This document shows positions 1 through 64,000 of a stretch of 64,000 nucleotides of DNA, piece after piece (positions within the stretch are counted from its first letter, which is position 1; each line of letters begins with the position of its first letter). Source of the DNA: Syntrophaceae bacterium (GTDB taxonomy: Bacteria; Desulfobacterota; Desulfomonilia; UBA1062). The notes beneath the pieces were generated by a model, which did not search any database, was not told the DNA's origin, and was given only the letters and a program-made list of their open reading frames with translations. A program made the position numbers and the translations under genes. The stretch spans positions 18,135 through 82,134 of the forward strand of contig JBDKSM010000138.1 of NCBI GenBank assembly GCA_039680665.1. The letters are read 5' to 3'.

Positions 1-766
1 ACTCTACCCCATGGCCTGCGACTTGGGCGTCAAGTTCGAATTTGGTTCGCCCTTGAAGAAAGAAAACCTCTCCTCCCTGGCGCCGGGCACCATCATTGCC
101 TGCGGCCTGACGCCCCAGGTCTATGATATGCTGAATATCCCCTACCGCACATGGTACGGCTGGATCTCGCGTGGTGAGATCGGTTTTGACGGCCGTTCCT
201 GGATCTGGTTTGACGAAGGTATCACCGAATACGGCTATTTAAGCTCGGTTAACGATTACTATTTCGACCTGCTGTTTTCCATCAGACCGGTCTCCAAGGA
301 GACCTTGGAGCGCTATAAGGAGTCCATCAAGCGCCATCAGGGTGTGGAGCACGACAACTGGCAGTACGCCACCGGAGCGGTGCCGGTGGCCGACCCGAGC
401 AACCCGCAGCTCGTGCGGGGCGGCAACATCTACTGCGGCACGATCAGCGGGTTCATGGACCCCATGGGCTGGTTCGGGATCACGGGCGCCATTATCTCCG
501 GCAAGATCGCGGCCATGGCCGTGAGTGATATGAACGCTGCCCAGCGTGAGTTCGCCCGCTTCTCCGTACATTTCAAGCGCGCGCTGTATATCAAAAACTA
601 CCTCTGGTATCCCTTCATCCGGCCCAACGTGACCGGGATGGAAAAGGCCGTCAATCTGATCGGATCAAAACGCCTTGAGAAAATTCTGGGAGCGATTATT
701 CGAGAGGATCGACACATTCCCCTGTTCGCCATCCCGGGCTTCGCCCATATCGGCAGCTGCTATTAA
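1..766 (+). CDS. FAD-dependent oxidoreductase, geranylgeranyl-reductase-like; 5'-truncated at window edge
   Basis: Reading frame open to nt 1. C-terminal FAD-binding-type segment (GNIYCGTISGFMDPMGWFGITGAI). Stop at 764-766. Confidence 0.5.
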   Translation, partial: LYPMACDLGVKFEFGSPLKKENLSSLAPGTIIACGLTPQVYDMLNIPYRTWYGWISRGEIGFDGRSWIWFDEGITEYGYLSSVNDYYFDLLFSIRPVSKETLERYKESIKRHQGVEHDNWQYATGAVPVADPSNPQLVRGGNIYCGTISGFMDPMGWFGITGAIISGKIAAMAVSDMNAAQREFARFSVHFKRALYIKNYLWYPFIRPNVTGMEKAVNLIGSKRLEKILGAIIREDRHIPLFAIPGFAHIGSCY

Positions 767-794
767 ACAACACCTCATTAAAGGAGAAGAAGGC

Positions 795-1532
795 ATGAAA
801 AGATGCAGCGTGATTATCGGTTCGGTCCTGGTTTTACTGCTGTGCTCCTCGTCACTGATGGCAGGGGAAGAGGGCAAGGTGGGGCCCTGGGAGAAGATCA
901 ATGAAAAAGACGGCATCATGGTTTACGCGCGCACCAACTCGCGCGTACCCTTGAAGGAAGTCCGTTGCGTGGGCGTGATCAACAGCTCGGCCGCGAACAT
1001 AGAGAATATGATGCGCGACTGGGACGCCTACAAGAAGATCCTCTTCATGTCCAAGAAGGCCGAATCGGCCGCGATGCCCTTCTGTAAAGCCAGCCCCGAT
1101 ACCTACTGCGCCTATCTGCTGCAGGGGGCGCCCTGGCCGGTTGAGGACCGCGACGGTTACGGCAGCCTGGATTTCTATGTCCATAAGCCGACCAATGAGG
1201 TGCTCGTCAAAGTCACGGTGGGGGAAAATACGATGCCGCTCACCAAGGGTGTAACCCGCGTTCCGTTCTGCGAGATGGAGTGGATGATCAAACCGATCGA
1301 TGCCGCGCATTGCCAGGTAATCTACCAGAACATGCTCCTGCCGGGCGGCGCCGTCGACAAGCTCCCGGCGCCGGTTATCAATTATGTCATGAAGTACTTC
1401 GGCGTCTTTACCTTCCAGAATATCCGTAAGCTGGCCAAAGAGGATAAATACCAGCACGCCAAGGGCTATATCACGCAACGGGAATGGCCCGAGGAGCTGC
1501 GCTGCTATGCTGAAGAAGTCAAAACAAAATAA
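795..1532 (+). CDS. secreted START/SRPBCC-like lipid-binding domain protein
   Basis: AAGGAG RBS precedes ATG 795. N-terminal signal peptide (MKRCSVIIGSVLVLLLCSSSLMA). START-like fold signature by eye. The listed ORF start 675 overlaps the upstream gene, so start 795 is preferred. Confidence 0.5.
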   Translation: MKRCSVIIGSVLVLLLCSSSLMAGEEGKVGPWEKINEKDGIMVYARTNSRVPLKEVRCVGVINSSAANIENMMRDWDAYKKILFMSKKAESAAMPFCKASPDTYCAYLLQGAPWPVEDRDGYGSLDFYVHKPTNEVLVKVTVGENTMPLTKGVTRVPFCEMEWMIKPIDAAHCQVIYQNMLLPGGAVDKLPAPVINYVMKYFGVFTFQNIRKLAKEDKYQHAKGYITQREWPEELRCYAEEVKTK

Positions 1533-1559
1533 CTACTATAACGGATAAGGAGCGAAAAT

Positions 1560-3041
1560 ATGAAAGCATTGATCATGGGTGGTGGAATGTCGGGTTTGGC
1601 TACGGCCGTCAATCTCCTGGAACAGGGCTTTGAGGTGGAGATCATCGAGGCGGATGAGATCTTCGGTGGCCGCGCCAATTCATGGCTGGATGAAGACGGG
1701 GATATGATCGACAATGCCCTGCACGTCTTCTTCCCCTACTATGTCAACCTGATGGCATTTTTCAAGAAGATGGGCATTGAGAAAAACCTGCTTTGGAAAC
1801 AGCCGGAATTCTATTATGCCCAGGACAACGGCAATCAGCCGGTGCTGGGCTTCAAGAATCTGCCGGCGCCGTTGCATGCCGCCGGCGCGACCTTTGGACT
1901 GGTGGGCAAATATCAGGGCATCCCCAAGTGGAAGATGCTTATGGCCCTTATTCCGTTCGCTTCGGTGGTCATGAAGTCCAAGCAGGAAATGGATAAGCTG
2001 GATGACATGTCCTGGGGCGAGTGGTGCATCCGGCATGCGCCCAAGGGCGCCTTCAAGTTCTTCGATCCGGCCGCGCATGGGCTCACCTTCACCGAACCCT
2101 ATGCGCTCTCGGCCAAGGTCATGGGCAACTGGGCCGCCAAGGTCGGGGCCGGTTATGAATATTCCCGTCTGGCCTTTGCCAACGGGGGCTTGGGCGAAAT
2201 TTGGGTCGGCAGCTGCCTGGACTACATCAAGAAGAAGGGCGGCAGATTCGAGACCAAGAAGGCGGTCACGGTCATCAACGTCGAGGACGGCAAGATCACC
2301 GAGGTTATCGTGAACGGCAAGGAAAAGCGTACCGCCGATATCTACGTCTCGGCCATGAGCCCGTACGCGCTGCGCAAGCTCATCCCCCAATCAAGCTTCA
2401 AGTACTCCTATTTCCAGGATATCTGCTACTTCGAGAATTCTCCCTCCCTGTCCATCCAGATCTGGTTCGACAAGAAGCTCACGGACGTGGATGTAACCTT
2501 TTTCTCCACCGACTGCATCTTCAACACGTATGCGGACCTGTCCAATGTCCTGCCGCATATCTTCAAGGGCGGCAGCATGATGGAGATGGTCATCTCGCCG
2601 GCCGACGCCGTTCGGCACATGCCCGACGAGGTCATTTATGACAAGACCATTGCCGACATCAAGCGCCTCTTCCCCGCGGCGCGGGACGCCAAGGTCAAGA
2701 AGTACAAGGTGGTGCGCGAGCGCCAGGGTGTCTATCGCCCCTACCCGGGTATGGAGAAGCACCGGCCTTATCAGCGTTCGCCCTATGCCAACTTCTACCT
2801 TACGGGCGACTGGACCAAGACGCATGTCAGTTCCGGCGGCATGGAAGCGGCTATCTGGACCGCCAACCACTGCTCCGAGCTGATCCTTGAGGACAAGCTC
2901 AAGAAGACGGTCAAGCTCAATACCGAGTTCAATCCATCGGCCGGTCTGGTTCCGCTCATGAAGGCCGCGCAGCCCCTCGCGCTTGTCGGAATGGCTATCG
3001 CGGGGCTCAAGATGCTTAAACGGTTGATAGCTTCCCGTTAG
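1560..3041 (+). CDS. FAD-dependent oxidoreductase, phytoene-desaturase/amine-oxidase superfamily (HpnE/CrtI-like)
   Basis: N-terminal Rossmann dinucleotide motif (MKALIMGGGMSGLATA...EADEIFGGRA). 493 aa. AAGGAG RBS. Confidence 0.7.
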   Translation: MKALIMGGGMSGLATAVNLLEQGFEVEIIEADEIFGGRANSWLDEDGDMIDNALHVFFPYYVNLMAFFKKMGIEKNLLWKQPEFYYAQDNGNQPVLGFKNLPAPLHAAGATFGLVGKYQGIPKWKMLMALIPFASVVMKSKQEMDKLDDMSWGEWCIRHAPKGAFKFFDPAAHGLTFTEPYALSAKVMGNWAAKVGAGYEYSRLAFANGGLGEIWVGSCLDYIKKKGGRFETKKAVTVINVEDGKITEVIVNGKEKRTADIYVSAMSPYALRKLIPQSSFKYSYFQDICYFENSPSLSIQIWFDKKLTDVDVTFFSTDCIFNTYADLSNVLPHIFKGGSMMEMVISPADAVRHMPDEVIYDKTIADIKRLFPAARDAKVKKYKVVRERQGVYRPYPGMEKHRPYQRSPYANFYLTGDWTKTHVSSGGMEAAIWTANHCSELILEDKLKKTVKLNTEFNPSAGLVPLMKAAQPLALVGMAIAGLKMLKRLIASR

Positions 3042-3066
3042 GGAGGGATTTTCCCACTTCATGGAA

Positions 3067-3092
3067 GGGGGCAGATCATTTGCCCCCTTTTC
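3067..3092 (+). terminator. rho-independent terminator
   Basis: GGGGGCA-7 nt loop-TGCCCCC stem followed by TTTTC, 25 nt after the stop of the 1560-3041 gene. Confidence 0.6.
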
Positions 3093-3183
3093 ATCTGATG
3101 GATACCTCCAAGGTGTCTGTACAAATTGCCACCGCCAATGGTAAGATCGGCAACCATGATCAAACATCAGGAATGGAGAAGCG

Positions 3184-3786
3184 TTGAAAGAATATAAAAA
3201 AAAACGTTTTAAGCCGGAGATTCGCAGGGCGCAGATCGTTGAAGCGACCAAGGAATTGATCCTTGAAAGAGGACTGGCCTGGGCTTCGGTGATCAGGATA
3301 TCCAAAGCCTTGGGTATAAGCCAGGCGACGCTCTATTACCATTTCAAGAGTCGGCGTGAGATCCTGCTGGAGACCTTGTCATCGATTGTCAATGAGAGCA
3401 TCCTTAAGGTTTTGCCGGTGCGACCGGCTGAAAATGCCGAAGATTTCATACGACAGGCCGCGCGCAGCGTTTATGAATTGACGCTGGCCGATCCCCGGCT
3501 TTCGCGCTTGATTTTCGAGTTCGTCTGCGCGCCGCCCACCGAAGATTTGCGTGAAGAGATACAGCTGATATTCTCAAGCTCCATCGGTATGATCGAAGAG
3601 GCCGTCCGGCAAGGTATCCGCGAGGGGCTCTTCAAAGACGATCTCGATGTGACCGTGGTGGCATGGGAGATCGCCTCCCTGGGTATTGCGCTGAATATCG
3701 GCATCATGGTGGAAATGCCCAACTTCCTCTCCATGGAACAGGCCCTGAGCGCCGTCGAACGGATACTTCAAGCCATAAAAAGATAA
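3184..3786 (+). CDS. TetR/AcrR family transcriptional regulator (TTG start)
   Basis: N-terminal TetR HTH (AQIVEATKELILERGLAWASVIRISKALGISQATLYYHF). About 200 aa. Confidence 0.8.
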   Translation: MKEYKKKRFKPEIRRAQIVEATKELILERGLAWASVIRISKALGISQATLYYHFKSRREILLETLSSIVNESILKVLPVRPAENAEDFIRQAARSVYELTLADPRLSRLIFEFVCAPPTEDLREEIQLIFSSSIGMIEEAVRQGIREGLFKDDLDVTVVAWEIASLGIALNIGIMVEMPNFLSMEQALSAVERILQAIKR

Positions 3787-3894
3787 GGGCATGGGTGTGC
3801 CACGCTTCAGGTGATTGTTTGTCTAAGGACTTACCTTCGCGCCGCTACGCCAAAGGGCTGTGCGTTGGGGCCTGGCGCATGCGTCCGGAGAGCC

Positions 3895-5262
3895 TTAGGT
3901 AAGTTTTTTGTGCCGGTAGCGGAAGGTATGGTGGTTCATGCCAAGCAGCTTGGCGGCCTGGGTCTCATTGCCGTGAGCCAGGGACAGGGCGGTGTCGATG
4001 TAATAGCGCTGTATATCGGCTTCCAGTTGTTCCAGATCGACGCCGGCGCTGGTCAGGACCGGCAATTCCACCGGGCCTACAGTGCGTAAGCTCCCCTTGT
4101 CCAGGCGCAGATCCTGGGACTCAAGTTCGGGCCCGGCGCCGAGGAGCACCGCCCGTTCGATCACGTTTTTGAGCTCGCGCACGTTGCCGGGCCAGGGGTA
4201 TTCCAGCAACGTTTGGCGCGCCTGGGGGCTGATGCCGGTAAAGGTCTTGTGAAATTTCTTGCCGAACTCCAGCAGGAAGTAGGTGGCCAAGGGGATGATA
4301 TCCGCGGGACGTTCGCCCAATGAAGGCAGGCGCACCGTGATGACCCCTAAGCGGAAATAGAGGTCCTGGCGGAAGGTCCCCTCCTCGATCATGTGGGCGA
4401 TATCCTTGTTCGTGGCCGAAACCACCCGGGTCTTGATTGAAAGAGGCTTAGTGCCGCCCACGCGGTAGAACTCGCCGTTTTCCAAAAAGCGCAGAAGCTT
4501 GGCCTGGGCTTCCACACTCAAGTCGCCCACCTCGTCTAAGAGCAGGGTCCCACCCGCGGCCTCTTCGATGAGACCCTTTTTGCCGCTTGGCGCCGCCCCG
4601 CTGAAGGCCCCTTTTTCATATCCGAAGAGCTCGCTCTCGATCAGGTGCGGCGGTATGGCGGCGCAGTTGAGCGTAATGAAGGGGCCCCGGAAATTGGGGC
4701 TGCGGTAGTGGATGGCGCCGGCGATCAGCTCCTTGCCGGTCCCGGTCTCGCCGACGATGAGCACCGGTGTGTCCGGGCTTAAGGCGATCTTGGTAATGAA
4801 CTCCATGAGATCCTGTAGGGCTTGGCTTTCGGCGATGAAGCAGGGCTGGTTCTCCTCCAGGTAGGCCTGCTGCAGCGCCTGCACCTCCTTGCGCAGGCGG
4901 ATGGTCTCGAAGGCGCGCCGGATGGTCGCCTCCAGGGCGTCCATGACAATGGGTTTGACCACATAGTCATAGGCGCCTTGCTTCATGGCGGAGATCACGG
5001 TGGCGGTGTCCTCATAGGCCGTGATCATGATCACCAGACCTTCCGGAGAGAGTTTTTTCATGCGGCCCAGGGCCTCGATGCCGTTCATGCCCGGTAGGCC
5101 GATGTCGAGGAGCACCAGATCGGGTTGGCCTCTCTGTATGGCCGCCAACGCCGCTTCGGCCGTGGCGAAGCTCTTGACGATGTAGGCGTCTTCCAGGGCC
5201 ATGGTGATGCCCTCCCGGATGGTCTGCTCATCATCCACGATGTAGATCGTATAGCCTACCAT
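3895..5262 (-). CDS. sigma-54-dependent response regulator (NtrC family: receiver + AAA+ + Fis HTH)
   Basis: Receiver domain (IVDDE...LVLLDIGLPGMNG). Walker A (GETGTGKE). GAFSGA motif. C-terminal HTH. Confidence 0.9.
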   Translation of the reverse strand: MVGYTIYIVDDEQTIREGITMALEDAYIVKSFATAEAALAAIQRGQPDLVLLDIGLPGMNGIEALGRMKKLSPEGLVIMITAYEDTATVISAMKQGAYDYVVKPIVMDALEATIRRAFETIRLRKEVQALQQAYLEENQPCFIAESQALQDLMEFITKIALSPDTPVLIVGETGTGKELIAGAIHYRSPNFRGPFITLNCAAIPPHLIESELFGYEKGAFSGAAPSGKKGLIEEAAGGTLLLDEVGDLSVEAQAKLLRFLENGEFYRVGGTKPLSIKTRVVSATNKDIAHMIEEGTFRQDLYFRLGVITVRLPSLGERPADIIPLATYFLLEFGKKFHKTFTGISPQARQTLLEYPWPGNVRELKNVIERAVLLGAGPELESQDLRLDKGSLRTVGPVELPVLTSAGVDLEQLEADIQRYYIDTALSLAHGNETQAAKLLGMNHHTFRYRHKKLT

Positions 5263-6417
5263 CTAAGTCCTCCCATGCGCCCGCGGGAGCTCAATAATGA
5301 AATCCGCTCCGCCCAAGGTGCTTTCATCCATGCGCAGATAGCCCTTGTGATCCGAGATGATCCGATGGCACAGCGACAAGCCGATGCCGGTGGAATCTGA
5401 TTTGGTGGTATAAAAGGGGTCGAAGATCTTGCCTCTTAGGTGCGGCGGGATGCCGGGCCCGGAGTCCGCTACCCTCACCACCACGTGCCCGGGCTCGATG
5501 GACGAGCTGATCGTGATGTGTTTGTCGCCGCCTGAGCCCTGCATGGCTTCGGCGGCATTAGTGATCAGGTTCAGGAGCACCTGTTCGATCATCTGTGGAT
5601 CAAGGCGGCAGATGCCTTTGCCCGGCGCGAGGTTCGACGTGAGCACGATCCCGGCCTTGCGCAGCGTCACCGCGGCCAGCCTAATGGCGTCCTCGATCGG
5701 GGCATTGATGTTGCACAGAATGAACTTCGGCTCGCTGGGCTTGGAAAAATCCATGATGCGCCGAATGACGGCGTCGATCCTGAGCGAGGCCTCCTGTATA
5801 TTGGTGATGATGTCCGGTACCTTGTGCAGGCCCTGGCCCGAATCGAGGAGCTTTTTGAGCATGGTCAAATAGATGTTGATCCCGGAGAGGGGATTGCGTA
5901 TCTCATGCGCCAGTCCGGCGGCCATCCGGCCCAGCGAGGCCATTTTGTCCTCCATGGAGATCATCTGCTCTAGTTTGCGGGCCCTGGTGATATCAATCAT
6001 GTTGAGCAGCAGGGCCTCGCGTCCATGGTACTGGATGATGCATCCCCGGCTCTGAATCCATTTCATTTGCGAGGGCGCCCCCTCTTTTTCCCAGCTCATG
6101 TAACGGAAGTCCACATCCACGTTGCGGATCTCTTCATGCCAGGCCATCGCGTACTTTTCTCTCACACGCTCGATATCGTCCGGGTGTACGCGCTCGAAGG
6201 GCAGCGGCTTGCCCAACATCGGCATGCTGCCCGCGATGCGCTGCTGCTCGGGGTTGAGATACACCACGCGGTAGTCCTGGATAATGCAAATGCCGGTCAG
6301 AGAATTCTCCACCATGTCCTGAAAAGGTTTGATCTGTTCCCAATACTCACTATTTTCGCACTGGGTACAGTCAAGCACCTTTTTTCGGCCGGATTTCCTC
6401 GATTTTTCAGCGGCCAT
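5263..6417 (-). CDS. cytoplasmic PAS-domain sensor histidine kinase
   Basis: H-box (LAHEIRNPLSGI). HATPase N/G boxes. No TM segments. Immediately upstream of the NtrC-like gene (stop/start adjacent). Confidence 0.85.
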   Translation of the reverse strand: MAAEKSRKSGRKKVLDCTQCENSEYWEQIKPFQDMVENSLTGICIIQDYRVVYLNPEQQRIAGSMPMLGKPLPFERVHPDDIERVREKYAMAWHEEIRNVDVDFRYMSWEKEGAPSQMKWIQSRGCIIQYHGREALLLNMIDITRARKLEQMISMEDKMASLGRMAAGLAHEIRNPLSGINIYLTMLKKLLDSGQGLHKVPDIITNIQEASLRIDAVIRRIMDFSKPSEPKFILCNINAPIEDAIRLAAVTLRKAGIVLTSNLAPGKGICRLDPQMIEQVLLNLITNAAEAMQGSGGDKHITISSSIEPGHVVVRVADSGPGIPPHLRGKIFDPFYTTKSDSTGIGLSLCHRIISDHKGYLRMDESTLGGADFIIELPRAHGRT

Positions 6418-6698
6418 CCATATCTCCCGTAGTTATAGCGGTCTTGGCGCCTAGAAGTGGATCTAACACAATCCGCCACCTCCCGGCAAGCTTCACGAAG
6501 ATACTCTGGGCCGGGCTATGGTTGTTTGCGCCTACACTAACCATGGCGCTCAACCGCAGCGATAGGTATTTGAATTTTGAAAAATGCAGATCGAATATTT
6601 GCGAGATTTTACGTCATCCTCACCAGATTTGTTTTCTCCTATGGCTATTATATATCTTTGTTTATTGGTCTGATTTCGACATAGGGTCTCCCCTGGAA

Positions 6699-6719
6699 AG
6701 CCCTGGCATGGATGGTGCA
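6699..6719 (+). promoter_or_regulatory. sigma-54 (-24/-12) promoter candidate
   Basis: cTGGCATggatgGTGCA. GG at 6705-6706 and GC at 6717-6718 with canonical 12-nt spacing, about 70 nt upstream of ATG 6790. Divergent from the sigma-54 two-component system. Confidence 0.6.
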
Positions 6720-6789
6720 CTAAGGCATCCAAGCGAGGGATGAACAAAGGAACTCATACAAGAAAACAAAACTAGAGGAGGATTCAGCA

Positions 6790-8154
6790 ATGATCAAAGA
6801 CATCATGCTCTACAACGATTTCGATGCGCGCAAGGAATATGACGTCATCGTCGTCGGTTCCGGTCCGGCCGGCGCCACTGTCGCCAAAAAAATGGCCAGG
6901 GCAGGGAAAAGCGTCCTGATCCTGGAGCGTGGCATGGAGATCAATTGGATTAAGCAGAACTCAGTGGCCCAGGGCCTGCAGCTCAAGAACTGTGGCTTAA
7001 GTTTCAGCAAGGAATTCAACTTCGTCGGCATCGGCAACGCCTATGGCGGAGCCACCAATGTGTACTGCGGCACGGCCGTGGAACCGGCCTACGGCATGTT
7101 CGACGAGGTGGGCGTTGATTTGAGGGCGGACGCCAAGGAGCTGGCCGATGAAATGTGGGTCGTCAAGGCCCCAGACAATATGGTGGGAGAAGGCAATATT
7201 CGCCTGCGCGACGCCGCCCGCGACTGCGGCTACAATTGGGACAATATCCAAAAGCATATCAACATGGATATGTGCATTCCCAACTGCAGTGAATGCATGC
7301 TCTCCTGCGGTCGCGGCGCCAAGTGGACGGCCCGCATCCCGGCCGACGACGCCATCCGGCACGGCGGCACCGTGCTCTGCAACACGCGCGTCACTAATGT
7401 CATCGTAGAGAACGGCAAAGTGACAGGAGTCCAGGGGAAACGTTTCGGCATGAACTTCGAGGCCCATGGCAAGAGCGTGGTCCTTGCGGCGGGTGTCTCC
7501 GACGTGGGGATCCTGAGGAAAGCCGGCATCGACGGCGCCGGTCGCACCTTTGCCTGCGACTTCCTGGTATTTACCGGCGGCGTGGTGGACGGCGTGACCT
7601 CCTACCGCTGCATGGACATGGCCGTGGGCACTTTGGAAGATTGGAACGACGGCTTTATCATGACCGAGCTCGGGCCCACCTGGGCCATGCACGCCATGAT
7701 GCTGTCCCTGGCGCCACAGAAGATCATGAGCCTGCTCAGAACATTTAAATACACCTGGATCATGACCAAGGTTCAGGATCAGCTCGCCGGGGAAATCTAT
7801 CCGGACAACAAGGTTTTCGGTTTCTCCAAGCCGGTCATGCCCGAAGACCAGCGGCGTATGAAGGCGGGTGACCAGAAGGCGCGTAATATCCTGAAGAAGA
7901 TGAAGGCCGATAACATCGTCACCTTGCCCCATTGCGGCGCACACCCTTGCGCCACGGCCAAGATCGGCGATGTGGTGGACACCAACCTCGAGACCGAGGT
8001 GAAGAACCTCTATGTCTGCGACGCCAGCGTCTTCCCGCGCGCCATGGGTCTGCCGGTGGTATGGACCGTGGCCGCTTTGGGCAATCGCCTGGCCAAGCAT
8101 ATGGTTGCCACCGAAATCATGGGCGGCAAGGCCACCAAGGCAAAAAATAAATAA
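6790..8154 (+). CDS. GMC-family FAD oxidoreductase
   Basis: N-terminal DVIVVGSGPAGATVA Rossmann motif. C-terminal GMC signature region (HPCATAKIGDVVD...VCDASVFP). GAGGAGG RBS. Confidence 0.8.
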   Translation: MIKDIMLYNDFDARKEYDVIVVGSGPAGATVAKKMARAGKSVLILERGMEINWIKQNSVAQGLQLKNCGLSFSKEFNFVGIGNAYGGATNVYCGTAVEPAYGMFDEVGVDLRADAKELADEMWVVKAPDNMVGEGNIRLRDAARDCGYNWDNIQKHINMDMCIPNCSECMLSCGRGAKWTARIPADDAIRHGGTVLCNTRVTNVIVENGKVTGVQGKRFGMNFEAHGKSVVLAAGVSDVGILRKAGIDGAGRTFACDFLVFTGGVVDGVTSYRCMDMAVGTLEDWNDGFIMTELGPTWAMHAMMLSLAPQKIMSLLRTFKYTWIMTKVQDQLAGEIYPDNKVFGFSKPVMPEDQRRMKAGDQKARNILKKMKADNIVTLPHCGAHPCATAKIGDVVDTNLETEVKNLYVCDASVFPRAMGLPVVWTVAALGNRLAKHMVATEIMGGKATKAKNK

Positions 8155-8346
8155 CAGGGCCTTGAATGTACGGCTGGCGTCCATGCGGGCAAGGACGCAT
8201 GGACGCCAGTCCGCTGGCCACCGGCCTATAAACATCCGCACTTGAATTGAGGACAGGGGCGCGGGCTGCCGAGAATCACCGCTGTAGTGGATGCGGGTAT
8301 GGAGGTTCAATTCGCCCGTAATATTTTGAGGAGGGTTATTAATCCT

Positions 8347-9594
8347 ATGGGAAAGAGGATGCATTGGCGCTGTAAAAATAATAGGATAAGATTCGGAGTA
8401 TTGGTTTGCCTGGTTGGGGTTGCGATTCTGGCTTTGCAATCACCCGCGCTGGCATATGTTTATAAATGGAATGCCGAGCCCCCCATGCTCGCCAACGACC
8501 CGGAATGGAATAAAGTAAAGACCCTGTGGCGCAATCATGCCGGAGGCAAGAATCTGGACGAGATCATCGTCATTCTCACCAATCTCAAAAGCAAATATCC
8601 GGATAAAATCGAGGTCTACTTATGTTTGGCCAAGGCGTATAATCTACACGCCTGGTATTTCGGCAAGGACAAACGCGGATATTTCGAAAAAGGGGAGATG
8701 TGTGCCGTCCAGGCCTGTAAAATGCAGACTGCCAACCCATATGCCATCCGCGCACTCGTCGAGGCATTGGTATTTAACCGCGACAGGAACTATATCTTTT
8801 CCCATTACGGCGAGTATCTCAAATCCGTGGCGCCCATGCAAGAAGCCTACGGTGAGGTGCTGCCGGAGATGGCGCAATACCCGGAATGGAACGCCTTCCT
8901 GCCGCTTTGGCAGGCACGGATCGATATGGAAAAGGCCAAGGCCGCGGCGGCGCTGGCCGAAAAAATGGCCCAGGCCCACCCCCAGGATGCCTTGGCCCAA
9001 GTCTGGGCCGCGCGGGTGTACTATTACATCGGCGAGGTTAATACCTCACTGAAGGAGCATGATAAGAAGGCCATCCCCAATTACGAAAAAGGCATTGCCT
9101 ATGCCGGAAAAGCGTTGAAGCTCGATCCCCAATACGTGCCCGCGAATCACTGGTATGTGTTGAATCTGGCGCGGTCCATCCAGTTTACAAGTTTGATGAA
9201 CAAGGCACGCTATCTCATGGATCTCTTGCACCCCGCGCTTTTATGCGCCAGAGAGGATGTCGGTTACTTCTACTTCAATATATTGGACATCGTCGGCACC
9301 ATGATCACCTACGGCGGCTGGGTAACGGAGAAAGGCATGAAGATGGTTGGCATCAGCGTGGACATGATCACGAATGGCCTTGAGCTGGCCGAGATGCTTC
9401 ACCCGGATTACGATTACCTGCCATATTGCCACGCCGATGTTCTGGCTTACAAGGGCAAGAAGAAGGAGGCCATGGCGATACTCGAGAGGGTTCTGGCCCG
9501 CAATCCGGATATTAACAATCTGATCCCGGAGAATCATAACTATCAGCGCGAGGCCAGGATGCTTTATGAGGCCATACAGCAGGGCAAGCGTTAA
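8347..9594 (+). CDS. secreted hypothetical protein, TPR-like helical repeats
   Basis: Start chosen at ATG 8347 (GAGGAGGG RBS). Signal peptide (MGKRMHWRCKNNRIRFGVLVCLVGVAILALQSPALA). Helical-repeat composition. No recognisable catalytic motif. Confidence 0.5.
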   Translation: MGKRMHWRCKNNRIRFGVLVCLVGVAILALQSPALAYVYKWNAEPPMLANDPEWNKVKTLWRNHAGGKNLDEIIVILTNLKSKYPDKIEVYLCLAKAYNLHAWYFGKDKRGYFEKGEMCAVQACKMQTANPYAIRALVEALVFNRDRNYIFSHYGEYLKSVAPMQEAYGEVLPEMAQYPEWNAFLPLWQARIDMEKAKAAAALAEKMAQAHPQDALAQVWAARVYYYIGEVNTSLKEHDKKAIPNYEKGIAYAGKALKLDPQYVPANHWYVLNLARSIQFTSLMNKARYLMDLLHPALLCAREDVGYFYFNILDIVGTMITYGGWVTEKGMKMVGISVDMITNGLELAEMLHPDYDYLPYCHADVLAYKGKKKEAMAILERVLARNPDINNLIPENHNYQREARMLYEAIQQGKR

Positions 9595-9915
9595 TACGGA
9601 TGTCATAAGGAGAGTTTGCTGAATTGCTCAATCATCAGGGCCCGGATGCAACAGGCCGGTATGTCCGGTATGTTTGCTCTGGGCCTTGGTGGTATTTCGC
9701 TCAATCGGTCTTGATCTCTAGGAGTTGAACGAGAACTTTCTGTTTTCGATGATTCGTATGATGATAGGGCCGGGTCGTTGCTAGATGGATTTGAGTTTTT
9801 GGTAATTGCAATTTGCAATATTTCGATGATTCCCCCCCGCTCTTAAGGATTGCCGATCATGATTGCCCATAACCAATTAATATTTTGGAGTAAATATATT
9901 CCCATCTCCCGCACG

Positions 9916-9936
9916 AGCCCTGGCATGAATGGTGCT
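9916..9936 (+). promoter_or_regulatory. sigma-54 (-24/-12) promoter candidate for ech operon
   Basis: aGCCCTGGCATgaatgGTGCt. GG at 9922-9923 and GC at 9934-9935. About 60 nt upstream of echA. 19 of 21 nt identical to the element at 6699-6719. Confidence 0.6.
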
Positions 9937-9995
9937 ATGGGGGTGTAGGTGCCGCTGAAGGCACGGATGCATTCTTAGGAAAAGGGGTACGCACT

Positions 9996-11903
9996 ATGAC
10001 AGCGCTGTTATTTTTGATACTCTTTCCACTCATTCCGGCCGTGCTGCTGTTGGCCGTCAAGCATGACGGCGCGCGCGGTGTCATCACGCGCCTGGCCGTG
10101 GGCGTCATTGTCGCTGCCTCCATCGGGCTGCCCTGGCTCATGAATGCGGGCCTGCCCGTCTATTTCAGCTTCGATGCCGAGTGGGCCGGCAAGGCTATGT
10201 TTTTCATCGAGATCTTCCTGGCCGGGCTGATATTTTTCTTGGGTCTCAAATACAAGCACTATCTGACGTCAGTCCTGATCACCCTGCAGTTCGCGTTGAT
10301 GGCCTGGTATGAGTTCTCCCTGTCAGGTACGGTTACCATTCAACAGCATCTCTTCCTCGACCGCCTCTCGCTCATTATGGCGATCATTATCGGGGTCATC
10401 GGCGGACTCATCTGTGTTTATGCCCTGGGTTACATGCGCGATTTCCATGACCACCACCGCGAAATGCCGGATCGCAGACCATATTTTTTCTTCGTCATGT
10501 TCGTCTTCCTTTCCGCCATGTTCGGGCTGGTCTTCGCCAACAACCTGGTGTGGCTGTTCTTCTTCTGGGAAGTCACAACCTTATGCTCCTTCTTGTTGAT
10601 CGGCTATACCAAGACGGCTGAGGCCACCGCCAATGCCTTCAAGGCCCTGATCATGAACCTGGGCGGCGGCCTGGCCTTTGCCGGAGCCATCGTCTGGTTG
10701 GCTTGGTCGGGCGGTCCCCTTGAGCTCAAGGCCCTTATCGCCTCGCCCCAGGCTATGGTCATGATCCCGGTGGCGCTGCTGTGCTTCGCCGGCATCACCA
10801 AATCGGCCCAGATGCCGTTTTCCTCCTGGCTCTTAGGCGCCATGGTGGCCCCTACGCCGACCTCGGCCCTGCTGCATTCCAGCACCATGGTCAAGGCCGG
10901 TGTTTATCTGGTCCTGCGTCTGGCGCCGGTCCTGGCTGGCAGCTATGTCGGCGCCGCGGTGGCCTTGGTGGGCGGCGTCACCTTTCTGCTGGCGGCCTTC
11001 ATCGCCATCTCGCAGAGCAACGCCAAGAAGGTGCTGGCCTATTCGACCGTATCCAACCTGGGCCTGATCGTCACCTGCGCCGGCGTCGGCACCGCGGCCG
11101 CGGTCTGGGCCGGGATCTTCCTGATCATCTTCCACGCCGTAGCCAAGTCGCTGCTCTTCCTGTGCGTGGGCACGCTGGAGCACCGCATCGGCAGCCGTGA
11201 TATCGAGGACATGGACAACATCCTGATCAAGATGCCCACCCTGGCCGTCATGGTGCTGATCGGCATCGGCGGGATGTTCGTGGCCCCCTTCGGCATGCTC
11301 ATCAGCAAGTGGGCCGCCATCCGGGCCTTTGTCCATGCCGGCCCCGTCATGAGCCCGATCCTGATCCTGCTCCTGGCCTACGGCAGCGCGGTCACGGTCT
11401 TTTTCTGGACCAAGTGGATGGCCAAAATCATGGAGGTCAGCGTGCTGCGCACCGGCCATGATCCGCTGGAAGACGCCATATCGTATGACGAGCGCTTCGC
11501 CCACTGGGCGCATACGGTGCTCACAATCGGCGTCTGCCTGGCCTTCCCGCTCGTATCCAGCCAGCTGGTCGAGCCGTATGTCGCCGAGGTCTTCGGGCAG
11601 GCCGCGGGCATGGAGGCGGGCAATCTCATGCTGACCGGCATCATGGTGGCGCTGATCCTGATCCTGCCGACAATCGCCTTCCCGTATCAGAGGAAGGCCG
11701 GGTATGTCTTCGGCACCGCCTACATGGCAGGACTCAATGAGTATCCGGACCGCATGTATGACGGATCACTCTCGCAGCGCCGCAAGGCCACCTTAAAAAA
11801 TTACTACCTCGCCGGAATCTTCGGCGAAGAAAAATTCATGAAAGTCGGGGTGTTGGCAGGGACCTGCCTGCTGGCACTCATGCTGGGAGCGGCACTCTTA
11901 TGA
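9996..11903 (+). CDS. echA: energy-converting [NiFe] hydrogenase membrane subunit EchA (NuoL/HyfB-like antiporter subunit)
   Basis: 635-aa polytopic membrane protein with NuoL/MnhA-type motifs. First gene of a 6-gene complex-I-like hydrogenase operon. Confidence 0.8.
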   Translation: MTALLFLILFPLIPAVLLLAVKHDGARGVITRLAVGVIVAASIGLPWLMNAGLPVYFSFDAEWAGKAMFFIEIFLAGLIFFLGLKYKHYLTSVLITLQFALMAWYEFSLSGTVTIQQHLFLDRLSLIMAIIIGVIGGLICVYALGYMRDFHDHHREMPDRRPYFFFVMFVFLSAMFGLVFANNLVWLFFFWEVTTLCSFLLIGYTKTAEATANAFKALIMNLGGGLAFAGAIVWLAWSGGPLELKALIASPQAMVMIPVALLCFAGITKSAQMPFSSWLLGAMVAPTPTSALLHSSTMVKAGVYLVLRLAPVLAGSYVGAAVALVGGVTFLLAAFIAISQSNAKKVLAYSTVSNLGLIVTCAGVGTAAAVWAGIFLIIFHAVAKSLLFLCVGTLEHRIGSRDIEDMDNILIKMPTLAVMVLIGIGGMFVAPFGMLISKWAAIRAFVHAGPVMSPILILLLAYGSAVTVFFWTKWMAKIMEVSVLRTGHDPLEDAISYDERFAHWAHTVLTIGVCLAFPLVSSQLVEPYVAEVFGQAAGMEAGNLMLTGIMVALILILPTIAFPYQRKAGYVFGTAYMAGLNEYPDRMYDGSLSQRRKATLKNYYLAGIFGEEKFMKVGVLAGTCLLALMLGAALL

Positions 11904-12760
11904 AAACCATCGCCATCGGTATCGCGTATGTCATACTGGCCCCGGTCATCGGCGGGCTGTTGGTCGGACTGGACCGCATCATCTCGGCGCGTATGCAACG
12001 CAGGGTCGGCCCGCCCATCCTGCAGCCGTTCTATGACATATTCAAGCTCCTCCAGAAGAAGACCGTGGTGGTCAACCGCCTGCAGAACCCTGCTATTTTC
12101 TGCCACCTCTTTTTCATGATCGCCACGGGCTTCTTGTTTTTCGAGGGCAGTGACATCCTTCTGATCATCTTCGTGCTCACGCTTTCCGGGGTCTTCCTGG
12201 TCCTGGCCGCCTCGGCCTCGGGATCGCCCTTCTCGCATATCGGCGCCGAACGCGAGCTCATTCTCATGACGGCCTACGAGCCCATGGTGCTCATGATGCT
12301 GGTCGGCATCTACAAGGTCACGGACAGCTTCCACTTCTACGCCATATTGGAGAGCGCTAAGCCCCTGATCGTTTACCTGCCCGGGATCTTTGTGGGCTTC
12401 CTTTATATCCTGACCATGAAGCTCAGGAAATCGCCCTTCGATATCTCCTATTCGCATCACGCCCACCAGGAGCTGGTCAAGGGCATCATGTCGGATATGT
12501 CGGGTAAGTCCATCGCCATGGTCGAGATCGCGCACTGGTATGAGAACGTCTTCCTCTTAGGCCTTGTCTATCTCTTCTTCGGCTTCTCGCCCGTGCTGGG
12601 TATCGCGGCCGTGATCCTGACCTATGTATTCGAGATCCTTGTTGACAATACCTTCGCCCGTTTCCGCTGGGAGCTCGCCTTCCGCTCGGCCTGGCTGGTA
12701 GCCCTGGTGCTGGGCGGCGGGAACCTGATCGCACTGTACGCCCTGATGGGAGGAGCATGA
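11900..12760 (+). CDS. echB: Ech hydrogenase membrane subunit EchB (NuoH/HycD-like)
   Basis: NuoH-like N-terminus (ARMQRRVGPPILQPFYDIFKLL). 4-nt overlap with echA. Confidence 0.8.
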   Translation: MKTIAIGIAYVILAPVIGGLLVGLDRIISARMQRRVGPPILQPFYDIFKLLQKKTVVVNRLQNPAIFCHLFFMIATGFLFFEGSDILLIIFVLTLSGVFLVLAASASGSPFSHIGAERELILMTAYEPMVLMMLVGIYKVTDSFHFYAILESAKPLIVYLPGIFVGFLYILTMKLRKSPFDISYSHHAHQELVKGIMSDMSGKSIAMVEIAHWYENVFLLGLVYLFFGFSPVLGIAAVILTYVFEILVDNTFARFRWELAFRSAWLVALVLGGGNLIALYALMGGA

Positions 12761-12761
12761 T

Positions 12762-13193
12762 ATGGCTTACTTCAAGAAATCACCCTGGCTCATTCATTAC
12801 GACGGGTCGAGCTGCAACGGCTGCGACATCGAGGTGCTGGCATGCCTGACGCCCTTATACGATGTCGAGCGTTTCGGCATCATCAACACCGGCAATCCCA
12901 AGCATGCCGATATCTTCCTGGTCACGGGCTCGGTCAATCAGCAGAACGTGGATATCATCCGCAACATCTATAACCAGATGCCCGAGCCCAAGGTGGTGAT
13001 CGCCGCCGGCATCTGCGCCTGTTCGGGCGGGATCTTCGCCGAGTGTTACAACGTCATGGGCGGCATCGACAAGGTCATCCCGGTGGACGTGTATGTCCAG
13101 GGCTGCGCGGTGCGGCCCGAGGCCATCATCGACGGTGTCGTCAAGGCTTTAGCCATCTTAGAAGAACGCTACGCGCGTGCAAAGGCGGCATAA
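12762..13193 (+). CDS. echC: Ech hydrogenase small subunit EchC (NuoB-like)
   Basis: NuoB-type Cys ligands (SCNGC...GxCAxSGG). 143 aa. Confidence 0.8.
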   Translation: MAYFKKSPWLIHYDGSSCNGCDIEVLACLTPLYDVERFGIINTGNPKHADIFLVTGSVNQQNVDIIRNIYNQMPEPKVVIAAGICACSGGIFAECYNVMGGIDKVIPVDVYVQGCAVRPEAIIDGVVKALAILEERYARAKAA

Positions 13194-13195
13194 TT

Positions 13196-13567
13196 ATGAA
13201 CGCTAAGCGAACCATGATCAAAATGGAAAACCAGGAACTCCTCAAGGCGGTTGAGGGTTACTGCGCGCAGGGGTACCGCCTCGTCCAGATCTGTTGCGTC
13301 AAGGAAACCGAAGGACTTGTGCTCCACTACACCTTTGACAAAGACTACGACCTCATCGATCTGAGCATCAGCATCGCCGAAGGAGCCCCGGTCCCGAGCA
13401 TCACGACGATTTACCCCTGCGCCTTTCTCTACGAGAACGAGATCCACGATCTCTTTGGGCTGACCATCCAGGACATCAACGTGGATTTCAAGGGGCTGCT
13501 CTACAAGGTAACGGTGGCCAGACCGTTCAATCCAGCCGTCGACCCAGCGGCCCGCGAGAGGAGCTAG
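13196..13567 (+). CDS. echD: Ech hydrogenase subunit EchD (NuoC-like)
   Basis: ATG at 13196 follows echC stop by 2 nt. NuoC-like fold by eye. The listed ORF 13043-13567 is an artefactual 5' extension. Confidence 0.7.
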   Translation: MNAKRTMIKMENQELLKAVEGYCAQGYRLVQICCVKETEGLVLHYTFDKDYDLIDLSISIAEGAPVPSITTIYPCAFLYENEIHDLFGLTIQDINVDFKGLLYKVTVARPFNPAVDPAARERS

Positions 13568-13570
13568 GCC

Positions 13571-14665
13571 ATGTCATCCGTCTCATCGTCCAAACATACC
13601 GTCATCCCCTTCGGACCCCAGCATCCGGTGCTGCCCGAACCCCTGCACTTTGATTTCGTGCTGGAGGATGAAAAGATTGTCGATGTCATCCCCTCCATCG
13701 GGTATGTCCACCGCGGGCTGGAGATCCTGGCCAGCAAAAAGGAATTCACCGAGTTTGTCTATGTCGCCGAGCGCATATGCGGCATCTGCAGCTTCATCCA
13801 CGGCATGGGGTACTGCGAGGCCCTGGAGGAGATCATGCACATCGAGGTGCCGGGGCGCGCCCAAAACCTGCGGGTGATCTGGAGCGAGCTTTCCCGCGTG
13901 CATAGCCACCTCCTCTGGTTGGGCTTGGCCGCGGACGCCTTCGGATTCGAGAACCTTTTCATGCAGGCCTGGCGGGCCCGTGAAGGCGTGCTCGACATCA
14001 TCGAGGAGACCACCGGCGCACGTGTCATCTTTGGGGCCTGCAAGATCGGAGGCGTACGCAAGGATATCGATGGCGACACGCTTTCACGTATCGCGGATGT
14101 CCTTAACAAGCTGCAAAGCGAGGTCCAGGCGGTCTGTGACATCTTCCTGAAGGACAGCTCGGTGAAACACCGCCTATGCGGAGTGGGCCTCCTCTCTCGG
14201 GAAGATGCCTATGCCTTGGGCGCGGTGGGACCCATGCTGCGCGCCAGCGGGCTGGCCTATGATTGTCGCAAGCTGGGCTATGCCGCCTTTTCCGACATCA
14301 ATTTTTCCATCGTGACCGAGACGGACGGCGACTGCTACGCACGCTGTAGCGTGCGTATCCGCGAGATCTACCAGTCCTTCGACATCATCCGCCAGACCAT
14401 AGCCAAGATGCCGGGCGGCGAAATCTGCGCCAAGTTCAAGGGCGTGCCGGACGGTGAAGCGCTGGTACGCTTCGAACAGCCGCGCGGCGAAGTGGTCTAT
14501 TACGTCAAGGCCAACGGCACCAAGTTTCTGACGCGCTTCCGCGCCCGCACCCCCACCTTCGCCAATATCCCGGCCATGATGCAGGTGCTGAAAGGCGCAA
14601 ACTTCGCGGATGTTCCCACCATCGTCCTTACCATCGACCCGTGCATCAGCTGTACCGAGAGGTGA
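13571..14665 (+). CDS. echE: Ech [NiFe] hydrogenase large subunit EchE (NuoD-like)
   Basis: N-terminal RICGICSFIHG and C-terminal DPCISCTER Ni-Fe CxxC ligand pairs. Confidence 0.85.
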   Translation: MSSVSSSKHTVIPFGPQHPVLPEPLHFDFVLEDEKIVDVIPSIGYVHRGLEILASKKEFTEFVYVAERICGICSFIHGMGYCEALEEIMHIEVPGRAQNLRVIWSELSRVHSHLLWLGLAADAFGFENLFMQAWRAREGVLDIIEETTGARVIFGACKIGGVRKDIDGDTLSRIADVLNKLQSEVQAVCDIFLKDSSVKHRLCGVGLLSREDAYALGAVGPMLRASGLAYDCRKLGYAAFSDINFSIVTETDGDCYARCSVRIREIYQSFDIIRQTIAKMPGGEICAKFKGVPDGEALVRFEQPRGEVVYYVKANGTKFLTRFRARTPTFANIPAMMQVLKGANFADVPTIVLTIDPCISCTER

Positions 14666-14668
14666 ACA

Positions 14669-15019
14669 ATGGCATTTTTCAGCATGGCAGGATCAACACT
14701 AGCGAATCTCTTCAAGAAACCGGCCACGCGCCTGTATCCGGCGGTCGAGCCTAAATGCTCGGCCATCACCCGCGGCCACGTGGCTATTGAGGTAAACCAG
14801 TGCGTCTTCTGCGGCATCTGCGGTAAGAAGTGCCCCACGCTGGCCATCGAAGTGAACCGCGAGGCCAAGACCTGGGAGATTCAGCGGCTCAAGTGCATCG
14901 CCTGCGCCAATTGCTGCGAGGCCTGCCCCAAGCACTGCCTGCGCATGGACAGCGCTTATTCCCAGCCGGTGTCGTCTTTGGAAAAAGAGCTCGCGCACGA
15001 GGTGGCCAGGGGTGCATGA
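14669..15019 (+). CDS. echF: Ech hydrogenase 2x[4Fe-4S] ferredoxin subunit EchF (NuoI-like)
   Basis: Two CxxCxxCxxxCP motifs. Confidence 0.8.
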   Translation: MAFFSMAGSTLANLFKKPATRLYPAVEPKCSAITRGHVAIEVNQCVFCGICGKKCPTLAIEVNREAKTWEIQRLKCIACANCCEACPKHCLRMDSAYSQPVSSLEKELAHEVARGA

Positions 15020-15443
15020 ATTCGCACTAGCAGCCGAGATCGTCGGCATCGCCGCTGACAAGGCCGCGCAAGGAGGCCCTGCCGGTGTGCCGCATATCGA
15101 GCTTATCATCGACGAGATGAGCGGCTGCTCTGCCCAAAGGCTGGGCCAGTATTTCGAGTTCCTCTCCGAGGAAGCCGGTCTTGCCGGCGCCAGGCTTACG
15201 GTAACCGCTACCAAGGCGCGCATGGAATGTTTGAGCTGCGGCACTGCCTTCGAGCGTCGGCGCTTTGCGCTCACCTGCCCTGTCTGTATGGGAACGGCGC
15301 GGCCAAGCCCGGCCGCCCAAACCCTGATCATCGATGATTGCGAAATTCTAACACACACAGCCAACCCTCTTTTCCCCTTTGTTTCACGGCTAGAGCAAAA
15401 GAAGGTCGCCCATCCAACCCCCACCCCACAAGGGTTAAAATAG
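15012..15443 (+). CDS. hypA: hydrogenase nickel-insertion protein HypA (GTG start, C-terminally extended)
   Basis: MHEFALAAEIV N-terminus. CxxC...CxxC zinc finger (CLSCG...CPVCMG). Overlaps echF by 8 nt. Confidence 0.75.
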   Translation: MHEFALAAEIVGIAADKAAQGGPAGVPHIELIIDEMSGCSAQRLGQYFEFLSEEAGLAGARLTVTATKARMECLSCGTAFERRRFALTCPVCMGTARPSPAAQTLIIDDCEILTHTANPLFPFVSRLEQKKVAHPTPTPQGLK

Positions 15444-15459
15444 GGCGACCTTCTTTTGC
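15395..15459 (+). repeat. 17-bp perfect inverted repeat / long stem-loop spanning the hypA stop
   Basis: GCAAAAGAAGGTCGCCC (15395-15411) and GGGCGACCTTCTTTTGC (15443-15459) with a 31-nt loop, followed by T-rich sequence. Confidence 0.6.
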
Positions 15460-15543
15460 GACCGCCATGATCTGGAAGGGGAACGCAAAGACCAGTAATA
15501 CGGCGATAGGGTTGGAAAGAACCTGATACTAAGAGGAGGAAAC

Positions 15544-17496
15544 ATGGGTAAAGGCTATATGGGAAAGATCCTCACCGTTGATCTTGATAACGCGACCTGG
15601 ACGGAAGAACAGGTAAGCGATGAGATCTATGAGCAGTATCTTGCCGGGCAAGGGCTGGGCGCCTACATTCTGTATAACCGCATCCCGGCCGGGGCCGATC
15701 CGCTGGGACCCGACAACCTGCTGGGCTTCATGGCCGGACTCCTGACCGGCACCGGCAGCCTCTTTTCCGGACGCTGGACCGTGGTGGGCAAATCACCCTT
15801 GACCGGCGGCTGGGGCGACGCCAATTGCGGCGGCCAGTTCGCGCCGGCCATCAAACGCTGCGGTTATGACGGTATCTTCTTCAAGGGCATCAGTGCCAAG
15901 CCGGTCTATCTGCTGATCGAACACGGCAAGATCGAGCTCAAGGACGCTACCGGGCTGTGGGGCAAAGACGCCGTGGAGACCGAGGAAATCCTCATGGAAG
16001 AACACGGCACGGATGTCCGCGTGGCCACCATTGGGCAGTCGGGAGAAAACCTCTCGCTTATCTCCGGCATCTGCAACGACCGCGGCCGCATCGCCGCCCG
16101 CTCGGGTTTGGGCGCGGTCATGGGTTCCAAGAAGCTCAAGGCCGTAGTCTTGAAAGGGTGCCTGCGCATCGGGACGGATAACGATTACGAGATCAAGCGC
16201 ATCAGCCAGAAATGCAACCGCTGGGTGCAGTTCCATCTTCCCAAATGGCCTGGGTTCTTGAACGCCTACCTGGGCGCGGGCATAGGGCTTCTCCCCTCCC
16301 AGATGGCCATCGACGGCTTTCTCTACAAGGTTCTGAACCGGATCTGGGGCACCAGCAGCATGAACCAGATGTCGATCGGCATGGGCGACTCGCCTATCAA
16401 GAACTGGAAGGGCAGCAACGTGGACTTTGGACTGAAGAAATCGAAGACCGTCAATGCCGATGTATTCACTAAATGCGAGACCGTGAAGTATCATTGCTAT
16501 TCCTGCCCCCTGGGCTGCGGCGGGATCTGTTCGATCAGCGGCAAATATACCGAGACCCACAAGCCCGAATACGAAACCGTGCTGGCTTTAGGCGGACTTG
16601 TCATGAATGAAGACGCCGACAGCATCTTCTACCTCAATGAGGTTCTCAACCGCGCCGGTATGGATACCATCTCGGCTGGCGGCACCGTGGCCTATGCCAT
16701 TGAATGCTTTGAAAAGGGCATCCTTACCCGCGAAGATACCGGCGGCCTTGAGCTCACCTGGGGTAACACCGAGGCTATCGTGGCCCTAATCGAAAAGATG
16801 GTAAAACGCGAGGGCATCGGCGAAATTCTGGCCGACGGCTCCAAGGCGGCCGCCAAAAAGATCGGTAAAGGGTCCATCGACTACGCCATCCAGGCCGGAG
16901 GCCAGGAACCGGCCATGCACGACGGCCGCGGAGATCCGGGCTTCGGTCTGCATTACTCGGTCGAGCCCACCCCGGGACGGCATACGATTGGGTCCCAGCT
17001 GTATTATGAAATGTTCCAGCTCTGGAAGGCGGTCAAGGGGTTGCCCAAGATCAAACCTCTGTATCACAAGGACGAGAAATACGTCGCGGATGAGGGCAAG
17101 ACTCTGCAGGCCGCGGCCTGCAGTAAGTACATGAACATCGTCAATGCCTGCGGCATGTGTCTGTTCGGGGTCTTCCTGGGCATCAAACGCATCCCGACCT
17201 TTGACTGGATCAATGCCGCCACGGGCTGGGACATGAGCCCTAACGACTACATGGATATCGGTGAGCGTATCCAGACCATCAAGCAGGCCTTCAATGTCAA
17301 GCACGGGATCGAGCCCAGGGAGTACAAGCTCTCCGATCGGGCCTTAGGTCTTCCGCCGCTTACCGAAGGCGCCAACAAGGGGCGCACCGTCCCGATCGAC
17401 AAGCTCAGGCACGATTACTGGCAGCACTTCGATTGGGACCCGCAGACCGGCAAACCGACCGAGAAGGCCCTCAAGCGTCTGGGCATTCAATCCTAA
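15544..17496 (+). CDS. aor: tungsten-type aldehyde:ferredoxin oxidoreductase
   Basis: Typical AOR N-terminus (MGKGYMGKILTVDL). 650 aa. AGGAGG RBS. Confidence 0.85.
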   Translation: MGKGYMGKILTVDLDNATWTEEQVSDEIYEQYLAGQGLGAYILYNRIPAGADPLGPDNLLGFMAGLLTGTGSLFSGRWTVVGKSPLTGGWGDANCGGQFAPAIKRCGYDGIFFKGISAKPVYLLIEHGKIELKDATGLWGKDAVETEEILMEEHGTDVRVATIGQSGENLSLISGICNDRGRIAARSGLGAVMGSKKLKAVVLKGCLRIGTDNDYEIKRISQKCNRWVQFHLPKWPGFLNAYLGAGIGLLPSQMAIDGFLYKVLNRIWGTSSMNQMSIGMGDSPIKNWKGSNVDFGLKKSKTVNADVFTKCETVKYHCYSCPLGCGGICSISGKYTETHKPEYETVLALGGLVMNEDADSIFYLNEVLNRAGMDTISAGGTVAYAIECFEKGILTREDTGGLELTWGNTEAIVALIEKMVKREGIGEILADGSKAAAKKIGKGSIDYAIQAGGQEPAMHDGRGDPGFGLHYSVEPTPGRHTIGSQLYYEMFQLWKAVKGLPKIKPLYHKDEKYVADEGKTLQAAACSKYMNIVNACGMCLFGVFLGIKRIPTFDWINAATGWDMSPNDYMDIGERIQTIKQAFNVKHGIEPREYKLSDRALGLPPLTEGANKGRTVPIDKLRHDYWQHFDWDPQTGKPTEKALKRLGIQS

Positions 17497-17506
17497 GGAG
17501 GCGCAC

Positions 17507-17959
17507 ATGTCGTATTCCATAACCGAAATCTGCACCGGCTGCGGGGCCTGCGTCCGGGTCTGCCCGGCTCAGGCCATCAGCGGTGAAAAGAAAAAACCCC
17601 ACACCATCAAGGCGGAGTTGTGCATCGACTGCGGTGCCTGCGGACGCGTCTGCCCCAAGGGCGGTATCCGGAATAGCATCGGGCATACCTGCGCGGCCGT
17701 CAAACGCACCCTTTGGCCAAAGCCCCAGATCGACAACAAGACCTGCATGTCCTGCAGTATCTGCATCGACGCCTGCCCGGCCGGTTGTCTGGCGCTCTCC
17801 GGCGCCTCCGGCAAGGACCCCCACGGCCACCCCTATCTGGCCGATGAAAAGAAGTGCATCGCCTGCGGTTACTGCGCCGTCGAATGCCCGGTCATGGCCA
17901 TCATCATGGCCGTCCCCCAACCGGAGCCGGCGCAAGCGGCAGCCCCGGAGAGCGTATAG
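17507..17959 (+). CDS. poly-ferredoxin (four [4Fe-4S] motifs), putative AOR electron acceptor
   Basis: Four CxxCxxCxxxCP motifs in 150 aa. Confidence 0.8.
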   Translation: MSYSITEICTGCGACVRVCPAQAISGEKKKPHTIKAELCIDCGACGRVCPKGGIRNSIGHTCAAVKRTLWPKPQIDNKTCMSCSICIDACPAGCLALSGASGKDPHGHPYLADEKKCIACGYCAVECPVMAIIMAVPQPEPAQAAAPESV

Positions 17960-18235
17960 GGTCTTATCCCATCCTCTTTCCCCAACAGAGGGAAAGGGGA
18001 TGGAGAAGGACTCTCGTCTCAGGACTTCATATTCAACGCCATTATTTAACCTACATCACTGAGTAGACCTGGCCGTTCATCAAGACTCTTCCTTCAAATA
18101 CCCCACGCTTTGGACCAGGATGATTCTTTGATGGTCTGCCAGGCGTATGGCCTTGGGCAGGACTCCTTGGCGAAGGAAGCTCTGATAACCGTGGTCAGAT
18201 GCGCCTGGGCGCAATAGAAATACATTCGCTTGAAT

Positions 18236-18278
18236 AAAAAGTCGCCCCCAGTGGATGGGCAGGATCACTGGGGGCGAC
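18236..18278 (-). terminator. rho-independent terminator of the Fe-ADH gene
   Basis: Perfect 13-bp stem (GTCGCCCCCAGTG / CACTGGGGGCGAC) with a 12-nt loop, followed on the minus strand by UUUUUAUU. Confidence 0.7.
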
Positions 18279-18367
18279 GGCTGATGGGGTGATACGATGA
18301 TTGGTTTAGTAAATACTTTTCAAGATCGCCATGCCGTCGTCATATTTATATGCAATCATGGTGTTGG

Positions 18368-19603
18368 CTAGGCTTTGAGCGATCTGATAACCGCCATGCA
18401 ATCCTTTTTGCACATGATTTTCGGCACGGGATAGGTGGGGTTGCATTCAAGCAATGCGCGCTCCGCGATGAGCGGGATGTCGGCGTCCTTGATGCAATCG
18501 AACTTGTTCGGGATGTTCATTCTCTGGTTGAGGGCCTTGACGGCTTCGATAAAAGCCTTGGCCTTCGCTGCATTGCTCATGCCGGGTTTGGAAACGCCGA
18601 TCAGTTCCGCAAGCTGGGCCAGGGGCTTGTGCGCCGCTTCGCCGTACCATTCCAGGACATAGGGCATGATAACCGACATGGCCAGTCCATGCGGAACGTT
18701 ATACATGCCGCCGAGGTTGTGGCCGATGCCGTGCACGTAACCGACCCCGCCCCGTGTGAACGTATACCCCGCGTAATATGCGGCCCGCAGCATCTGTCCG
18801 CGCGCTTCAAGGTCTTTGCCGTCTTTATAGGCTTTCTCAATGTTGTTGAAGATCATTTCAACGGCCAGAAGGGCTTTTACCGTGGTATCCGTACTATTAT
18901 AGAACTTGCCGATATAGGACTCGACCGCATGCGTCAAGGCATCCATGCCCGTTGTCGAGGTAATGTGAGGCGGAAGGCCGACGGTCAGCACCGGGTCAAG
19001 CACCGCGTAGCGCGGACGGATGACCGGGTCGGTGATTGGAGATTTTTCATGTGTCTGAGGGTTCGATACGACCGCCGCGATGGTGGTCTCGGAACCCGTA
19101 CCGGCGGTGGTCGGAACCGCGAAGATCGTCGGAGGGAAAAGCGATCCCATTTTAATGGCGGGAAGCATGACCTTGAACAGCCCCCGCATCTGGTTGACCG
19201 ATCGCGCCGGGCGGGCAACCCGTGCGCCCACGCCTTTGGCGCAATCCATCGGGGATCCGCCGCCGAAGGCTATGATTGCTTGGCAGTTGTTGGCATGATA
19301 GATTTTCAGGGCGGCTTCTATGTTGTCGAAGGTGGGATTGGGTTGCACCTGATCATAGAGCGCATACTGAACACCTGCAGCTCCGAGGGCCTCAAAAAGT
19401 GAATCGAGCAGGTGCAGGCTCATAAGGACAGGGTCGGTGACTACCAGAACTCTGGTGAAGCCTTTATTTTTGATGACCGCGGGTAGTTTCTTTATGCTAT
19501 CCGCCCCATCGATGATTTCGGGTTCGATCCAGGGCAGAACCTTCATTCCCAGACCCATGACGAATTGATAGATGCGATAATACACTTTTTTTAAAATCCA
19601 CAT
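18368..19603 (-). CDS. iron-containing (group III) alcohol dehydrogenase
   Basis: Fe-ADH family signature regions (GGGSPMDCAKG; His-rich metal site GxxHxxxH). GGAGGT RBS. Confidence 0.85.
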   Translation of the reverse strand: MWILKKVYYRIYQFVMGLGMKVLPWIEPEIIDGADSIKKLPAVIKNKGFTRVLVVTDPVLMSLHLLDSLFEALGAAGVQYALYDQVQPNPTFDNIEAALKIYHANNCQAIIAFGGGSPMDCAKGVGARVARPARSVNQMRGLFKVMLPAIKMGSLFPPTIFAVPTTAGTGSETTIAAVVSNPQTHEKSPITDPVIRPRYAVLDPVLTVGLPPHITSTTGMDALTHAVESYIGKFYNSTDTTVKALLAVEMIFNNIEKAYKDGKDLEARGQMLRAAYYAGYTFTRGGVGYVHGIGHNLGGMYNVPHGLAMSVIMPYVLEWYGEAAHKPLAQLAELIGVSKPGMSNAAKAKAFIEAVKALNQRMNIPNKFDCIKDADIPLIAERALLECNPTYPVPKIMCKKDCMAVIRSLKA

Positions 19604-20025
19604 GATAATGACCTCCGATTTTTATTTATTTTTACCGGTTATAACGGCAGAGCGGTTATTGTTACAACCTAATTCTTGTATCCGTACACGTGCCATAAAA
19701 AGCAGCGGCGTTATATCCTGTCGTAAACCGAAGAGCCCCATTCCGGACGGCATCGAGCGCATGGTCCGTTGCCCCGAAACTCTCTTAGAAGGGCAACCGT
19801 GCGTATACAGTAGTAACTTGTGCATGTTCCTCATCCTTCCTTGTGCAAGGCACAAGGTGCTCCTTTTGTTTGTGGCTTACTTGGTCGGGTAAAAAGCATG
19901 AAGTGTGCCATGCCTTGGCATATTTTATCGCTAATCATATCAATAAAATGGAGCAGGCATGGTTGCTCCAAAGGGCGTGAAATAGAAATATTTCAATGCC
20001 TGTTTTGAAATATCTCTATGGAGCA

Positions 20026-20950
20026 TTACACCCCGGCGCCTTTCTCGGATATTGGTTGAGGTATGGCGGCGTAGGTGCGGCAGGCAATGACTATGATGCA
20101 GCCGCTCAGCATGCACGGGCTCACCGGTTCGTGAAAGAGCAGCAGCCCCGTCCACATATTGATCACCGGGGAGAGCATGCAGAGCCCCTTCCGTGGCGCC
20201 GATGTACTTGTAGGCATGGGGCATGCGCAATTGTGCTGCGGCGGCGCAGGTGCCCCACACGCTAAAAGCGTAATCCATGGCAGGTCCGGGAACGAGTAGC
20301 CGCCGGCCTGGGCCGGCCCGGCCGCGATCAAAAGGCCGAAGAAGCACTGGCAAAAGAGGATGGCCCGTGAAGAGTCGGTCGCATGCAGCTTCTTGATGGA
20401 CAGGATGGCCAAGCCCGAGAGCTGTCCTCCAAGAGCGCCAGCAGGTCGTGCCATGCCATGGAATTCAGACCTTCGGCCGGGACAATGATCAGATAGAGAC
20501 CTATGAAGGCCGAAATTACCGAGATCCACAAACACCAGGCGATATGCGGTTTTTGAGGAGCAGGGGCGCAAAGAGTCCGGCCCACGGGGGGTAGCTGTAG
20601 GTGAGGATGGCGGCCTTGGCCCGGCCGATACGCGTGATGGAATAGAAATAGATGCATGCCGCGGTATTGCTGAAGAAGCCGCGGATGAAGAGCCAGGGCA
20701 GGTTGACGAACTTTAAGGGATCGCGCAGCCAGGCGGATATGACAAGAACAACGGCGATGCTGATGATGAATCGGAACGGGGATGTCTGCCAGGCATTGAC
20801 GCCGAAGGCCTGGTTGGCTATCCTGACCAGAACCGCCATCAGGCTGAAGATGCCGGTCGAGCTTATCATCCACAGGATGCCGTGTAGTGTGTCTGAGGGT
20901 CTTCTGATCATGCCATGCCGCGCCCCTGTTCTCACGGAAAAACACGCCAT
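20026..20950 (-). pseudogene. degraded DMT/EamA-family transporter (multiple frameshifts)
   Basis: EamA-like TM segments are split across all three minus-strand frames (ORFs 20516-20950, 20328-21086, 20026-20571, 19940-20353). No single intact frame. Confidence 0.4.
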
Positions 20951-21244
20951 GAAATCTTCTTATTTGATGGAGGAGATCAATAAAACCACGGCCGTGCCCA
21001 TGGTAGCCATGCAGGAAATCGTCGCCGCCAGCGCCGAGCAATCCATCGGCGTGGAAGAGCATAACCGGGGATCGTTCAGGTGGCAAAGACCACCCAGAGT
21101 AATGCCGCCAGTTTGAATCATTCGACCGAGTAAATGGTGCATCTGATGCGCATGTTCAAGACCAGGTCATGTTAGCCAGAGTGCTTTATGACGGCGATTA
21201 AGCGCTTGATCTCGGGAACGCGGCTGTCGTTGGGTAGCGTGGAT

Positions 21245-21883
21245 TTATCGGACATGGGCTTGACCTGCCAAGCGCGGGCAAGGTTCCTCCACGCTGTCTT
21301 TATGGACGCCGATGCGGTAGACGAAGATGGGGTCGTTGAAGATCGTCTCCGTAGCCTTGATGATCTCCTCCTCGCGCCAGCCGGGGATGGGGAAGTTGGC
21401 GCTGAAGACCATTGCGCCTTCGGGCAGTTCGCTCTCCAGTTTCTCCCCCAGGCGGGGCATGATATCGACGAAGAGATAGCAGTAGATGCAGTCCACGGCC
21501 GAGAAGTCCTCGTGCCAGAAATCGCGGAAGAACACCCGCGACTTGAGCCCGAGGAGCTTGATCCTGAGGCGCGTCATCAGGTACGCGATTGGGTTGATCT
21601 CATACCCGGTGGCGCTCACACCGTAGCGCTTTTCGATGGAAGCCAGAAAGCGGCCGTCTCCGGTGCCGAGCTCACGGATGCTCTTGAAGCGCGCAAAATC
21701 CACCGCGTCCGTGAGCCGCCGGATCATCACCCCTGGCGTCGGGACGAACATGGCCCCTCCGGTACGGTGATGCACGGCCACGATCACCATGGAAAAGATG
21801 AACAAGACCGCAAAGGCGATCAGGCTAATGCCGAGGATAGCGAGGAGGGCGGTCTGCATGGTCTTAAAGGGGCCAACACTCAA
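21245..21883 (-). CDS. membrane-anchored class I SAM-dependent methyltransferase
   Basis: N-terminal TM helix. Motif I (ELGTGDGRF). Confidence 0.65.
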   Translation of the reverse strand: MSVGPFKTMQTALLAILGISLIAFAVLFIFSMVIVAVHHRTGGAMFVPTPGVMIRRLTDAVDFARFKSIRELGTGDGRFLASIEKRYGVSATGYEINPIAYLMTRLRIKLLGLKSRVFFRDFWHEDFSAVDCIYCYLFVDIMPRLGEKLESELPEGAMVFSANFPIPGWREEEIIKATETIFNDPIFVYRIGVHKDSVEEPCPRLAGQAHVR

Positions 21884-22644
21884 GGATAGTCGATCTTGTA
21901 ATTGTCGATGATGACCTGCCGGGTGCGCTGCATGAGCTCCGGCAAGTCATCGTGGGTGTAGCCGGTGGTCTCGATGGGGTCGCCCACCACGACCTCGATG
22001 GGTCCGGGCGTAAAACACAGGCTTTTTTTGGGCAGCACCTTGCGGCTGCCGTTGACCGTGACCGGCAAGATGGGTAGGCCTTTCTCGACCGCCATGGTGA
22101 AACCGCCTTTCTTGAATTCCTGTATCCGACCGTCCGGGGAGCGCGTGCCTTCGGCGAAGAACATCACGCTCACGCCGGGCGGCAGGCGGTCCACCCCTTC
22201 GTGGATGGTCTTGATGGCCTGGGCGTGGTTGGAGCGGTCGATGAAGATATTGCGGGCGACATACAGCGCATATCCGAACAGAGGTATTGTGCGGAGCTCC
22301 TGCTTGATGATCCATCGGAACTGGATTCTCAAGGTGGTGACCAGGGCCAGTATGTCATACTCGGACTGGTGATTGGAGACGATGATATAGGATTGGCCGG
22401 GTTTGATCTTTTCCCTGTTTTTAATGCGTGGGTGCACGTTCGTCATGAAGAGGAGAAAGAAGGCCCAGAGCTTGGAGATGGAAAACGCCAGGTTGCCGGT
22501 GGTGCTCATGAGAGCCGCCATGGTCATGGGGAGAAACAACATCACCGTAGCGATGCCGGCCCAGAAACTGATCCAGATGACCTTGCACGTCCTCGTCAGA
22601 CCTGTCTGCATAGCCCGGTGCTCCTGTTTCATATGCTTAAGCAA
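21880..22644 (-). CDS. 1-acyl-sn-glycerol-3-phosphate (lysophospholipid) acyltransferase, PlsC family
   Basis: HX4D motif (NHQSEYD). FAEGTRS block. N-terminal TM. 4-nt overlap with the downstream methyltransferase. Confidence 0.8.
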   Translation of the reverse strand: MLKHMKQEHRAMQTGLTRTCKVIWISFWAGIATVMLFLPMTMAALMSTTGNLAFSISKLWAFFLLFMTNVHPRIKNREKIKPGQSYIIVSNHQSEYDILALVTTLRIQFRWIIKQELRTIPLFGYALYVARNIFIDRSNHAQAIKTIHEGVDRLPPGVSVMFFAEGTRSPDGRIQEFKKGGFTMAVEKGLPILPVTVNGSRKVLPKKSLCFTPGPIEVVVGDPIETTGYTHDDLPELMQRTRQVIIDNYKIDYP

Positions 22645-22690
22645 ATTATAACCATTGGCACTGTCTCGGTCAATGGTTTTGCCGCATCCC

Positions 22691-23368
22691 TTACAGCAGC
22701 GTTTCCATCACGAAATAGAAGAAGCACAGGTTGCCCAGATAGATGATCATGACCGTGAAGGCGGCCCCCAGGCGATACCATATGGCGCGGCCCAACGAAG
22801 CTTCATAGGCCAGGAAGGCACTGAGTCCGAACAGTATCTCGGGCACGATCAGGTAGAGCGCCACATGGGCGACGGTGGTAACGTCCCGGGCATACCAGAT
22901 CGGTACCGCCCACAAGACTGTTTCCGATCCTACGAACAGCAAGAAAGATGACAGACATACCGCCAGAATGACATATTTCCGGGACGTGCGCAGGGCCAAG
23001 CGCTGTCCCAGGAATACGGTGATGAACAGGGGGATCACCCATAATCCGCCCATAAAGGCCGGGACCGCGCCGACACGCAGAGAACCCGTATCCGGAAATA
23101 CCAGCACGTTCAGCTGCGCGGCCAGGAACCAGTCCGGGAAGATCTGCAGGATGCTTAAAGGAAAAAGGAAGAGCCACAGGCGGGTCCATTCCGGATAGCC
23201 TTGCCGCATCCCGGTGATCGGGAGCGCAAGGTTGTACGCAATGACCAGGGCGCTCAAGCGGGGTCCGACCGGCAGCGCGCCCGGGATCATCAGGACCACC
23301 ACGGCGACCAGGGTAAAGAGGCCGTGCAGGATCAGGCAATCGCGTTCCATACGGTCAAGGGGCTGCAT
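22691..23368 (-). CDS. polytopic membrane protein of unknown function (lipid-operon member)
   Basis: About 7 hydrophobic helices. No catalytic motif recognised. Confidence 0.5.
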   Translation of the reverse strand: MQPLDRMERDCLILHGLFTLVAVVVLMIPGALPVGPRLSALVIAYNLALPITGMRQGYPEWTRLWLFLFPLSILQIFPDWFLAAQLNVLVFPDTGSLRVGAVPAFMGGLWVIPLFITVFLGQRLALRTSRKYVILAVCLSSFLLFVGSETVLWAVPIWYARDVTTVAHVALYLIVPEILFGLSAFLAYEASLGRAIWYRLGAAFTVMIIYLGNLCFFYFVMETLL

Positions 23369-23456
23369 GCGTTCTTAGACCTCCTTCATAAAGAGTACTT
23401 GAAAAAGAGCGACGGATCATTATCATGATCATGACTTTGACAGCAAGGAGGGTAAC

Positions 23457-25829
23457 ATGTCGGTGCCTGCAATGAAAGCGGTAATTGAACCAGGAGGGGA
23501 GAGCCCCCGTTTCGAGCGCATCAAGCAAACTCTGCTCTCAAGCAAGGTGCATCTCTGCCCGGAAAGGGCCGAACTGATCACTACGTTCTTCAAAAAACAC
23601 GATAACCGCCGCGAACCCATGGTGGTCAGGCGGTCCAGGGCCTTGGGCTACCTGCTGGAACACAAAGCCATCCGGATTTATCCGGAGGAACTGATCGTGG
23701 GCAATATGGGGACGCGGCGCATCTCGGCCATCATGCAGCCGGAACTGGCCAGCGTCTTTATGAGCGAAGAGCTGCTCTGGATCGACAAGCGCGCCACCAC
23801 GCCCTTTGAAATGCCCTGGCGTGAACGCCTGCGCCTGCTCCTCTCCGTCCATCCTTACTGGCTGGTACGCAACATGGCGCTCAAGGCCTTCTTCCCGCGT
23901 TTTCATACCATGGCGCGCTATGTGGCCGAACAGCTGAACGCCACCTACTATCTCATCAACGAGGCCGGCGGTATCGGACATTTCCTGCCCAATTACGAGA
24001 AGGTGCTCAAACTGGGCCTGCGGGGATACCTGGCGGCCCTGGAGGGCAAGGACGGCGATTTCCATCGCGCGGCGTGCATCGCCTGTGAGGCGTTAGCCGC
24101 CTATGCCGGCCGGGTGGCCGCAACCGCCCAGGCGCTCTCGGAAAAGGAGCGCGACCCGCGGCGCGCCGCGGAACTTCAGGAGATCGCGCGCATCTGCCGC
24201 AAGGTGCCCATGGACCCGCCTGAGACGTTGCACGAGGCCTTGCAGGCCCTCTGGCTCACCCATATGGCCGTCAATATGGAGGGGCTCAACTCGGCCATCT
24301 CATTCGGCCGTATCGATCAATACCTCTACCCTTACTACCAGGCCGATCTCGACGCCGGCCGGATCACCCCGGACGAGGCCCGCGAGCTGCTGCTGCTCTT
24401 TTCCGCCAAGGCCGTGGAGCATGTCTTCCTGCTCTCCGAGCGTACCAGCCAGTATCACGGCGGGTACCTGGTGGTGCAGGCCGCGATTATCGGCGGCATG
24501 GATAAAGAGGGTCAAGACGCCACCAATGCCTTGACCTATCTCTTCCTGGACGTGATGGAGCAGCTCGGCCTGCGTGATCCAAACTATCAGGCGCGCATTC
24601 ATAGAGACAGCCCGCCTGATTACCTTCAGCGGGTGGTCGATGTGGCCCGGCACGGCGGCGGCATGCCGGCCTTGTTCGGCGATGAGGCCGCCATCGCCGC
24701 GCTTGTCAGCCATGGCTATCCTCTTCAAGAGGCGCGCAACTATGCCGTGGTAGGATGCGTGGAACTGTCACTGCCGGGCAAGAGTTTTTTCTCCACCGAT
24801 GCCGGGCTCTTCAACCTGCCCTTGTGTCTTGAACTGGCCTTGAATAGAGGTAAGCGCTTCGGGAAACGCCGGCGGCTGGGCGCCAAAACCCCGGACCCGG
24901 CCAATTTCAAATGCATCGAGCAGGTCATCGAGGCCTTCCGCTGCCAGGTGGATTTCATGGTGGCCCGTATGATCGCGGATCTCAAGGTCATGGAGCAAGG
25001 CAACCGCGACTATCACCCCACGCCGTTCTCCTCCCTGCTCGTAGATGGGTGCCTGGAGACGGGCAAGGATGTCACGGCTGGCGGCGCCGTCTACAACTCC
25101 AGCGGCGTGCAGGGGGTGGGGATCGCGGATGTGGCCGATTCGCTCGCCGCCCTGCAGGAGGTCGTGTTCAAGCACAAGAAATATTCGCTCGCCACTCTCA
25201 TAGAAGCCCTGAAGAACAACTTCGAGGGACAAGAGATGCTGCGCGCTGAGCTCCTGAAGTCCCCTAAGTTCGGCAACGATCAACCGCTGCCCGACGCCTA
25301 TGCCGATCTGGCGGCGCACATCTACCATGACGCCCTGGCCAAACACCGCAACATCCGCGGCGGAGGCTATGTGCCGGGCTTTTATTCCGTCACCTGCCAC
25401 GTGGCCTTCGGCAAGCGCTCCCCGGCCCTGCCCAGCGGCCGAGAAGCCGGCGAACCTTTCGCCTCCAGCCTAGGGCCCTGCAACGGTAGTGACCGCCGGG
25501 GACCTACCGCGCTTTTGAATTCGGTGGCGCATGTGGATTCCAAACTGGCCATGAACGGCTATGCCCTGAACCTGCGCTTCGATCCTGAGACCTTGGCCGG
25601 TGAAAAGGGCGTGACGGTCCTGTCGGCGCTGGTGGAAGGCTTCTTCTCCCAGGGCGGCATGGAGATGCAGCTCAATGTCTTGGACCCGGAGAAGCTGGAA
25701 GACGCCCGGACCCACCCCGGTAAATACCCGGGACTGGTAGTGCGCGTGGCCGGGTACTGCGCCTATTTCGACGACCTGCCCGACGCCACCAAAGAGGAGA
25801 TCATCGCGCGCACGCGGCTGCGGGCATAA
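23457..25829 (+). CDS. glycyl-radical enzyme, PFL2/dehydratase-eliminase type
   Basis: C-terminal glycine-radical motif (VVRVAGYCAYF). Thiyl loop (VVGCVELS, a Cys-x-Glu arrangement). 790 aa. AAGGAGGG RBS. Confidence 0.85.
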   Translation: MSVPAMKAVIEPGGESPRFERIKQTLLSSKVHLCPERAELITTFFKKHDNRREPMVVRRSRALGYLLEHKAIRIYPEELIVGNMGTRRISAIMQPELASVFMSEELLWIDKRATTPFEMPWRERLRLLLSVHPYWLVRNMALKAFFPRFHTMARYVAEQLNATYYLINEAGGIGHFLPNYEKVLKLGLRGYLAALEGKDGDFHRAACIACEALAAYAGRVAATAQALSEKERDPRRAAELQEIARICRKVPMDPPETLHEALQALWLTHMAVNMEGLNSAISFGRIDQYLYPYYQADLDAGRITPDEARELLLLFSAKAVEHVFLLSERTSQYHGGYLVVQAAIIGGMDKEGQDATNALTYLFLDVMEQLGLRDPNYQARIHRDSPPDYLQRVVDVARHGGGMPALFGDEAAIAALVSHGYPLQEARNYAVVGCVELSLPGKSFFSTDAGLFNLPLCLELALNRGKRFGKRRRLGAKTPDPANFKCIEQVIEAFRCQVDFMVARMIADLKVMEQGNRDYHPTPFSSLLVDGCLETGKDVTAGGAVYNSSGVQGVGIADVADSLAALQEVVFKHKKYSLATLIEALKNNFEGQEMLRAELLKSPKFGNDQPLPDAYADLAAHIYHDALAKHRNIRGGGYVPGFYSVTCHVAFGKRSPALPSGREAGEPFASSLGPCNGSDRRGPTALLNSVAHVDSKLAMNGYALNLRFDPETLAGEKGVTVLSALVEGFFSQGGMEMQLNVLDPEKLEDARTHPGKYPGLVVRVAGYCAYFDDLPDATKEEIIARTRLRA

Positions 25830-25923
25830 CGGGAGATGCTCAAGCAGAGGTTGCCTACGGGTATTATGACGTTCACGTCCTCAATCCATTCGGCCACGCA
25901 TATACGCACATGAAAGGAGTGGA

Positions 25924-26205
25924 ATGATGAAAAAGAAATACAAGGCCGGCACCTTTTGTGTCGATATCCAGTGCCCCCGGCATAAGGACCTGGAATCTCT
26001 GGAAGGCGATGTGTATCTGGAAAAGAAAAGGACCCTTTGCAAGGATTGCAATGCCTGGAAATTTTTTCTCTGGCTTGACGAGCATGATTATCGGATCGTG
26101 AGCACCCTTAACGAGATGCCCGCTAAAGAGCTTGCCGCCAGGCTCAAAGGGATTGACCCCGTGACCGTGGAGCATCTCACCATAGACGAGATTCTCTGTA
26201 TCTAG
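25924..26205 (+). CDS. small Cys4 (zinc-ribbon-like) hypothetical protein
   Basis: 93 aa. CxxxxC...CxxC. AAAGGAG RBS. Followed by a terminator. Confidence 0.5.
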   Translation: MMKKKYKAGTFCVDIQCPRHKDLESLEGDVYLEKKRTLCKDCNAWKFFLWLDEHDYRIVSTLNEMPAKELAARLKGIDPVTVEHLTIDEILCI

Positions 26206-26209
26206 GGAA

Positions 26210-26245
26210 AAGCCAGGGGAACGCGTATTCCCCTGGCTTTTATTC
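26210..26245. terminator. bidirectional rho-independent terminator
   Basis: AAGCCAGGGGAA-cgcgta-TTCCCCTGGCTT followed by TTTATT. Sits between convergent genes. Confidence 0.7.
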
Positions 26246-26253
26246 GGTATCCA

Positions 26254-28953
26254 TTATTTCGTCTTGGCTTTGAATATGGATGTCAGGGGCTTGGCGGCCT
26301 TTTTGAAGGCAATTCTCAGCTTACGTTTCAACACGCTCTTGATAATCACCGGTTTCAGGTTTTTGAATTCAATATTTTGAGCGTCATATTTTTTTACCAG
26401 TTTGATTGCCTCAAACTTACATTTGGTTGTGCACATTCCGCACCCTACGCACAGGTCTTCATCGACAACCGTAGCGCCGCAGCTCAAGCAACGTTCCGTT
26501 TCTTTCTTTACCTGCTCTTCTGTAAAGGTGCCGCGCAGATCCTTGAAGGTTTTATCGGATCTATCTCCGTCGACATGGGCTGCTCGTTGTCTTGGAAGAC
26601 GATCATACCCTTCGAGATCCACGTTCGCTTTATCAAACGCACGGTAGGCTCTCTTCGTACGGCCCATAACAAGGCTCTGTCCGGGCTGCACGAAGCGGTG
26701 GATCGAGATCGCGCCTTCTTTGCCCAGAGCGATAGCATCAATAGCGAACTTTGGTCCGGTTACGGCATCGCCGCCGGCGAATACATCGGGTTCTCCGGTT
26801 TGGTATGTCTCAGGATCCGCCTTAATGGTCTGGTTGGGATTCAATGCCTGGCTACTTTCTGCAATCAACGTACCCCAATCAATTGCCTGGCCGACCGAGA
26901 TCAAGACCTGATCCGCCTCGACGGTCTTCGTGTCATTTTCATCATATTGGGGGTTAAACCTTTTCTTCTCATCGAAGACGGAAATGCATTTTTTGAATTC
27001 CACACCCGTGACGCGTCCGTTTTCGGCAAGGATACGTTTGGGTCCCCAGGAATTGTTGATGGTGATGCCTTCTGATGTTGCTTCTTCAATTTCTTCGTCC
27101 AGGGCCGGCATTTCTTTCCGGTTTTCCAGACAGTACATAGCAACTTTTGAAGCGCCGACTCGTGTAGCGGCTCTGGCTACATCGATGGCGACGTTACCGC
27201 CGCCGATGACAAGCACGATCCCTTCGAGTTTTGCGCCTTCTCCCAAGTTGACATTCCGTAAGAAATCAACACCGGTGATAACACCTTGGGCATCTTCACC
27301 TTCGATACCGAGCTTTCTGCCCGCCTGGGCTCCGATGGCAAGATAGAAGGCTTTGAACCCCTGAGACCTCAAGTCCTTTAGACTTACATCTTTGCCGACT
27401 TCAACGCCGGTTTTAAACTCAACGCCTAACTCTTTCAAAATGTCGATTTCCGCATGAATGACATCTCGTTCGAGCCTAAAAGAGGGGATGCCGAGTGTCA
27501 GCATGCCGCCGAGCGCTTTTTGTTTTTCAAATACGGTTACCTTATACCCGTCAATAGCCAGGTAGTAAGCACAAGAGAGTCCGGCAGGACCGGCACCGAC
27601 AATGGCAATCTTTTTCCCGTACTGATGTCTTAGCCGTGGCACATAGCGGTGTTCCGCCCTCAGATCCTGTTCCGCGATGAATTTCTTGATATCATCGATG
27701 GCGATTGGATCATCGATGTCGCCTCTGGTACACGCGGATTCACAATATCTCGGGCAGACGCGTCCGCATACGGCCGGGAAAGGATTTTCATGCTTGATGA
27801 GCTCCAGGGCGTCCCGGTATTTTCCCTGGGAGGCCAGCTTGATATATCCCTGAATGCCGATATGGGCAGGACATTCCGCTTTACAGGGACTCGTGCCGGT
27901 AGCGACCACAACCTGTCTGTTCATACGATAATCGGGATTCCATTTGTCCGGGCCCCACTCGGTATTACTGGGAAGCTCTCTTCTCTTTTGTTTCGGCAGA
28001 GGACCTTTGGTGCAGATTTTTTGACCTAATCTCAAAGCATTAACAGGACAGTTTTCAACGCACTCTCCGCAGGCAACGCATTTATCTTTGTCCACCTGTG
28101 CCACGTAGTTGGAACGTACCATATCGGTGTTGTAGAACATCTCGGCCGTTCTTAAAGAAAGGCACCCGCATCCGCAGCAGTTACAGATCGCGTGCGTTTT
28201 CCCGGGACCGTCCGTGTTCGGTATCTGATGTATCAGGCCGTTTTCTTCCGCTCTTTTAATGATTTCAAAGGCCTCTGCACGGGTGATCTCGCGTCCTCTG
28301 CCGGTGCGGATATAGTATTCAGCGGCATGCCCCATCTGAATACACATATCTTCCTTCAGGTGGCCGCAGCCTTCTCCCATGATTTCTCTGGTTGTGCGGC
28401 AGGAACAGTTCGAAACCGAAAATAATGTATTTTCATTCAGGTACTTAGAAACTTCCTCGTATGAGGCCCTTCTCTTTTCCGCCATAATCGATTCTTCGAT
28501 CGGGATAACGCGCATCAAGCCCATGCCGACAGGGAAAATACCGGCCGTCAGCGGGCCTCGTACTCTTCCGTAGGCCTCCATGGCCTCGGCAATTTGCGGA
28601 TACTTTTTAACGTTTTCTATTTTGTTGACCATGCATTCCATGATGCCCGGAATCCAGGTATCATACCAATATTTATCAACACCGTCCTTTTTATTGACAA
28701 AGCAGACGCCGAGGTCCGCCAATGCTTCCAGCTGTTTTGTCGATTCCTCGATGGATTTACCGCACTTGGCGGCAACTTCTTCCGCACTCTGTGGGATACG
28801 GAACTCAAGGACGAGTGCCACTTCCGCCATTTCTTCCGTAACAACGGGCTCCAGAATTCTATATTCCGGATCTTCGGGCTTGATGGCGTCTTTTGCGCCG
28901 CGTTTCTTTTTACTGACCTTATTAGCAAAATCCAATACCTTTTCTTTTGCCAT
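26254..28953 (-). CDS. multi-domain Fe-S flavoprotein: N-terminal Cys-rich domain + GltD/NfnB-like FAD/NAD(P) oxidoreductase core + C-terminal 2x[4Fe-4S] ferredoxin (YgfK-like architecture)
   Basis: 899 aa. GltD-type helical Fe-S segment (VCGRVCPRYCESACTRG). GAGPAGLSCAYYL and a second GGGNVAIDVA dinucleotide motif. Ferredoxin CxxCxxCxxxC at both ends. CNCCGCGC cluster. Confidence 0.65.
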   Translation of the reverse strand: MAKEKVLDFANKVSKKKRGAKDAIKPEDPEYRILEPVVTEEMAEVALVLEFRIPQSAEEVAAKCGKSIEESTKQLEALADLGVCFVNKKDGVDKYWYDTWIPGIMECMVNKIENVKKYPQIAEAMEAYGRVRGPLTAGIFPVGMGLMRVIPIEESIMAEKRRASYEEVSKYLNENTLFSVSNCSCRTTREIMGEGCGHLKEDMCIQMGHAAEYYIRTGRGREITRAEAFEIIKRAEENGLIHQIPNTDGPGKTHAICNCCGCGCLSLRTAEMFYNTDMVRSNYVAQVDKDKCVACGECVENCPVNALRLGQKICTKGPLPKQKRRELPSNTEWGPDKWNPDYRMNRQVVVATGTSPCKAECPAHIGIQGYIKLASQGKYRDALELIKHENPFPAVCGRVCPRYCESACTRGDIDDPIAIDDIKKFIAEQDLRAEHRYVPRLRHQYGKKIAIVGAGPAGLSCAYYLAIDGYKVTVFEKQKALGGMLTLGIPSFRLERDVIHAEIDILKELGVEFKTGVEVGKDVSLKDLRSQGFKAFYLAIGAQAGRKLGIEGEDAQGVITGVDFLRNVNLGEGAKLEGIVLVIGGGNVAIDVARAATRVGASKVAMYCLENRKEMPALDEEIEEATSEGITINNSWGPKRILAENGRVTGVEFKKCISVFDEKKRFNPQYDENDTKTVEADQVLISVGQAIDWGTLIAESSQALNPNQTIKADPETYQTGEPDVFAGGDAVTGPKFAIDAIALGKEGAISIHRFVQPGQSLVMGRTKRAYRAFDKANVDLEGYDRLPRQRAAHVDGDRSDKTFKDLRGTFTEEQVKKETERCLSCGATVVDEDLCVGCGMCTTKCKFEAIKLVKKYDAQNIEFKNLKPVIIKSVLKRKLRIAFKKAAKPLTSIFKAKTK

Positions 28954-29155
28954 GGGGTGTCGCCTCCTAGATGCTGCTTTCGCGTTTGTGGTTATTTATC
29001 GTGACAATTCTTATGTCCTTTACACAGCCACCACGCCCGGATCTTAGAGCCATTTTGGCCAATCGTGCGGGCGTATCTTGGAATCTTCCCGCCTTTTATC
29101 AAGAATCATCCCTGCGCCGGTGAAGGCGGCCATACGCACCGGCGCAGGGGTATGT

Positions 29156-30211
29156 TTAGTCCGCCAGGGCCTTGATGAGTTTGTATTGCTTGAGATCCGT
29201 GAAGAGTTCGCCCGTGTAAGGATTGCGCTTGGTCTTGGCGATCTTGTAGATCATGTAGCCGAATACGGCCACGTTCGAGAGCAGTGCCAGCAGGCTTACC
29301 ACAAACAATGCCGTCGTATCAGGCGTGGCCGAGACCACGGGATATAAACCCTCTTTGGTTAATGCCATGCCTTTTGCCGCTGCCGCAATCTGTGCGCTGG
29401 CAACCGATTGCACCGCAAAGGACCCCTTGTCGATAAATAAGGGGAAGGTCTGGGCGAACATACACCAAAGGGCCAGCGTCTGGGCGCGGTGTTGCAGCCA
29501 GGCGCCCTTGCCGACGGTGAAGGCGCAGATCGTGGGCGCGATCAATAGCGCCAGGCCACAGTACCAGGAGTGACCAGGCAGACAGTTGTAGGTGTAGGCA
29601 AAGTTCCAGAGATCATAGGCAATGATCCAGAACCAGAGCATATCCGGCCAGAGCATGTCCATGCTTGTGTCTTTGGCGGTCTTTTTACGGACACAGATCC
29701 CGAACCAGCCCGTGATCGTGATGATGTTCAGGATGCCGGCGATGCCATTCATATAGTTCCATGAGCCGCCGATGTAGTATTGCATCTGATTGTGCAGGAA
29801 CTCAATGGTGGGAACTTGGTAGATTGCACCGACCTCAAAGTCGCGCATAACCGCTTCCATGATGTTGATGGCCAGGATCAGCGGCGGGAAGCACAACGCC
29901 CATTTCATTTGGCTTAAGCGCCACTCGGTACCGTCTTTGCGTTTGCCGCGCAGGTGCCTGATGCACCAGAAACCGATGCAGCCGGCGGTCGATGAATACA
30001 CCTTGGCCACATGGAACCAGTCCATATAGGCCGTATCCTTCAAAGCCGTCAGCCATAACACCGTCAGGATGATGGGCAAAACAACAAACATGGCAAACCC
30101 TGCCCATTTGTATCTGCGCCCGACTTCATTCGATACGAACAATGCGACCAGAACCGCGAACCAAACAAGCCACACTAAAATGGAACTGACGTCCGTGCTG
30201 AAAGTAAACAT
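29156..30211 (-). CDS. Trp-rich polytopic membrane protein of unknown function
   Basis: 351 aa with about 9 TM helices. No recognisable family. Confidence 0.5.
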   Translation of the reverse strand: MFTFSTDVSSILVWLVWFAVLVALFVSNEVGRRYKWAGFAMFVVLPIILTVLWLTALKDTAYMDWFHVAKVYSSTAGCIGFWCIRHLRGKRKDGTEWRLSQMKWALCFPPLILAINIMEAVMRDFEVGAIYQVPTIEFLHNQMQYYIGGSWNYMNGIAGILNIITITGWFGICVRKKTAKDTSMDMLWPDMLWFWIIAYDLWNFAYTYNCLPGHSWYCGLALLIAPTICAFTVGKGAWLQHRAQTLALWCMFAQTFPLFIDKGSFAVQSVASAQIAAAAKGMALTKEGLYPVVSATPDTTALFVVSLLALLSNVAVFGYMIYKIAKTKRNPYTGELFTDLKQYKLIKALAD

Positions 30212-30356
30212 CTCTACACCTCCACGTTGCCGTTAATTTTTTATGAGTTGCCGGATGTCCGTAATTTTAACGGTGCCGACTGGACCATCGGTATTTCTCT
30301 TGAGTCCAAGCATTATCGCTCCCTGGTACTTTTATGAGCCTCGCTTTAAATGTCAC

Positions 30357-30366
30357 TGGTATACCA
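30357..30366. promoter_or_regulatory. candidate GntR/FadR-type operator
   Basis: Perfect 10-bp palindrome TGGTATACCA fitting the GntR consensus (GT-N-AC core), in the divergent intergenic region. A partial second copy CTGGTATATGG lies at 30468-30478. Confidence 0.55.
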
Positions 30367-30521
30367 CATACCAAAAGCCTTATCGGATAATTTAGAAAGA
30401 TGCAATAGCATAATTATGAGAATTATATTTATCTTGAAAAGTGGCCGAATGGATGTTAACAAATCATCTGGTATATGGCTGAGCCAATACGAGAAATGAT
30501 GGATGAGAAAGGACGGCTAGG

Positions 30522-31229
30522 ATGAAATTTGCAAAACTCAGCGCCCCCAGCCTGAAAGAGCTGTTCATCAGAGAGATCGAAGGCATGATCCTGTCCGGCA
30601 AGCTGCCCATCGGTTCCAAGCTTCCGACCGAGCGTGAGCTGTCCACGTCCATGGGCGTGAGCCGCGCCGTGGTGAACTCAGGGCTCATTGAAATGACCCG
30701 CAAAGGTTTTGTCGAGATGAAGCCCAGGGTGGGCGCCATCGTGGCGGATTACCGCCGTCATGGTACGACCGAAACGTTAACCTCCATCATGCATTACAAC
30801 GGCGGCGTGCTGCCCAAGGCCGACATCAAATCGCTCCTGGAATTCAGGATTGTCTTCGAGACCCTGGCGTTGGAGCTGGGCGTGCCCCGCGCCACCAAGG
30901 ATGACCTGAAAAGACTCAAATCAATCGCGGAACAGTACAGCGCCGCGGACAGCCCCGCGGCCGCGGCTCAGGCCATCTACGACTTTCACCATGAAATCAG
31001 CGTGATATCCGGCAACACCATCCTGCCGATTATCTTCTATTCCTTCAGCACATTGCAGCAGATGCTCTGGACCCGCTACTTTGAGCTCTATGGTCATGAA
31101 AAACTGCAGCAAACCACCTGGGAGCTCTACCACCTCATCGAAAAGCGCGACACCAAAGGCGCCATCGCCAATCTCACCAGCTCCATCAATGAGACCATCA
31201 GCGGCAAAGCCCCGATTTACTACGAATAG
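30522..31229 (+). CDS. GntR family transcriptional regulator (FadR/FCD C-terminal domain)
   Basis: GntR winged HTH (GSKLPTERELSTSMGVSRAVVNSGL). FCD-like helical C-terminus. Confidence 0.8.
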   Translation: MKFAKLSAPSLKELFIREIEGMILSGKLPIGSKLPTERELSTSMGVSRAVVNSGLIEMTRKGFVEMKPRVGAIVADYRRHGTTETLTSIMHYNGGVLPKADIKSLLEFRIVFETLALELGVPRATKDDLKRLKSIAEQYSAADSPAAAAQAIYDFHHEISVISGNTILPIIFYSFSTLQQMLWTRYFELYGHEKLQQTTWELYHLIEKRDTKGAIANLTSSINETISGKAPIYYE

Positions 31230-31301
31230 ATGCCTTCCTTGCCCATCCCATGAGTACAGGCTGCCTAACTTTTTCAGCGGCCTGTTCCCATGGGGTCATT
31301 G

Positions 31302-31930
31302 TCACGCAGTACCCGGTGTCCCCTCAGGCAGCGAAGGCGCTCCGGCCACGTTCGCGTTGCGCTTCAAGTCCTCATAGAAGATGGTCAGGCAGGTCTGGAA
31401 ATACGGCACGATCCAGAGAAACCCGATCCCCAGAGTCAGTATGCCCAAGAAGGTCCACCCGATGAACCGGCATCCCAGGCAGAAGAGCCTCCATTTATGC
31501 CCGCGCATGAGTTCCTTGCTTTGCGTAATAGCCGCCAACCCCTCCATGCCGGGATTGTCCGCCAGGATGAAGAAGGTCATGGCATAGCTCAAGGCCGCGA
31601 TGATGCCCGGTATGATGAGCAGCAGAGTCCAGAGCAGGGTGAAGAGCGTGCGCAGCAGATAGGCCAGGAAGGCATTGACGAAACGCCGGAAGCCCTCGAA
31701 AAGCTGGGAGAGCCGCATATCCCGCGTGCGCACAAAGCTTAAGTACACCAGACAGTAACCCAGCATCAGCGGCCCTGAGATCACGATGCCGGCCAGCCAG
31801 CCGATCACCGGGATGCAGTTCAGCAGGAAGATGATCGAGAAATACACGGCCGAAGCCAGGATCGGCAGCTTCCAGTTCCCTTCAACATCGCACGGGCCTG
31901 GCTGGTTGTCTCGGCATTCAACAAGGCCAT
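31302..31930 (-). CDS. DUF975-family membrane protein, apparent -1 frameshift near N-terminus
   Basis: ATG 31930 with GGAGGTG RBS encodes MALLNAETTSQARAMLKG. The DUF975-like continuation (NWKLPILASAVYF...) is in another frame. The frames join at a GGGAA/AAC homopolymer around 31876-31880. Confidence 0.5.
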
Positions 31931-31955
31931 GTGTCCACCTCCTTATTTTTTGAAT

Positions 31956-31986
31956 CCACTGGCAAGGCTGAAGCCTTTGCCAGTGG
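31956..31986. other. near-perfect 13-bp stem-loop between ankyrin and DUF975 genes
   Basis: CCACTGGCAAGGC-tgaa-GCCTTTGCCAGTGG. Flanked by a T-run on the plus strand. Confidence 0.5.
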
Positions 31987-32069
31987 CACACACGCATCTC
32001 ATTGTAACAGGGCCACCCGCCGTCCCGATCTCCTTCCTCTTTCTGCGACAACAAGATAGGAGAATGCCA

Positions 32070-33938
32070 TTATTGTGTTTTGTAGTTTTCCAAGAGCTTC
32101 ACCACTTTTGAATTTGATAATGCACTACTTTTTGCCATATCCAGCGGAGTTTCACCACTATTGGTCCTTAAATTCGGATTGGCCCCTTGCCTTAAAAGAA
32201 AATCAACTTTAGCTAGATTTCCGTGAAGGGCTGCATATGCCAAGGCTGTGTGACCAGATTCGTCTTGGGCATTGATTTCAGCTCCTCTTTCAAGCAACAT
32301 TTTTAAGCATTCGAGATCATGGCTCCGAGCTGTTGCTTGTATCAATATTGTCGAACCCTGGGGTGTTCTGGCATTGGGATCCGCCCCATTATCTAAGAAG
32401 AGCCGAATACCATTACAGTTCAAGTACCCCTGGGCGACACCTAAAGCTAATGCTGTATAGCCTTCTTTGTCCTTTGCGTTGATTGCAGAACCTCTTTCCA
32501 AGAGCAGACCTATAACTTCGTTTAATCCTTTTAAGGACGCCCACATTAATGCTGTCCGACCATTTGCTGACTTTGCATTGATGACTGCTCCATTATCTAG
32601 CAATAACCTGACCTTTCCAACTGTGCGAGTTTGTTCTGAGGTGTAAGAGTAAGGTGGCAGTACCATCAACACCGTCAGTCCATCTTTGTCCTTCACATTT
32701 GGATCGGCCCCTCTTTTAAGCAACAAACTGACGATTTCTTGTTTGCCCTGTTCGACAGCAGCTATAAGTGCCGTTCTGCCATCTCTGTTGGTTGTATGAA
32801 TGTTTGCACCCCTGTCCAATAGCAAGTTTACATTTTCGGCATTCTCTGATCTTGAAGCAATCATCAATGGAGTTATTCCATTCTTTCCTGATGCATTGAC
32901 ATCGGCTCCCTTGTCCAGCAACAGCTTAATGCTGTCGGCTCGTCCACTGGCTGCAAATATCAATGCAGTCGCACCATCATTTTGTTTTGCGTTGACATTG
33001 GCCCCCTTTTCCAGCAGTAGCCTGACAACTTCGGGGCCGTCAGGCCTGCCAGCCGTAACTGCATAATTCAAGGCATTCCATTCATTCTGGTCCTTTGTAT
33101 TGACATCTGCTCCTTTGTCCAGCAACAGCCTAATCAGGTCGGTTGATCCCCCAGTAATCGCAAACATCAACGCAGTCGAACCGTCTTCCCGCATTGCATT
33201 GACATATGCACCTTTTTCAAGCAGCAAACGTACGATGCTGACATTACCCCATAAGGTGGCAGAAATTAGCGCAGTCTCCCCATCCTTTGGTGTTACATTG
33301 ACTTTGGCATTATGGTTTAGAAGTAATCGTATTAAATCTTCCTTATTCTGTCTCACGGCAATCATCAATGCCGTTCGGCCTTTTGCATCTTGTGCATTAA
33401 CATCAGCACCTCGGCTGATCATCTTGGCAATTTGTTTTGGCTCCGCATCTTTTTCGATTGCGTAGACAAGAGGGGGCTTTCTTTCTTTCGCTATGTTTTC
33501 AACAAACTTCCCAGTATCAGTATTGAAAAACATAGTCGTCTTTTCGCTTGGACAGCACAAGGCATCGCTACTCTTGTACTCCAGCAGTTCGACTACCAGT
33601 TTTTGTCCGGCAAATTTCTTCACCGAACCATATCGAAGGTCGATACTGTCGCTGAATATCCATTTCCCGGACCGTTTAATAAATAAGGCAGCAGAGCAAT
33701 GCACATTCGCTGGGTTACTTGCTCCCTCATTGGCCCCACCCGGCAAATTCTCATCTTCGCAATAATATTCCACCCGCTGTGTTGCGTCAGCGTTGCAAAA
33801 AGCCTTCCGTTCGATAATCAGTTTGTTGTTTTTGAAGTATTCCGCAATAGACTTTGGTACTGATTGGCCGCCAGAATGGGCTAATGTCGATTGGGCAAAA
33901 ATAGCAAACAGTAACACGCTTGGAATGAATATTTTCAC
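32070..33938 (-). CDS. secreted ankyrin-repeat protein (about 13 ANK repeats) with a unique N-terminal Cys-containing domain
   Basis: Signal peptide (MKIFIPSVLLFAIFAQSTLA). Repeated (GxTALmxAaxxGhxxxVxxLLxxGAdvN) units. Gene is visibly more AT-rich than its flanks. Confidence 0.85.
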   Translation of the reverse strand: MKIFIPSVLLFAIFAQSTLAHSGGQSVPKSIAEYFKNNKLIIERKAFCNADATQRVEYYCEDENLPGGANEGASNPANVHCSAALFIKRSGKWIFSDSIDLRYGSVKKFAGQKLVVELLEYKSSDALCCPSEKTTMFFNTDTGKFVENIAKERKPPLVYAIEKDAEPKQIAKMISRGADVNAQDAKGRTALMIAVRQNKEDLIRLLLNHNAKVNVTPKDGETALISATLWGNVSIVRLLLEKGAYVNAMREDGSTALMFAITGGSTDLIRLLLDKGADVNTKDQNEWNALNYAVTAGRPDGPEVVRLLLEKGANVNAKQNDGATALIFAASGRADSIKLLLDKGADVNASGKNGITPLMIASRSENAENVNLLLDRGANIHTTNRDGRTALIAAVEQGKQEIVSLLLKRGADPNVKDKDGLTVLMVLPPYSYTSEQTRTVGKVRLLLDNGAVINAKSANGRTALMWASLKGLNEVIGLLLERGSAINAKDKEGYTALALGVAQGYLNCNGIRLFLDNGADPNARTPQGSTILIQATARSHDLECLKMLLERGAEINAQDESGHTALAYAALHGNLAKVDFLLRQGANPNLRTNSGETPLDMAKSSALSNSKVVKLLENYKTQ

Positions 33939-34083
33939 GTCAAACTCCGTTTTCTATTTTGGCCATCAGAATATTTTTCCTTGAACGCGCCCTGCGGGTA
34001 GCCTTGACAAGCGATAATGGAACAGGCCCTTTTCTTGGTGCCATGGGCAAAGACAACGTCTTGCCTGTGGAGAATGTGATTCT

Positions 34084-34461
34084 TTATGCCACATTCTTGA
34101 TGGTCCTGTACGGTTGAATGAGCACCTCCGCCGAGATTCCTAAGCCGGTATGAAGGCTTCTGATCATCTCCATGGTGAGCGAACGCTTTCGGTTTAGGAT
34201 TTCTGAAACACGCGTTCGGCTCCCGATGAACGGCTCCAGATCATGGCGAGAAAGCCCACGGCTTTCCATATGATACAGGATGGCTTCGATGGGATCAGGG
34301 AGCGGGACAGCATACTGTTTTTCCTCATAGGCTTCCGCAAGGGTGGTCAGAACCTCGAGGCGATCGGCTTGCTCGGTGCCGGACTTTGCGTCAAGGAGCC
34401 GTTCAATTTCTTTGAGCGCGGCCTCATAATCGGTTTCTGTCTTTATGGGTTTAATCTTCAT
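34084..34461 (-). CDS. HigA-family antitoxin-like HTH protein (no cognate toxin gene adjacent)
   Basis: Colinear similarity to HigA (N-terminal ...YEAALKEIERLLD; C-terminal HTH RTRVSEILNRKRSLTMEMIRSLHTGLGISAEVLI). Start uncertain (ATG 34461 or TTG 34512). Confidence 0.65.
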   Translation of the reverse strand: MKIKPIKTETDYEAALKEIERLLDAKSGTEQADRLEVLTTLAEAYEEKQYAVPLPDPIEAILYHMESRGLSRHDLEPFIGSRTRVSEILNRKRSLTMEMIRSLHTGLGISAEVLIQPYRTIKNVA

Positions 34462-34613
34462 TTCAATATTGCTGATAAGTATGCCCTGATCCCAAATGGG
34501 GAGCAAGTGCAAACTTCACTGTGTGCTCTTTTAGGAAACCGTGGGGTTGGGTATGAGCTTTTGCGGTTTTGCTTTAAATATGATACGCATCTCTTATAAC
34601 CGTGTAATGGAGT

Positions 34614-35168
34614 GTGCCTATGGCCAAAGCAAAACCTGCGGTACTGTCATTGGGCAAGCGCGTCAAGGAAGCGCGGTCGCGTTTAGGAATCAGTCTGGAT
34701 GAGCTGGCACAGCGGAGCGGCTACACCGCCAAGGTCATCAGCGCCATAGAGGAGGAGCAGATGGTCCCGCCCGTGGCCTTGATCCTCCAGTTGAGCCGCA
34801 TCCTCAAGCTCGACATGGAGTCCGATGATTCAGCCGGGACCACGGCTACGCGCTTGCGGGCCAGGAGCCACAAGCGGCGCGTGGACTCCTATGCCTATCA
34901 GGCCCTGACCAGGCCCAAGACGGACATGCACTTGAGGGCCTATCAGGTGACGATCGAACCCAATACGGAACATAAAGGCGTTGAGTACCATCACGAGGGC
35001 GAGGAGTTCGTCTACGTGCTCGAAGGCGAGCTTGTAATCCAGATCGGTGAAAATATGAACACCGTCAAGAAAGGCCAGAGCATCCATTTCGATTCCTCGC
35101 TGCATCACAAGCTCAATAACCCTTCATCCCAGACGGCCATGCTCCTGGTGGTCATTTACGTACCGTAA
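34614..35168 (+). CDS. XRE-family HTH + cupin domain transcriptional regulator
   Basis: N-terminal HTH (LGKRVKEARSRLGISLDELAQRSGY). C-terminal cupin motifs (HHEGEEFVYVLEG...SIHF). Confidence 0.8.
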   Translation: MPMAKAKPAVLSLGKRVKEARSRLGISLDELAQRSGYTAKVISAIEEEQMVPPVALILQLSRILKLDMESDDSAGTTATRLRARSHKRRVDSYAYQALTRPKTDMHLRAYQVTIEPNTEHKGVEYHHEGEEFVYVLEGELVIQIGENMNTVKKGQSIHFDSSLHHKLNNPSSQTAMLLVVIYVP

Positions 35169-35178
35169 AGGAAAACCC

Positions 35179-36318
35179 ATGTCTTTCCCCATTACCACGG
35201 AACAAGAAATGATCCGGCTCATGGCGCACGATTTCAGCCGCAAGGAGCTGGAGCCCTTTGCCGCTCAGTGGGACAAGAGTGAGCACTTCCCTTTGGAGGC
35301 GGTGCGGAAGATGGGAGAGCTCGGCCTGTTGGGCATGCTGGTCCCCTTCGAATACGGCGGCACCGCGGCCGGGGCGGTGAGCTATTCGCTGGCCCTGCAG
35401 GAGATCGCCTATGCCTGCGCCTCGACCGCGGTGACCATGTCCGTGACCACCCTTTCCCAGGACCCGATCCTGAAATTCGGCAGCGAGGTACAGAAGCAGA
35501 AATACCTGGCGCCTCTGGCGCGAGGGGAATACCTGGGGGCCTTTGCCATCACGGAACCGGGGGCGGGCTCCGACCCGGGCGGCATGACCATGCGGGCTGA
35601 AGCTAAGGGCGGGTATTATCTGGTCAACGGCACCAAGGTCTTCATCACCAACGGCGGCTATGCCGACGTGGTGATCCTGGTGGCCCGCACCACGCCGGAA
35701 AAGGCCAACCGGGGGCTGTCGGCCTTTATCGTCGAGAAGGGCCTGCCCGGGTTTTCCATTGGGCATAAAGAGGACAAGATGGGCTTGCGCGCCTCCAACA
35801 CCGTGGAGCTGGTGTTCGAGGACTGCCGCATCCCGGCTGAAAATATCCTGGGCCGGGAGGGTCTGGGGTTCAAGATCGCCATGCTGGCCTTGGACAGCGG
35901 GAGGATCGGGATCGCCTCACAATCCATAGGGATTGCGCGCGCCTGCCTGGATGAGGCCCTTGCCTATGCCAAGACGCGCCGGCAGTTCGGCCGCGCCATC
36001 GGCGCTTTCCAGGCCGTGCAATGGATGATCGCGGATACCGCCACCCAGATCGAGGCCGCCCGGCTTCTGACCCTGTCGGCGGCGAGCCTTAAGGACCAAG
36101 GGCTGCCATATACCAAGGAGGCCTCCATGGCCAAGCTCTTTGCCTCGGAGATGTGCAACCAGGCCGCTTACAAGGCCCTGCAGATCCATGGCGGCTACGG
36201 CTACATGAAGGAGTTCAAGATCGAGCGGCTCTACCGTGATGCACGCGTGACCGCCATCTACGAAGGCACCTCCGAGATCCAGCGGCTCGTGATCGCACGG
36301 GAAGTGAGCGGCGGCTAG
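35179..36318 (+). CDS. acyl-CoA dehydrogenase (short/branched-chain type)
   Basis: ACAD family motifs throughout (FAITEPGAGSDPGG...; C-terminal QIHGGYGY). Confidence 0.9.
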   Translation: MSFPITTEQEMIRLMAHDFSRKELEPFAAQWDKSEHFPLEAVRKMGELGLLGMLVPFEYGGTAAGAVSYSLALQEIAYACASTAVTMSVTTLSQDPILKFGSEVQKQKYLAPLARGEYLGAFAITEPGAGSDPGGMTMRAEAKGGYYLVNGTKVFITNGGYADVVILVARTTPEKANRGLSAFIVEKGLPGFSIGHKEDKMGLRASNTVELVFEDCRIPAENILGREGLGFKIAMLALDSGRIGIASQSIGIARACLDEALAYAKTRRQFGRAIGAFQAVQWMIADTATQIEAARLLTLSAASLKDQGLPYTKEASMAKLFASEMCNQAAYKALQIHGGYGYMKEFKIERLYRDARVTAIYEGTSEIQRLVIAREVSGG

Positions 36319-36411
36319 GACTTCTATATCAATACAGCGATGCGGATTTCCGTGGCAAGAACGGAAATCCGCATCATCGTGAAACAGGTTTAAGCCTTGG
36401 GCTTTTGTCTC

Positions 36412-38061
36412 TTACCAGGACGCGGCGCTGGCGATGAAGCACCCGCCTCCGGATGAGCCGCCGCCGGAATCGTCGGTCGCCGCCTGTGAGGCCCCTTTGC
36501 CCGTACCGCTTTCCGTCTCGGCATCAACCGCAGCCGCGGTCGCGACATCGGCGGCTTCTACCTTGGCCAGCCAGGCGCCCACTTTAGGAAAGACCTCAGA
36601 GGGCGTCTTCTTGCCGATTACCAGGTCGACATGGGCCGTGCCTTCGATGGTGTACCATTCATCCAGGCTATGGGGGGTCTTTTTCGATATGATATCCTGG
36701 TAGGCGTAGAGCGGGTTGACGAGCGAGCCCGAGTCGGAGAGACAGGCGATTATCGGGACCGTGACACGGTCCATGTGTTCGCTGTAGTAATAGTAACCGT
36801 CACGGCCTGGGTCCGGGGTTGGAGGTATAATCGTGCCCTGGTTCTCGATCCCGTTCATCCAGAATTCCCGTATGGTTTGGTTCAAGCCGTTGTCCATGTA
36901 ATGTGCCAGACAGCGCACGCTGCAGCCGGAGAGGACATAGCGCGCCATGAAATCCTGCATGTAGCGGTTGGTGTCCTGCATGTACCAGAAGTCCAGATAC
37001 CCGAACAGACTGTTTTCCATGCCGTTTATGAGGTAGATCTGATCCCAGGTATTGATGGCGCCGAACAGGACCTGCTCGATCGTTACCGTCACTTCGGTGG
37101 GGAAGAGCTGGAAGAGGCTCTGGGAGGCCACGTCCAGGGGCAGATAAAACCGTGAGCTCATGAGCGACCAGAAGATGTCGGTGTTCAAGTAGGACGGCAG
37201 CGGCGGCCTCCCGGCAGGGTCCAGGGCGATAAAGCCTTTGATATCGGCGTTGCGAGCGATTGCCAGGAGCGGATCGGCCTTGACGTGCGGCTGGTAGCCT
37301 TCCTCGCCCGCGGCCTTATAGAACGCGGTCTTATCCACCTGGCCGTTATAATCGAGATAGCAGCCCTGCAAGTAGGCATAGCTGACCAGGCCCCCGGTGC
37401 TGTGTCCGCCGATGTACATACGTTTGCCGGTGAGAGTTTTGACCTTGGCTATTGCCGCCGGGACATCAAGCGTGGCCCAGGTGTCCAGGGTGTTGAGCGT
37501 GCATTTATTGTCGCCTTGGCTGCGCATAGTAAGGCGGCCGGTATCGCGGTAATTGGCGAACCAGGGGTCGTAGCCCTGAAGCCAGAGGTAATGCGCCATG
37601 CTGTAGTAGCGCATCTTGTCGGCCTGGATGGAGGGCTCGAGCACCGGTTGGCCGTCCTTGTACAGCGCTTTCCCCTGGGCGTCCTTGGCAATGGCCCAGT
37701 CGGCTACCGCATCGGGCAGGTTCAGCCGGCTGTAGGAGTTCTGCATGACCTCGGGTGTACACGCAAGATACTGGTTCATGTTTTCCACGATGCCTGTGAA
37801 GAGCAGCACCGGGGTGCCCTGGTCGCGGAAGGCCGAGTTCGCATCAGGGCGATAGCGGTACAGCATGATGGTGGTGCCGTCATCGGCCGGTGTGCTGTAG
37901 ATGCCCTGAGGATCATACGGCACGCTGGAGGCCTGCGCCGTCTGCGGCATCATGGACATCCCGAGGCAGAAGGCCAGGACCAGAGTTGGAACCAAGTATA
38001 ATTTCCCGTAAACCTCCTCTTTGAGAATAAACCAAATGTTAAACAAAACGTCGCCAACCAT
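36412..38061 (-). CDS. secreted alpha/beta-hydrolase (lipase/esterase-like) paralog A with low-complexity linker and C-terminal G-x-CFI tail
   Basis: GGHSTGG nucleophile elbow. Conserved DPGRDGYYYY and TAHVDLV (His) blocks. Paralog of 56265-57758. Start uncertain (ATG 38061 with G-rich RBS, or upstream ATG 38145). Confidence 0.7.
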   Translation of the reverse strand: MVGDVLFNIWFILKEEVYGKLYLVPTLVLAFCLGMSMMPQTAQASSVPYDPQGIYSTPADDGTTIMLYRYRPDANSAFRDQGTPVLLFTGIVENMNQYLACTPEVMQNSYSRLNLPDAVADWAIAKDAQGKALYKDGQPVLEPSIQADKMRYYSMAHYLWLQGYDPWFANYRDTGRLTMRSQGDNKCTLNTLDTWATLDVPAAIAKVKTLTGKRMYIGGHSTGGLVSYAYLQGCYLDYNGQVDKTAFYKAAGEEGYQPHVKADPLLAIARNADIKGFIALDPAGRPPLPSYLNTDIFWSLMSSRFYLPLDVASQSLFQLFPTEVTVTIEQVLFGAINTWDQIYLINGMENSLFGYLDFWYMQDTNRYMQDFMARYVLSGCSVRCLAHYMDNGLNQTIREFWMNGIENQGTIIPPTPDPGRDGYYYYSEHMDRVTVPIIACLSDSGSLVNPLYAYQDIISKKTPHSLDEWYTIEGTAHVDLVIGKKTPSEVFPKVGAWLAKVEAADVATAAAVDAETESGTGKGASQAATDDSGGGSSGGGCFIASAASW

Positions 38062-38082
38062 ATGATCCCCCCTGTAAAAAAA

Positions 38083-38098
38083 GATTTGCATGCAAATC
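38083..38098. promoter_or_regulatory. 16-bp perfect palindrome upstream of lipase paralog A
   Basis: GATTTGCATGCAAATC, about 22 nt upstream of ATG 38061 on the minus strand. Confidence 0.35.
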
Positions 38099-38461
38099 GG
38101 AACAATATATGTTTTATTATTTAGCAATACCTGTACCAAGGCCAAAAACGGTGTTGCTCACCGGATCGCACGCGCTGCTGGTCAATTTAAAAACACTTGT
38201 GTAATTAACGCTAAATCATTCGAGCTTACCCATTGTGTAAATACAAATTCAAGACCGGACATGTTCTGATTTGGCTGAAAAAATGAGCCCCTCCAGAGTG
38301 GTAAAGGGATAATAATTTACCGAACGGTAATAATTTACACTGCCCTTGGCAAAAAAGTACCCTTTAAGTTTTGTAAAGTCACGGATCTGGTTATTGACTT
38401 GGAGCCCGACATGACGGCATGCTTTGTCTCTGGTACGGTACTCAATCGCACGGAGGATTGC

Positions 38462-39316
38462 ATGCGTGATCTCAAGGGAAAGGTAGCGGCCATCACCGGC
38501 GCCGCATCCGGTATCGGAAGGGCTCTGGCAATCAACCTGGCCGAGCACGGCTGTCATGTTGCTCTGTCCGATATCGATGCCGCGGGGCTTGGGCAGACCG
38601 CCGATCAGCTTAAGCGCTATCCGATAACTGTCACCACGCACGTGGTGGACGTCGCCCGGCGGGAACAGGTCGCCCGGTATGTCGCAGAGGTTGTGCGCTC
38701 TCACGGCGGGGTGCATTTGCTGATCAACAACGCTGGGGTCGTGGTCACGGAAACGTTGGAGGACATAAGCTATGCAGACTTTGAATGGCTTATGGGCATC
38801 AATCTCTGGGGCGTGGTCTACGGCTGCAAGGAGTTTCTCCCCTATCTGAAGCAGCAGGGCGAGGCCCATATCGTCAATATGAGCAGCGTCAACGGCATCT
38901 ACACCGATCCCAACAATGGGGCTTATTGCACATCGAAATTCGCGGTGCGAGGATTCACCGAGACCCTGTGCCAGGAGTTGAGCTCAACATCGGTAAAGGT
39001 ATCCTGCGTGCATCCCGGCGGAGTTAAGACCGACATCGCCCGCCATGCCCGGTTCTACAAGGTTTCGGATGGTTCCCTGAGCAAGGACGATGCTGCCAGG
39101 CTGTTCGACCTCATTGCGCGTACCCCGGCCGATACGGCGGCCAAAGTTATTATCGCCGGTATCAAGAAGAACCGGGCGCGCATCATGGTGGGCCCCGATG
39201 CCTATGTCTTGGACTGGCTCAAGCGCTTGTTCCCGGTGGGCTTCCAGAAATTCGTAGGCCGCAAGGATGCGTTGGCCTGGGTCAAAAAGAAAGCCGGCAT
39301 GAACGTAGACAAATAA
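38462..39316 (+). CDS. short-chain dehydrogenase/reductase (SDR)
   Basis: TGAASGIGRA cofactor motif. YxxxK catalytic pair (YCTSK). GGAGG RBS before ATG 38462. Confidence 0.85.
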   Translation: MRDLKGKVAAITGAASGIGRALAINLAEHGCHVALSDIDAAGLGQTADQLKRYPITVTTHVVDVARREQVARYVAEVVRSHGGVHLLINNAGVVVTETLEDISYADFEWLMGINLWGVVYGCKEFLPYLKQQGEAHIVNMSSVNGIYTDPNNGAYCTSKFAVRGFTETLCQELSSTSVKVSCVHPGGVKTDIARHARFYKVSDGSLSKDDAARLFDLIARTPADTAAKVIIAGIKKNRARIMVGPDAYVLDWLKRLFPVGFQKFVGRKDALAWVKKKAGMNVDK

Positions 39317-39335
39317 AATAGGAGAGGAGGTTCAT

Positions 39336-40022
39336 ATGCATATTTGTGGAAAGAATGGGGTGCGGTATTGCGCGGTTATTGTGCTGATCCTGCTTGTGGC
39401 GGCTCCGTGCGCTTTTGCGCAAGGGTATGCCAAGCAGGGATTCTATCTTGGTCTGTATCTACCGTATAATGCCGTGGGTGACGAAGACTTTGACGGGAAA
39501 TCCTACATGACCGATGACAACCAAGAGGTCATGGTCCTTTTGCCGGAGATTGACAGTGCTTTTGGACTGGGTCTGGCCTTCGGCTATCGATTTTCCAAGG
39601 CCTCCTTTGAGATAAATTATCTTCAGTCCAGCCATGATGCCGACTGGAGCAATGCGGGATGGGTCGCCACGGGGGATGAGGCCGAGCTTTCCATTTTCAA
39701 CCTGGATGCCAGATACTACTTCAATACCGGAGATGCTGTGCAGCCCTTTATCTATGGCGGCATCAATCTGACGACCCTGACCGCCAAGGATTTCGCCGCC
39801 GATCCATACAGTTCGGACGACGCGGAATTTCGTGGGGCCGGGTTCAATATCGGCGGCGGTGTGGCGTTTTACCTCACCCCTCAGTTCGCGTTGACCGGGA
39901 CAGTGCTCTATCGCTATGTGAAAATGGAAGATCTTGATGCCGCAGGGGTATCCGGCGAGATCGATCACTCCCTGAATGCCAGCGACGTCAACTTTATGCT
40001 GGGCACTTCGTTTACTTTCTGA
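39336..40022 (+). CDS. outer-membrane beta-barrel protein (OmpA/OmpW-like small porin)
   Basis: Signal peptide. Alternating beta-strand pattern. C-terminal aromatic residue (…TSFTF). Confidence 0.7.
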   Translation: MHICGKNGVRYCAVIVLILLVAAPCAFAQGYAKQGFYLGLYLPYNAVGDEDFDGKSYMTDDNQEVMVLLPEIDSAFGLGLAFGYRFSKASFEINYLQSSHDADWSNAGWVATGDEAELSIFNLDARYYFNTGDAVQPFIYGGINLTTLTAKDFAADPYSSDDAEFRGAGFNIGGGVAFYLTPQFALTGTVLYRYVKMEDLDAAGVSGEIDHSLNASDVNFMLGTSFTF

Positions 40023-40044
40023 TGCCCCTGATTTAAGAGGGTTG

Positions 40045-41298
40045 TTACAATATCGCGCCGAGGTCGAAGTTTTCGAGATGGTCCTTGCCCAATGAAACCA
40101 GAGTCATCTTTTCGTTCACGAATATTGTGCGGGCCAGCTCGATCACGGCCTCGGCGCTGACGGCGTTGATCTTGCTCAGGACTTCGTCGATCGGGACATC
40201 GCGCTCGTAGTAGAGCTCATTCTTGGCGATCGAACTCATGCGGTTTTCCGTGCTTTCGCGGGCCAGCAAGAGATTGCCGCGGATCAATGCCTTGACCTCT
40301 TCCAGGTTCATATCGCCCAAATCGCCGTTTTTAATGCGCTTGAATTGGGTCCCCACAACATCCACGGTTTTGAAGATATTCTCCGGGCTGGTGGCGGCAT
40401 AGACCGCCATGACCCCGCAATCCAGATAGGCGCTTAGATAGGAATAGATGGAATATACCAGCCCCAGTTTCTCACGTGCTTCCTGGAAGAGCATGGAGCT
40501 CATGCTGCCGCCTAAAATGGTGTTCAAAACGATATAGGTCCAGCGGTTTTCATCGCGCATGGCCGGGCCGATGGTGCCTAAGGTGAAATGGATCTGTTCC
40601 AGGTCCTTGGCATGGATGGCGCGGTTGCCACCCATGCGTGGTTTGTCGAGCTCGCCTGAGCGCTTGTAGGCGGGCAAACTCGAAAAGTAGGGGGCGGCTA
40701 GGTCGAAGAGTTGCTGGTGCTTGAGGTTGCCGACCCCGGAGATCACGATCGATCCGGCATCATAGCATTGCTTGATGTAGCTTTGAATATCGTCGCGGCC
40801 GATGCTGACGACCGTCTCGGCCGTCCCCAGGATAGAGGTGCCCAGGGGTGATTTATGGAAGAAGGCTTCGGCAAAGAGGTCGTTGATATAATCATCCGGC
40901 GTGTCCTCGGTCATGCCGATTTCCTGGAGCACGACCCGTTTCTCCTTTTCCAGTTCTTCCGGGTCGAAAAGCGAGTTCAAGAACAGGTCGAAAAGCACGT
41001 CGGCGGCCTTGGCCAGGGACTCGTCCAGGACCTTGACATAATAGACGGTGTATTCCTTGGCGGTCTGGGCGTTCAACACCCCCCCCAGGGCGTCGATATC
41101 CTTGGCAATCTGCAGTGCGTCGCGTTTGGCGGTGCCTTTGAAGAGCATGTGCTCGGCAAAATGAGCCATACCCAGCTGTTTGGCCGGGTCCTGGCGGGAC
41201 CCGCTCTTGACCCAGATTCCGAGCGAGACCGACCGCATATGCGGCATGGTCTCGCTCAGGATACGCACACCATTGGCGAGCCGGGTGATCTCGGGCAT
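40045..41298 (-). CDS. M16 family zinc metallopeptidase (pitrilysin-like)
   Basis: Inverted zincin motif HFAEH...E near N-terminus. 417 aa. Confidence 0.85.
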   Translation of the reverse strand: MPEITRLANGVRILSETMPHMRSVSLGIWVKSGSRQDPAKQLGMAHFAEHMLFKGTAKRDALQIAKDIDALGGVLNAQTAKEYTVYYVKVLDESLAKAADVLFDLFLNSLFDPEELEKEKRVVLQEIGMTEDTPDDYINDLFAEAFFHKSPLGTSILGTAETVVSIGRDDIQSYIKQCYDAGSIVISGVGNLKHQQLFDLAAPYFSSLPAYKRSGELDKPRMGGNRAIHAKDLEQIHFTLGTIGPAMRDENRWTYIVLNTILGGSMSSMLFQEAREKLGLVYSIYSYLSAYLDCGVMAVYAATSPENIFKTVDVVGTQFKRIKNGDLGDMNLEEVKALIRGNLLLARESTENRMSSIAKNELYYERDVPIDEVLSKINAVSAEAVIELARTIFVNEKMTLVSLGKDHLENFDLGAIL

Positions 41299-41305
41299 GC
41301 TGTTT

Positions 41306-43387
41306 TTAAGCGCCGGTACTCTTGAGCGCCTCTTTGCGGCTCAGTCTGATCTTGCCGTTCTTGTCGATGCCGATCACCTTGACCACGATCTCATCGCCTT
41401 CACTGACGACTTCTCGCACGTCCTTGACCTTCTCGTGCGCCAGCTGGGAGATGTGCACCAGACCCTGGTCGCCGGACGGCAGCTCCACGAAGGCGCCGAA
41501 ATCCATGATCTTGACGACCTTGCCCGGGTAGACCTTGTCGATCTCGACCTCTTCGGTCAGGGTGTTGATGATCTCCACGGCCATGCGGGCATGCTCCTCG
41601 TCAGGCGAGAAGATATCCACCTTGCCCGAGTCGTCGATCTCGATCTTGGTGCCGGTCTTGGCGGTGATGTCCTTGATGACCTTGCCGCCAGGACCGATGA
41701 CGGTACGGATCTTTTCCGGGTTGATGGTGATGGAATAGATGCGCGGGGCATAGGGCGAGATCTCCGCCCGGGGCTGATTGATGGTCTGCCCCATGATGTC
41801 CAAAATCTTCAGACGACCGATCTTGGCCTTTTCCAGGGCCGAAGACAAAACCGCCTCCGGGATGCCGGAGATCTTAATGTCCATCTGCAGGGCAGTCACG
41901 CCTTCGTTGGTTCCGGCCACCTTGAAGTCCATGTCGCCCAGGTGATCCTCATCGCCCAGGATATCGGTAAGTACGAGATATTCGTCACCCTCTTGGATGA
42001 GGCCCATGGCGATGCCGGCCACCGGCTTACGGATAGGCACGCCCGCGTCCATCAGCGACATGGAGCCGCTGCATACCGTGGCCATGGATGAACTGCCGTT
42101 GGACTCCAGGATCTCGGAGACCAGCCGGATGGTATAGGGGAAAGTGCCTTCGGCCGGCAGCACCTGAGCCAGAGCGCGCTCGGCCAGATTGCCGTGCCCG
42201 ATCTCACGCCGGCTGGGGCTGCGCAACGGTTTGACCTCGCCCACGCAAAACGGCGGGAAGGTATAGTGCAGCATAAAGGATTTGGTCGATTCGCCCAGCA
42301 AGGATTCCAGCCGCTGCTCGTCGCGCGGGGTCCCTAAGGTGGTGATCGCCAGGGCCTGGGTCTCGCCGCGGGTAAAGAGCGCCGATCCATGGGTGCGCGG
42401 CAGGAGCTTGGTGTTGCATGCGATCGGCCGGATATCATCCAGAGAGCGACCGTCCAGGCGCTTTTTCTGGCTGCGAATGAGTCCGCGTACGAATTCCCGT
42501 TCCAGGGTCTCTATCACGTGCCGCACATGCACAAGCTTCTCTTCACCCGCTTCCTGGTAGCGTTCAAGGATTTCGGCCTTGATCTTGTCGAAAGCGGCGT
42601 GGCGCTCCAGCTTGCCGGGCGTGGTCAACGCCTGGCCTACCCGGTCGCCTACCAGGTTCTTGATCTCGACATACAGCGCCGGATCTTCCTGCGGTGGTGT
42701 GACCACGAGCTTGGGTTTGCCGACCTTGGCGCGCAGCTCTTCCTGGGCCTCGATGATCTCGCGGATACGGCCATGCGCGAAAAGGATGGCGTCCAGGATG
42801 GTCTTTTCAGGCAATTCCTTGGCCTCACCCTCGACCATGACAATGGCGTCCTTGGTGCCGACGACCATGAGTTCCAGGTCGCTTAAGGCCAGCTGGGCAT
42901 AGGACGGATCGATGATGAAATTGCCGTCGACGCGGCCGATGCGAACCCCGCCGATGGGTCCGGCAAAAGGGATGCTCGAGATATGCAGGGCCGCCGAGGC
43001 GCCGTTGATAGCCATGACGTCCGGGCTTGACTCCGGGTCGGCCGACAAGACGCTGGCGATGATCTGCAGTTCGTTGTAGAACCCGTCGGGAAAGAGCGGC
43101 CGGATGGGTCGGTCGATTAAGCGCGCCGTCAGGATCTCCTGATCGCCGGGGCGGCCTTCACGTTTGATGAATCCGCCCGGGATGCGCCCCGCGGCATAGG
43201 ACATTTCCTGATAATCCACCACCAGGGGCAGAAAATCGATGCCCTTGCGCACATCCTTGGATACCGTGGCGGTTACGAGCACGACACTGTCGCCCTGGTA
43301 GACGAGTACGGAACCATCCGCCTGCTTCGCTACCGTCCCCACATCGAAGATGAGGGGTTTAACGTTACCTTTGGTTTCTACGCGCAT
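41306..43387 (-). CDS. pnp: polynucleotide phosphorylase
   Basis: Two RNase PH domains plus KH and S1 domains. 693 aa. Downstream of rpsO. Confidence 0.95.
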   Translation of the reverse strand: MRVETKGNVKPLIFDVGTVAKQADGSVLVYQGDSVVLVTATVSKDVRKGIDFLPLVVDYQEMSYAAGRIPGGFIKREGRPGDQEILTARLIDRPIRPLFPDGFYNELQIIASVLSADPESSPDVMAINGASAALHISSIPFAGPIGGVRIGRVDGNFIIDPSYAQLALSDLELMVVGTKDAIVMVEGEAKELPEKTILDAILFAHGRIREIIEAQEELRAKVGKPKLVVTPPQEDPALYVEIKNLVGDRVGQALTTPGKLERHAAFDKIKAEILERYQEAGEEKLVHVRHVIETLEREFVRGLIRSQKKRLDGRSLDDIRPIACNTKLLPRTHGSALFTRGETQALAITTLGTPRDEQRLESLLGESTKSFMLHYTFPPFCVGEVKPLRSPSRREIGHGNLAERALAQVLPAEGTFPYTIRLVSEILESNGSSSMATVCSGSMSLMDAGVPIRKPVAGIAMGLIQEGDEYLVLTDILGDEDHLGDMDFKVAGTNEGVTALQMDIKISGIPEAVLSSALEKAKIGRLKILDIMGQTINQPRAEISPYAPRIYSITINPEKIRTVIGPGGKVIKDITAKTGTKIEIDDSGKVDIFSPDEEHARMAVEIINTLTEEVEIDKVYPGKVVKIMDFGAFVELPSGDQGLVHISQLAHEKVKDVREVVSEGDEIVVKVIGIDKNGKIRLSRKEALKSTGA

Positions 43388-43393
43388 AAGTTC

Positions 43394-43663
43394 CTACTTC
43401 CGGAGGTTCAAGGCTTTGACGATCTCGCGGTAGCGTTTCACGTCGATTTCCTTGAGATAGTTTAAGAGCCTGCGGCGCTGACCAACGAGCATTAAGAGAC
43501 CCCGGCGTGAATGGTGATCCTTCTTATGGGTCTTGAAGTGTTCGGTCAGAGAGTTGATCCGGTTGGTCAGAAGGGCCACCTGAACCTCGGGGGATCCGGT
43601 ATCGCCCTCATGGAGTTTGAACTTATCAATAATTTCCTTTTTGATTTGCACATTTAAAGCCAC
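43394..43663 (-). CDS. rpsO: 30S ribosomal protein S15
   Basis: 89 aa. Conserved S15 sequence (…[35 protein letters not shown]…). Confidence 0.95.
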
Positions 43664-43738
43664 GGTACTTCCTCCTCATTTTTTTTCTCCTGTATTTGGG
43701 TGCTGACGTTAACACACCCTTGACAACGCTGTAAATAG

Positions 43739-44641
43739 CTAAAAGGGCTGGAAACCCCTTTCGATAAACCCAAAGATACCCCCTTGACGCTGCACTTTAG
43801 CGACACACAGCAGTTGATCGGAGGTATTGACCAGGGCGAGATAGCTCCCATCTGGCACCTCGGGGCGATCGATCAGGCCCGCGAATTGGATGGGCCTGCC
43901 GTCCATGATCTCGGCCTGACCCGCGGCGGTCACTCGGGCCGTGGGCAGATGCAGGGCCTCCGGTAAGGGGATGAGCCCAAAGGTCCCTGTTGTTGCCCGG
44001 GCCTCCAGTTCCTCCAGGGTCAGGGCCTTTTCCAGGCTAAAGCCCTCGCTCTTCAGACGCCTGAGCTCGCGCAGATATCCGCCGAAACCCAGGGCGGCTC
44101 CCAGATCGCGGGCAATGGCGCGGATATAAGTGCCGCGCGAACAGACGATGCGTATTTCGAGGCTGTCCCGGTTATGCGCCAGGATCTCCATGTGGGCGAT
44201 ATGGATTTCTTTGGCGCGCGGGGTTACGGGTTGATTGGCGCGCTTCAAGCGGTACAGCGGCGTGCCGCCGAACTTCTGGGCGCAATAGTCGGGCGGTGTC
44301 TGCATGACCAGGCCGGTATGCGCCTGGATCCATTCCTGAACCTTATCCAGTTTGAGCTCGGCCTGGGGAAAGCTCGCCAGCGCCGTTCCGGTGATATCGT
44401 CGGTGTCGGTGGACATCTCGATCCCGATGCGGGCGGTGTATTCCTTGGGCTGATCCTGGAGAAAGGGCAGGCACTTGGTGCCTTGCCCGATTCCGATGCA
44501 TAAGAGCCCGGTGGCAAAGGGGTCGAGGCTGCCGAAATGCCCGCCGCGTTTGGTCTTCAGGATGCGCATGACGCGATCCAAGGCCCGGCGCGAGGTGATG
44601 CCCGCCGGCTTGTCAATGAGTACTACGCCGTCTTGGACCAT
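43739..44641 (-). CDS. truB: tRNA pseudouridine(55) synthase
   Basis: LIDKPAGITS...GHFGSLDPFATG motif with catalytic Asp. Confidence 0.9.
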   Translation of the reverse strand: MVQDGVVLIDKPAGITSRRALDRVMRILKTKRGGHFGSLDPFATGLLCIGIGQGTKCLPFLQDQPKEYTARIGIEMSTDTDDITGTALASFPQAELKLDKVQEWIQAHTGLVMQTPPDYCAQKFGGTPLYRLKRANQPVTPRAKEIHIAHMEILAHNRDSLEIRIVCSRGTYIRAIARDLGAALGFGGYLRELRRLKSEGFSLEKALTLEELEARATTGTFGLIPLPEALHLPTARVTAAGQAEIMDGRPIQFAGLIDRPEVPDGSYLALVNTSDQLLCVAKVQRQGGIFGFIERGFQPF

Positions 44642-45552
44642 CGCTTGCCTTCCTCAACGATCGTTTGTATAAGTTCCGCGGCCCGACCCGGCACGGTAAA
44701 GCCGGCCGCCCGGTCGTGTCCACCTCCGCCGAAAGCCTCGGCCGTCAGGCGCGCCGCCGGCGTATGCCGGCTGCGCATGGAACAGCGGACCGTTTCGCCG
44801 TCGCCGTCGCGGGCCAGGATGCTCAGATCGGCCCCGGCCAGGCTGGCGAGCTCCTCAACGATCCCGGAGGCGTCCTGCGTCGTGGCGCCCAGGATCTCAA
44901 AATCATGTGTCGTCAGATAACTGGCGTAAACGCCGTCTACGATGATGAGCCGCTCGAGGGCCAGGCACAGGATACGATACCAACGCAAGGGCTTGTTGCG
45001 TTTCAAGCGGCTGGCTATGGCATGCGGGTCCGCGCCGAGGCGGACCAAGTCGCTGGCGATCTCGAAGACGCGTAAGGACGTGTTGGCATGCGTAAAGCCA
45101 CCGGTGTCGCCGAAGATGCCCATGTAGAGATTGGAGGCCATGGCCTCGTCGATCGCTATGTCCATGGCCCTGAGGAGCTCGAAGACCATCTCGCTGGCCG
45201 AGGACCTGCTAGCCTCCACCCAGCGGATGGAGCCGTAATTCGTAGTGGTGCGGTGATGGTCGATGATCGCCACCGTGCCGGCCGGCCGGACCTCCTTGAG
45301 CATTCCCGGGTCCGACACATCCACCAGCAAGGAGATCTCGGGCGTAAAGGCGGATGCCACCTTCGGCGGCGCGTCAAGGATCAACATTTCCGGGGCCGCG
45401 GTCGGGTAAACCACCCGTACGGTCTTGCCCAGGCGTTCAAGGCCGTATGCCAGGGCCGTGCTTGAACCCACGGCGTCTTCGTCCGGCCAGGCATGGGTTA
45501 TGATTTCGAAGCGCGTATGCGCCTGAATATACTCAATGAGAGCCTTCATCAT
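44623..45552 (-). CDS. nrnA: DHH/DHHA1 phosphoesterase (NrnA-like bifunctional oligoribonuclease/pAp phosphatase)
   Basis: DHH motif (AIIDHHRTT). DHHA1 GGGH motif. Start taken at MMKALIEY. Confidence 0.6.
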   Translation of the reverse strand: MMKALIEYIQAHTRFEIITHAWPDEDAVGSSTALAYGLERLGKTVRVVYPTAAPEMLILDAPPKVASAFTPEISLLVDVSDPGMLKEVRPAGTVAIIDHHRTTTNYGSIRWVEASRSSASEMVFELLRAMDIAIDEAMASNLYMGIFGDTGGFTHANTSLRVFEIASDLVRLGADPHAIASRLKRNKPLRWYRILCLALERLIIVDGVYASYLTTHDFEILGATTQDASGIVEELASLAGADLSILARDGDGETVRCSMRSRHTPAARLTAEAFGGGGHDRAAGFTVPGRAAELIQTIVEEGKRWSKTA

Positions 45553-45895
45553 CGGCCTTAATCTTGTCCAGAATTTCGTCGATGTGCGTACCGTAATCGA
45601 ACGAGGTATCATAGGTGAATGTCAGGCTGGGGACGGTCTTGATCGTGAGCATGCTTTTGAGCTCATAACGGAAGAACCCCTCGGCGCTCTTGAGACCCTG
45701 CAGGGCGGCTTCCCTAAGCTCGTCGTCGCGGATGCAGAAGAAGACGTGCGCATGCTTCAAGTCGGCGCTGACTTCCACGCCCGTGATCGTCACTTCGGCC
45801 ACGCGGGGGTCCTTGACCTTGCGCAGGAGCAGATCCGCCAGGCTTTCCCTTAAGAGATCGCCCACGCGGGCTTGGCGTAAGGAGGGCTTTCTCAT
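45533..45895 (-). CDS. rbfA: ribosome-binding factor A
   Basis: 120 aa. RbfA KH-like fold sequence (…DPRVAEVTITGVEVSADLKHAHVFF…). Confidence 0.9.
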   Translation of the reverse strand: MRKPSLRQARVGDLLRESLADLLLRKVKDPRVAEVTITGVEVSADLKHAHVFFCIRDDELREAALQGLKSAEGFFRYELKSMLTIKTVPSLTFTYDTSFDYGTHIDEILDKIKADDEGSH

Positions 45896-46176
45896 AGATG
45901 CAGGATCTCCATGTCGCTGCCGATGACCTCAACCTCGTCCTGATTGAAAAAGGTATTCATAATCTTATCGAGCATGCTGTTGACGAACCCGGCGTCATTG
46001 CTTACCACGGCCAGGCCCAAGGTGGCGGCCTGCCATTTATCGAGATCGTCCACCTCGGCCACCGAAGCGCCCATATGGGAGAGACGGTCCTTGATGGACT
46101 TGATCACCTTGCGTTTCTCCTTGAGCGAGCGCGCGCCCTGGATCTGCATGCGCACCTTCAGGGTCCCGACGATCAC
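45892..46176 (-). CDS. DUF503 family protein (YlxP-like)
   Basis: 94 aa. Conserved position between infB and rbfA. Confidence 0.7.
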   Translation of the reverse strand: MIVGTLKVRMQIQGARSLKEKRKVIKSIKDRLSHMGASVAEVDDLDKWQAATLGLAVVSNDAGFVNSMLDKIMNTFFNQDEVEVIGSDMEILHL

Positions 46177-48665
46177 GGCGTGGCTTTCTCCTTGGTATAG
46201 ACCTCGACGATATCTCCTTCCTTGAGATCGTTATACCCGTCCAGTCCGATGCCGCATTCATAACCGCCCACGACCTCGCGCACATCATCCTTGAAGCGTT
46301 TGAGTGAGCCGATTTTGCCTTCGTAGACGAGATCGCCGGCGCGGATGAGCTTGGCGTCGGCATTGCGTGTGATCTTGCCTTCCAGGACCATGCAGCCCGC
46401 GATGGTGCCGATCTTGGAGATCTTGAAAACGCTGCGGATCTCGGCCTTGCCTTGCAGCACGTCCTCGTAGACCGGTTCGAGCATGCCGGCCAGCGACTGC
46501 TTGATATCGTCGATTAAATCGTAGATCACGGTATAGAGCTTGATATCGATACCGTAATGCTTGGCCACGACCTTGGATTTGGGGTCGGGTTTGACATTGA
46601 ATCCCACGATGACGGCCTGGGTGGTCGAAGCCAGGAGGATATCATTTTCCGTGATGCCGCCCACGGCATAATGCACCACGTTGACCCGGATGCCTTCACC
46701 GGTTTCAAGACCCTTGACGACCCCTACAATGGCCTCGACCGTACCGTGCACATCGCCCTTGATGATAAGGTTCAGCGCCTTGAGCCGGCCTTCCATGACC
46801 TGGCTGTAGAGGTCTTCGAGTGTCACCTGGGCCTTGGGTTCAACCGTGGTCACATGGCGGGCCTCCTGGGCGAGGTAGTCCACGATCTCGCGTGCCTTCT
46901 TCTCATTCGGCACCACGAAGAAGCGATCCCCGGCCATGGGCGGAGTGGTCAGACCGATGATCTCGACCGGGGTGGCCGGCAGGGCCTTCGATATGGGGTT
47001 GCCGCGGAAATCAAACATGGCCCTTACCCGCCCCCAGGTATTGCCGACCACGAAGATATCGCCCTGTTTGAGCTCGCCGCTCTGGATCAGCATGGTGGAC
47101 ATGGGACCACGGCTCTTATCGAGTTTGGATTCCAGCACCGCCCCGCGCGCCGGACCCTTGGCGACGGCCTTCAAGTCCAGCATTTCAGCCTGGAGCAGGA
47201 TCATTTCCAGAAGTTCCTCGATGCCGGTATGTTTCTTGGCCGAGACCTCGACGAAGATTGTATCGCCGCCCCAGGCTTCGGGCAACAGGCCCAAATCCGA
47301 GAGCTGTTCCTTGACGCGTTGGGGATTGGCGTTGGGTTTGTCGATCTTGTTTACGGCCACAATGATGGGGATCTGGGCCGCCCGGGCATGGTTGATGGCC
47401 TCCTTGGTCTGCTCCATGACTCCGTCATCGGCGGCCACCACCAGAACCACGAAATCGGTGACCTGCGCCCCGCGGGCGCGCATGGAGGTAAAGGCCTCAT
47501 GGCCGGGGGTATCGATAAAGGAGATGGTTTTATCCTTCAAGTGGGCCTGATAGGCGCCGATATGCTGCGTGATGCCGCCGAACTCGCTCTCGGTCACATT
47601 TTCGGAGCGGATAGCATCTAAGAGTGAGGTCTTGCCATGGTCGACATGACCCATGATCGTCACCACGGGCGGACGTGGACTCATGTCTTCCGGGCTATAT
47701 TGGGGTTCATTGATATAATCTTCCTTGATGTCGTCGCGGGCCTCCTCGACCTCGAAGCCCATCTCACCCGCCGCCAGAATGGCCTCTTCAGAGTTGAGGT
47801 ACTGGTTCTCACTGGTGCTCAGGCCCAGACCAGCGAGAACCCTGGTCACGGCAGAAACCTTGACCCGCATCTCGCGCGCCAGATTGAGGACCGTGATGGT
47901 CCGGCCGATCCAGATCTTTTTCTTCACCGGCAGCGGCGCCAGCGGTTTTTTCTCCCTACCCTTGAAGGCCCGTTTGCCGTGTGAGGGCTTGCTGTCATCG
48001 TAGATCTCGAACTGGGTGAAGACCTCTTTTTCCTTCTCTTTTTCCTTGAACTTGGGGGCCTTCTTGATCGGCGCGCGGGCCGGTTTCTCCTCCACGACCT
48101 CGGGGGCCGCGGCTTCTACCTTGCCTTTTTTCTTGGCCTTTTTCTTTTTCTTTTCTTCTTCCTCGGCGGTTGTGGCCGGTTTGGGCGGCTCGGCCTTGGC
48201 GGCCTCGGAGGCTACGACAGGCGCGGGTTCGACCACCGGCGCTACCGGCGCGGGCGCTGTTTCGATCTCGGGTGCGGCCTTGAGCGGGCGTTCTTTGGCC
48301 GGTGCGGCCTTGGGACTCGGCGCGCTGACGGCCGGGGCCTCGGCTTCAACCTCAACCGGGGCCGCCGTCTTAACGGGCGCCTCTTCTTCCTTGGACGCTT
48401 CGGCCTCCGCCGGCGTGGTCGGGCGGGCACGGCGTCTGATCACCTTCGAGCTGACCCGCTCTTCTTCAAAGGCCTCAGGCTTGGCCTCATCATGTTGCTT
48501 TTCACTCTCCCGTTCGAGCCGTTTCTTGATGCGCTCGATGTCGTGCACATCCACCATGCTCATGTTGTTCTCGACGGAAATGGCCAGATCCTTGGCGATC
48601 TTGAGCAGATCCTTGGCATCGATGGCCAGCTTGGCAGCTAATTCAAACACTCTCATTTTTTTCAT
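46173..48665 (-). CDS. infB: translation initiation factor IF-2
   Basis: GTP-binding domain (GHVDHGKTSLLD...DTPGHEAF...NKID). Start chosen at MKKMRVFELA (ATG 48665), just after the ylxR stop. Ala/Pro/Glu/Lys-rich N-terminal linker. Confidence 0.95.
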   Translation of the reverse strand: MKKMRVFELAAKLAIDAKDLLKIAKDLAISVENNMSMVDVHDIERIKKRLERESEKQHDEAKPEAFEEERVSSKVIRRRARPTTPAEAEASKEEEAPVKTAAPVEVEAEAPAVSAPSPKAAPAKERPLKAAPEIETAPAPVAPVVEPAPVVASEAAKAEPPKPATTAEEEEKKKKKAKKKGKVEAAAPEVVEEKPARAPIKKAPKFKEKEKEKEVFTQFEIYDDSKPSHGKRAFKGREKKPLAPLPVKKKIWIGRTITVLNLAREMRVKVSAVTRVLAGLGLSTSENQYLNSEEAILAAGEMGFEVEEARDDIKEDYINEPQYSPEDMSPRPPVVTIMGHVDHGKTSLLDAIRSENVTESEFGGITQHIGAYQAHLKDKTISFIDTPGHEAFTSMRARGAQVTDFVVLVVAADDGVMEQTKEAINHARAAQIPIIVAVNKIDKPNANPQRVKEQLSDLGLLPEAWGGDTIFVEVSAKKHTGIEELLEMILLQAEMLDLKAVAKGPARGAVLESKLDKSRGPMSTMLIQSGELKQGDIFVVGNTWGRVRAMFDFRGNPISKALPATPVEIIGLTTPPMAGDRFFVVPNEKKAREIVDYLAQEARHVTTVEPKAQVTLEDLYSQVMEGRLKALNLIIKGDVHGTVEAIVGVVKGLETGEGIRVNVVHYAVGGITENDILLASTTQAVIVGFNVKPDPKSKVVAKHYGIDIKLYTVIYDLIDDIKQSLAGMLEPVYEDVLQGKAEIRSVFKISKIGTIAGCMVLEGKITRNADAKLIRAGDLVYEGKIGSLKRFKDDVREVVGGYECGIGLDGYNDLKEGDIVEVYTKEKATP

Positions 48666-48666
48666 G

Positions 48667-49140
48667 CTAGAACACCTCTGAAGACAGCCTTTCAAGTAAC
48701 TTCAGATCCCGCGCAAGCGCGGGCAGAAATGGGTAACCTTCCTTGATCGGGGCAGGACAGGCATATCCGTTGGGTTCAGCGCCGTGACGGGCGTGTTCGC
48801 ACAATGCATGGGCGACACGTCCCAGGTCCGACCGGTCCGCAGCGCCGGATTCGCTCAGATACCCCATCCTGGCCGCACGCACGACCGCGCGGGCGATTCC
48901 GCCGGTGTAGTGCTTCCGCATTTCTTCCACGAGGGTCCTTATCTCGGTAAGGGAAAGGTTAAAGCGCGGGTGTCTGGACTTGGAAGCCTTGCGCAGACAG
49001 GAGATATCAGGGCACACATACCCCCCGCGGCCCTGCGCCCGCCGGGAGGCGTCGAAGCATATGGCGCCGTCCGGCCGTTTCACCAGCCGCAGGAGCTCAT
49101 GCCGGGGAAACACCCCTTTGCATCCCAGACACTGCCGCAT
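48667..49140 (-). CDS. YlxR/DUF448 family RNA-binding protein with C-terminal extension
   Basis: MRQCLGCKGVFPRHELLRLV...GRGGYVC motif. Confidence 0.65.
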   Translation of the reverse strand: MRQCLGCKGVFPRHELLRLVKRPDGAICFDASRRAQGRGGYVCPDISCLRKASKSRHPRFNLSLTEIRTLVEEMRKHYTGGIARAVVRAARMGYLSESGAADRSDLGRVAHALCEHARHGAEPNGYACPAPIKEGYPFLPALARDLKLLERLSSEVF

Positions 49141-49150
49141 AGGAAAGGTC

Positions 49151-50389
49151 CTATCCCTCATGTACGATCCGATTCGCCTTTTCAATCAAAACCTTGGCCA
49201 GATCCTCATCCACGCCTTCAACCTCGATGAGCTTTTCCACCGTGGTCTTGGCCAGGTCGTTGATGGTCCTGAATTTCTCTTCCTGGAGGGCTTCCGCCAG
49301 GGCCTCGTCGATCTCCTCCAGCCGGGAAAGGGCGTGTTTGTCTTCCGAGGAGATTACCTCTTCCATGCCCTCGGAGCGCACATCGATCTTCCAGCCCGTC
49401 AGCTTGGCCACCAGCCTCACATTCTGGCCTTTGCGCCCGATGGCCAGACTGAGCTGATCATCCGCCACCACGACGTCCATGGCCCGCGCGCCCTTATCCA
49501 CGATCACCTTGGATACCCGCGCGGGCGAGAGGGCATTGCAGACAAAGCGCACCGGGTCTTCCGACCAGACCACGATATCCTGGCGCTCACCCCTGAGCTC
49601 CTGGATGACGTTCTGGACGCGCGCGCCTTTGACCCCTACGCAGGTGCCCACCGGGTCCACGCCGGTGTCGTGCGAGCGCACGGCGATTTTGGCCCTTATA
49701 CCTGGCTCGCGGGCCACGGCCACGATCTCGACGATACCCTCGGCGATCTCGGGCACCTCCATCTCGAAGAGTTTTTCCAGGAACTTGGGATGCGTGCGCG
49801 ACAGCTCGATCTGCGGCGACTTGAGCGACTTGGTTACATCCAGGATATAGGCCTGCACCCGATCGCCGCGCCGGAAGCTTTCGCCCGGGATCTGCTCCTT
49901 CTCCTTGAGGATGGCCTCGGCCTTGCCGAGGTTCACGATCACGTCGCGGCGGTCGAAACGGTGCACGAACCCGGATATGATGGCGCCCTTGCGGTCGATG
50001 AATTCTTTGTATACCGCGTCGCGCTCGACCTCCTTGACCTTCTGCATGATGACCTGCTTGGCGTTCTGCGCGGCGATGCGGCCGAGCTTGGAGGTGTCCA
50101 GTTTCTCACCCAGCTCGTCCCCGATCTCGCAGCTCGGGTCCAGGTGGCGCGCATTCTCAAGATCGATCTGCATATAAGGTTCGGTGACATCGTCCGAGAC
50201 CACCTTGAACTGGAAGACCTCGACCTCGTCGATCTCGGGATTATACTGGGCTTCGATGTTGGGGTAGTCACCATATACCTTTTTAGCCGCCGAGAGGACC
50301 GCCGCCTCCACCACATGGACCAGGTCGTCCTGCCTGATACCCTTTTCCTTTACGATCTGCTCGATCACCTTCGATATATTTAAAACCAT
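49151..50389 (-). CDS. nusA: transcription termination/antitermination factor NusA
   Basis: N-terminal domain, S1 and two KH domains. 412 aa. Confidence 0.95.
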   Translation of the reverse strand: MVLNISKVIEQIVKEKGIRQDDLVHVVEAAVLSAAKKVYGDYPNIEAQYNPEIDEVEVFQFKVVSDDVTEPYMQIDLENARHLDPSCEIGDELGEKLDTSKLGRIAAQNAKQVIMQKVKEVERDAVYKEFIDRKGAIISGFVHRFDRRDVIVNLGKAEAILKEKEQIPGESFRRGDRVQAYILDVTKSLKSPQIELSRTHPKFLEKLFEMEVPEIAEGIVEIVAVAREPGIRAKIAVRSHDTGVDPVGTCVGVKGARVQNVIQELRGERQDIVVWSEDPVRFVCNALSPARVSKVIVDKGARAMDVVVADDQLSLAIGRKGQNVRLVAKLTGWKIDVRSEGMEEVISSEDKHALSRLEEIDEALAEALQEEKFRTINDLAKTTVEKLIEVEGVDEDLAKVLIEKANRIVHEG

Positions 50390-50398
50390 ACCCTCTCC

Positions 50399-50833
50399 CT
50401 AAAACTCAAAGTCGAGATTGGCCTTCACAATATCCGCCATAACGATGTTTTCCGTAACGCCGTTAACTTCCAGACGCAGGTTTTCACCTTCCACGCCTTG
50501 CAGCACTCCGCACCTGCTCCCCTGCTTCAGGATCAGCTTCACCCGTCGGCCGGTAAAGTGTTCGTAATCGGTGCGGCTTGTCAGCCGGCGGGTAAGACCC
50601 GGGGAAGAAACCTCGAGGCGGTAGCGGCCCGGTATATAATCCAGCGTGTCCAGGGTGAGACCCACGCGGCGGGTCACGGCCACACAGTCTTCGAGCGTCA
50701 CCCCCTTGGGCGTATCAATGGTCAGCCGCAAGAGCCCCTGGCTGAAGCTCACCTCGATGAGATCGTATCCCATCGAGGCGATTTCGCCGCCAACAGCGCC
50801 ACGCACTTTTTCAGTGATCTCTTCCGCTCGCAT
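50399..50833 (-). CDS. rimP: ribosome maturation factor RimP
   Basis: Start taken at MRAEEITEKV. The longer listed ORF runs into the tRNA gene. Confidence 0.8.
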   Translation of the reverse strand: MRAEEITEKVRGAVGGEIASMGYDLIEVSFSQGLLRLTIDTPKGVTLEDCVAVTRRVGLTLDTLDYIPGRYRLEVSSPGLTRRLTSRTDYEHFTGRRVKLILKQGSRCGVLQGVEGENLRLEVNGVTENIVMADIVKANLDFEF

Positions 50834-50888
50834 ATGAAACAAAAAAGTGGGCAAAAGCCCACTTCTCCCTCCCTCGCGCTCGCATTTC

Positions 50889-50964
50889 TGGAGCGGGCAA
50901 CGGGGTTCGAACCCGCGACATTCAGCTTGGGAAGCTGACACTCTACCAGCTGAGCTATGCCCGC
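50889..50964 (-). tRNA. tRNA-Gly (anticodon CCC)
   Basis: 76 nt. 7-bp acceptor stem GCGGGCA/TGCCCGC. Anticodon loop TTCCCAA. T-loop TTCGAAC. Encoded 3' CCA. Confidence 0.85.
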
Positions 50965-51114
50965 CCAGTGACTTCTAATAGACTAGGAGCATAGGATTTG
51001 TCAACTGCTTAAAAGCCCGCTTGCCCGCAGGCCCCATGTGTTCCAGGGGGTTCTGGCAAGTTTTGACATTGAACAATACGCGGGCATTGGGTATAGGGAG
51101 GCGGGACGTTCATA

Positions 51115-52137
51115 ATGATTAACTTGCTCGACCTTGACCGAGACGCCATCAAGACCCTGATCGACGATAAGCCCTATCGCGGCGATCAGGTCTTCCAATG
51201 GCTCTACCAGAAGCGTATCGACGACATCGCCAGGATGTCCAACCTGCCCAAGGATCTGCGTGAGCGGATCGCGCGCCAGGCCGTGATCGCGTATCCGAGC
51301 ATCGCCCGGCATCAGGTGGCGGCTGATACGACCGAAAAGTTCGCGTACCGGCTCGCTGACGGGCAGATCATCGAAAGCGTGCTCATCCCCGAAGAAGATC
51401 ACTGGACCATCTGCGTTTCATCCCAGGTCGGCTGCGCCATGGGTTGCCGCTTCTGCTGCACCGCGCAGCAGGGCTTCAAGCGCAACCTCACCCCGGGCGA
51501 GATCCTGGCCCAGGTGCTCATGCCCATGCAGCGCTATCCCGAGCGCCTGTTCCGCAACATCGTGGTCATGGGCATGGGCGAACCGCTGCTCAACTATGCC
51601 AATGTGGTCCAGGCCGTGAGCATCCTGTCCGACGAGCAGGGCCCGGACATCTCCACGCGCCGTATCACCATTTCCACCTGCGGCATCATTCCGCATCTCA
51701 AAACACTCTGGGAGGATACGCATGTCGGCCTGGCCGTTTCATTGAACGCCGCCATGGACGCCAAACGAACGGAACTCATGCCGATCAATGCCAAATACCC
51801 GTTGCCCCAGTTGATGGAGGCCTTGCGGGCCTATCCCCTCCCCCCCCGACGGCGCATCACCATCGAGTATGTTATGCTGGGCGGCGTCAACGACAGCCTT
51901 ACCGACGCCAAGGCGCTGGTAAAGACCCTGCACGGCGTACGCTGCAAGGTGAATCTGATACCCTTCAATCCCTGGACGGGCGCGCCGTTTACGGCCCCCG
52001 AGCCCGCGGCGGTACTGGCCTTCCAGGCCTACCTGAAAGAATGTGATTTCAGCGTACTGATCCGCCGGGAACGCGGCCGGGATATCCAGGCCGCCTGCGG
52101 ACAGCTGGCCGGTGGAATGTCGGCGGGGATGGGATAA
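51115..52137 (+). CDS. rlmN: 23S rRNA/tRNA (adenine-C2)-methyltransferase, radical SAM
   Basis: CAMGCRFCC radical-SAM motif. RlmN N-terminal region. Confidence 0.9.
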   Translation: MINLLDLDRDAIKTLIDDKPYRGDQVFQWLYQKRIDDIARMSNLPKDLRERIARQAVIAYPSIARHQVAADTTEKFAYRLADGQIIESVLIPEEDHWTICVSSQVGCAMGCRFCCTAQQGFKRNLTPGEILAQVLMPMQRYPERLFRNIVVMGMGEPLLNYANVVQAVSILSDEQGPDISTRRITISTCGIIPHLKTLWEDTHVGLAVSLNAAMDAKRTELMPINAKYPLPQLMEALRAYPLPPRRRITIEYVMLGGVNDSLTDAKALVKTLHGVRCKVNLIPFNPWTGAPFTAPEPAAVLAFQAYLKECDFSVLIRRERGRDIQAACGQLAGGMSAGMG

Positions 52138-52230
52138 GCCCCCCATCTAGTACGCGCCCGGCTTGAAGTTCTGCTTGAATAAAACATACCAGTTGACGAT
52201 ATACTGCATCAAAGGGGAATGTATATGACG

Positions 52231-53010
52231 ATGAAAAAAGTACTGTTCTTGATCATGATATCGTTGCTCGCTTCGTGCGCCGCCATATCGACGCAGAAAC
52301 GGGAAATTTCGCGTCCCATGGTGAAGCTCGGCATGGAAAAGGTCGCCAAGAACGATCTTCAGGGCGCCTTGATCGACTTCAAGAAGGCTGAGGAGGCCAA
52401 TCCGTCCGATCCCGAGGTTTATTATGGTCTGGCGCTTACCTATCGTCAATGGGGCAAACCGCAACTGGCCTTGGATTATGTCGATAAGGCCATCCGATAT
52501 GGAAACAAGCTCGGATTCGAGCATCCGGGCATGAAGAGCGAGGCCTATAACCTCAAAGGCGATATCCTCAACGGTCTCAAACGCTATGACGAGGCCATGG
52601 ACAACTTTAAAAAGGCCCTGAAGGATGATTTCTATACCACCCCCGAGTTTACCCTCTATAACATGGCCGTAATCTATATGATGCAAGGCAAGATTGATGA
52701 CGCACAGGCCAGCCTGAATACCGCCTTGACCAAGAATTCGCACTATGCCCCGGCCTGGCTTCTGGTGGGCAAAATCAATGCCCAGAAAGGTTCCAACGCC
52801 CAGGCCGAAAGCGCCTTCAAGCATGCCCTGCTGGAGTTCCCCGATTTTACCGAGGCGCATTGGGATCTGGCCCTTATCTATATCAAGGACGAAGACTACA
52901 AATCAGCGGCCGAACACCTGCGCGAGGTCGTACGCTTGGACAAAGACGGACCGTTCGGCAAACAGGCTCAACGTACGCTTAATGACATGGGTGCTTCCGG
53001 GGATCGATAG
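52231..53010 (+). CDS. TPR-repeat lipoprotein (PilF/PilW-like)
   Basis: Lipobox LLASC. Several TPR repeats. Start could also be 52219. Confidence 0.7.
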   Translation: MKKVLFLIMISLLASCAAISTQKREISRPMVKLGMEKVAKNDLQGALIDFKKAEEANPSDPEVYYGLALTYRQWGKPQLALDYVDKAIRYGNKLGFEHPGMKSEAYNLKGDILNGLKRYDEAMDNFKKALKDDFYTTPEFTLYNMAVIYMMQGKIDDAQASLNTALTKNSHYAPAWLLVGKINAQKGSNAQAESAFKHALLEFPDFTEAHWDLALIYIKDEDYKSAAEHLREVVRLDKDGPFGKQAQRTLNDMGASGDR

Positions 53011-54108
53011 ATGGGCAATTGTACCCTGTGGATCGCCGGGGAGATCGCCAAGGATCTGGGACTGACCGGGCATGAATTTCCCAGCCAGATCCTGGAAGTC
53101 AAACAACTGTTGTACGAGGTTCTAAAGGACGGTCAGCCCCGCGATATCATCATGCTGCCGTTTTTCAGGAACTATACCGAGGTCGTCGGGCATATCCGCG
53201 ACCGCGGCATCGTCGGCCCCATTATCATTTATACCCAGGGTGAGACCCTGTTCATGAATATCAGCGATATGGCCAGCCAAGGTGTACTCTTCATGGACGC
53301 ATCGCGCTTCGGCAAACCCATGATGGTTGGGTTTCTTACCTTTCTGCGCCTGAGCCAAGAAGCAATCAAGCCCGAGACCGAACCGGAGCAACCCCCTCAA
53401 AAAGTCCCCTCTAGGGCTACCGGAGACATGGAGGAGATCAAGGAGATGCTACGGCAGATCATGCGTCGCCGGACCAGGCTGCTGGTTACGTGCCAGTTCC
53501 GTGAAGACTTGCCCACCTTAAGCGTTACCTGTGAGGTCATTCAGATGGTGGGCGAGGTCGAAACCAAACTGGTGCTGGACAAGTTCAACCCCCAGGAGTT
53601 TGTGGGGCTTTACCGCACTATGGCCAAGGGCAAGCCGTTGGTGGCCTATGTGAGCACGGATGAGGAATCGCTTGGTTTCGAGCTCAGAGTCGTGCACACG
53701 GTCATGGATAAGATCACGGTCCTGCTGCCCGCGACCATGTTCGACAATAAACGCCGGTTTTTCCGCGTGGAGCCTGACGTCAAAGATCCGGTTACCATGC
53801 ACATCCTACCTGAAAACAGCGCCACCAAAGCCTTCATGGTGCGGGACGTGAGTGAAGGCGGGATCGGCTTGAATGCGCCGTTTGCGGGCCTGAACTTGAA
53901 CGCGATCTACCCGATAGCGCTTACGCTTCCGGGTGGCAAACTGATCCTGGGCAGTGCCAACACGGTGTTCAAAGAAGTCATACGTGCCGATCTGTTCAAT
54001 TACGGCATGATTTTGATCCTCAATGAAACCGATATCGTCAGTGTGCGACAATATGTGTATAAACGCCAGGCCGGAATCCTGGCGGCCATCCGCAATCAGG
54101 ATCTATGA
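53011..54108 (+). CDS. PilZ domain-containing protein (putative c-di-GMP receptor)
   Basis: C-terminal PilZ motifs (RRFFRV...; DVSEGGIGL). Start abuts the upstream stop. Confidence 0.7.
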
Positions 54109-55935
54109 AGTTTGCAGCCCCAGCTTGACGGCCTGAATGCCGGCCGGGGTCATGCCTTCGATCAGCACGGCCTGCCCTAGAGTGGACGGCCGCACCGAAG
54201 CGAGGCGAGCCTTGAGCTCGTTGGATAGACCAGACAGCGCGGAATAATCGAAATCTTCCGGTATACGGATATGTTCAAGGTTCTTGAGGCGTCCGATCTC
54301 GCCCCGCTGGCGCTCGATATAGCCGGCATACTTGATGCCGGTCTCCGCCTCGATGCTTACGAGTCTCGGCTGCGGCGGCACGAGGTTCAAGCGCTGCAGG
54401 TCGTCCAGATGGACCTCCGGCCTTTTCAGGAGACGTTCCAGGGTAGTTTTCTCCCCCGCCTCGGTCTTATCCGGCGTAAGCGCCGCCGGGATGGCCACGG
54501 ATGTACGCATCAGCGTGGTCCGCAATTGTTCGATCTGATCCGCGAGTTCCTGTACTTGCGCGCACCGAGCAGGAGTGATGAGCCCGAGATCAGAGGCCCG
54601 TACGGAAAGCCGGAACAAGGCATTGGTTTCGCGCAACAGCAGCCGGTACTCGGCGCGCGAGGTGAACAGGCGGTAGGGCTCGCTGGTGCCGCGCGTGGTC
54701 AGGTCGTCGATCATGACCGCGATATAGGCCTCGGACCGATCGAGCACGAACGGGTCTTGTCCCCTGACCGCCAAGGCGGCGTTGATGCCGGCCATGATAC
54801 CCTGGCCTGCGGCTTCCTCGTAACCGGATGTTCCATTGACCTGTCCGGCCAGGTACAAACCGGGAACGGTCTTGGCCTCGAGCGTACGTTTGAGCTGCGT
54901 AGGCAGGATAAAATCATATTCGATGGCATAGGCCGGCCTGAGGATCTCGGCCCTTTCAAGGCCCGGCACGGAACGTACGATTTCCCACTGCAGCGCGGCC
55001 GGCAGGGAATTTCCCAGGCCCGAGGCGTATACCTCCCTGGTGTCGATGCCTTCGGGCTCGATGATCACCTGGTGCCCGGCGCGGTCGCCGAAGCGCATGA
55101 TCTTGTCCTCCAGCGAAGGGCAGTAACGCGCCGGAGTCCCGGTGATGGCCCCGGAATACAAGGGACTGGCCATGATATTATCCCGGATGATCCGGTGCGT
55201 CTCGGCCGTGGTGCGCGTCAGATAGCAGGGCAGCTGCGGCAGCTCAGAGGGTGTGGAGCCAAAACCCAACGGCAGGCATCCTTGCTCCGGGTCCTGGTGC
55301 TCCATGGCCGCCAGATCGAGACTGTCCCGGTGCAGCCTTGGCGGCGTGCCGGTCTTGAGTCTGCCGGTCTTGAGCCCGAGAGCTTTCAAAGCCTCGGAGA
55401 GTTCGTCCGCGCCCTCTTCCCCTGCCCGACCCGCCGGATAATGCTGGGTGCCGATATAAATAAGCCCCGAAAGGAAAGTGCCCGCAGCGATAATCACCGC
55501 TTTGCCCGAGCAGAAATCACCCTTCTGGTCGACCACGCCCGTGACGCGTCCACCTTCGGTCATGATCCGCACGACCTTGGCCTGCCGCAGATGCACCCCG
55601 GAGCATTCCAGCCTGGACTTGATGGCGGCCTCATAGCGCCGCCGGTCGTTCTGGGTGCGCGTGGCCCGCACGGCCGGACCCTTCTTGGTGTTGAGCACCC
55701 GGTATTGGATGGCCGTGGCGTCCGCGGCCTCGGCCATGATGCCGCCCAGGGCGTCGATCTCCTTGACCAGATGGCTCTTGGCCAGCCCGCCGATCGACGG
55801 GCTGCAGGGCATGCGGCCGATGGTGTCCAGATTGATCGTGAACAGCGCCACCTCGCACCCCAGCTTGCCGGCCGCCACGGCGGCCTCGGCCCCGGCATGC
55901 CCGCCGCCCACGACAATGATGTCGAAACGCTCCAT
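54103..55935 (-). CDS. mnmG: tRNA uridine-5-carboxymethylaminomethyl modification enzyme MnmG (GidA)
   Basis: [22 protein letters not shown] motif. About 610 aa. Confidence 0.9.
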
Positions 55936-56264
55936 AGCCCTTCCCTCTAGGGCAAATTGAAACATCACGCAAGGACATAAAAACTCGCGCTTCTGATGGA
56001 GATGACAGCTGGTTCATGGAAACATGGTTATTTGAAATCCGTTCGCAGATAGGGTTCTTGATCACAGGAAGTCCTTACGGTGCCCTCCTGTTGTGGGCCA
56101 TGGCTGGCACTGAAACTTATAGCTTGACAAGTATTATGAAAATATAATCTATTATAATCTATAATTTACTAATCGTGTAAAGAACTTTTCGCGTCTTGGC
56201 CCGGTCAGGAAACCAAGGAAAAGATCTTTTTGAGAAGACAATCCACGAATGAGGAGAATCGACG

Positions 56265-57758
56265 ATGGAAATGAAGAACAACCGGTGGATGCATGTAGTT
56301 TTGTGCTGTCTTATTTGTCTCTGGCTGGCCGTACCGGCAATGGCTGCTGACGGTCTCTTCTCGACCGTTACCGATGATGGAGTGACGCTCAAGATGTTGC
56401 GCTATCGCCCTGCACCGGATGCAAACTTCAGGGTCGGTGGCCAGCCGGTTCTGTTGTTCCCGGGAATTGTATGCAACATGAATGCGTTTCTCAGCTTTAC
56501 CCCGGAAGAGCGCACGAAGGACTATGCCGGTATGACCCTGCCTGTGCCCATTGCCGACTGGGCCAAGGATGACCCTTATATTCAGGCTGATCCCATGAGG
56601 TATTACAGTCTTGCCCACTATCTGTGGCTGAAAGGCTATGATGTGTGGCTCGCCAATTACCGCGGCACCGGACGCGGCGAATTCGTGAGCGACAAAGGCA
56701 ATCTCCTGACGAATAACGATGTTTGGGGCATTCTTGATGCCGTTGCCTGCGTAAACAAGGTTGTCGAGGTGACCGGTCAGGCGCCCTTCATCGGCGGTCA
56801 CAGCACGGGCGGCTTTACGTGTTATGCCTACCTGCAAGGCGCCACCTTTGATCTGGATGAACTCAAGGAGGGGGCCGCGAACGGGTATACACCGCATGTG
56901 AAGGCCAACCCTCTCCTGGCTGCGGCGCGCAATGCCATGATCAAGGGCTATATTGCCCTCGACCCGGGTTTAACGCCTAACGTGCCTCAGAGTATTGATG
57001 TGCCGCTCATGTGGGAGATCTTCGGACAGGCGGGCTACCTTGATTTGGATACCCTCATGGAAAATGTCGTCAACCCCCTGATCACGGACAGCGATATCAT
57101 GATCACCGCCATTGATACGGTCATGGACCTGATCACCGAGGTCAACAGTGAATACGGTGAATATCTCGACATCATCCCCTGTCTTGATTTCTGGTACATG
57201 GCCAACATGCATCCTTTCGTGAACGACTTCTTCGCCCGCTATGCCTGTTCGAGCGTCTATATCCGCGGGCTCGGCCAGTGGGGCGATATCGGTCTGCATA
57301 GGTCTATCCGTGAGTTCTGGAGAAACGGCGCAGAGAATAAGGATGTCGTCCAGGCCCCTGAGCCGGATCCCGGCAGGGATGGTTACTATTACTATGACAG
57401 GAACATGCATCTCTTGACCATTCCGACGATTGCTATCCTTTCCTATTCCGACGCCCTGGTGAGAGCAGATGATGTGATCACGTATCTCATGGAGGCCAAG
57501 ACCTATAATGCTGGCGACGAGTACCATCTTATCCCCAATTCTGCGCACCTGGATGTAATCTGCGGACTCAACGCCCCATACATTACCTTCCCGCTGATCG
57601 GAGTATGGCTCGATAAGGAATGCGCCAAGCAGGCTGCTCAAGCGGGAACGGGTTCGGCCTCGGCCGAAGATGCCAAAGCCGCAAACACTGCTACCAGCGG
57701 TTCCTCCGATGGGAGCAGCAAAGGTATGTGCTTTATCGAAACCGTGCTTGGAGCATAA
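56265..57758 (+). CDS. secreted alpha/beta-hydrolase (lipase/esterase-like) paralog B with low-complexity linker and C-terminal G-x-CFI tail
   Basis: Signal peptide (…CLWLAVPAMAADG). GGHSTGG. DPGRDGYYYY. SAHLDVI. C-terminal …GSSDGSSKGMCFIETVLGA. GAGGAG RBS. Confidence 0.8.
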   Translation: MEMKNNRWMHVVLCCLICLWLAVPAMAADGLFSTVTDDGVTLKMLRYRPAPDANFRVGGQPVLLFPGIVCNMNAFLSFTPEERTKDYAGMTLPVPIADWAKDDPYIQADPMRYYSLAHYLWLKGYDVWLANYRGTGRGEFVSDKGNLLTNNDVWGILDAVACVNKVVEVTGQAPFIGGHSTGGFTCYAYLQGATFDLDELKEGAANGYTPHVKANPLLAAARNAMIKGYIALDPGLTPNVPQSIDVPLMWEIFGQAGYLDLDTLMENVVNPLITDSDIMITAIDTVMDLITEVNSEYGEYLDIIPCLDFWYMANMHPFVNDFFARYACSSVYIRGLGQWGDIGLHRSIREFWRNGAENKDVVQAPEPDPGRDGYYYYDRNMHLLTIPTIAILSYSDALVRADDVITYLMEAKTYNAGDEYHLIPNSAHLDVICGLNAPYITFPLIGVWLDKECAKQAAQAGTGSASAEDAKAANTATSGSSDGSSKGMCFIETVLGA

Positions 57759-57820
57759 ATCATCCCGATCCAAGACATCGGCTTGTGCTTTGAGTGGGCC
57801 GTAAGCCGGTCCGGAAATAC

Positions 57821-57851
57821 AAACGCCTCCCTTATCAATCGGGAGGCGTTT
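57821..57851. terminator. bidirectional rho-independent terminator between convergent genes
   Basis: AAACGCCTCCC-9 nt-GGGAGGCGTTT perfect 11-bp stem followed by T-rich sequence. Confidence 0.7.
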
Positions 57852-57855
57852 ACTT

Positions 57856-58230
57856 TTACGTTTCTATCAGGCTTTGCACCTTGAATAGGATGATATGCGG
57901 CGGAGAGGGCTTTACCAGATAGAGATTGGCGCCGGCTTCATGGGCCTTGCGGCGGTGTTCGGCACCGCTCTCGGTGGTGAGCATGATGATTGGAAGGTCT
58001 TTCAAATCAGGATTGCCGCGGATATTGCTGATCAGCTCGATGCCGTCCATATTGGGCATATTCAGGTCGGAGATCACCAGTTTGACGTCCGGGTGCTGGG
58101 CCAGTTTTTCCAAGGCATCGATGCCGTCCACGGCCTCCACGCACTTGAAGTTCTTGGGTTTGAGCGTGTGCACGAGAATTTTGCGCACGGTCACGGAGTC
58201 ATCGACGATCAGTATCTTTGCCATGGACAT
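57856..58230 (-). CDS. cheY: CheY-like single-domain response regulator
   Basis: KILIVDDS...D...K receiver motifs. 124 aa. Confidence 0.85.
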   Translation of the reverse strand: MSMAKILIVDDSVTVRKILVHTLKPKNFKCVEAVDGIDALEKLAQHPDVKLVISDLNMPNMDGIELISNIRGNPDLKDLPIIMLTTESGAEHRRKAHEAGANLYLVKPSPPHIILFKVQSLIET

Positions 58231-58237
58231 CTACCAC

Positions 58238-59098
58238 CTACTCTTTCTTATAGCCCAGCGCACCGGGAAAATGCACCAGCTTGAAGGCGCGCGTGATGTT
58301 GTGCAGCGATTCGGAGTGGCCGATGAACAGATAGCCGCCGGGGTTGATGTTGTCATAGAGATGCGAGACGATTTTTTTGCGGGCCGCGTCATCGAAATAG
58401 ATCAACACGTTGCGGCAGAAGATGATGTCGAAGCCCTTCATGAGCTGCATACGCTGGGAATCCATGAAGTTCAGGAACTGGAGCTCGACCAGGGCACGGA
58501 TCTCGTCCGTGACCACGAACTGGGAGTTTTCGGCCTTGAAGTATTTCTGGCGTACTTCGACCGGGACGCCGCGCAGGGCATACTCATTATACGTGGCCAG
58601 TTTGGCGCTACGCAGAGCCTTCTCGCTGATATCGCTGGCATAGATCTTGATGTCCCACTCGCGTAAGGTATCCTGGAGCAGCTCTTTGAGCACGATGCCC
58701 AAGGTGTAGGCCTCCTCGCCGGTGGAGCAGCCGGCCGACCAGAGCCTGAGCGTTTTCTCCCCGGCCTTCTGACGGCGCGTCATGACATCGGGCAGCGCCT
58801 TTTCGGCAAAGGCCTCGATCTGGGGGGGGCTTCGGAAGAAACTGGTCTCGTTGGTGGTGATGGTGTCGTAGAGCGACCGCAATTCCTTGGCCGCCTGGGG
58901 GTCGTACTTGAGCAGGTAGTAGTACTTCTCGTAATCGGTGAAATTGTAGGCCTTGAGCCGGAAGGTCAACCGGTTTTCTAAGAGGCTCTTCTTGGAATCG
59001 GCGAAGTATATGCCGGATTTTTCGTAGATGAAGTCTCTCAGCTGCAGAAATTGTTCACCGGTCATCAGGATTCCGCTGGGCTGGCTGGCTAATTCCAT
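58238..59098 (-). CDS. cheR: chemotaxis protein methyltransferase CheR
   Basis: CheR N- and SAM-MTase domains (LRLWSAGCSTGEEAYTLG). Confidence 0.9.
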   Translation of the reverse strand: MELASQPSGILMTGEQFLQLRDFIYEKSGIYFADSKKSLLENRLTFRLKAYNFTDYEKYYYLLKYDPQAAKELRSLYDTITTNETSFFRSPPQIEAFAEKALPDVMTRRQKAGEKTLRLWSAGCSTGEEAYTLGIVLKELLQDTLREWDIKIYASDISEKALRSAKLATYNEYALRGVPVEVRQKYFKAENSQFVVTDEIRALVELQFLNFMDSQRMQLMKGFDIIFCRNVLIYFDDAARKKIVSHLYDNINPGGYLFIGHSESLHNITRAFKLVHFPGALGYKKE

Positions 59099-59116
59099 GG
59101 GGCTTCCCTCACATCC

Positions 59117-59980
59117 TCACTCGCTCATCGACTTGATGTATTCCCGCACGGTGTCCGCGAGCGAATCCATCTCAAAGGTGATGCGTTCAAGATCCAATTC
59201 ATCCATGGGGTAGCGGTGTTCGATCAGGGTCTGCCAGCCCGTCTGATCGGCGAGCACGAACGATAACTTGTCGCCGCCGTAGGAAAGCTGTTTGGCCTTG
59301 GCCAACAGATCGGCGATGGAGATCAAGGCCGTCATGGGTTTGAATTGGGACATCTCCGGGGCATGATGCCAGCGGATGATATCCCGTAAGTAATCGGGCA
59401 GGTTCCAACGCTCGGCCAGGAAGGCGCCGACTTCCATGTGGGTTGTGCCCAGAACTTCCTGTTCAGCTTCATACAGCGGGCAATCGCGCGTGATGGAAAG
59501 GTCGAGGGCCTTGTTGAAATCGTCGCGTACGGTGTAGTCGAGCACGATCTTGCCGATGTCGTGCAGCAACCCGCCGACAAACTCGCGACCCTGGGTTTCC
59601 ATCCTGATCTTGCGCGCCATGGTGCGTGCGACAATGGCGGTCGCTACGCAGTGGTCCCAGAAGGACTCCCAGATGAACCCCTTTTTGCTGGTGAACGTGG
59701 AGATAACCGATACCGATGAGGTGATGTTGATGATCTCGGACAGACCCAGTATGGTAATGGCGCGCTGGATGGTTTCCACCGGTTTGTCCCCGCGTTTATA
59801 GAACGAGGAGTTGGCCATCTTGAGCATCTTGGTCGCCAGCGGGGGATCTTTGTGGATCACCTCAGAGAGCTTGGAAATGCTCACATTTGGCGCATGTGCC
59901 AGGGAGAGCGCCTCCATGGCCACCGCCGGCAAGGTGGGCAGATCGTCGATCTTTTTGATCTTTTCGAGGATGCTTGTCAT
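59117..59980 (-). CDS. HDOD domain-containing signalling protein
   Basis: HDOD signature (LPTLPAVA...LLHDIGKIVL). Confidence 0.75.
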   Translation of the reverse strand: MTSILEKIKKIDDLPTLPAVAMEALSLAHAPNVSISKLSEVIHKDPPLATKMLKMANSSFYKRGDKPVETIQRAITILGLSEIINITSSVSVISTFTSKKGFIWESFWDHCVATAIVARTMARKIRMETQGREFVGGLLHDIGKIVLDYTVRDDFNKALDLSITRDCPLYEAEQEVLGTTHMEVGAFLAERWNLPDYLRDIIRWHHAPEMSQFKPMTALISIADLLAKAKQLSYGGDKLSFVLADQTGWQTLIEHRYPMDELDLERITFEMDSLADTVREYIKSMSE

Positions 59981-59981
59981 G

Positions 59982-61892
59982 TCAGGATTCCAGCCCTTTC
60001 AGTTTGTCGATCGCCTGTGATACACTACGGGCGACATCCAGATTCGTATCGTCAATATAGATCTCCAGCTCATCGGCCAGGGCTTCATCGCCCCATTCCC
60101 CCAGGGTGTTGATCGCCGCGATGCGCAGGAAATCCTGAGAGCCGGCCAGGATCGACAGGAGGCGGGCCTTGGCTTCATCGTCATGGAATTGCCCCAGGGC
60201 CTCAATGGCATGGTAGGCTATCCACATGTCGTCGCTGCGTATGGCGTCATCCAGCACCGACCGTAACTTGGCAAGGCGCTGCTGGCCGATGATATCGAGG
60301 ATTACGAAGCGGATATCATGCGATTCATCATTGAGCAAGGCCTTCAGCTTTTCCAGGGACAGCGGCAACCCGGCGTCCTTGGCGGTCTGAACTGATCGCA
60401 GGCGTACCTCGACGGTGCTGTCGTCCAGCATCTTGAGCACGGACTCGGCCAGCATGGGGGCATTCAGCCGCGCCAGTCCCGAGATACCCATGATGCGCAT
60501 CTGGGGATCGGCATGGTGCAGGAGACTCAAGAACGCCCCCTGGGCCTTAGCCGATCCGATCTTGGCGATCGCGTACAGGGAAGCGTCGCGGAGATCGGCG
60601 TACGGATGCGCTAGAAAGATCTTCAGATCGTCGATATCATCCGGATTGCCCATGGTCCCCACGGCCCGGATGGCATAACACGCCACGTGTCCGTCCTTGT
60701 CGTGGATCAAGGCCTTGAACGTCTCGCGGCTCTCAGGCGAGGCGATCGAGCATAACGCCTCCACATACGCCCGCTTGACATAGCCTTGGGCGTCATGGAT
60801 GCGCACATTGATCGCATGGGTCTCTTCATCGCCCCCGATGCGGCCCAAAATCCGTGCGCCCAGTATCTTGAGCTTTTCATCCTCGGCATCGAGCAGGTTT
60901 AGCAAGGCCTGCTTGTCGCCAATGGAACTCAAGGTGTTCTGAATGTCATCCCAAAGGTCCGGTCGGCTGTCAGGGTCGGTCTCCTCGGCCAGCTCGATGA
61001 TCTTCTGGATGCTGGCGCGATCCCCGATGGTAGACAAGGCCGTGAGCATATACTTAAGCACATCATCGTCGGCATCGCGCAAACGTTCGTCGATGATCCC
61101 TTTCAGACAGGCTATAGCGGTGTTTGAAAGGGAGGTTATGGAAGGGATCACCTTAAGAATGGTGCTTACGATTGCCAGGCGGATATAGGGGGTCGCTTCC
61201 GGGATCATATCCATGAGCGGATGGATCACTTTATCAGAAGGGATGGTGGCCAGGGTCTCGAGGATGGCCGACAGGGTGATCTCGTCATTGGACCAACGCT
61301 TAAGCTCGGACAGCAGAAAATCGACGACCTCGGGATGGGCGATTTTTGCCAGGGCCTCGATCACGGAGAATCTGATCCACTCCTCGTCATTGATCAAGGC
61401 CTTCAGATGCTCAAAGGCTTTTGCGTTGCCGATTATCCCCAATGATATCACGGTCTGGTTGCGAACATTGGCGTTTTCATCAAACAGGCATTCGATCAGG
61501 GTTTCCAAGCTCTCGTGATTGCCGATAGATCCCAGCACATCCACGATAAAGAGCCGTAGACGGTCGTCGGGACTGTGGGCCAGCGCATGCAGGATGTCCA
61601 GGCCGTCTTCGCCGATGCGGCGCAGGATCTCGATGGCGGTATTGCGGATACCGGCATCCGCGCTCCCGACCAAGGGCGCGATGCGCTTGACCGCCGCATG
61701 GCCGCCAAGAATGATGATGGTGTCCTGGGCCACCTCGCGCACGGCCTCGTTCCGGTCTTGGACCAGTTTTTCGAGCCGATCAAGGGCTTCTTCCCCGCCG
61801 ATATCGGCCAACAGCGAGGCCGCTTGCCTTCTTTCGGCCGGATCAGCCGAAGCCGCCAATTTGTCGATCGCGGATAGCTCCATACACGTCAT
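59982..61892 (-). CDS. HEAT/PBS-lyase repeat protein
   Basis: Many (xxVRxxAxxALGxIGdxxA) HEAT-like repeats over 636 aa. Confidence 0.7.
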   Translation of the reverse strand: MTCMELSAIDKLAASADPAERRQAASLLADIGGEEALDRLEKLVQDRNEAVREVAQDTIIILGGHAAVKRIAPLVGSADAGIRNTAIEILRRIGEDGLDILHALAHSPDDRLRLFIVDVLGSIGNHESLETLIECLFDENANVRNQTVISLGIIGNAKAFEHLKALINDEEWIRFSVIEALAKIAHPEVVDFLLSELKRWSNDEITLSAILETLATIPSDKVIHPLMDMIPEATPYIRLAIVSTILKVIPSITSLSNTAIACLKGIIDERLRDADDDVLKYMLTALSTIGDRASIQKIIELAEETDPDSRPDLWDDIQNTLSSIGDKQALLNLLDAEDEKLKILGARILGRIGGDEETHAINVRIHDAQGYVKRAYVEALCSIASPESRETFKALIHDKDGHVACYAIRAVGTMGNPDDIDDLKIFLAHPYADLRDASLYAIAKIGSAKAQGAFLSLLHHADPQMRIMGISGLARLNAPMLAESVLKMLDDSTVEVRLRSVQTAKDAGLPLSLEKLKALLNDESHDIRFVILDIIGQQRLAKLRSVLDDAIRSDDMWIAYHAIEALGQFHDDEAKARLLSILAGSQDFLRIAAINTLGEWGDEALADELEIYIDDTNLDVARSVSQAIDKLKGLES

Positions 61893-61910
61893 CCTCTAAA
61901 AACCATGATC

Positions 61911-62582
61911 TTATTTAAGATCGTAACGCGTGAAGGTCACATCGGAAACATCATAGGCCCGCAAACTTTCCTTTAACATCTCGGTGATCTCGAACTGGGT
62001 ATAGACCTCGACATTCTTGTTCAAAGTCTCGTTGATCAGGGCGCGGATCTCATACTGCCGGTCCCTGACGTTGGCGGCTGTTTTCGGATTCACGGACAGG
62101 ACCACCTCGGCCATTAACAGACCGGCTTTGCCCTGTTTCTGGGGCGTATACAGGACCATGAAAGGATCCAGGGTGATCTCGCCCGCGTTCAGGACGTTCA
62201 AGGGTTTGGGTGCCAGACTTTGGGTGGATGGAGTCACGGCGGCAGATTTCTGCGAGTTCTTGTGCCAGAGATACCCCCCCACGCCCATGACCAGCAGTAC
62301 GACGACGGATAACGCCGCGGCGGCGATGATGATCGTGGTGCGCCGGGAGGAGGCAGGCTTTTGTGCGGCCGTCTCTTCCGGGGTTTCAGCCGCATCGGTT
62401 GACTCGGAGGATTCCTGATTGGCTAAAGGGATGCCGTCCTTGTCGAGATCGACCTTGCCCTGTTTGGCCAGGGCGATGCCGTCCTTATCAAGTTCAACCT
62501 TGCCCGGCGTTCCAGCGGATTGGTTATCGGGCAGTTTGATGCCGTCTTTGTCGAGCTCGGCCTTCTTACCGGGTTTGGCCAC
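61911..62582 (-). CDS. FliL-like flagellar basal-body-associated protein with N-terminal tandem repeats
   Basis: Single TM helix plus FliL-type periplasmic domain (…GEITLDPFMV…). N-terminus has three ELDKDGI(K/A/P)L repeat units. Confidence 0.65.
   Translation of the reverse strand: MAKPGKKAELDKDGIKLPDNQSAGTPGKVELDKDGIALAKQGKVDLDKDGIPLANQESSESTDAAETPEETAAQKPASSRRTTIIIAAAALSVVVLLVMGVGGYLWHKNSQKSAAVTPSTQSLAPKPLNVLNAGEITLDPFMVLYTPQKQGKAGLLMAEVVLSVNPKTAANVRDRQYEIRALINETLNKNVEVYTQFEITEMLKESLRAYDVSDVTFTRYDLK
62423..62565 (-). repeat. three imperfect tandem DNA repeats (63- and 45-nt periods) encoding the ELDKDGI units
   Basis: GATGCCGTCCTTGTCGAGATCGACCTTGCC-like units starting at 62430, 62475 and 62538. 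Confidence 0.7.
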
Positions 62583-62594
62583 GAACGACCTCGA

Positions 62595-62978
62595 TTATTT
62601 ATTGAAAATTTGTTCGATCTTTTTACCCAAGGTTTCGGCCGTGAAAGGCTTGACAATATAGTTGTTGACCCCAGATTTCACGGCCTCGATAATATTCTCC
62701 TGCTGAGCCTCGGCCGTAACCATCAGGAAGGGTATGTCGCGCAAAGCGTCGTCGGCCCGGACTATCTTCAGGAGTTCGAGCCCGGTCATCTTGGGCATGT
62801 TCCAATCGGAAATGACCATGTCGATCTTTTCCTTCTGCAGGATGTCCAGTCCGGTCGAGCCGTCATCTGCTTCCAGAATATTATTGAACCCCAGCTGGCG
62901 TAAGATATTCTTAACGATCCTGCGCATGGTCGAAAAATCGTCCACGACAAGTATTTTCATGTTCTTGTCAAGTGTCAT
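62595..62978 (-). CDS. cheY: CheY-like single-domain response regulator
   Basis: Receiver motifs (ILVVDDF...D...K). 127 aa. GGGAGGATTGA RBS. Confidence 0.85.
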
Positions 62979-63005
62979 TCAATCCTCCCGGCGTTCTTTT
63001 TATTC

Positions 63006-63033
63006 TCATCGAAATTCGGGGGAAAAATCTTTA
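63006..63033 (-). promoter_or_regulatory. sigma-28 (FliA)-type promoter candidate upstream of cheY
   Basis: Minus-strand TAAAGATT-N11-TTCGATGA resembles TAAAGTTT-N11-GCCGATAA. About 20-nt leader to the RBS. Confidence 0.5.
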
Positions 63034-63131
63034 GGGATGAGGGCTGTAGGGCTTAAGGGATTGAAAGGGAAACACTCGCCCCAAGCCTTCCCCGGATCAG
63101 AGCCTTCATGGCTGATCCTCGCCCCCTGGTT

Positions 63132-63902
63132 TTAATCCCGGATCTCCTTGAGGATTTTCTGCATTTTGGAGCGAAGGCGCAGGACGGACTTGGTATGGAT
63201 CTGCGATACGCGCGATTCGGTGAACTTCAGCACGTGTCCGATCTCTTTCATGGTCAGCTCATCGTAGTAGTACAGTGAAATCACCATGCGTTCCTTCTCG
63301 GGCAGGGACTGGATGGCCTTGGCCACCATATCGCGGATCTCTCCAAGGCCGATCTTATGGGTGGGCCAATCCTTCTCATCCTGCATGATGTATTCGAGGA
63401 GGTTGCGCTTTGAGGCATCCTGGTTGTCCTCGCCGAGGTCATCAAGGCTTAAGAGCGATACCGAGGCCGTTTCGGACAGGAGCCGATAGAAGCTGTCCAT
63501 ATCGATTTCGAGCTCAAGGGCCACCTCTTCGTCGCTGGCCGGGCGTCCCAGGAGGGTTTCCAGCCTGCCATAAGCCTCCTCGATCTTGCGCGCCTTCTGA
63601 CGGATGGAGCGCGGAACCCAGTCCATGGACCTGAGTTCGTCAAGCATGGCGCCCCGGATGCGGAACTCGGCATAGGTTTTGAACTTGATGTTTTTGGAGG
63701 CGTCGAATTTTTCCATGGCGTCGATCAGGCCGATCACCCCGGCGTTGATCAGATCATGGATGTCGATATGCGGCGGCAACCGCATGGCGATGCGGCTGGC
63801 GATATATTTGATCAGCGGGGCGAATTCATTGATGACCTTGGCCCTGATTTTCGGGTTGGTCTTCTCTTCTTCAGTAAGATCCGGAAACGCTATGTCCTGC
63901 AT
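63132..63902 (-). CDS. fliA: flagellar sigma factor sigma-28
   Basis: Sigma-70 regions 2, 3 and 4 (…YYYDELTMKEIGHVLKFTESRVSQIH…). 256 aa. Confidence 0.9.
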   Translation of the reverse strand: MQDIAFPDLTEEEKTNPKIRAKVINEFAPLIKYIASRIAMRLPPHIDIHDLINAGVIGLIDAMEKFDASKNIKFKTYAEFRIRGAMLDELRSMDWVPRSIRQKARKIEEAYGRLETLLGRPASDEEVALELEIDMDSFYRLLSETASVSLLSLDDLGEDNQDASKRNLLEYIMQDEKDWPTHKIGLGEIRDMVAKAIQSLPEKERMVISLYYYDELTMKEIGHVLKFTESRVSQIHTKSVLRLRSKMQKILKEIRD

Positions 63903-64000
63903 GGTTCATCACCTTGCCCTGGTTAAGAAGGAGCCGTTTAAAAAAGAACTGTATATTCCCGCTGCTGTATGCGGGGGCGGCTTGTTCCAATCGCTTCACA

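Follow-up and report, generated by a model that had tools for sequence, protein, structure and literature searches.

Introduction

In Escherichia coli, FhlA and HyfR mediate the sigma-54-dependent activation of the formate hydrogenlyase operons hyc and hyf, which encode energy-converting, membrane-bound [NiFe] hydrogenases of group 4 related to Ech, and they do so from upstream activator sites (UAS). FhlA, which lacks a receiver domain, is a one-component activator that binds formate. Components of hydrogenlyase have been noted to be under sigma-54 control (PMC12316311). The E. coli response regulator AtoC has a pair of adjoining 20-bp binding sites upstream of the sigma-54 promoter of atoDAEB (PMC3118216). 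These sites, GCTATGCAGAAATTTGCACA and GCTATGCAGAAAATTGCGCA, are AT-rich near-palindromes of about 20 bp that lie more than 100 nt upstream of the promoter (PMC3118216). The adh-hdr/flx operon of D. vulgaris is a target of DVU2394, a sigma-54 response regulator (PMC3333781, PMC4641369), and in Clostridium beijerinckii sigma-54 (SigL) and the dedicated activator AdhR control genes for Fe-type alcohol dehydrogenases (PMC7017808).

The locus described here lies in a 64-kb stretch of DNA from a Syntrophaceae bacterium, referred to as the window. An earlier note had proposed that two near-identical sigma-54 promoters, designated here P1 and P2, drive an operon for a GMC-family oxidoreductase and an ech hydrogenase operon under the control of a neighbouring two-component system.

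Results

A kinase-regulator pair with AtoSC-like architecture

Two genes on the reverse strand form an operon for a response regulator (3895-5262) and a histidine kinase (5263-6417). The regulator has the domains of an NtrC-family enhancer-binding protein, namely a receiver (Response_reg, 2.6e-28), an AAA+ domain (Sigma54_activat, 2.5e-63) and a C-terminal Fis-type HTH (HTH_8, 1.6e-7) that ends in LLGMNHHTFRYRHKKLT. Its GAFTGA loop is present as the variant GAFSGA at residue 218, a variant that is also listed for a D. vulgaris activator (PMC4641369). No other sigma-54 AAA+ gene occurs in the 64-kb window. The kinase is of the PAS type with HisKA and HATPase_c domains and a CTQC sequence close to its N-terminus, and its translation contains no hydrophobic or transmembrane segment. 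The Pfam domains and the soluble nature of the kinase bear out the earlier description of a cytoplasmic kinase and an NtrC-family activator (3895-6417) encoded divergently beside P1. A search for rpoN within the 64-kb window found no such gene; since the activator gene is intact (Sigma54_activat, GAFSGA), rpoN is presumably present elsewhere in the genome.

The best NCBIfam matches of the two proteins are AtoC and AtoS. The regulator scores 402.8 bits against the AtoC cutoff of 714, and the kinase, which aligns to AtoS residues 275-610, scores 197 bits against a cutoff of 646; the FlhA model gives the regulator 229 bits against a cutoff of 830. The AtoC and AtoS scores are far below the equivalog cutoffs; the pair is AtoSC-like in architecture and not orthologous. 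Both systems share the REC-AAA+-Fis-HTH layout of the regulator, adjoin a catabolic target operon and have paired sites in a similar arrangement upstream of the promoter. The window kinase, unlike AtoS, has no membrane or HAMP part and is soluble; the site consensus is of the TTCGAAA type rather than the TGCAGAAA type of AtoC; and three modules would serve genes for a hydrogenase, an alcohol dehydrogenase and a flavoprotein, compared with a single module for acetoacetate catabolism.

The receiver domain of the window regulator also sets it apart from FhlA and HyfR, as do the signal and the co-regulated genes. The DVU2394/DVU2395 system (adh-hdr/flx, DVU2405-2397) is similar in that it pairs a sigma-54 regulator of a deltaproteobacterial anaerobe with an Fe-alcohol dehydrogenase and energy-metabolism targets. 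Unlike the elements described below, the DVU2394 site is described as a direct repeat confined to strains of D. vulgaris (PMC3333781), and the DVU2394 targets do not include Ech. AdhR differs in belonging to a Firmicute, in having another activator architecture and in having no hydrogenase target.

Two near-identical promoter cores

The P1 21-mer AGCCCTGGCATGGATGGTGCA (6699-6719, forward strand) contains TGGCAT at 6704-6709 and GTGCA at 6715-6719, and the P2 21-mer AGCCCTGGCATGAATGGTGCT (9916-9936, forward strand) contains TGGCAT at 9921-9926 and GTGCT at 9932-9936. The two differ at 2/21 positions and have exact GG-N10-GC spacing, as had been claimed for them together with their coordinates, and both have the form TGGCAT-N5-GTGCW. 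Both are intergenic and on the sense strand of the genes that follow. The distance from the end of the core to the ATG is 71 nt for P1 (ATG at 6790) and 60 nt for P2 (ATG at 9996), compared with the 60-70 nt proposed earlier, and transcription is predicted to start at about 6730 and 9947, respectively. A scan of the P1, P2 and P3 intergenic regions (P3 is described below) for sigma-70-like promoters found none. An Rfam search of the leaders matched no known RNA, and a hairpin in the ech leader was not significant relative to shuffled sequences.

It is possible that such resemblances arise by chance or from base composition. With up to one mismatch, TGGCAYN5TTGCW occurs eight times in the window compared with 5.1 expected from shuffles. 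Moreover, the -12 element of P1 and P2 is GTGC and not TTGC, which counts against a sigma-54 reading. P1 (TGGCATGGATGGTGCA), P2 (TGGCATGAATGGTGCT) and P3 (TGGCACACTTCATGCT) each have GG and GC exactly 10 nt apart and a single mismatch to TGGCAY-N5-TTGCW. The 21-mer is a different matter: allowing up to three mismatches, it occurs in the window only at P1 and P2, compared with 0.03 expected, and none of 100 shuffles contained two matches. Agreement with the consensus is by itself no more than chance would give, and the support for P1 and P2 comes from comparative evidence. Given that the cores are conserved across species and co-occur with the independently derived UAS described below, a purely fortuitous origin, with no sigma-54 promoters at all, is hardly credible, and it is very probable that P1 and P2 are genuine sigma-54 promoters with separate upstream activator sites.

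We also scanned the metagenome with the core CCCTGGCATGRATGGTGCW for regulon members. Two of the 34 matches were relevant (in the related loci L104 and L107); the others had neither a UAS nor neighbouring genes of the locus and are probably chance occurrences.

A dual upstream element associated with the recognition helix of the regulator

The UAS is a dual AT-rich element that consists of two TTTCGAAAWTTTTCTAAA-like sites of about 18 bp, with centres 22 bp (two helical turns) apart. The model for this element was trained only on 14 genomes other than that of the window, all with orthologues of the kinase-activator pair, and the window was then scanned with the paired-site matrix, scores being given in bits. 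The four top pair matches in the 64 kb start at 19981, 9789, 30381 and 6568 and score 21.8-26.6 bits, and the next match scores 12.3 bits. UAS1 (6568-6608; sites 6568-6585 and 6589-6606; 21.8 bits, tied for third) starts 136 nt upstream of the P1 -24 element, and UAS2 (9789-9829; sites 9789-9806 and 9811-9828; 22.5 bits, ranked second) starts 132 nt upstream of that of P2 and aligns with the UAS of three related loci (L104, L050 and L107). The top-scoring pair, UAS3, lies 110 nt upstream of a third core. All three distances are within the range of about 80-150 nt that is typical of activator sites of sigma-54 promoters, and three of the window's five best -24/-12 matches have a UAS pair starting at -110 to -136, for which a rough estimate of the chance probability is ~2e-6.

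The 45-column nhmmer model of the UAS discriminated less well than the paired-site matrix. It ranked the correct places at the top, and the single matches were not significant (E = 0.57 to ~10). The case for the UAS is built on the rank, the position and the conservation of the matches. The matrix also selects the fourth pair (30381-30421), which has no GG-N10-GC core at the proper distance on either strand, and so is less than perfectly specific.

Of the three upstream sites suggested in the earlier note, just one coincides with the element: AATTGCAATTTGCAATATT (9804-9822) overlaps the UAS2 site at 9811-9828. The palindrome GCGCC...GGCGC (6528-6549) falls in a stretch that is absent from relatives, and the tandem CCGGTATGT (9656-9673) corresponds to a weak, non-conserved terminator-like hairpin after the TPR gene; neither matches the UAS, and both can be set aside as activator sites.

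Among orthologous loci held out from training, all 16 UAS pairs scoring at least 30 bits flank TGGCAY-N5-NTGCW, whereas none of the loci with activators of 40-45% identity (L051-L084) has a pair that reaches 30 bits. The sites are located about -85 to -135 from the sigma-54 cores, never over the cores, and are always paired 22 bp apart. The element is associated with one regulator family: the window regulator and every locus with the UAS have the same recognition helix, MNHHTFRY, and in two loci in which the helix is changed (L021 and L027) the UAS is different as well, being a TGCA-type palindrome. Elsewhere in the Desulfobacterota, modules of this type precede genes for CO dehydrogenase, Hdr-like proteins, stress proteins and response regulators.

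The AT-rich repeats might instead be operators of another protein, such as a Rex-like redox repressor, IHF or a nucleoid protein, in which case their link to the regulator would be coincidental. The core GAAA-N2-TTTC does resemble the Rex box TTGTGAA-N4-TTCACAA, and hydrogenase, adh and CO dehydrogenase genes are typical of redox-regulated genes. When the UAS sites were compared with the canonical Rex box, none fitted with three or fewer mismatches, and identity with it was rejected. An unrelated operator also fits poorly with the fixed spacing to the cores, the constant 22-bp pairing, and the occurrence of the sites beside orthologous activators, their absence with distant ones and their change when the helix changes. 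We consider this explanation very unlikely and take the repeats to be candidate binding sites of the regulator.

A candidate third module ahead of an alcohol dehydrogenase gene

The third core, P3 (TGGCACACTTCATGCT; 19895-19910, reverse strand), lies about 290 nt upstream of the ATG of a gene for an iron-containing alcohol dehydrogenase (18368-19603, reverse strand; Fe-ADH, 2e-45). UAS3 (19981-20021) is the window's best pair at 26.6 bits and also the best nhmmer match. Orthologues of P3 are found in L122 (at 8918) and L123 (at 5911), where UAS3 is likewise kept (28.5 and 27.4 bits, respectively), and in each of these loci about 110 nt separate the best UAS pair from the best sigma-54 match downstream of it. 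On this comparative evidence the Fe-alcohol dehydrogenase gene is a predicted third target of the circuit, one that was absent from the earlier note.

The ech operon and the inserted GMC-TPR segment

P2 precedes echABCDEF (9996-15019, forward strand), whose products match Proton_antipo_M, NADHdh, Oxidored_q6, Complex1_49kDa/NiFeSe_Hases and Fer4 in Pfam, with a Complex1_30kDa match for the gene at 13214-13567. The six subunits EchA-F are in the order expected of a group 4 hydrogenase, namely an antiporter-like, a NuoH-like, a NuoB-like small, a NuoC-like, a NuoD-like large and a 2x[4Fe-4S] subunit, and EchE has the NiFe ligand motifs RxCGxC and DPCxxC at residue 70 (RICGICS) and at the C-terminus (DPCISCTER). 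On the same strand follow hypA and, by Pfam, genes for an aldehyde:ferredoxin oxidoreductase (15544-17496) and a poly-ferredoxin (17507-17959), a gene order that is the same in L122 and L123. The region 9996-17959 is probably one transcription unit from P2, as judged only by the short gaps between the genes.

In three related loci (L104, L050 and L107), the kinase gene faces ech directly in divergent orientation, with the core about 60 nt before echA. The P2 core is identical to that of L104 at 22/23 positions and to those of L050 and L107 at 20/23. The spacing to the echA ATG is the same in all of them, and the P2 5'UTR shows 80% conservation relative to L104. A comparison of L104 with L050 gives identities of 91% for the promoter, 80% for the UAS and 70% for the 5'UTR, and only 43% for the spacer between UAS and promoter.

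The same relatives have no GMC-TPR genes. A blastn comparison with L104, the closest relative, matched L104 4518-5988 to window 5000-6474 with 88% identity, so the kinase-proximal intergenic DNA (6418-6474) is the end of an ancestral, collinear block, and collinearity resumes at 9914. In place of the intervening 3.44 kb (6475-9913, forward strand), which includes UAS1, P1, the GMC and TPR genes, and UAS2 with its spacer, L104 has 186 nt. Since this segment replaces 186 nt and the relatives lack GMC-TPR, P1 belongs to the inserted segment. P2 is inside the block that starts at 9914. By these alignments GMC-TPR was inserted between the kinase gene and ech, which the earlier note had not seen, and P2 is the ancestral ech promoter.

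The first gene of the insert (6790-8154, forward strand) encodes a divergent, cytoplasmic GMC-family FAD oxidoreductase that is named 'GMC oxidoreductase [Syntrophaceae bacterium]' at NCBI. Both GMC_oxred_N (40.4 bits, cutoff 23) and GMC_oxred_C (40.3 bits, cutoff 24.6) place it in the family. The protein is short (454 aa), its matches to solved GMC enzymes are weak and terminal only, and it carries a CX3CX2CX3C cysteine cluster, so that an Fe-S cluster on the flavoprotein is possible. The second gene (8347-9594, forward strand) encodes a secreted protein of 415 aa with weak TPR matches in Pfam. Its start is most likely at 8347, from which a signal peptide ending in LQSPALA, followed by YVY, would be encoded; the homologue in L119 has 417 aa. 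A weak terminator-like hairpin (9655-9669, forward strand) is found 3' of the TPR gene.

Sigma-54 control does not appear to be ancestral to the gene pair, an idea that we rejected. Upstream of the L119 homologue (79% identical) the DNA is AT-rich and sigma-70-like, with no UAS or sigma-54 core, and the L121 homologue (76%), for which the upstream sequence is short, has TTGCACGGTATTGCAT, with TG replacing GG.

We likewise discarded the idea, first suggested by a three-way alignment, that the entire intergenic region between the kinase gene and ech had simply been duplicated in place. Between the two window regions blastn found only the 20-nt core and a weak 17/23 match. Neutral divergence between the window and L104, measured at third codon positions, is only about 15%. 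The spacers between UAS and promoter, in contrast, are 37-40% identical, and neither window copy of the UAS and spacer is an orthologue of that of L104 with the identity of about 85% that would be expected. A recent local duplication, or an equally recent deletion in L104 through recombination between repeats, is rejected because the similarity found by blastn within the window and with L104 is too low. As a tentative alternative, which we rate as somewhat less than an even prospect, the whole enhancer-promoter module of about 170 bp (dual UAS, spacer and core) may have been copied or imported with the foreign gene pair, 6475-9913 then bringing a complete module on the left and a second UAS on the right that serves the ancestral ech core.

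The presence of two modules raises the question of whether both promoters work. P2 could be a decaying relic with ech transcribed by read-through from P1, or P1 could be a non-functional by-product of the insertion. The sole terminator-like feature after the TPR gene is weak, and UAS1 and UAS2 score about 22 bits each compared with about 33 bits for the single copy in relatives. Against these points, P2 and its 5'UTR are conserved relative to the sole promoter of L104, P1 keeps GG and GC, the exact spacing and a UAS at the right distance, and echA is preceded by a complete module within 400 nt of non-coding DNA. We regard a single functional promoter as very unlikely.

Discussion

The comparative data make it likely, in our view, that one kinase-activator circuit acts on three modules of dual UAS and sigma-54 core, ahead of ech, GMC-TPR and adh, and links alcohol/aldehyde oxidation to H2. 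In this model, the soluble PAS kinase would phosphorylate the AtoC-like regulator, which would bind the dual sites through its Fis-type HTH (helix MNHHTFRY), oligomerise, loop to closed complexes of sigma-54 RNA polymerase at cores 110-136 nt downstream of the dual UAS, and open them using ATP. P2 would drive echABCDEF-hypA, and probably aor and fdx; P3 would drive the Fe-alcohol dehydrogenase gene; and P1 would drive the genes for the GMC flavoprotein and the secreted TPR protein. Oxidation of alcohols and aldehydes, yielding NADH and reduced ferredoxin, would thereby be coupled to Ech-dependent H2 production. The insertion of 6475-9913 would have placed GMC-TPR between the kinase gene and ech, with each side keeping a UAS and a promoter. 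The earlier proposal that one neighbouring enhancer-binding protein controls both the GMC and the ech operons is strengthened by the conserved P2, the independent UAS model, the 16/16 held-out pairs and the identical helix.

One may ask if the promoters are real and at least one of them is activated by a paralogous enhancer-binding protein encoded elsewhere, the adjacent regulator controlling only part of the set, for example the ancestral ech promoter. Related bacteria have up to 50-69 activator genes, and deltaproteobacterial genomes have dozens of them (PMC12316311); a paralogue whose helix is the same could act at the sites alongside the adjacent regulator or in its place. Two loci (L011 and L016) have three UAS-promoter modules each, which indicates that regulons in this family have multiple targets and makes paralogues plausible, and the weaker scores of UAS1 and UAS2 relative to the UAS of relatives would also fit. 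The adjacent regulator nevertheless carries the MNHHTFRY helix with which this type of UAS goes together, three relatives have the kinase-regulator operon and the ech module side by side in divergent orientation, and the 64 kb contain no second sigma-54 activator gene. We therefore regard control by a paralogue as unlikely and retain the adjacent regulator as the probable activator of all three modules.

A circuit of this kind, with sigma-54 control of the AtoC/FhlA type, is already known; the finding is well supported and fairly ordinary, and it leaves the current view of sigma-54 regulation unchanged. What it offers is a regulon open to testing in an uncultured bacterium of the Syntrophaceae type, from metagenomes of anaerobic digesters or sediment, with a kinase-activator pair, an element of two 18-bp sites and three promoters. 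Since the binding motif and the MNHHTFRY helix apply to dozens of Desulfobacterota genomes, the regulon annotation can be propagated. The indel is also a case of an inserted gene pair that can come under sigma-54 control without the operon downstream losing the module that serves it. The proposed circuit would tie alcohol/aldehyde oxidation to Ech-dependent hydrogen, the step that sets interspecies H2 transfer.

If the module was indeed copied or imported, the horizontally acquired GMC-TPR pair would have been wired instantly into an existing regulon with ech still connected. The regulon would then, across the Desulfobacterota, govern ferredoxin-linked energy metabolism, which includes Ech, aldehyde:ferredoxin oxidoreductase and Fe-ADH and, elsewhere, CO dehydrogenase and Hdr-like proteins, and the kinase would sense cellular reductant or alcohol/aldehyde status and so set the syntrophic H2 output.

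Results

The sole sigma-54 activator gene in the window (3895-5262, -) encodes a response regulator that combines a receiver domain, a sigma-54 AAA+ domain (GAFSGA at 218) and a Fis-type HTH, and is paired with a gene for a histidine kinase (5263-6417, -) that lacks a hydrophobic segment and whose N-terminal half aligns to the AtoS PAS region. AtoC and AtoS are the top NCBIfam models for the two proteins, which score far under the equivalog cutoffs and are thus AtoSC-like, not AtoSC. The plus strand carries genes for a short, divergent GMC-family flavoprotein (6790-8154) and a TPR-like protein (8347-9594), echABCDEF-hypA (9996-15443; EchE NiFe ligands RICGIC and DPCISC), and genes for an aldehyde:ferredoxin oxidoreductase (15544-17496) and a poly-ferredoxin (17507-17959). 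An Fe-alcohol dehydrogenase gene (adh; 18368-19603, -) is convergent with the ech cluster. The TPR gene start is best placed at 8347, which yields a signal peptide (…LQSPALA/YVY) and a protein of 415 aa, like the 417-aa homologue in locus L119 from another genome. The NCBI name of the GMC protein assigns it to a Syntrophaceae bacterium MAG.

The GMC flavoprotein has a CIPNCSECMLSC motif (CX3CX2CX3C) at residues ~164-175, and its top GMC-type solved-structure matches are bacterial FAD-glucose dehydrogenase chains (6a2u and 8hdd). These features point tentatively to an Fe-S cluster and to a dehydrogenase, not an oxidase, which would suit an anaerobe. Elsewhere in the window, ankyrin repeats make up almost all of a 622-aa protein (32070-33938, -; Ank_2, 341 bits), which is unusual for a free-living deltaproteobacterium.

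The earlier note had proposed that two near-identical sigma-54 promoters place the GMC-TPR gene pair and the ech operon under this kinase-activator pair. Both 21-mers are present, AGCCCTGGCATGGATGGTGCA at 6699-6719 (+; P1) and AGCCCTGGCATGAATGGTGCT at 9916-9936 (+; P2), with 19/21 positions identical. They share the form TGGCAT-N5-GTGCW with a GG-to-GC gap of exactly 10 nt, and the 64-kb window has no further copy of the 21-mer even when three mismatches are allowed (0.03 matches expected from shuffles; two matches in 0/100 shuffles). The generic consensus TGGCAYN5TTGCW is not significant alone (8 matches at up to one mismatch in the window vs 5.1 expected), so the promoters have to be judged by their context and conservation. 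A scan of the intergenic regions of P1, P2 and a third core, P3, gave no sigma-70-like promoter.

Conservation of the ech promoter is evident in three related genomes (L104, L050 and L107) in which the kinase gene lies directly opposite echA, without the GMC-TPR genes. Identities to the window are 94% for the activator, 87% for the kinase and 95% for EchA in L104, and 90%, 77-80% and 78-91%, respectively, in L050 and L107. The single intergenic region of all three has CCCTGGCATGAATGGTGCT ~60 nt ahead of the echA ATG. Between L104 and L050, the promoter core is 91% and an AT-rich upstream element 80% identical, compared with 76% for the kinase-proximal part, 70% for the 5'UTR and 43% for the spacer from element to core. 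Given this clear footprint, core and upstream element are under selection.

The ech 5'UTR keeps a hairpin directly after the predicted transcription start (9938-9977), with counterparts in L104 (~6205-6235) and L050 (~452-478, -). Substitutions in the stem look compensatory (window GGUGCC/GGCAC vs GGGGCC/GGCCCC in L050), and the folding energies of the hairpin are not significant vs shuffles.

Many Desulfobacterales MAGs carry orthologues of the kinase-activator pair (52-68% identical) with no adjoining ech. In most of these loci the activator gene is followed, 140-500 nt downstream, by a TGGCAY-N5-NTGCW core, and ~85-130 nt upstream of the cores is a conserved element (UAS) of two TTTCGAAAWTTTTCTAAA-like 18-mers with 22-bp spacing. 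A matrix was built from 23 distinct sites in 14 orthologue-carrying genomes, with the window and its close relatives excluded. Its best pair in the window (26.6 bits) is at 19981, followed by pairs at 9789 (UAS2; 22.5 bits), beginning 132 nt upstream of P2, at 6568 (UAS1; 21.8 bits), beginning 136 nt upstream of P1, and at 30381 (21.8 bits), with no sigma-54 core nearby; the next best pair scored 12.3 bits. Among the five top-ranking -24/-12 matches of the window, exactly three, P1, P2 and P3, have a pair in the expected zone, for which a rough estimate of chance is 2e-6. The top three nhmmer hits (45-column model) are the places of the same three elements, with E-values that are not individually significant. 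In held-out orthologue loci outside the training set, all UAS pairs of at least 30 bits (16/16) adjoin a sigma-54-type core, and there were none of that score in L051-L084, loci with only 40-45%-identical activators. Comparison of the UAS sites with the canonical Rex box gave no match.

Three upstream sites had also been suggested in the earlier note, of which two prove incorrect. The one at 9804-9822 overlaps UAS2, that at 9656-9673 is a weak terminator-like hairpin, and that at 6528-6549 is a window-specific palindrome outside the conserved UAS. This palindrome, GCGCC-N12-GGCGC interleaved with ATGGTT...AACCAT, lies within a ~50-nt stretch missing from the kinase-ech regions of relatives. 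The fourth pair (30381-30421) is flanked by genes for a DUF5692 protein (29156-30211, -) and a GntR/FCD regulator (30522-31229, +). Neither strand has a GG-N10-GC core where one would be expected, and the pair may be fortuitous or an activator site with another role.

The top-scoring UAS pair of the window is 110 nt upstream of P3, TGGCACACTTCATGCT (19910-19895, -), an intergenic core ahead of adh. Two loci from other genomes, L122 (ADH 91% identical, pair 28.5 bits, core TGGCACGCTTCCTGCT) and L123 (93%, 27.4 bits, TGGCATGCTCTATGCT), have their locus-wide best pair ~110 nt upstream of their locus-wide best sigma-54 match, which lies 83-90 nt ahead of the adh ATG. The module is absent from the more distant adh loci examined. 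The adh leader is ~290 nt in the window vs ~85 nt in L122 and L123, and a hairpin (19839-19857) falls within this leader, which is longer by ~200 nt.

All loci carrying the TTCGAAA-type UAS have an MNHHTFRY helix in common with the HTH of the regulator in the window (…GNETQAAKLLGMNHHTFRYRHKKL). The helix is changed in L021 and L027 (MNYSTFRY and FKYSTFRY), where TGCA-type palindromes occupy the same position instead. Recognition helix and upstream site thus co-vary, the changed helices occurring with CTGCAAATTCTTGCAG and CTGCAATTTTTTGTAG (L021 ~11750-11800, L027 ~10985-11025), both similar to the AtoC site of E. coli.

Comparison with L104 by blastn bears on how the locus came to have both P1 and P2. 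Two collinear blocks (L104 4518-5988 with window 5000-6474, 88%; L104 6175-6864 with window 9914-10600, 87%) flank 186 nt in L104 (5989-6174) vs 3439 unalignable nt in the window (6475-9913), with sharp breakpoints at 6474/6475 and 9913/9914. The segment holds UAS1, P1, the GMC and TPR genes, UAS2 and the P2 spacer. One possibility is a recent local duplication, and another is that L104 is a recent deletion derivative. Third-codon identity to L104 is 84-86% (neutral divergence ~15%), and neither window copy of UAS and spacer is like that of L104 (spacers 37-40%, UAS 65-66% identical); divergence so far beyond that of third codons rules out both. P1 is part of the novel segment, which looks to have been imported or replaced, its right end giving the ancestral P2 core a new UAS. 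Neither a transposase nor flanking repeats were observed in the window. The nearest GMC-TPR homologues elsewhere, in L119 (79% identical) and L121 (76%), are without this module in front, as far as the short L121 contig extends. In L119 the gene pair has two Fe-ADH genes as neighbours, with an IS1595 transposase at the locus end.

The GMC homologue in L121, on a contig that is short upstream, has TTGCACGGTATTGCAT (L121 57-72) ~62 nt ahead of its ATG, a sigma-54-like core with TG replacing the invariant GG. In L120 (5892; JGI 3300027536), a MimR-N/GAF/PAS sigma-54 activator and a perfect TGGCATATAAGTTGCA core precede a 52%-identical GMC paralogue and a second GMC gene. This community may thus have a second, independent instance of GMC flavoproteins under sigma-54 control. 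L001, from the same sample, shows no difference from the window across the stretch compared.

Discussion

These data support the main interpretation of the earlier note and extend it: the proposed circuit gains a third target, its UAS is defined, and the locus acquires an insertion history. We consider it likely that one circuit serves three promoters. The soluble PAS kinase would phosphorylate the AtoC-like activator, which would bind the paired sites, oligomerise and remodel the sigma-54 holoenzyme at P1, P2 and P3; we infer binding, sigma-54 dependence, signal and operon boundaries from sequence. E. coli FhlA and HyfR provide sigma-54 control of group-4 hydrogenase. Hydrogenlyase components are recorded as sigma-54-controlled in PMC12316311. 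The closest paradigm is E. coli AtoSC, whose target atoDAEB has a pair of neighbouring 20-bp AT-rich sites upstream of its sigma-54 promoter (PMC3118216). Sigma-54 control of an alcohol dehydrogenase operon has been described for D. vulgaris (DVU2394; PMC3333781, PMC4641369) and for Clostridium (AdhR; PMC7017808).

The Fe-ADH, aldehyde:ferredoxin oxidoreductase and Ech with its nickel chaperone fit a route from alcohol to aldehyde to acid, with reduced ferredoxin disposed of as H2. The ADH and aldehyde:ferredoxin oxidoreductase part of this target set matches syntrophic ethanol oxidation in Pelobacter, for which ADH and a tungsten-dependent acetaldehyde:ferredoxin oxidoreductase are documented (PMC4275255). 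Other Desulfobacterales have up to three copies of the module near the regulator (L011, 7097-, 12347+ and 17047+; L015, 4744+; L016, 7473+, 8882+ and 19086-; L020, 2233-), followed by genes for CO dehydrogenase (Prismane family, 575 bits), HdrC-like Fe-S proteins, a NifX-like protein, single-domain response regulators and universal stress proteins. Such varied targets suggest that the kinase-activator pair senses reductant or energy status rather than a single substrate.

Follow-up and report, generated by a model that had tools for sequence, protein, structure and literature searches.

An uncharacterised diol-dehydratase-like glycyl-radical enzyme encoded without a local activase gene throughout its clade

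How can a glycyl-radical enzyme (GRE) be assigned a function, and by what is it activated, when its gene stands alone? The functions of GREs have usually been found through their gene neighbourhood, that is, through the adjacent activase and pathway genes. The question is raised by a gene of the PFL2/glycerol-dehydratase family (23457..25829, plus strand) in a 64,000-nucleotide stretch of Syntrophaceae DNA, which was analysed in full and is here called the window. Its 790-aa product has the same sequence as MEN6474752.1 of a Syntrophaceae MAG (100% identity), and has Pfam matches to PFL-like (PF02901; 2.1e-177, residues 17-652) and Gly_radical (PF01228; 3e-27, residues 669-771). The GRE is intact, and these domains agree with the RVAGY glycine loop and the GCVE cysteine loop pointed out in a sequence-only reading of the window.

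The same reading had noted that the 64 kb hold no activase, and our searches bear this out. We searched every six-frame segment of 40 aa or longer in the window by phmmer, with six GRE activases from related loci together with E. coli PflA and NrdG as queries, and by an HMM of these eight proteins. No GRE activase was found, all matches being to ferredoxin domains; activases are absent from the 23.4 kb upstream of the GRE and from the 38.2 kb downstream. Among six-frame segments of 100 aa or more, the CX3CX2C pattern turns up in three: RlmN (51115-52137; Pfam RlmN_N and Radical_SAM), the frame of a GMC-type FAD oxidoreductase (6724-8151) and a ferredoxin (14666-15016). The window's only radical-SAM gene is rlmN, as previously stated.

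The GRE gene is a self-contained unit, with a separate promoter-like site and terminator and without attached pathway or activase genes. A candidate sigma-70-like promoter, TTGAAA-16-TATCAT (23399..23426, plus strand), which is a pattern match only and scores 10/12 in a consensus scan, sits in the 88-bp divergent intergenic region 5' of the gene, and a Shine-Dalgarno sequence, AGGAGG (23446..23451, plus strand), can be read 5 nt before the ATG. There is no terminator-like site between the GRE stop and the start of the next gene, which encodes a 93-aa Cys/His-rich mini-protein (25924..26205, plus strand), and the two are probably co-transcribed here. A bidirectional, intrinsic-terminator-like hairpin at about 26210..26245 (AAGCCAGGGGA...TCCCCTGGCTT, then TTTATT), scored on both strands, separates this unit from a convergent one, and both flanks of the GRE unit are occupied by opposite-strand genes. 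Given the promoter-like site, the terminator and these flanks, an activase co-transcribed with the GRE from beyond the window's edge can be ruled out. No Rfam RNA element or riboswitch was found around the GRE (22000-31500) at E <= 0.1, and no microcompartment or dha/pdu-type genes were seen in the Pfam matches of the called genes within 10 kb and of a further sample of window ORFs.

The barrel, the C-terminal glycine-radical domain, a TM of 0.9 to GRE structures, a Gly loop of the form RVxG[YFW] and the cysteine of the Cys loop place the protein in the GRE superfamily, and its C-x-E motif, general-acid His and Asp are those of the C-O eliminases. It is currently labelled formate acetyltransferase/PFL, and membership of the formate lyases can be rejected: the loop VGCVE holds a single Cys and no Cys-Cys pair, and TIGR01255, with a cut-off of 994 bits, gives a score of 143. 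The earlier assignment to the eliminase type rather than to PFL therefore stands, since glycerol and propanediol dehydratases, together with A. fulgidus PFL2, match it best in sequence and fold. By sequence, the PDB ranking is led by 2f3o (502 bits, 38% identity) and the glycerol dehydratase 1r8w (494 bits, 35%), with CutC and the propanediol dehydratase 5i2a among the best of those that follow; by fold, a Foldseek search with an AF2 model places glycerol dehydratase first (TM 0.91), followed by 2f3o and, after it, by the propanediol dehydratases 5i2g and 9rco. Identity to any solved GRE does not exceed 38%. None of the NCBIfam equivalog models is reached, the scores against cut-offs being 481/1050 for CutC, 492/1100 for HypD, 496/1000 for HpfG, 481/1000 for HpsG and 502/1109 for PflD (NF007437). 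The subfamily model TIGR01774 (PFL2/glycerol dehydratase) gives 653 bits, just under its cut-off of 678.2, and the GRE is thus best classified as an outlying member of that broad subfamily. On these comparisons we regard it as an intact member of an uncharacterised diol-dehydratase-like subfamily.

The catalytic set predicted for the GRE, His175/Cys434/Glu436/Asp448, is that of the B12-independent diol dehydratases. His175 (codon 23979..23981, plus strand) is the counterpart of His164, the general acid in glycerol dehydratase, in a HMMER alignment to 1r8w with verified numbering, and Asp448 (24798..24800, plus strand) aligns with Asp447. The Cys loop, G433-C434-V435-E436 (24753..24764, plus strand), carries the putative thiyl-radical Cys and the C-x-E Glu, and the Gly loop, R763-V-A-G766-Y767 (25743..25757, plus strand), holds the predicted glycyl-radical site. 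The sequence-only reading had described the Cys as followed by Glu; GCVE is indeed present, but the Glu stands two residues past the Cys, and it is this C-x-E on the Cys loop that defines the eliminase motif (PMC13450708). The roles of the His, Cys, Glu and Asp are those described for glycerol and propanediol dehydratase (PMC13450708). H175, C434, E436, D448 and G766 are invariant among 117 homologues, in whose alignment 161 positions, all catalytic residues included, do not vary.

The substrate-contacting residues, in contrast to the catalytic ones, are unlike those of every characterised dehydratase. Compared with glycerol dehydratase, the GRE has S279/A280 for H281/S282, V340 for Y339 and V645 for S642, so that of the diol-binding set (H281, S282; Y339 or F344; S642 or V696) a single position agrees, V645 being the counterpart of V696 in propanediol dehydratase. 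With S279, A280, V340 and V645, the GRE is not an orthologue of glycerol or propanediol dehydratase. Its pocket has lost polarity relative to glycerol dehydratase, which points to a small, hydroxylated substrate with one apolar side as the probable one and suggests a compound outside the range of the characterised eliminases. The comparison with known active sites that had been proposed could be made by mapping residues onto glycerol and propanediol dehydratase, but less well by structure, as the AF2 model (pLDDT 76.5, pTM 0.84) falls below a pLDDT of 50 in the pocket loops 168-175, 325-340 and 642-650.

All of the clade to which the GRE belongs lacks a local activase, and this is the new point of our analysis. 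At 32 loci with homologues 69-87% identical to the GRE (446 kb), from Syntrophaceae/Smithella, Chloroflexi, Actinobacteria and others, no activase occurs within up to 10 kb; 14 of these loci extend for 5 kb or more to either side of the GRE. This solo clade comprises at least 120 sequence clusters (clustered at 90% identity) that are 67-87% identical, keep a full-length ORF and come from several phyla, the carriers being anaerobes of peat, wetlands, lakes and digesters. No plasmid carriage of the clade was found (best match 38%), and our literature search on this clade, on orphan GREs or on the cassette described below returned nothing relevant. Neighbouring genes differ in almost every lineage, the immediate neighbours changing from locus to locus between TetR, isocitrate dehydrogenase, an IS110 transposase, PAS/HD signalling proteins, a restriction enzyme and others. 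In the window, a PlsC-type acyltransferase (PF01553; 21880..22644, minus strand) is the sole neighbour that recurs beside solo-clade GREs, in a weak association: it is found at four loci, three of them independent, with identities of 86% (L040), 60% (L021-23) and 41% (L010). An ADP-forming acyl-CoA synthetase also recurs at four loci, and recurrences as weak as these are too little for assigning a pathway. Being always encoded alone, the solo clade thus defeats the discovery of function by gene neighbourhood.

In a neighbour-joining tree, the solo clade (130 leaves) is sister to a clade made up exclusively of GREs from a cassette with the order GntR-GRE1-activase-PNPOx-like-GRE2, in which two GREs are accompanied by one activase (loci L012, L014, L035, L037, L043 and L052-L058). 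The pocket signature tracks this split, being V340/V645 in the solo clade and A340/S645 in the cassette GREs. The best 120 relatives of the cassette activase (57-100% identity) come from other taxa, and all four loci that were looked up lie inside cassettes.

We consider it probable that the GRE is a functional 1,2-eliminase, most like the B12-independent diol dehydratases, which cleaves a C-O bond and is activated in trans. A radical-SAM activase of the PflA/PflC family, encoded at another locus, would place a radical on Gly766, which would oxidise Cys434 to a thiyl radical, and this would take a hydrogen from the carbinol carbon of the substrate. Glu436 would deprotonate the hydroxyl on that carbon while His175, backed by Asp448, would protonate the vicinal leaving group, most likely OH; water would leave, and the product radical would regain a hydrogen from Cys434 to yield an aldehyde or ketone. 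Since the gene is always alone and far from an activase, we infer that the activase is encoded elsewhere in the genome, and activation in trans would fit the history of a lineage that descends from, or is sister to, GREs sharing one activase.

A bolder version, to which we give a small chance, is that the solo clade is a single-gene module, distributed over several phyla and switched on by a promiscuous non-cognate activase from another GRE system of the host or by an unrecognised type of activator. If true, this would contradict the prevailing view of one activase per GRE and would point to a new substrate class for radical dehydratases in anaerobes of peat, lakes and sediments. If the activase is shared or non-cognate, the clade would offer a natural test case for the determinants of activase specificity, which a 2026 review calls poorly defined (PMC13450708).

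The eliminase motif would also suit an isomerase, which like PflD, YbiW and HplG would use the same radical machinery to cleave a ring C-O or C-N bond and give an isomer of its substrate as product. Those enzymes keep C-x-E (PMC13450708), and PflD stands near the top of the PDB matches (8id0, 466 bits; 8yjo, 439 bits; Foldseek TM to 8id0 0.89), so sequence cannot separate elimination from isomerisation. However, the diol dehydratases outrank PflD by both sequence and fold, the score against the PflD model is less than half its cut-off (see above), and sugar-phosphate or hydroxyproline pathway genes occur near no locus. We therefore regard an isomerase as unlikely.

Cleavage of a C-N or C-S bond in an amine or sulfonate, as by CutC or IslA/HpsG, would draw on the same C-x-E motif and on the CutC matches of 430-480 bits, and we hold it to be improbable. 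His175 occupies the general-acid position of the dehydratases, where the CutC motif differs in the HMMER alignment; the residue of CutC at this position is Asp216. The scores stay below the CutC and HpsG/HpfG cut-offs given above, and IslA and IseG are the weakest of the eliminase matches (319-367 bits).

An X-succinate (alkylsuccinate) synthase, a function proposed for A. fulgidus PFL2/PflD, has in its favour that 2f3o, of debated function, is the top PDB sequence match and that the host lineage (Smithella/Syntrophaceae) includes known alkane degraders. MasD (233 bits) and BSS (231 bits) score under half of the eliminases (430-500), however, and the eliminase set of C-x-E, His and Asp is invariant. 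No genes for small beta, gamma or delta subunits were found, the mini-protein being unrelated and not conserved with the GRE, and among the carriers are lake and peat MAGs of Chloroflexi and Actinobacteria. This makes such a synthase very doubtful, and as an annotation neither the current label nor alkylsuccinate synthase fits.

Just as doubtful is a local module, in which the mini-protein and the convergent 899-aa protein, an Fe-S/FAD GltD-like oxidoreductase, with DUF5692 and a GntR-type regulator, would supply electrons to the GRE or replace its activase. The mini-protein gene, pointed out like the 899-aa one in the sequence-only reading, is real, and its product belongs to a conserved family of 45 homologues with invariant C12, C17, H20, C39 and C42. 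The genes lie next to one another, a common transcript is probable for the GRE and the mini-protein, and the GntR/FadR-family regulator (30522..31229, plus strand) shows 37-41% identity to its counterpart at the head of the sister-clade cassette, a likeness that might bear on the GRE. The functional link that had been implied did not hold up when co-occurrence was examined. No homologue of the mini-protein, the flavoprotein or DUF5692 occurs at about 50 related GRE loci; in L059 a mini-protein homologue adjoins gyrA at a distance of 170 kb from the GRE cassette, which is on the same contig; the G+C content of the mini-protein and flavoprotein genes is about 49-50%, against 62% for the GRE; and neither protein has a radical-SAM motif. 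The mini-protein was accordingly rejected as a GRE small subunit and is a passenger rather than a partner of the GRE. The flavoprotein, DUF5692 and DUF6989 were likewise rejected as conserved partners, as no homologue was seen in any related locus. Finally, that the GRE is a decaying or non-catalytic relic which lost its activase, as the lack of an activase near every locus might suggest, is hardly credible given the full-length ORF and invariant catalytic residues kept across the clusters and phyla described above, the strong Shine-Dalgarno sequence, and the promoter-like site and terminator of its own.

Among the known systems, the GRE is most closely matched by the glycerol dehydratase of C. 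butyricum (1r8w) and the propanediol dehydratases of R. inulinivorans (5i2a/5i2g) and 9rco, which share the fold (TM 0.90-0.92), RVAGY and GCVE, and in the case of glycerol dehydratase keep the counterparts of H164, D447 and Y640 as H175, D448 and Y643. They differ in being only 34-35% identical, in having Y339 (F344 in propanediol dehydratase) where the GRE has V340, and in that the GRE here has no adjacent activase. A. fulgidus PFL2 (2f3o) is the best sequence match and shares C-x-E, the His, the Asp and an Ala at the position of S282 in glycerol dehydratase; however, it is archaeal and its pocket reads Q/A/Q/N, against S/A/Y/V in the GRE. The function of 2f3o is itself a matter of debate, with glycerol dehydratase and (1-methylalkyl)succinate synthase (MASS) as the candidates (PMC13450708).

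Closer in sequence is the second GRE of the sister-clade cassette (for example, 11976-14345 in L054), which is about 64% identical over its full length, and shares the catalytic residues and the Gly loop VVRVAGYCAYF, a loop whose sequence contributes to activase specificity (PMC13450708). This protein, also uncharacterised, differs in its pocket signature and clade, and is always found in the cassette, where a further GRE accompanies it and the activase lies 1-2 kb upstream, whereas the solo GREs are alone. The precedent for activation in trans comes from E. coli, where PflA activates TdcE, encoded elsewhere (PMC13450708); there, TdcE (and GrcA), lacking an adjacent activase, depends on one that belongs to a different GRE whose Gly loop matches (PMC13450708). 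That case concerns one organism, in which TdcE is a formate lyase and a paralogue of PflB, whereas here a local activase is missing from a whole eliminase-type clade in several phyla.

The gene for the glycyl radical enzyme (GRE; 23457-25829, + strand) is an intact open reading frame of 790 aa, preceded by a strong Shine-Dalgarno sequence, AGGAGG (23446-23451, +), and by a pattern match to a sigma-70-like site (23399-23426, +). Pfam recognises a PFL-like domain (residues 17-652, 2.1e-177) and a glycine-radical domain (residues 669-771, 3e-27); the Gly loop RVAGY occupies residues 763-767, with G766 as the radical site, and the Cys loop GCVE residues 433-436. The sequence-only reading had described Cys followed by Glu; the loop is indeed of the eliminase type, but the Glu does not directly follow the Cys, and the motif is therefore C-x-E, as in eliminases and isomerases. 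At 100% identity the protein matches MEN6474752.1, which comes from a Syntrophaceae MAG and is annotated "pyruvate formate lyase family protein", and the stretch is also present on a 229-kb JGI contig and two Logan contigs.

Residues were mapped through HMMER alignments to glycerol dehydratase, after a check of the reconstructed numbering that recovered H164, H281, S282, Y339, C433, E435, D447, Y640, S642 and G763. Glycerol dehydratase H164, C433, E435, D447, Y640 and G763 correspond to H175, C434, E436, D448, Y643 and G766 of the window GRE, and 117 full-length homologues all keep H175, C434, E436, D448 and G766. In the eliminase mechanism the Glu takes the proton from the carbinol OH, and the His donates one to the OH that leaves (PMC13450708), so that these conserved residues would make up a complete C-O elimination apparatus. 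A GRE isomerase function, with which the C-x-E loop is also compatible, is a less likely alternative.

The only NCBIfam match is TIGR01774, the broad PFL2/glycerol-dehydratase subfamily, at 653 bits, just below its cut-off of 678. The closest solved structure by sequence is A. fulgidus PFL2 (2f3o; 502 bits, 38% identity), ahead of glycerol dehydratase 1r8w (494 bits, 35%) and then, in order, CutC, propanediol dehydratase 5i2a and PflD. Superposition of an AF2 model (pLDDT 76.5, pTM 0.84) ranks glycerol dehydratase first (TM 0.91), followed by 2f3o and the propanediol dehydratases 5i2g and 9rco. The enzyme is predicted to work in the manner of the B12-independent diol dehydratases, but falls outside the glycerol and propanediol dehydratase families because their diol-binding residues are replaced: S279/A280 stand in place of glycerol dehydratase H281/S282, V340 in place of its Y339 (F344 in propanediol dehydratase), and V645 in place of its S642, where propanediol dehydratase has V696. 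Judged from these alignments, the substrate-contacting positions are more apolar than those of glycerol dehydratase. Identities as PFL (122 bits), CutC, HypD, HpsG/HpfG, PflD or a true X-succinate synthase (231-233 bits) were each rejected, on scores against equivalog models or against the sequences of solved structures; no NCBIfam equivalog was reached, and PflD, HpfG, HpsG, HypD, CutC, the decarboxylases and PFL all lay far below threshold.

The claim that the window encodes no activase, the radical-SAM enzyme that installs the glycyl radical, held up. Eight queries (six GRE activases from related loci, E. coli PflA and NrdG) and a profile HMM built from all eight, run against all six-frame segments of at least 40 aa, found no GRE activase in the 64 kb, only ferredoxin-domain matches in the polyferredoxin beside aldehyde:ferredoxin oxidoreductase, a small ferredoxin and the flavoprotein. 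Among the long six-frame segments, three carry a CX3CX2C motif: RlmN (51115-52137; Pfam RlmN_N and Radical_SAM), a GMC-type FAD oxidoreductase frame and a ferredoxin. The activase-free span within the window reaches 23.4 kb upstream and 38.2 kb downstream of the GRE. Nor can a co-transcribed activase lie just beyond the window, since the genes upstream of the GRE are divergent, and a bidirectional hairpin terminator (about 26210-26245, both strands) separates the GRE unit from the convergent genes that follow.

Related loci were gathered from GTDB genomes, JGI metagenomes and exact-protein look-ups. A solo clade, whose GREs are encoded alone, is represented by 32 loci (446 kb) with homologues that share 69-87% identity with the window GRE; 14 of these loci include 5 kb or more on each flank. 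The sources are Syntrophaceae and Smithella MAGs, one Chloroflexi MAG, one Actinobacteria MAG and others. No activase of any type was found in these 32 loci, and its absence is a property of the whole clade. Neighbours differ in nearly every lineage, and include a TetR regulator, isocitrate dehydrogenase, an IS110 transposase, PAS/HD and chemotaxis signalling proteins, a DpnII-type restriction enzyme, ABC transporters and RlmN. Only two recur, each weakly. A PlsC-type acyltransferase (PF01553; window 21880-22644, - strand) recurs near the solo GRE in three independent lineages, represented by loci L040 (915-1703, 86% identical to the window copy), L021-23 (L021 9096-9869, 60%) and L010 (20349-21227, 41%), which might point to a substrate derived from lipid or glycerol, or reflect residual synteny; an ADP-forming acyl-CoA synthetase lies near the GRE in L029, L030, L024 and L010. 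In locus L006 an IS110-family transposase (8638-9579) lies directly upstream of the GRE. This transposase, the unrelated neighbours in each lineage and the 68-70% identity across phyla suggest that the single gene moves horizontally.

The 93-aa mini-protein (25924-26205, +) is a real gene of a conserved family. Its 45 homologues (60-86% identity; Actinomycetota, Bacillota, Desulfobacterota and Desulfomonilia MAGs) are 92-93 aa long, with C12, C17, H20, C39 and C42 invariant and AKELAARLKGIDP as conserved C-terminal motif; it has no Pfam family, and its AF2 model (pLDDT 72) no Foldseek match. GRE and mini-protein are probably co-transcribed in the window, because no terminator-like site lies between them. 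A functional link is nevertheless disfavoured, and the implied partnership was not borne out: none of the other GRE loci compared has the mini-protein, in locus L059 a homologue (10001-10282) sits after dnaN-gyrB-gyrA on a contig whose GRE cassette lies 170 kb away, and the mini-protein resembles neither the HiPIP-like nor the rubredoxin-like small subunits of BSS, HPAD and MASS. The convergent 899-aa protein, a GltD-like Fe-S/FAD oxidoreductase, fared no better as a partner; no related GRE locus compared has a homologue of it, of DUF5692 or of DUF6989. G+C is 62% in the GRE gene and 49-50% in those of the mini-protein and the flavoprotein.

Upstream lies an energy-metabolism cluster (9996-19603) with a NiFe-hydrogenase large-subunit-like protein (13571-14665), aldehyde:ferredoxin oxidoreductase (15544-17496; 6-8 kb from the GRE), polyferredoxin (17507-17959) and Fe-alcohol dehydrogenase (18368-19603; about 4-5 kb); Mrp/complex-I-like membrane subunits, ferredoxin and HypA are also members. 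The aldehyde:ferredoxin oxidoreductase and Fe-alcohol dehydrogenase fit an aldehyde-forming GRE; they are not conserved across loci. Elsewhere, an ankyrin-repeat gene (32070-33938, 622 aa) has unusually low G+C (44.9% vs 56.4% for the window), and related ankyrin proteins occur near the GRE in L007 and L016. Long open reading frames overlap on opposite strands at 6724-8151 (+) and 6997-8439 (-); the 480-aa minus-strand one is probably spurious, as Pfam (GMC/FAD oxidoreductase) supports the + frame only.

Homologues about 64% identical to the window GRE always lie within a conserved cassette (for example L054 6706-14345; also L012, L014, L035, L037, L043, L052-L058): a GntR/FadR regulator, GRE1 (837-838 aa; GCLE and RITGY loops; 32% identical to the window GRE), a GRE activase (335-349 aa; TIGR02494, 325 bits), a PNPOx-like protein (about 282 aa) and GRE2 (780-793 aa). 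Each cassette thus has one activase for two GREs whose Gly loops differ. Frequent neighbours are YggS, glutamate dehydrogenase and an NrpR-like gene. In L055 (11930-14292; NCBI MAG JAHDOV01) GRE2 is broken into 533-aa and 254-aa ORFs, probably by an assembly frameshift; in the otherwise identical Logan contig L056 (7167-9530) it is whole (787 aa). The window's own GntR/FadR regulator (30522-31229, +), 4.7 kb from the GRE and divergent from the DUF5692-flavoprotein unit, is 37-41% identical to the regulators of all two-GRE cassettes. A neighbour-joining tree groups the nine cassette GRE2s in a clade of their own, and all 14 solo loci fall within its 130-leaf sister clade; the pocket signature tracks this split (V340/V645 in solo, A340/S645 in cassette loci).

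The window GRE belongs to an uncharacterised, widespread eliminase-type subfamily, and the two-GRE cassette is apparently uncharacterised too; the searchable literature yielded no account of the solo clade, of the regular isolation of its genes or of the cassette. What is unusual is the genomic organisation rather than demonstrated new chemistry, and nothing found contradicts established GRE biology; the solo clade lends itself well to function discovery and to the study of activase specificity. The Gly loop VVRVAGYCAYF is identical in the solo and cassette clades, and Gly-loop sequence contributes to activase recognition (PMC13450708). The most economical reading is that a PflC-type activase from elsewhere in the genome would activate the window GRE in trans, for which E. 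coli PflA, activating the separately encoded TdcE (PMC13450708), is a precedent.

Follow-up and report, generated by a model that had tools for sequence, protein, structure and literature searches.

Bd3460 of Bdellovibrio bacteriovorus is a periplasmic ankyrin (ANK) protein of 23 kDa that serves as a self-protection protein and inhibitor; it consists of some five repeats without an extra domain, and its gene adjoins that of the target endopeptidase (PMC4686830). HigA of the E. coli K-12-type HigB/HigA pair (5IFG; a PF09907 HigB and a COG5499-type HigA) combines a helical N-terminal region with a helix-turn-helix (HTH) domain at the C-terminus, and antitoxins that occur as orphans can serve as anti-addiction modules or as regulators (PMC7354431). 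A HigA-like domain is also found in the PD-lambda-2 system, whose component B is a HigA-peptidase fusion of 402 positions that acts together with a HigB-like component A and a component C (PMC9519451). Strain-variable islets and hotspots, finally, combine fixed conserved flanks with low-GC cargo that alternates between relatives, and contain genes derived from toxin-antitoxin (TA) systems and insertion sequences (IS). The locus studied here, which lies in a stretch of 64 kb (the window) from a Syntrophaceae MAG, shares these last features and holds a gene for a putatively exported ANK protein (ank) beside an orphan higA. In our preferred reading, to which we assign a probability of roughly 0.6, the site is a variable slot that contains an older orphan higA and a separately acquired ank.

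The slot is the intergenic region between a gene pair for an XRE-cupin regulator and an acyl-CoA dehydrogenase (ACAD) on its right (34614-36318, plus strand; Pfam), which is kept in 80 Syntrophales-type loci, and a DUF975 membrane-protein gene on its left (31302-31930, minus strand; Pfam DUF975). In this Syntrophaceae lineage the XRE-cupin/ACAD-DUF975 slot is hypervariable and layered: the four haplotypes, i.e. that of the window and those of the relatives L092, L012 and L103 (86-90% nucleotide identity), all differ in content. Three independent assemblies show the window arrangement as well (99.98-100% identity), so that it is not an assembly artefact. In L092 the order is GntR, an intact DUF975, 2.76 kb of unrelated low-GC cargo (a lipoprotein and a PDC-S45-like protease) and XRE-cupin. 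In L012 GntR and XRE-cupin are separated by a gap of 187 nt, which clearly arose by deletion since it keeps a C-terminal remnant of DUF975 (PEGRVYTT-stop). L103 is collinear with the window at 90% across higA up to the blastn breakpoint at 33994, departs from it 55 nt short of ank, and continues past this higA/ank junction with an IS91-family transposase and a tyrosine recombinase; the L103 contig stops inside the IS, and ank could sit beyond it. As the four haplotypes are about equidistant, parsimony alone cannot separate a gain in the window lineage from a loss elsewhere. DUF975 was considered as a part of the island and ruled out on the basis of its native composition (GC3 0.765) and the intact L092 orthologue (209 aa); the window copy is frameshifted by a 1-nt deletion at about 31875.

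Two independently bounded pieces occupy the slot in the window. The ank-specific segment (31942-33993; 2052 nt, 45.3% GC) is delimited by the blastn breakpoints of L092 (31941) and L103 (33994); it is missing from the orthologous slot in L092 and L012 and begins past the end of the L103 collinearity. The higA segment (33994 to about 34545; 552 nt, 50.7% GC) is shared with L103 at about 90% nucleotide identity, where higA is an orphan too, and is absent in L092 and L012; from about 34546 on, the intergenic region is conserved in all four haplotypes. Of the features by which a classical genomic island is recognised, the locus shows deviant composition and variable presence in close relatives, and has no integrase, tRNA target or flanking direct repeats in the window. 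It differs from known strain-variable islets in that integrase, tRNA, direct repeat and attC are all absent from its surroundings in the window and its units comprise one gene each. Within 16 kb of the island there is no tRNA (the sole one in the window is tRNA-Gly at 50889-50964), Pfam found no integrase domain in the neighbouring genes, and there are no Rfam elements nearby. Direct repeats of at least 11 nt do not flank the locus, and shorter direct and inverted matches occur at chance level, with none bracketing the segments. A search for integron attC sites (R'' RYYYAAC ... R' GTTRRRY, 45-160 nt) yielded no pair on either strand of 31850-34650. An IS91 remnant in the window was rejected as well, there being no homology to the IS region of L103. 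The original prediction that neither integrase nor tRNA flanks the island is thus upheld for the window, a transposase and recombinase being present in the relative L103 only, and the IS91-family element at the same junction in L103 is the only lead on the delivery mechanism.

The ank gene (32070-33938, minus strand; 622 aa, GTG start; assigned by its ORF, the Pfam Ank families and a repeat parse) has a GC content of 0.449, the lowest among all 1869-nt intervals of the 64 kb (mean 0.565, sd 0.033). Its deviance is located at synonymous sites, since GC3 is low (0.427, z=-4.05; background 0.739±0.077) but GC1 and GC2 lie in the normal range. The log-likelihood of the synonymous codons (z=-4.3) deviates too, and the tetranucleotide distance has its peak within the window at 32001-34000 (z=+5.3). 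The original prediction had called the gene AT-rich by eye and foreign, and had proposed such profiles and a comparison with relatives as its own test. Both turned out in favour of acquisition: ank is compositionally foreign, and at the orthologous site the readable relatives have other cargo (L092) or a deletion (L012). The segment 31942-33993 is thus probably, judging from these sequence comparisons, a single gene acquired horizontally from a lower-GC donor. Ahead of the gene lies a leader of 55 nt (33939-33993, minus strand) with a GGAG ribosome-binding site at 33945-33948, 6 nt ahead of the GTG; 46 nt of this leader are conserved together with the gene in its closest homologue (L109; start of homology at 33984). 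On the other side, 84 nt downstream of the stop codon and 14 nt within the segment boundary, there is a hairpin that is unique in the window (31956-31986, minus strand; 13-bp stem without U-tract, dG -23.6 kcal/mol, z=-3.3), which possibly forms the 3' end of the transcript or stabilises it. Promoter and terminator scans gave matches no more frequent than in shuffled sequences.

Homologues of ank occupy three unrelated contexts. The L109 homologue (74% nucleotide identity over 33984-32746) has a different context, has a GC3 of 0.546 in a genome of about 50% GC and looks compositionally native; it adjoins a TA-like pair (DUF6036 and a 99-aa ORF). The L105 homologue (49% identical) has a GC3 of 0.414 against 0.66-0.78 around it and lies in a housekeeping neighbourhood of a genome of about 56% GC. 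Given this recurrence of a low GC3, part of the compositional signal could stem from the repeat-gene family itself and not from recent transfer. Neither L105 nor L109 has a higA next to its ank homologue, and, in contrast to known immunity/inhibitor pairs, none of the three contexts has a cognate target gene next to ank.

The N-terminus of the ank protein (MKIFIPSVLLFAIFAQSTLA, followed by HS; 33879-33938, minus strand) fits a Sec/SPI signal as judged by inspection: it starts with MK, has a hydrophobic core of 14 aa (mean KD 2.2) and offers a cleavage site between TLA and HS, and the homologues likewise begin with hydrophobic leaders. A Sec signal takes a protein to the periplasm or the envelope. 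The C-terminal three quarters (aa ~156-622; 32073-33473, minus strand) consist of ANK repeats, and the protein belongs to the Pfam Ank clan (Ank_2 8.6e-104 and 340.8 bits against a cut-off of 27.3; Ank 270 bits). The repeat parse recovers the 13 repeats counted originally, with 12 G-x-T-A-L cores at a spacing of 32-40 aa and one divergent repeat, and adds an N-terminal capping half-repeat.

Between the signal and the repeats lies an N-domain (33474-33878, minus strand; assigned by its family) that had been described as a Cys-containing domain of 170 aa that could not be placed. Its Cys content stands, its length is about 135 aa (aa 21-155), and it can be placed in a small family (35 clusters out of 1.84 billion representatives) in which 12 of 27 members match PF14041 (LppP/LprE) at E<=0.1, the best at 1.4e-5. 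With 15.7 bits (E 0.016) the N-domain of the window stays below the PF14041 cut-off of 25 and is, at the level of sequence, a distant relative rather than a member. The matches of the family align over the half that bears a conserved D-[AP]-L-C-C-P-S, and the predicted location is extracytoplasmic, as in LppP/LprE. The window protein differs from LppP/LprE in its putative SPI-type site: there is no lipobox (L-x-x-C) and no Cys near the predicted cleavage, the first being at aa 48. It has in addition a conserved Cys-bracketed loop (C-x-DEN-x-PGG-x-NEGASNPANV-x-C) and the fusion to ANK repeats, which recurs in 7 of the 10 long family members; standalone secreted forms of about 150 aa exist as well. 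Conserved in the family are C60, C81, C128 and C129 but not C48, and the conserved Cys pairs would fit an oxidising extracytoplasmic location. The AF2 model of the N-domain is all-beta (pLDDT 90.7) and matched no solved structure. A search of PLSDB plasmids, INPHARED phages and IMG/VR did not recover the N-domain, and no transfer vehicle was found.

The second gene, higA (34084-34461, minus strand; 125 aa, ATG start), lies on the same strand, both ORFs being as first described. Its product scores 23.3 bits for Pfam HTH_3 (cut-off 23), matches the solved E. coli HigA (5IFG/5YCL, E~3e-6, aa 44-115) and has more than 7900 homologues, many of them annotated as HigA; by these matches it belongs to the E. 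coli K-12 type of HigA, in which the Xre-type HTH is C-terminal. Its GC3 (0.587, z=-2) is intermediate. Compared with L103 the gene has a dN/dS of 0.15, which suggests that it is kept under purifying selection and argues that it is functional. The protein is 77-83% identical to the HigAs of Geobacter sp. AOG1 (L006) and of L104, each encoded just downstream of a 97-aa HigB (PF09907) that lies 14 nt upstream of higA or overlaps it. Homologues are present on 402 plasmid records, mostly next to HigB, and another orphan occurs in L009; in none of L006, L009 and L104 does an ank lie alongside.

The window differs from the E. coli pair in that it contains neither a HigB gene nor a remnant of one, the orphan state being common to L103, and the adjacent PF09907 HigB that characterises a type II HigBA module is absent. 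With the Geobacter and L104 HigBs as queries, tblastn gave no match around higA on the strand where a HigB would be read, and no significant one across the 64 kb. The free space around the gene, i.e. 152 nt upstream and 145 nt downstream, leaves no room for a HigB. A HigB remnant in the divergent higA/XRE-cupin intergenic region (34462-34613, 152 nt) was rejected: tblastn was empty on the right strand and a three-frame reading gave no convincing C-terminal HigB motif. The same region contains a promoter-like site (34608-34580, minus strand), which is a consensus match only, from a scan that did not exceed shuffled sequences. Two small ORFs, of 38 aa (33940-34056) and 42 aa (33966-34094), were considered as tiny toxins and rejected, being basic and not hydrophobic; the 38-aa ORF is moreover not conserved, as it straddles the L103 breakpoint. 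The original view of an orphan HigA-family protein, with no space for a toxin on either side, agrees with our results. As part of the preferred reading, higA probably derives from a PF09907-HigB/HigA module, is older than ank and lost its toxin without trace.

Adjacency and composition could also be taken to mean that ank and higA arrived as one island and work together, with HigA as the regulator of ank or as a stabilising TA remnant. The two genes are indeed co-oriented, 145 nt apart and both below the GC content of the flanks, and the closest ank homologue also lies beside a TA-like pair. Against this, each gene has boundaries of its own (L103 has higA and 90 nt downstream of it in common with the window and diverges before ank), GC3 is unlike in the two genes (0.587 versus 0.427), and homologues of each occur without the other, those of ank in L105 and L109 and those of higA in L006, L009 and L104. 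We consider a joint arrival improbable, and neither the single island of the original prediction nor a functional link between the two genes is supported. It is likewise unlikely that ank is ancestral at this site and was lost or replaced in the relatives, its low GC3 being a family trait caused by repeat-gene codon choice or low expression. The equally low GC3 of the L105 homologue in its housekeeping neighbourhood would agree with such a history, as would the deletion in L012 and the rough equidistance of the haplotypes, which leaves polarity unproven. The L109 gene, however, is native in its genome, so that a low GC3 is no inherent property of the family; the homologues sit in unrelated contexts, the sparseness of the family fits patchy transfer, and the nucleotide homology with L109 starts at most 10 nt from the segment boundary.

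Two further readings concern function. That the slot is a hotspot for anti-phage or competition defence, in which HigA would be a TA-derived part and the ANK protein would resemble PDC-M72A, is suggested by PADLOC (HigA to PD-Lambda-2_B, 1.6e-46; ANK to PDC-M72A, 2.5e-89; the L092 protease to PDC-S45, 5e-35, covering nearly the full length) and by a fixed site with varying content, which is typical of defence islands. The likeness to PD-lambda-2 is, however, confined to the HigA-like domain of component B: the match spans only positions 1-120 of 402, and instead of the three-gene set the window has a HigA without peptidase domain or partner genes A and C. The ANK matches are driven by the repeats, in multiple stretches, and phage sensing in the cytoplasm would be unexpected for an exported protein that carries a domain of the disulfide type; we regard this reading as very unlikely. 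The original prediction had named host- or partner-interaction effectors as typical of secreted bacterial ANK proteins. The second reading is accordingly that of an ANK effector secreted past the outer membrane and directed at eukaryotes such as grazing protists. Bacterial ANK proteins are enriched in eukaryote-associated organisms, and the best NCBIfam likenesses are Legionella Dot/Icm Ank effectors (AnkH, AnkY and others), but the best of these T4SS Ank scores reaches 187.7 where the cut-off is 600, and covers repeats only. Moreover, Dot/Icm effectors rely on T4SS signals instead of a Sec signal peptide, the window of this Syntrophaceae MAG shows no secretion system, and the LppP/LprE relatives of the N-domain are envelope lipoproteins. 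With a putative Sec signal that would lead to the periplasm or envelope, such a role is highly improbable, and a host-directed effector is not supported.

Under the preferred reading of a variable slot with two separately bounded genes, the ank protein may bind other proteins stoichiometrically in the periplasm or the cell envelope. By analogy with Bd3460, which offers a functional model of a periplasmic ANK inhibitor, its long solenoid could clamp an envelope protein or an incoming one and so be an inhibitor, an immunity-like factor or an adaptor, with the N-domain offering a second binding or anchoring surface. The window protein differs from Bd3460 in its 13-14 repeats, its LppP/LprE-like N-domain and the absence of an adjoining candidate target gene: a gene beside the inhibited enzyme, as in Bd3460, was not found, the neighbours in the window, L105 and L109 being different from each other and including no secreted hydrolase. 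HigA would most likely work alone, as an HTH repressor and/or as an in-trans neutraliser of HigBs from mobile elements (anti-addiction), and ank and higA would adjoin only through their common recombination-prone slot. A more far-reaching proposal, which we put forward as doubtful, is that LppP/LprE-like plus ANK proteins form an undescribed, mobile, single-gene family of periplasmic immunity or anti-effector proteins against envelope-targeting toxins or lytic enzymes, that the slot serves syntrophic Desulfobacterota as a hotspot for competition or defence at which such cargo is exchanged, and that HigA is a resident anti-addiction guard. The incoming toxins or enzymes would then be those of competitors, predators or phages, and the PDC-S45-like protease and lipoprotein of L092 would be a further example of cargo.

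As a strain-variable islet the locus is genuine, though of a fairly common sort. What it shows, at nucleotide resolution, is variation at one site in a free-living syntroph by the swapping in and out of single genes, together with an antitoxin that appears to have persisted under selection long after the loss of its toxin. A very rare family of extracytoplasmic domains is defined as well, with two conserved Cys motifs, a confident all-beta model and repeated fusion to ANK repeats. Without a ligand this would amount to ordinary strain-level accessory content; if its ligand were found, the protein would stand beside Bd3460 as a second periplasmic ankyrin protein of known mechanism.

Both open reading frames of the original prediction are present on the minus strand, namely ank (32070-33938), which encodes a 622-aa ankyrin-repeat protein from a GTG start with a GGAG ribosome-binding site 6 nt upstream, and higA (34084-34461), which encodes a HigA-family antitoxin of 125 aa from an ATG, with a possible extension to a TTG at 34512. 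The low GC content that had been estimated by eye was borne out by GC, codon and tetranucleotide profiles, in which ank is the extreme of the window: its GC (0.449) is the minimum among 1869-nt windows of the 64 kb (mean 0.565, sd 0.033), its GC3 is 0.427 versus 0.739±0.077 in 41 background ORFs (z=-4.05), its synonymous-codon log-likelihood lies at z=-4.3, and the tetranucleotide distance is highest at 32001-34000 (z=+5.3). GC1 and GC2 are normal, i.e. the shift concerns synonymous sites. The GC3 of higA is intermediate (0.587) and that of the DUF975 gene native-looking (0.765). Since the identical arrangement occurs on a 229-kb JGI contig and two Logan contigs (99.98-100% identity), it is not an assembly artefact. 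Low GC3 alone is no marker of acquisition in this genome, because an 899-aa Fer4/Pyr_redox (glutamate-synthase-like) gene at 26254-28953 (GC3 0.547, z=-2.5) is conserved throughout the close relatives (90-94% aa identity).

A backbone of PFL, Fer4/Pyr_redox, DUF5692, GntR, slot, XRE-cupin, ACAD and hyp577 is common to four relatives (86-90% nt identity), and the content of the slot differs in each of them; a search with the flanking XRE-cupin gene returns Syntrophales, Smithellaceae and Syntrophus MAGs. The relative L103 aligns collinearly with the window (90% identity) between positions 36974 and 33994, through the XRE-cupin gene, the intergenic region, higA (86% identical and likewise orphan) and 90 nt past it, and leaves the homology 55 nt before the ank start. 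Past this breakpoint (3374-5378), directly downstream of the orphan higA and where the window has ank, it carries an IS91-family (Zn_Tnp_IS91/Y2_Tnp) transposase and a tyrosine recombinase, and the contig ends inside the element. In L092 homology with the window stops at 31941 and restarts at ~34546; an intact 209-aa DUF975 gene is followed there by 2.76 kb of different low-GC (40-50%) cargo (9427-12190), encoding a 452-aa lipoprotein-like ORF with an LSTGC lipobox and a weakly BamE-like C-terminus, and a 250-aa Trypsin_2 protease that matches the PADLOC single-gene defence candidate PDC-S45 at 5e-35. In L012 the gap between GntR and XRE-cupin is only 187 nt and at 9160-9200 still encodes, in frame, a remnant of the C-terminal end of DUF975 (…SPEGRVYTT*; PEGRVYTT* versus PEGTPGTA*), which makes this seemingly empty slot a deletion derivative. 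Judged by these alignments, the slot between its conserved flanks is hypervariable. As L103 carries higA but diverges before ank, and L092 breaks at both outer positions, the predicted single island with an orphan antitoxin resolves into two layers with separate boundaries, one holding higA (33994-~34545; the higA segment) and the other ank (31942-33993; the ank segment), each an independent occupant of a slot that is prone to swapping.

The DUF975 gene (31302-32054) is a native flank and not acquired. Relative to L092 it has a 1-nt deletion at ~31875 (codon 19), identical in three independent assemblies, so that the native ATG (31930) now yields a 36-aa ORF only; the called ORF of 250 aa starts at a TTG (32054) and has an out-of-frame, non-homologous N-terminus. 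On the other side, a perfect 11-nt inverted repeat (GGTTTTGCTTT at 34565-34575, AAAGCAAAACC at 34626-34636) flanks the XRE-cupin start codon within a stretch conserved in all haplotypes and may be an operator. A 577-aa ORF (36412-38145), kept in relatives at 89-92% aa identity, has no Pfam domain; its N-terminus includes a hydrophobic segment, and its C-terminal tail, rich in Gly and Ser and with GGGCFIASAASW at the end, may be sorting-signal-like. The only tRNA or Rfam match in the window is a tRNA-Gly(CCC) (50889-50964), which overlaps the end of an ORF (50399-50941) that was listed mechanically.

The ank segment is foreign in composition and missing from the two relatives readable at the slot, and the homologue closest to it stands in another genome, in unrelated surroundings. 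This homologue (P0124/P0158, 378 aa, 68% aa identity) lies in L109, from a genome of ~50% GC, with PHO4/HAD genes on one side and a TA-like DUF6036 pair on the other, and its GC3 (0.546) agrees with that of its neighbours; the nucleotide homology (74%) spans window positions 33984 to 32746, so that its start is within 10 nt of where L103 diverges. The pair after it (4680-5373) consists of overlapping genes for DUF6036 (146 aa) and a 99-aa protein, and is toxin-antitoxin-like. A 49%-identical homologue of 620 aa (L105) has housekeeping genes as neighbours, in a further genome, of ~56% GC. The family is extremely sparse, turns up in three unrelated contexts and differs in composition from its high-GC hosts, all of which is consistent with horizontal transfer, more than once, from lineages of lower GC. 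The main caveat is that low GC3 could partly be a trait of the ank family, as the L105 homologue is also deviant (GC3 0.414 versus 0.66-0.78). Acquisition of ank is supported, gain in this lineage being more probable than loss in the relatives. As predicted, no tRNA or integrase was found at the ank/higA region, nor any attC site or flanking repeats that would reveal a vehicle, and searches of plasmids, phages and viral contigs gave no N-domain. Close to its 3' boundary the ank segment contains a strong hairpin (31956-31986; dG -23.6, z=-3.3).

HigA was upheld both as a HigA-family protein and as an orphan: its C-terminal HTH matches the solved E. coli HigA structures 5IFG and 5YCL, and neither HigB nor a HigB remnant is detectable in the window, with only 152 nt separating higA from the divergent XRE-cupin gene. 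The family is very large and highly conserved (>7900 matches, 75-90% identical across Syntrophales and Geobacter), and an identical protein is annotated in NCBI from a Syntrophaceae MAG. Homologues lie directly downstream of a 97-aa PF09907 HigB in Geobacter sp. AOG1 and at locus L104, and occur in 402 plasmid records, usually together with HigB. The dN/dS of 0.15 (window versus L103) indicates that the orphan gene is maintained under selection. A second, independent orphan copy of the family (82% identity; 3001-3378 in L008-L010), with no HigB within 6.4 kb, adjoins a Phd/ParE pair, a TIR-domain ORF and a DDE transposase. A PD-lambda-2 system is not indicated, as the PADLOC match to PD-lambda-2_B, a HigA-peptidase fusion (PMC9519451), spans only the HigA-like third. 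The probable role of HigA is that of a stand-alone repressor, of an anti-addiction antitoxin, or of both; either role has been discussed for orphan antitoxins (PMC7354431).

The ank protein has an exported-type architecture: a leader that is Sec/SPI-like by inspection (MKIFIPSVLLFAIFAQSTLA, followed by HS), an N-domain, an ANK capping half-repeat and 13 repeats to the C-terminus. The predicted N-terminal domain exists, though with ~135 aa (aa 21-155) instead of 170, and it has no Pfam match above threshold; yet it is not without relatives. A word-indexed search of 5.8 billion proteins gave only three, fragmentary ones, and exhaustive profile searching of 1.84 billion representatives yielded 35 clusters. 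In about half of these the domain stands alone, as a ~150-aa protein that brings its own signal peptide (P0002 is a complete gene of this type); fusion to ANK repeats occurs in 7 of the 10 longer members. Conserved are a Cys-bracketed loop (C-x-DEN-x-PGG-x-NEGASNPANV-x-C) and D-[AP]-L-C-C-P-S. Because 12 of 27 members independently match PF14041 (LppP/LprE lipoprotein; best E 1.4e-5), the N-domain is assigned, by profile similarity, to a distant branch of this extracytoplasmic family; membership of the window protein itself was rejected (15.7 bits versus a cut-off of 25), and unlike LppP/LprE it has no lipobox. AlphaFold2 modelled the domain confidently as all-beta (27-sequence alignment, pLDDT 90.7, pTM 0.83), and Foldseek against the PDB gave partial propeller-blade-like matches only.

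The ANK protein would bind proteins in the periplasm or envelope, for which the best precedent is Bd3460 of Bdellovibrio, an ANK protein that inhibits DD-endopeptidases in the periplasm (PMC4686830); its target gene is adjacent, whereas none lies beside ank. Accessory islet, exported ANK protein and orphan HigA are all of already known kinds, and the rare LppP/LprE-like plus ANK architecture is the one modestly novel element of the locus.
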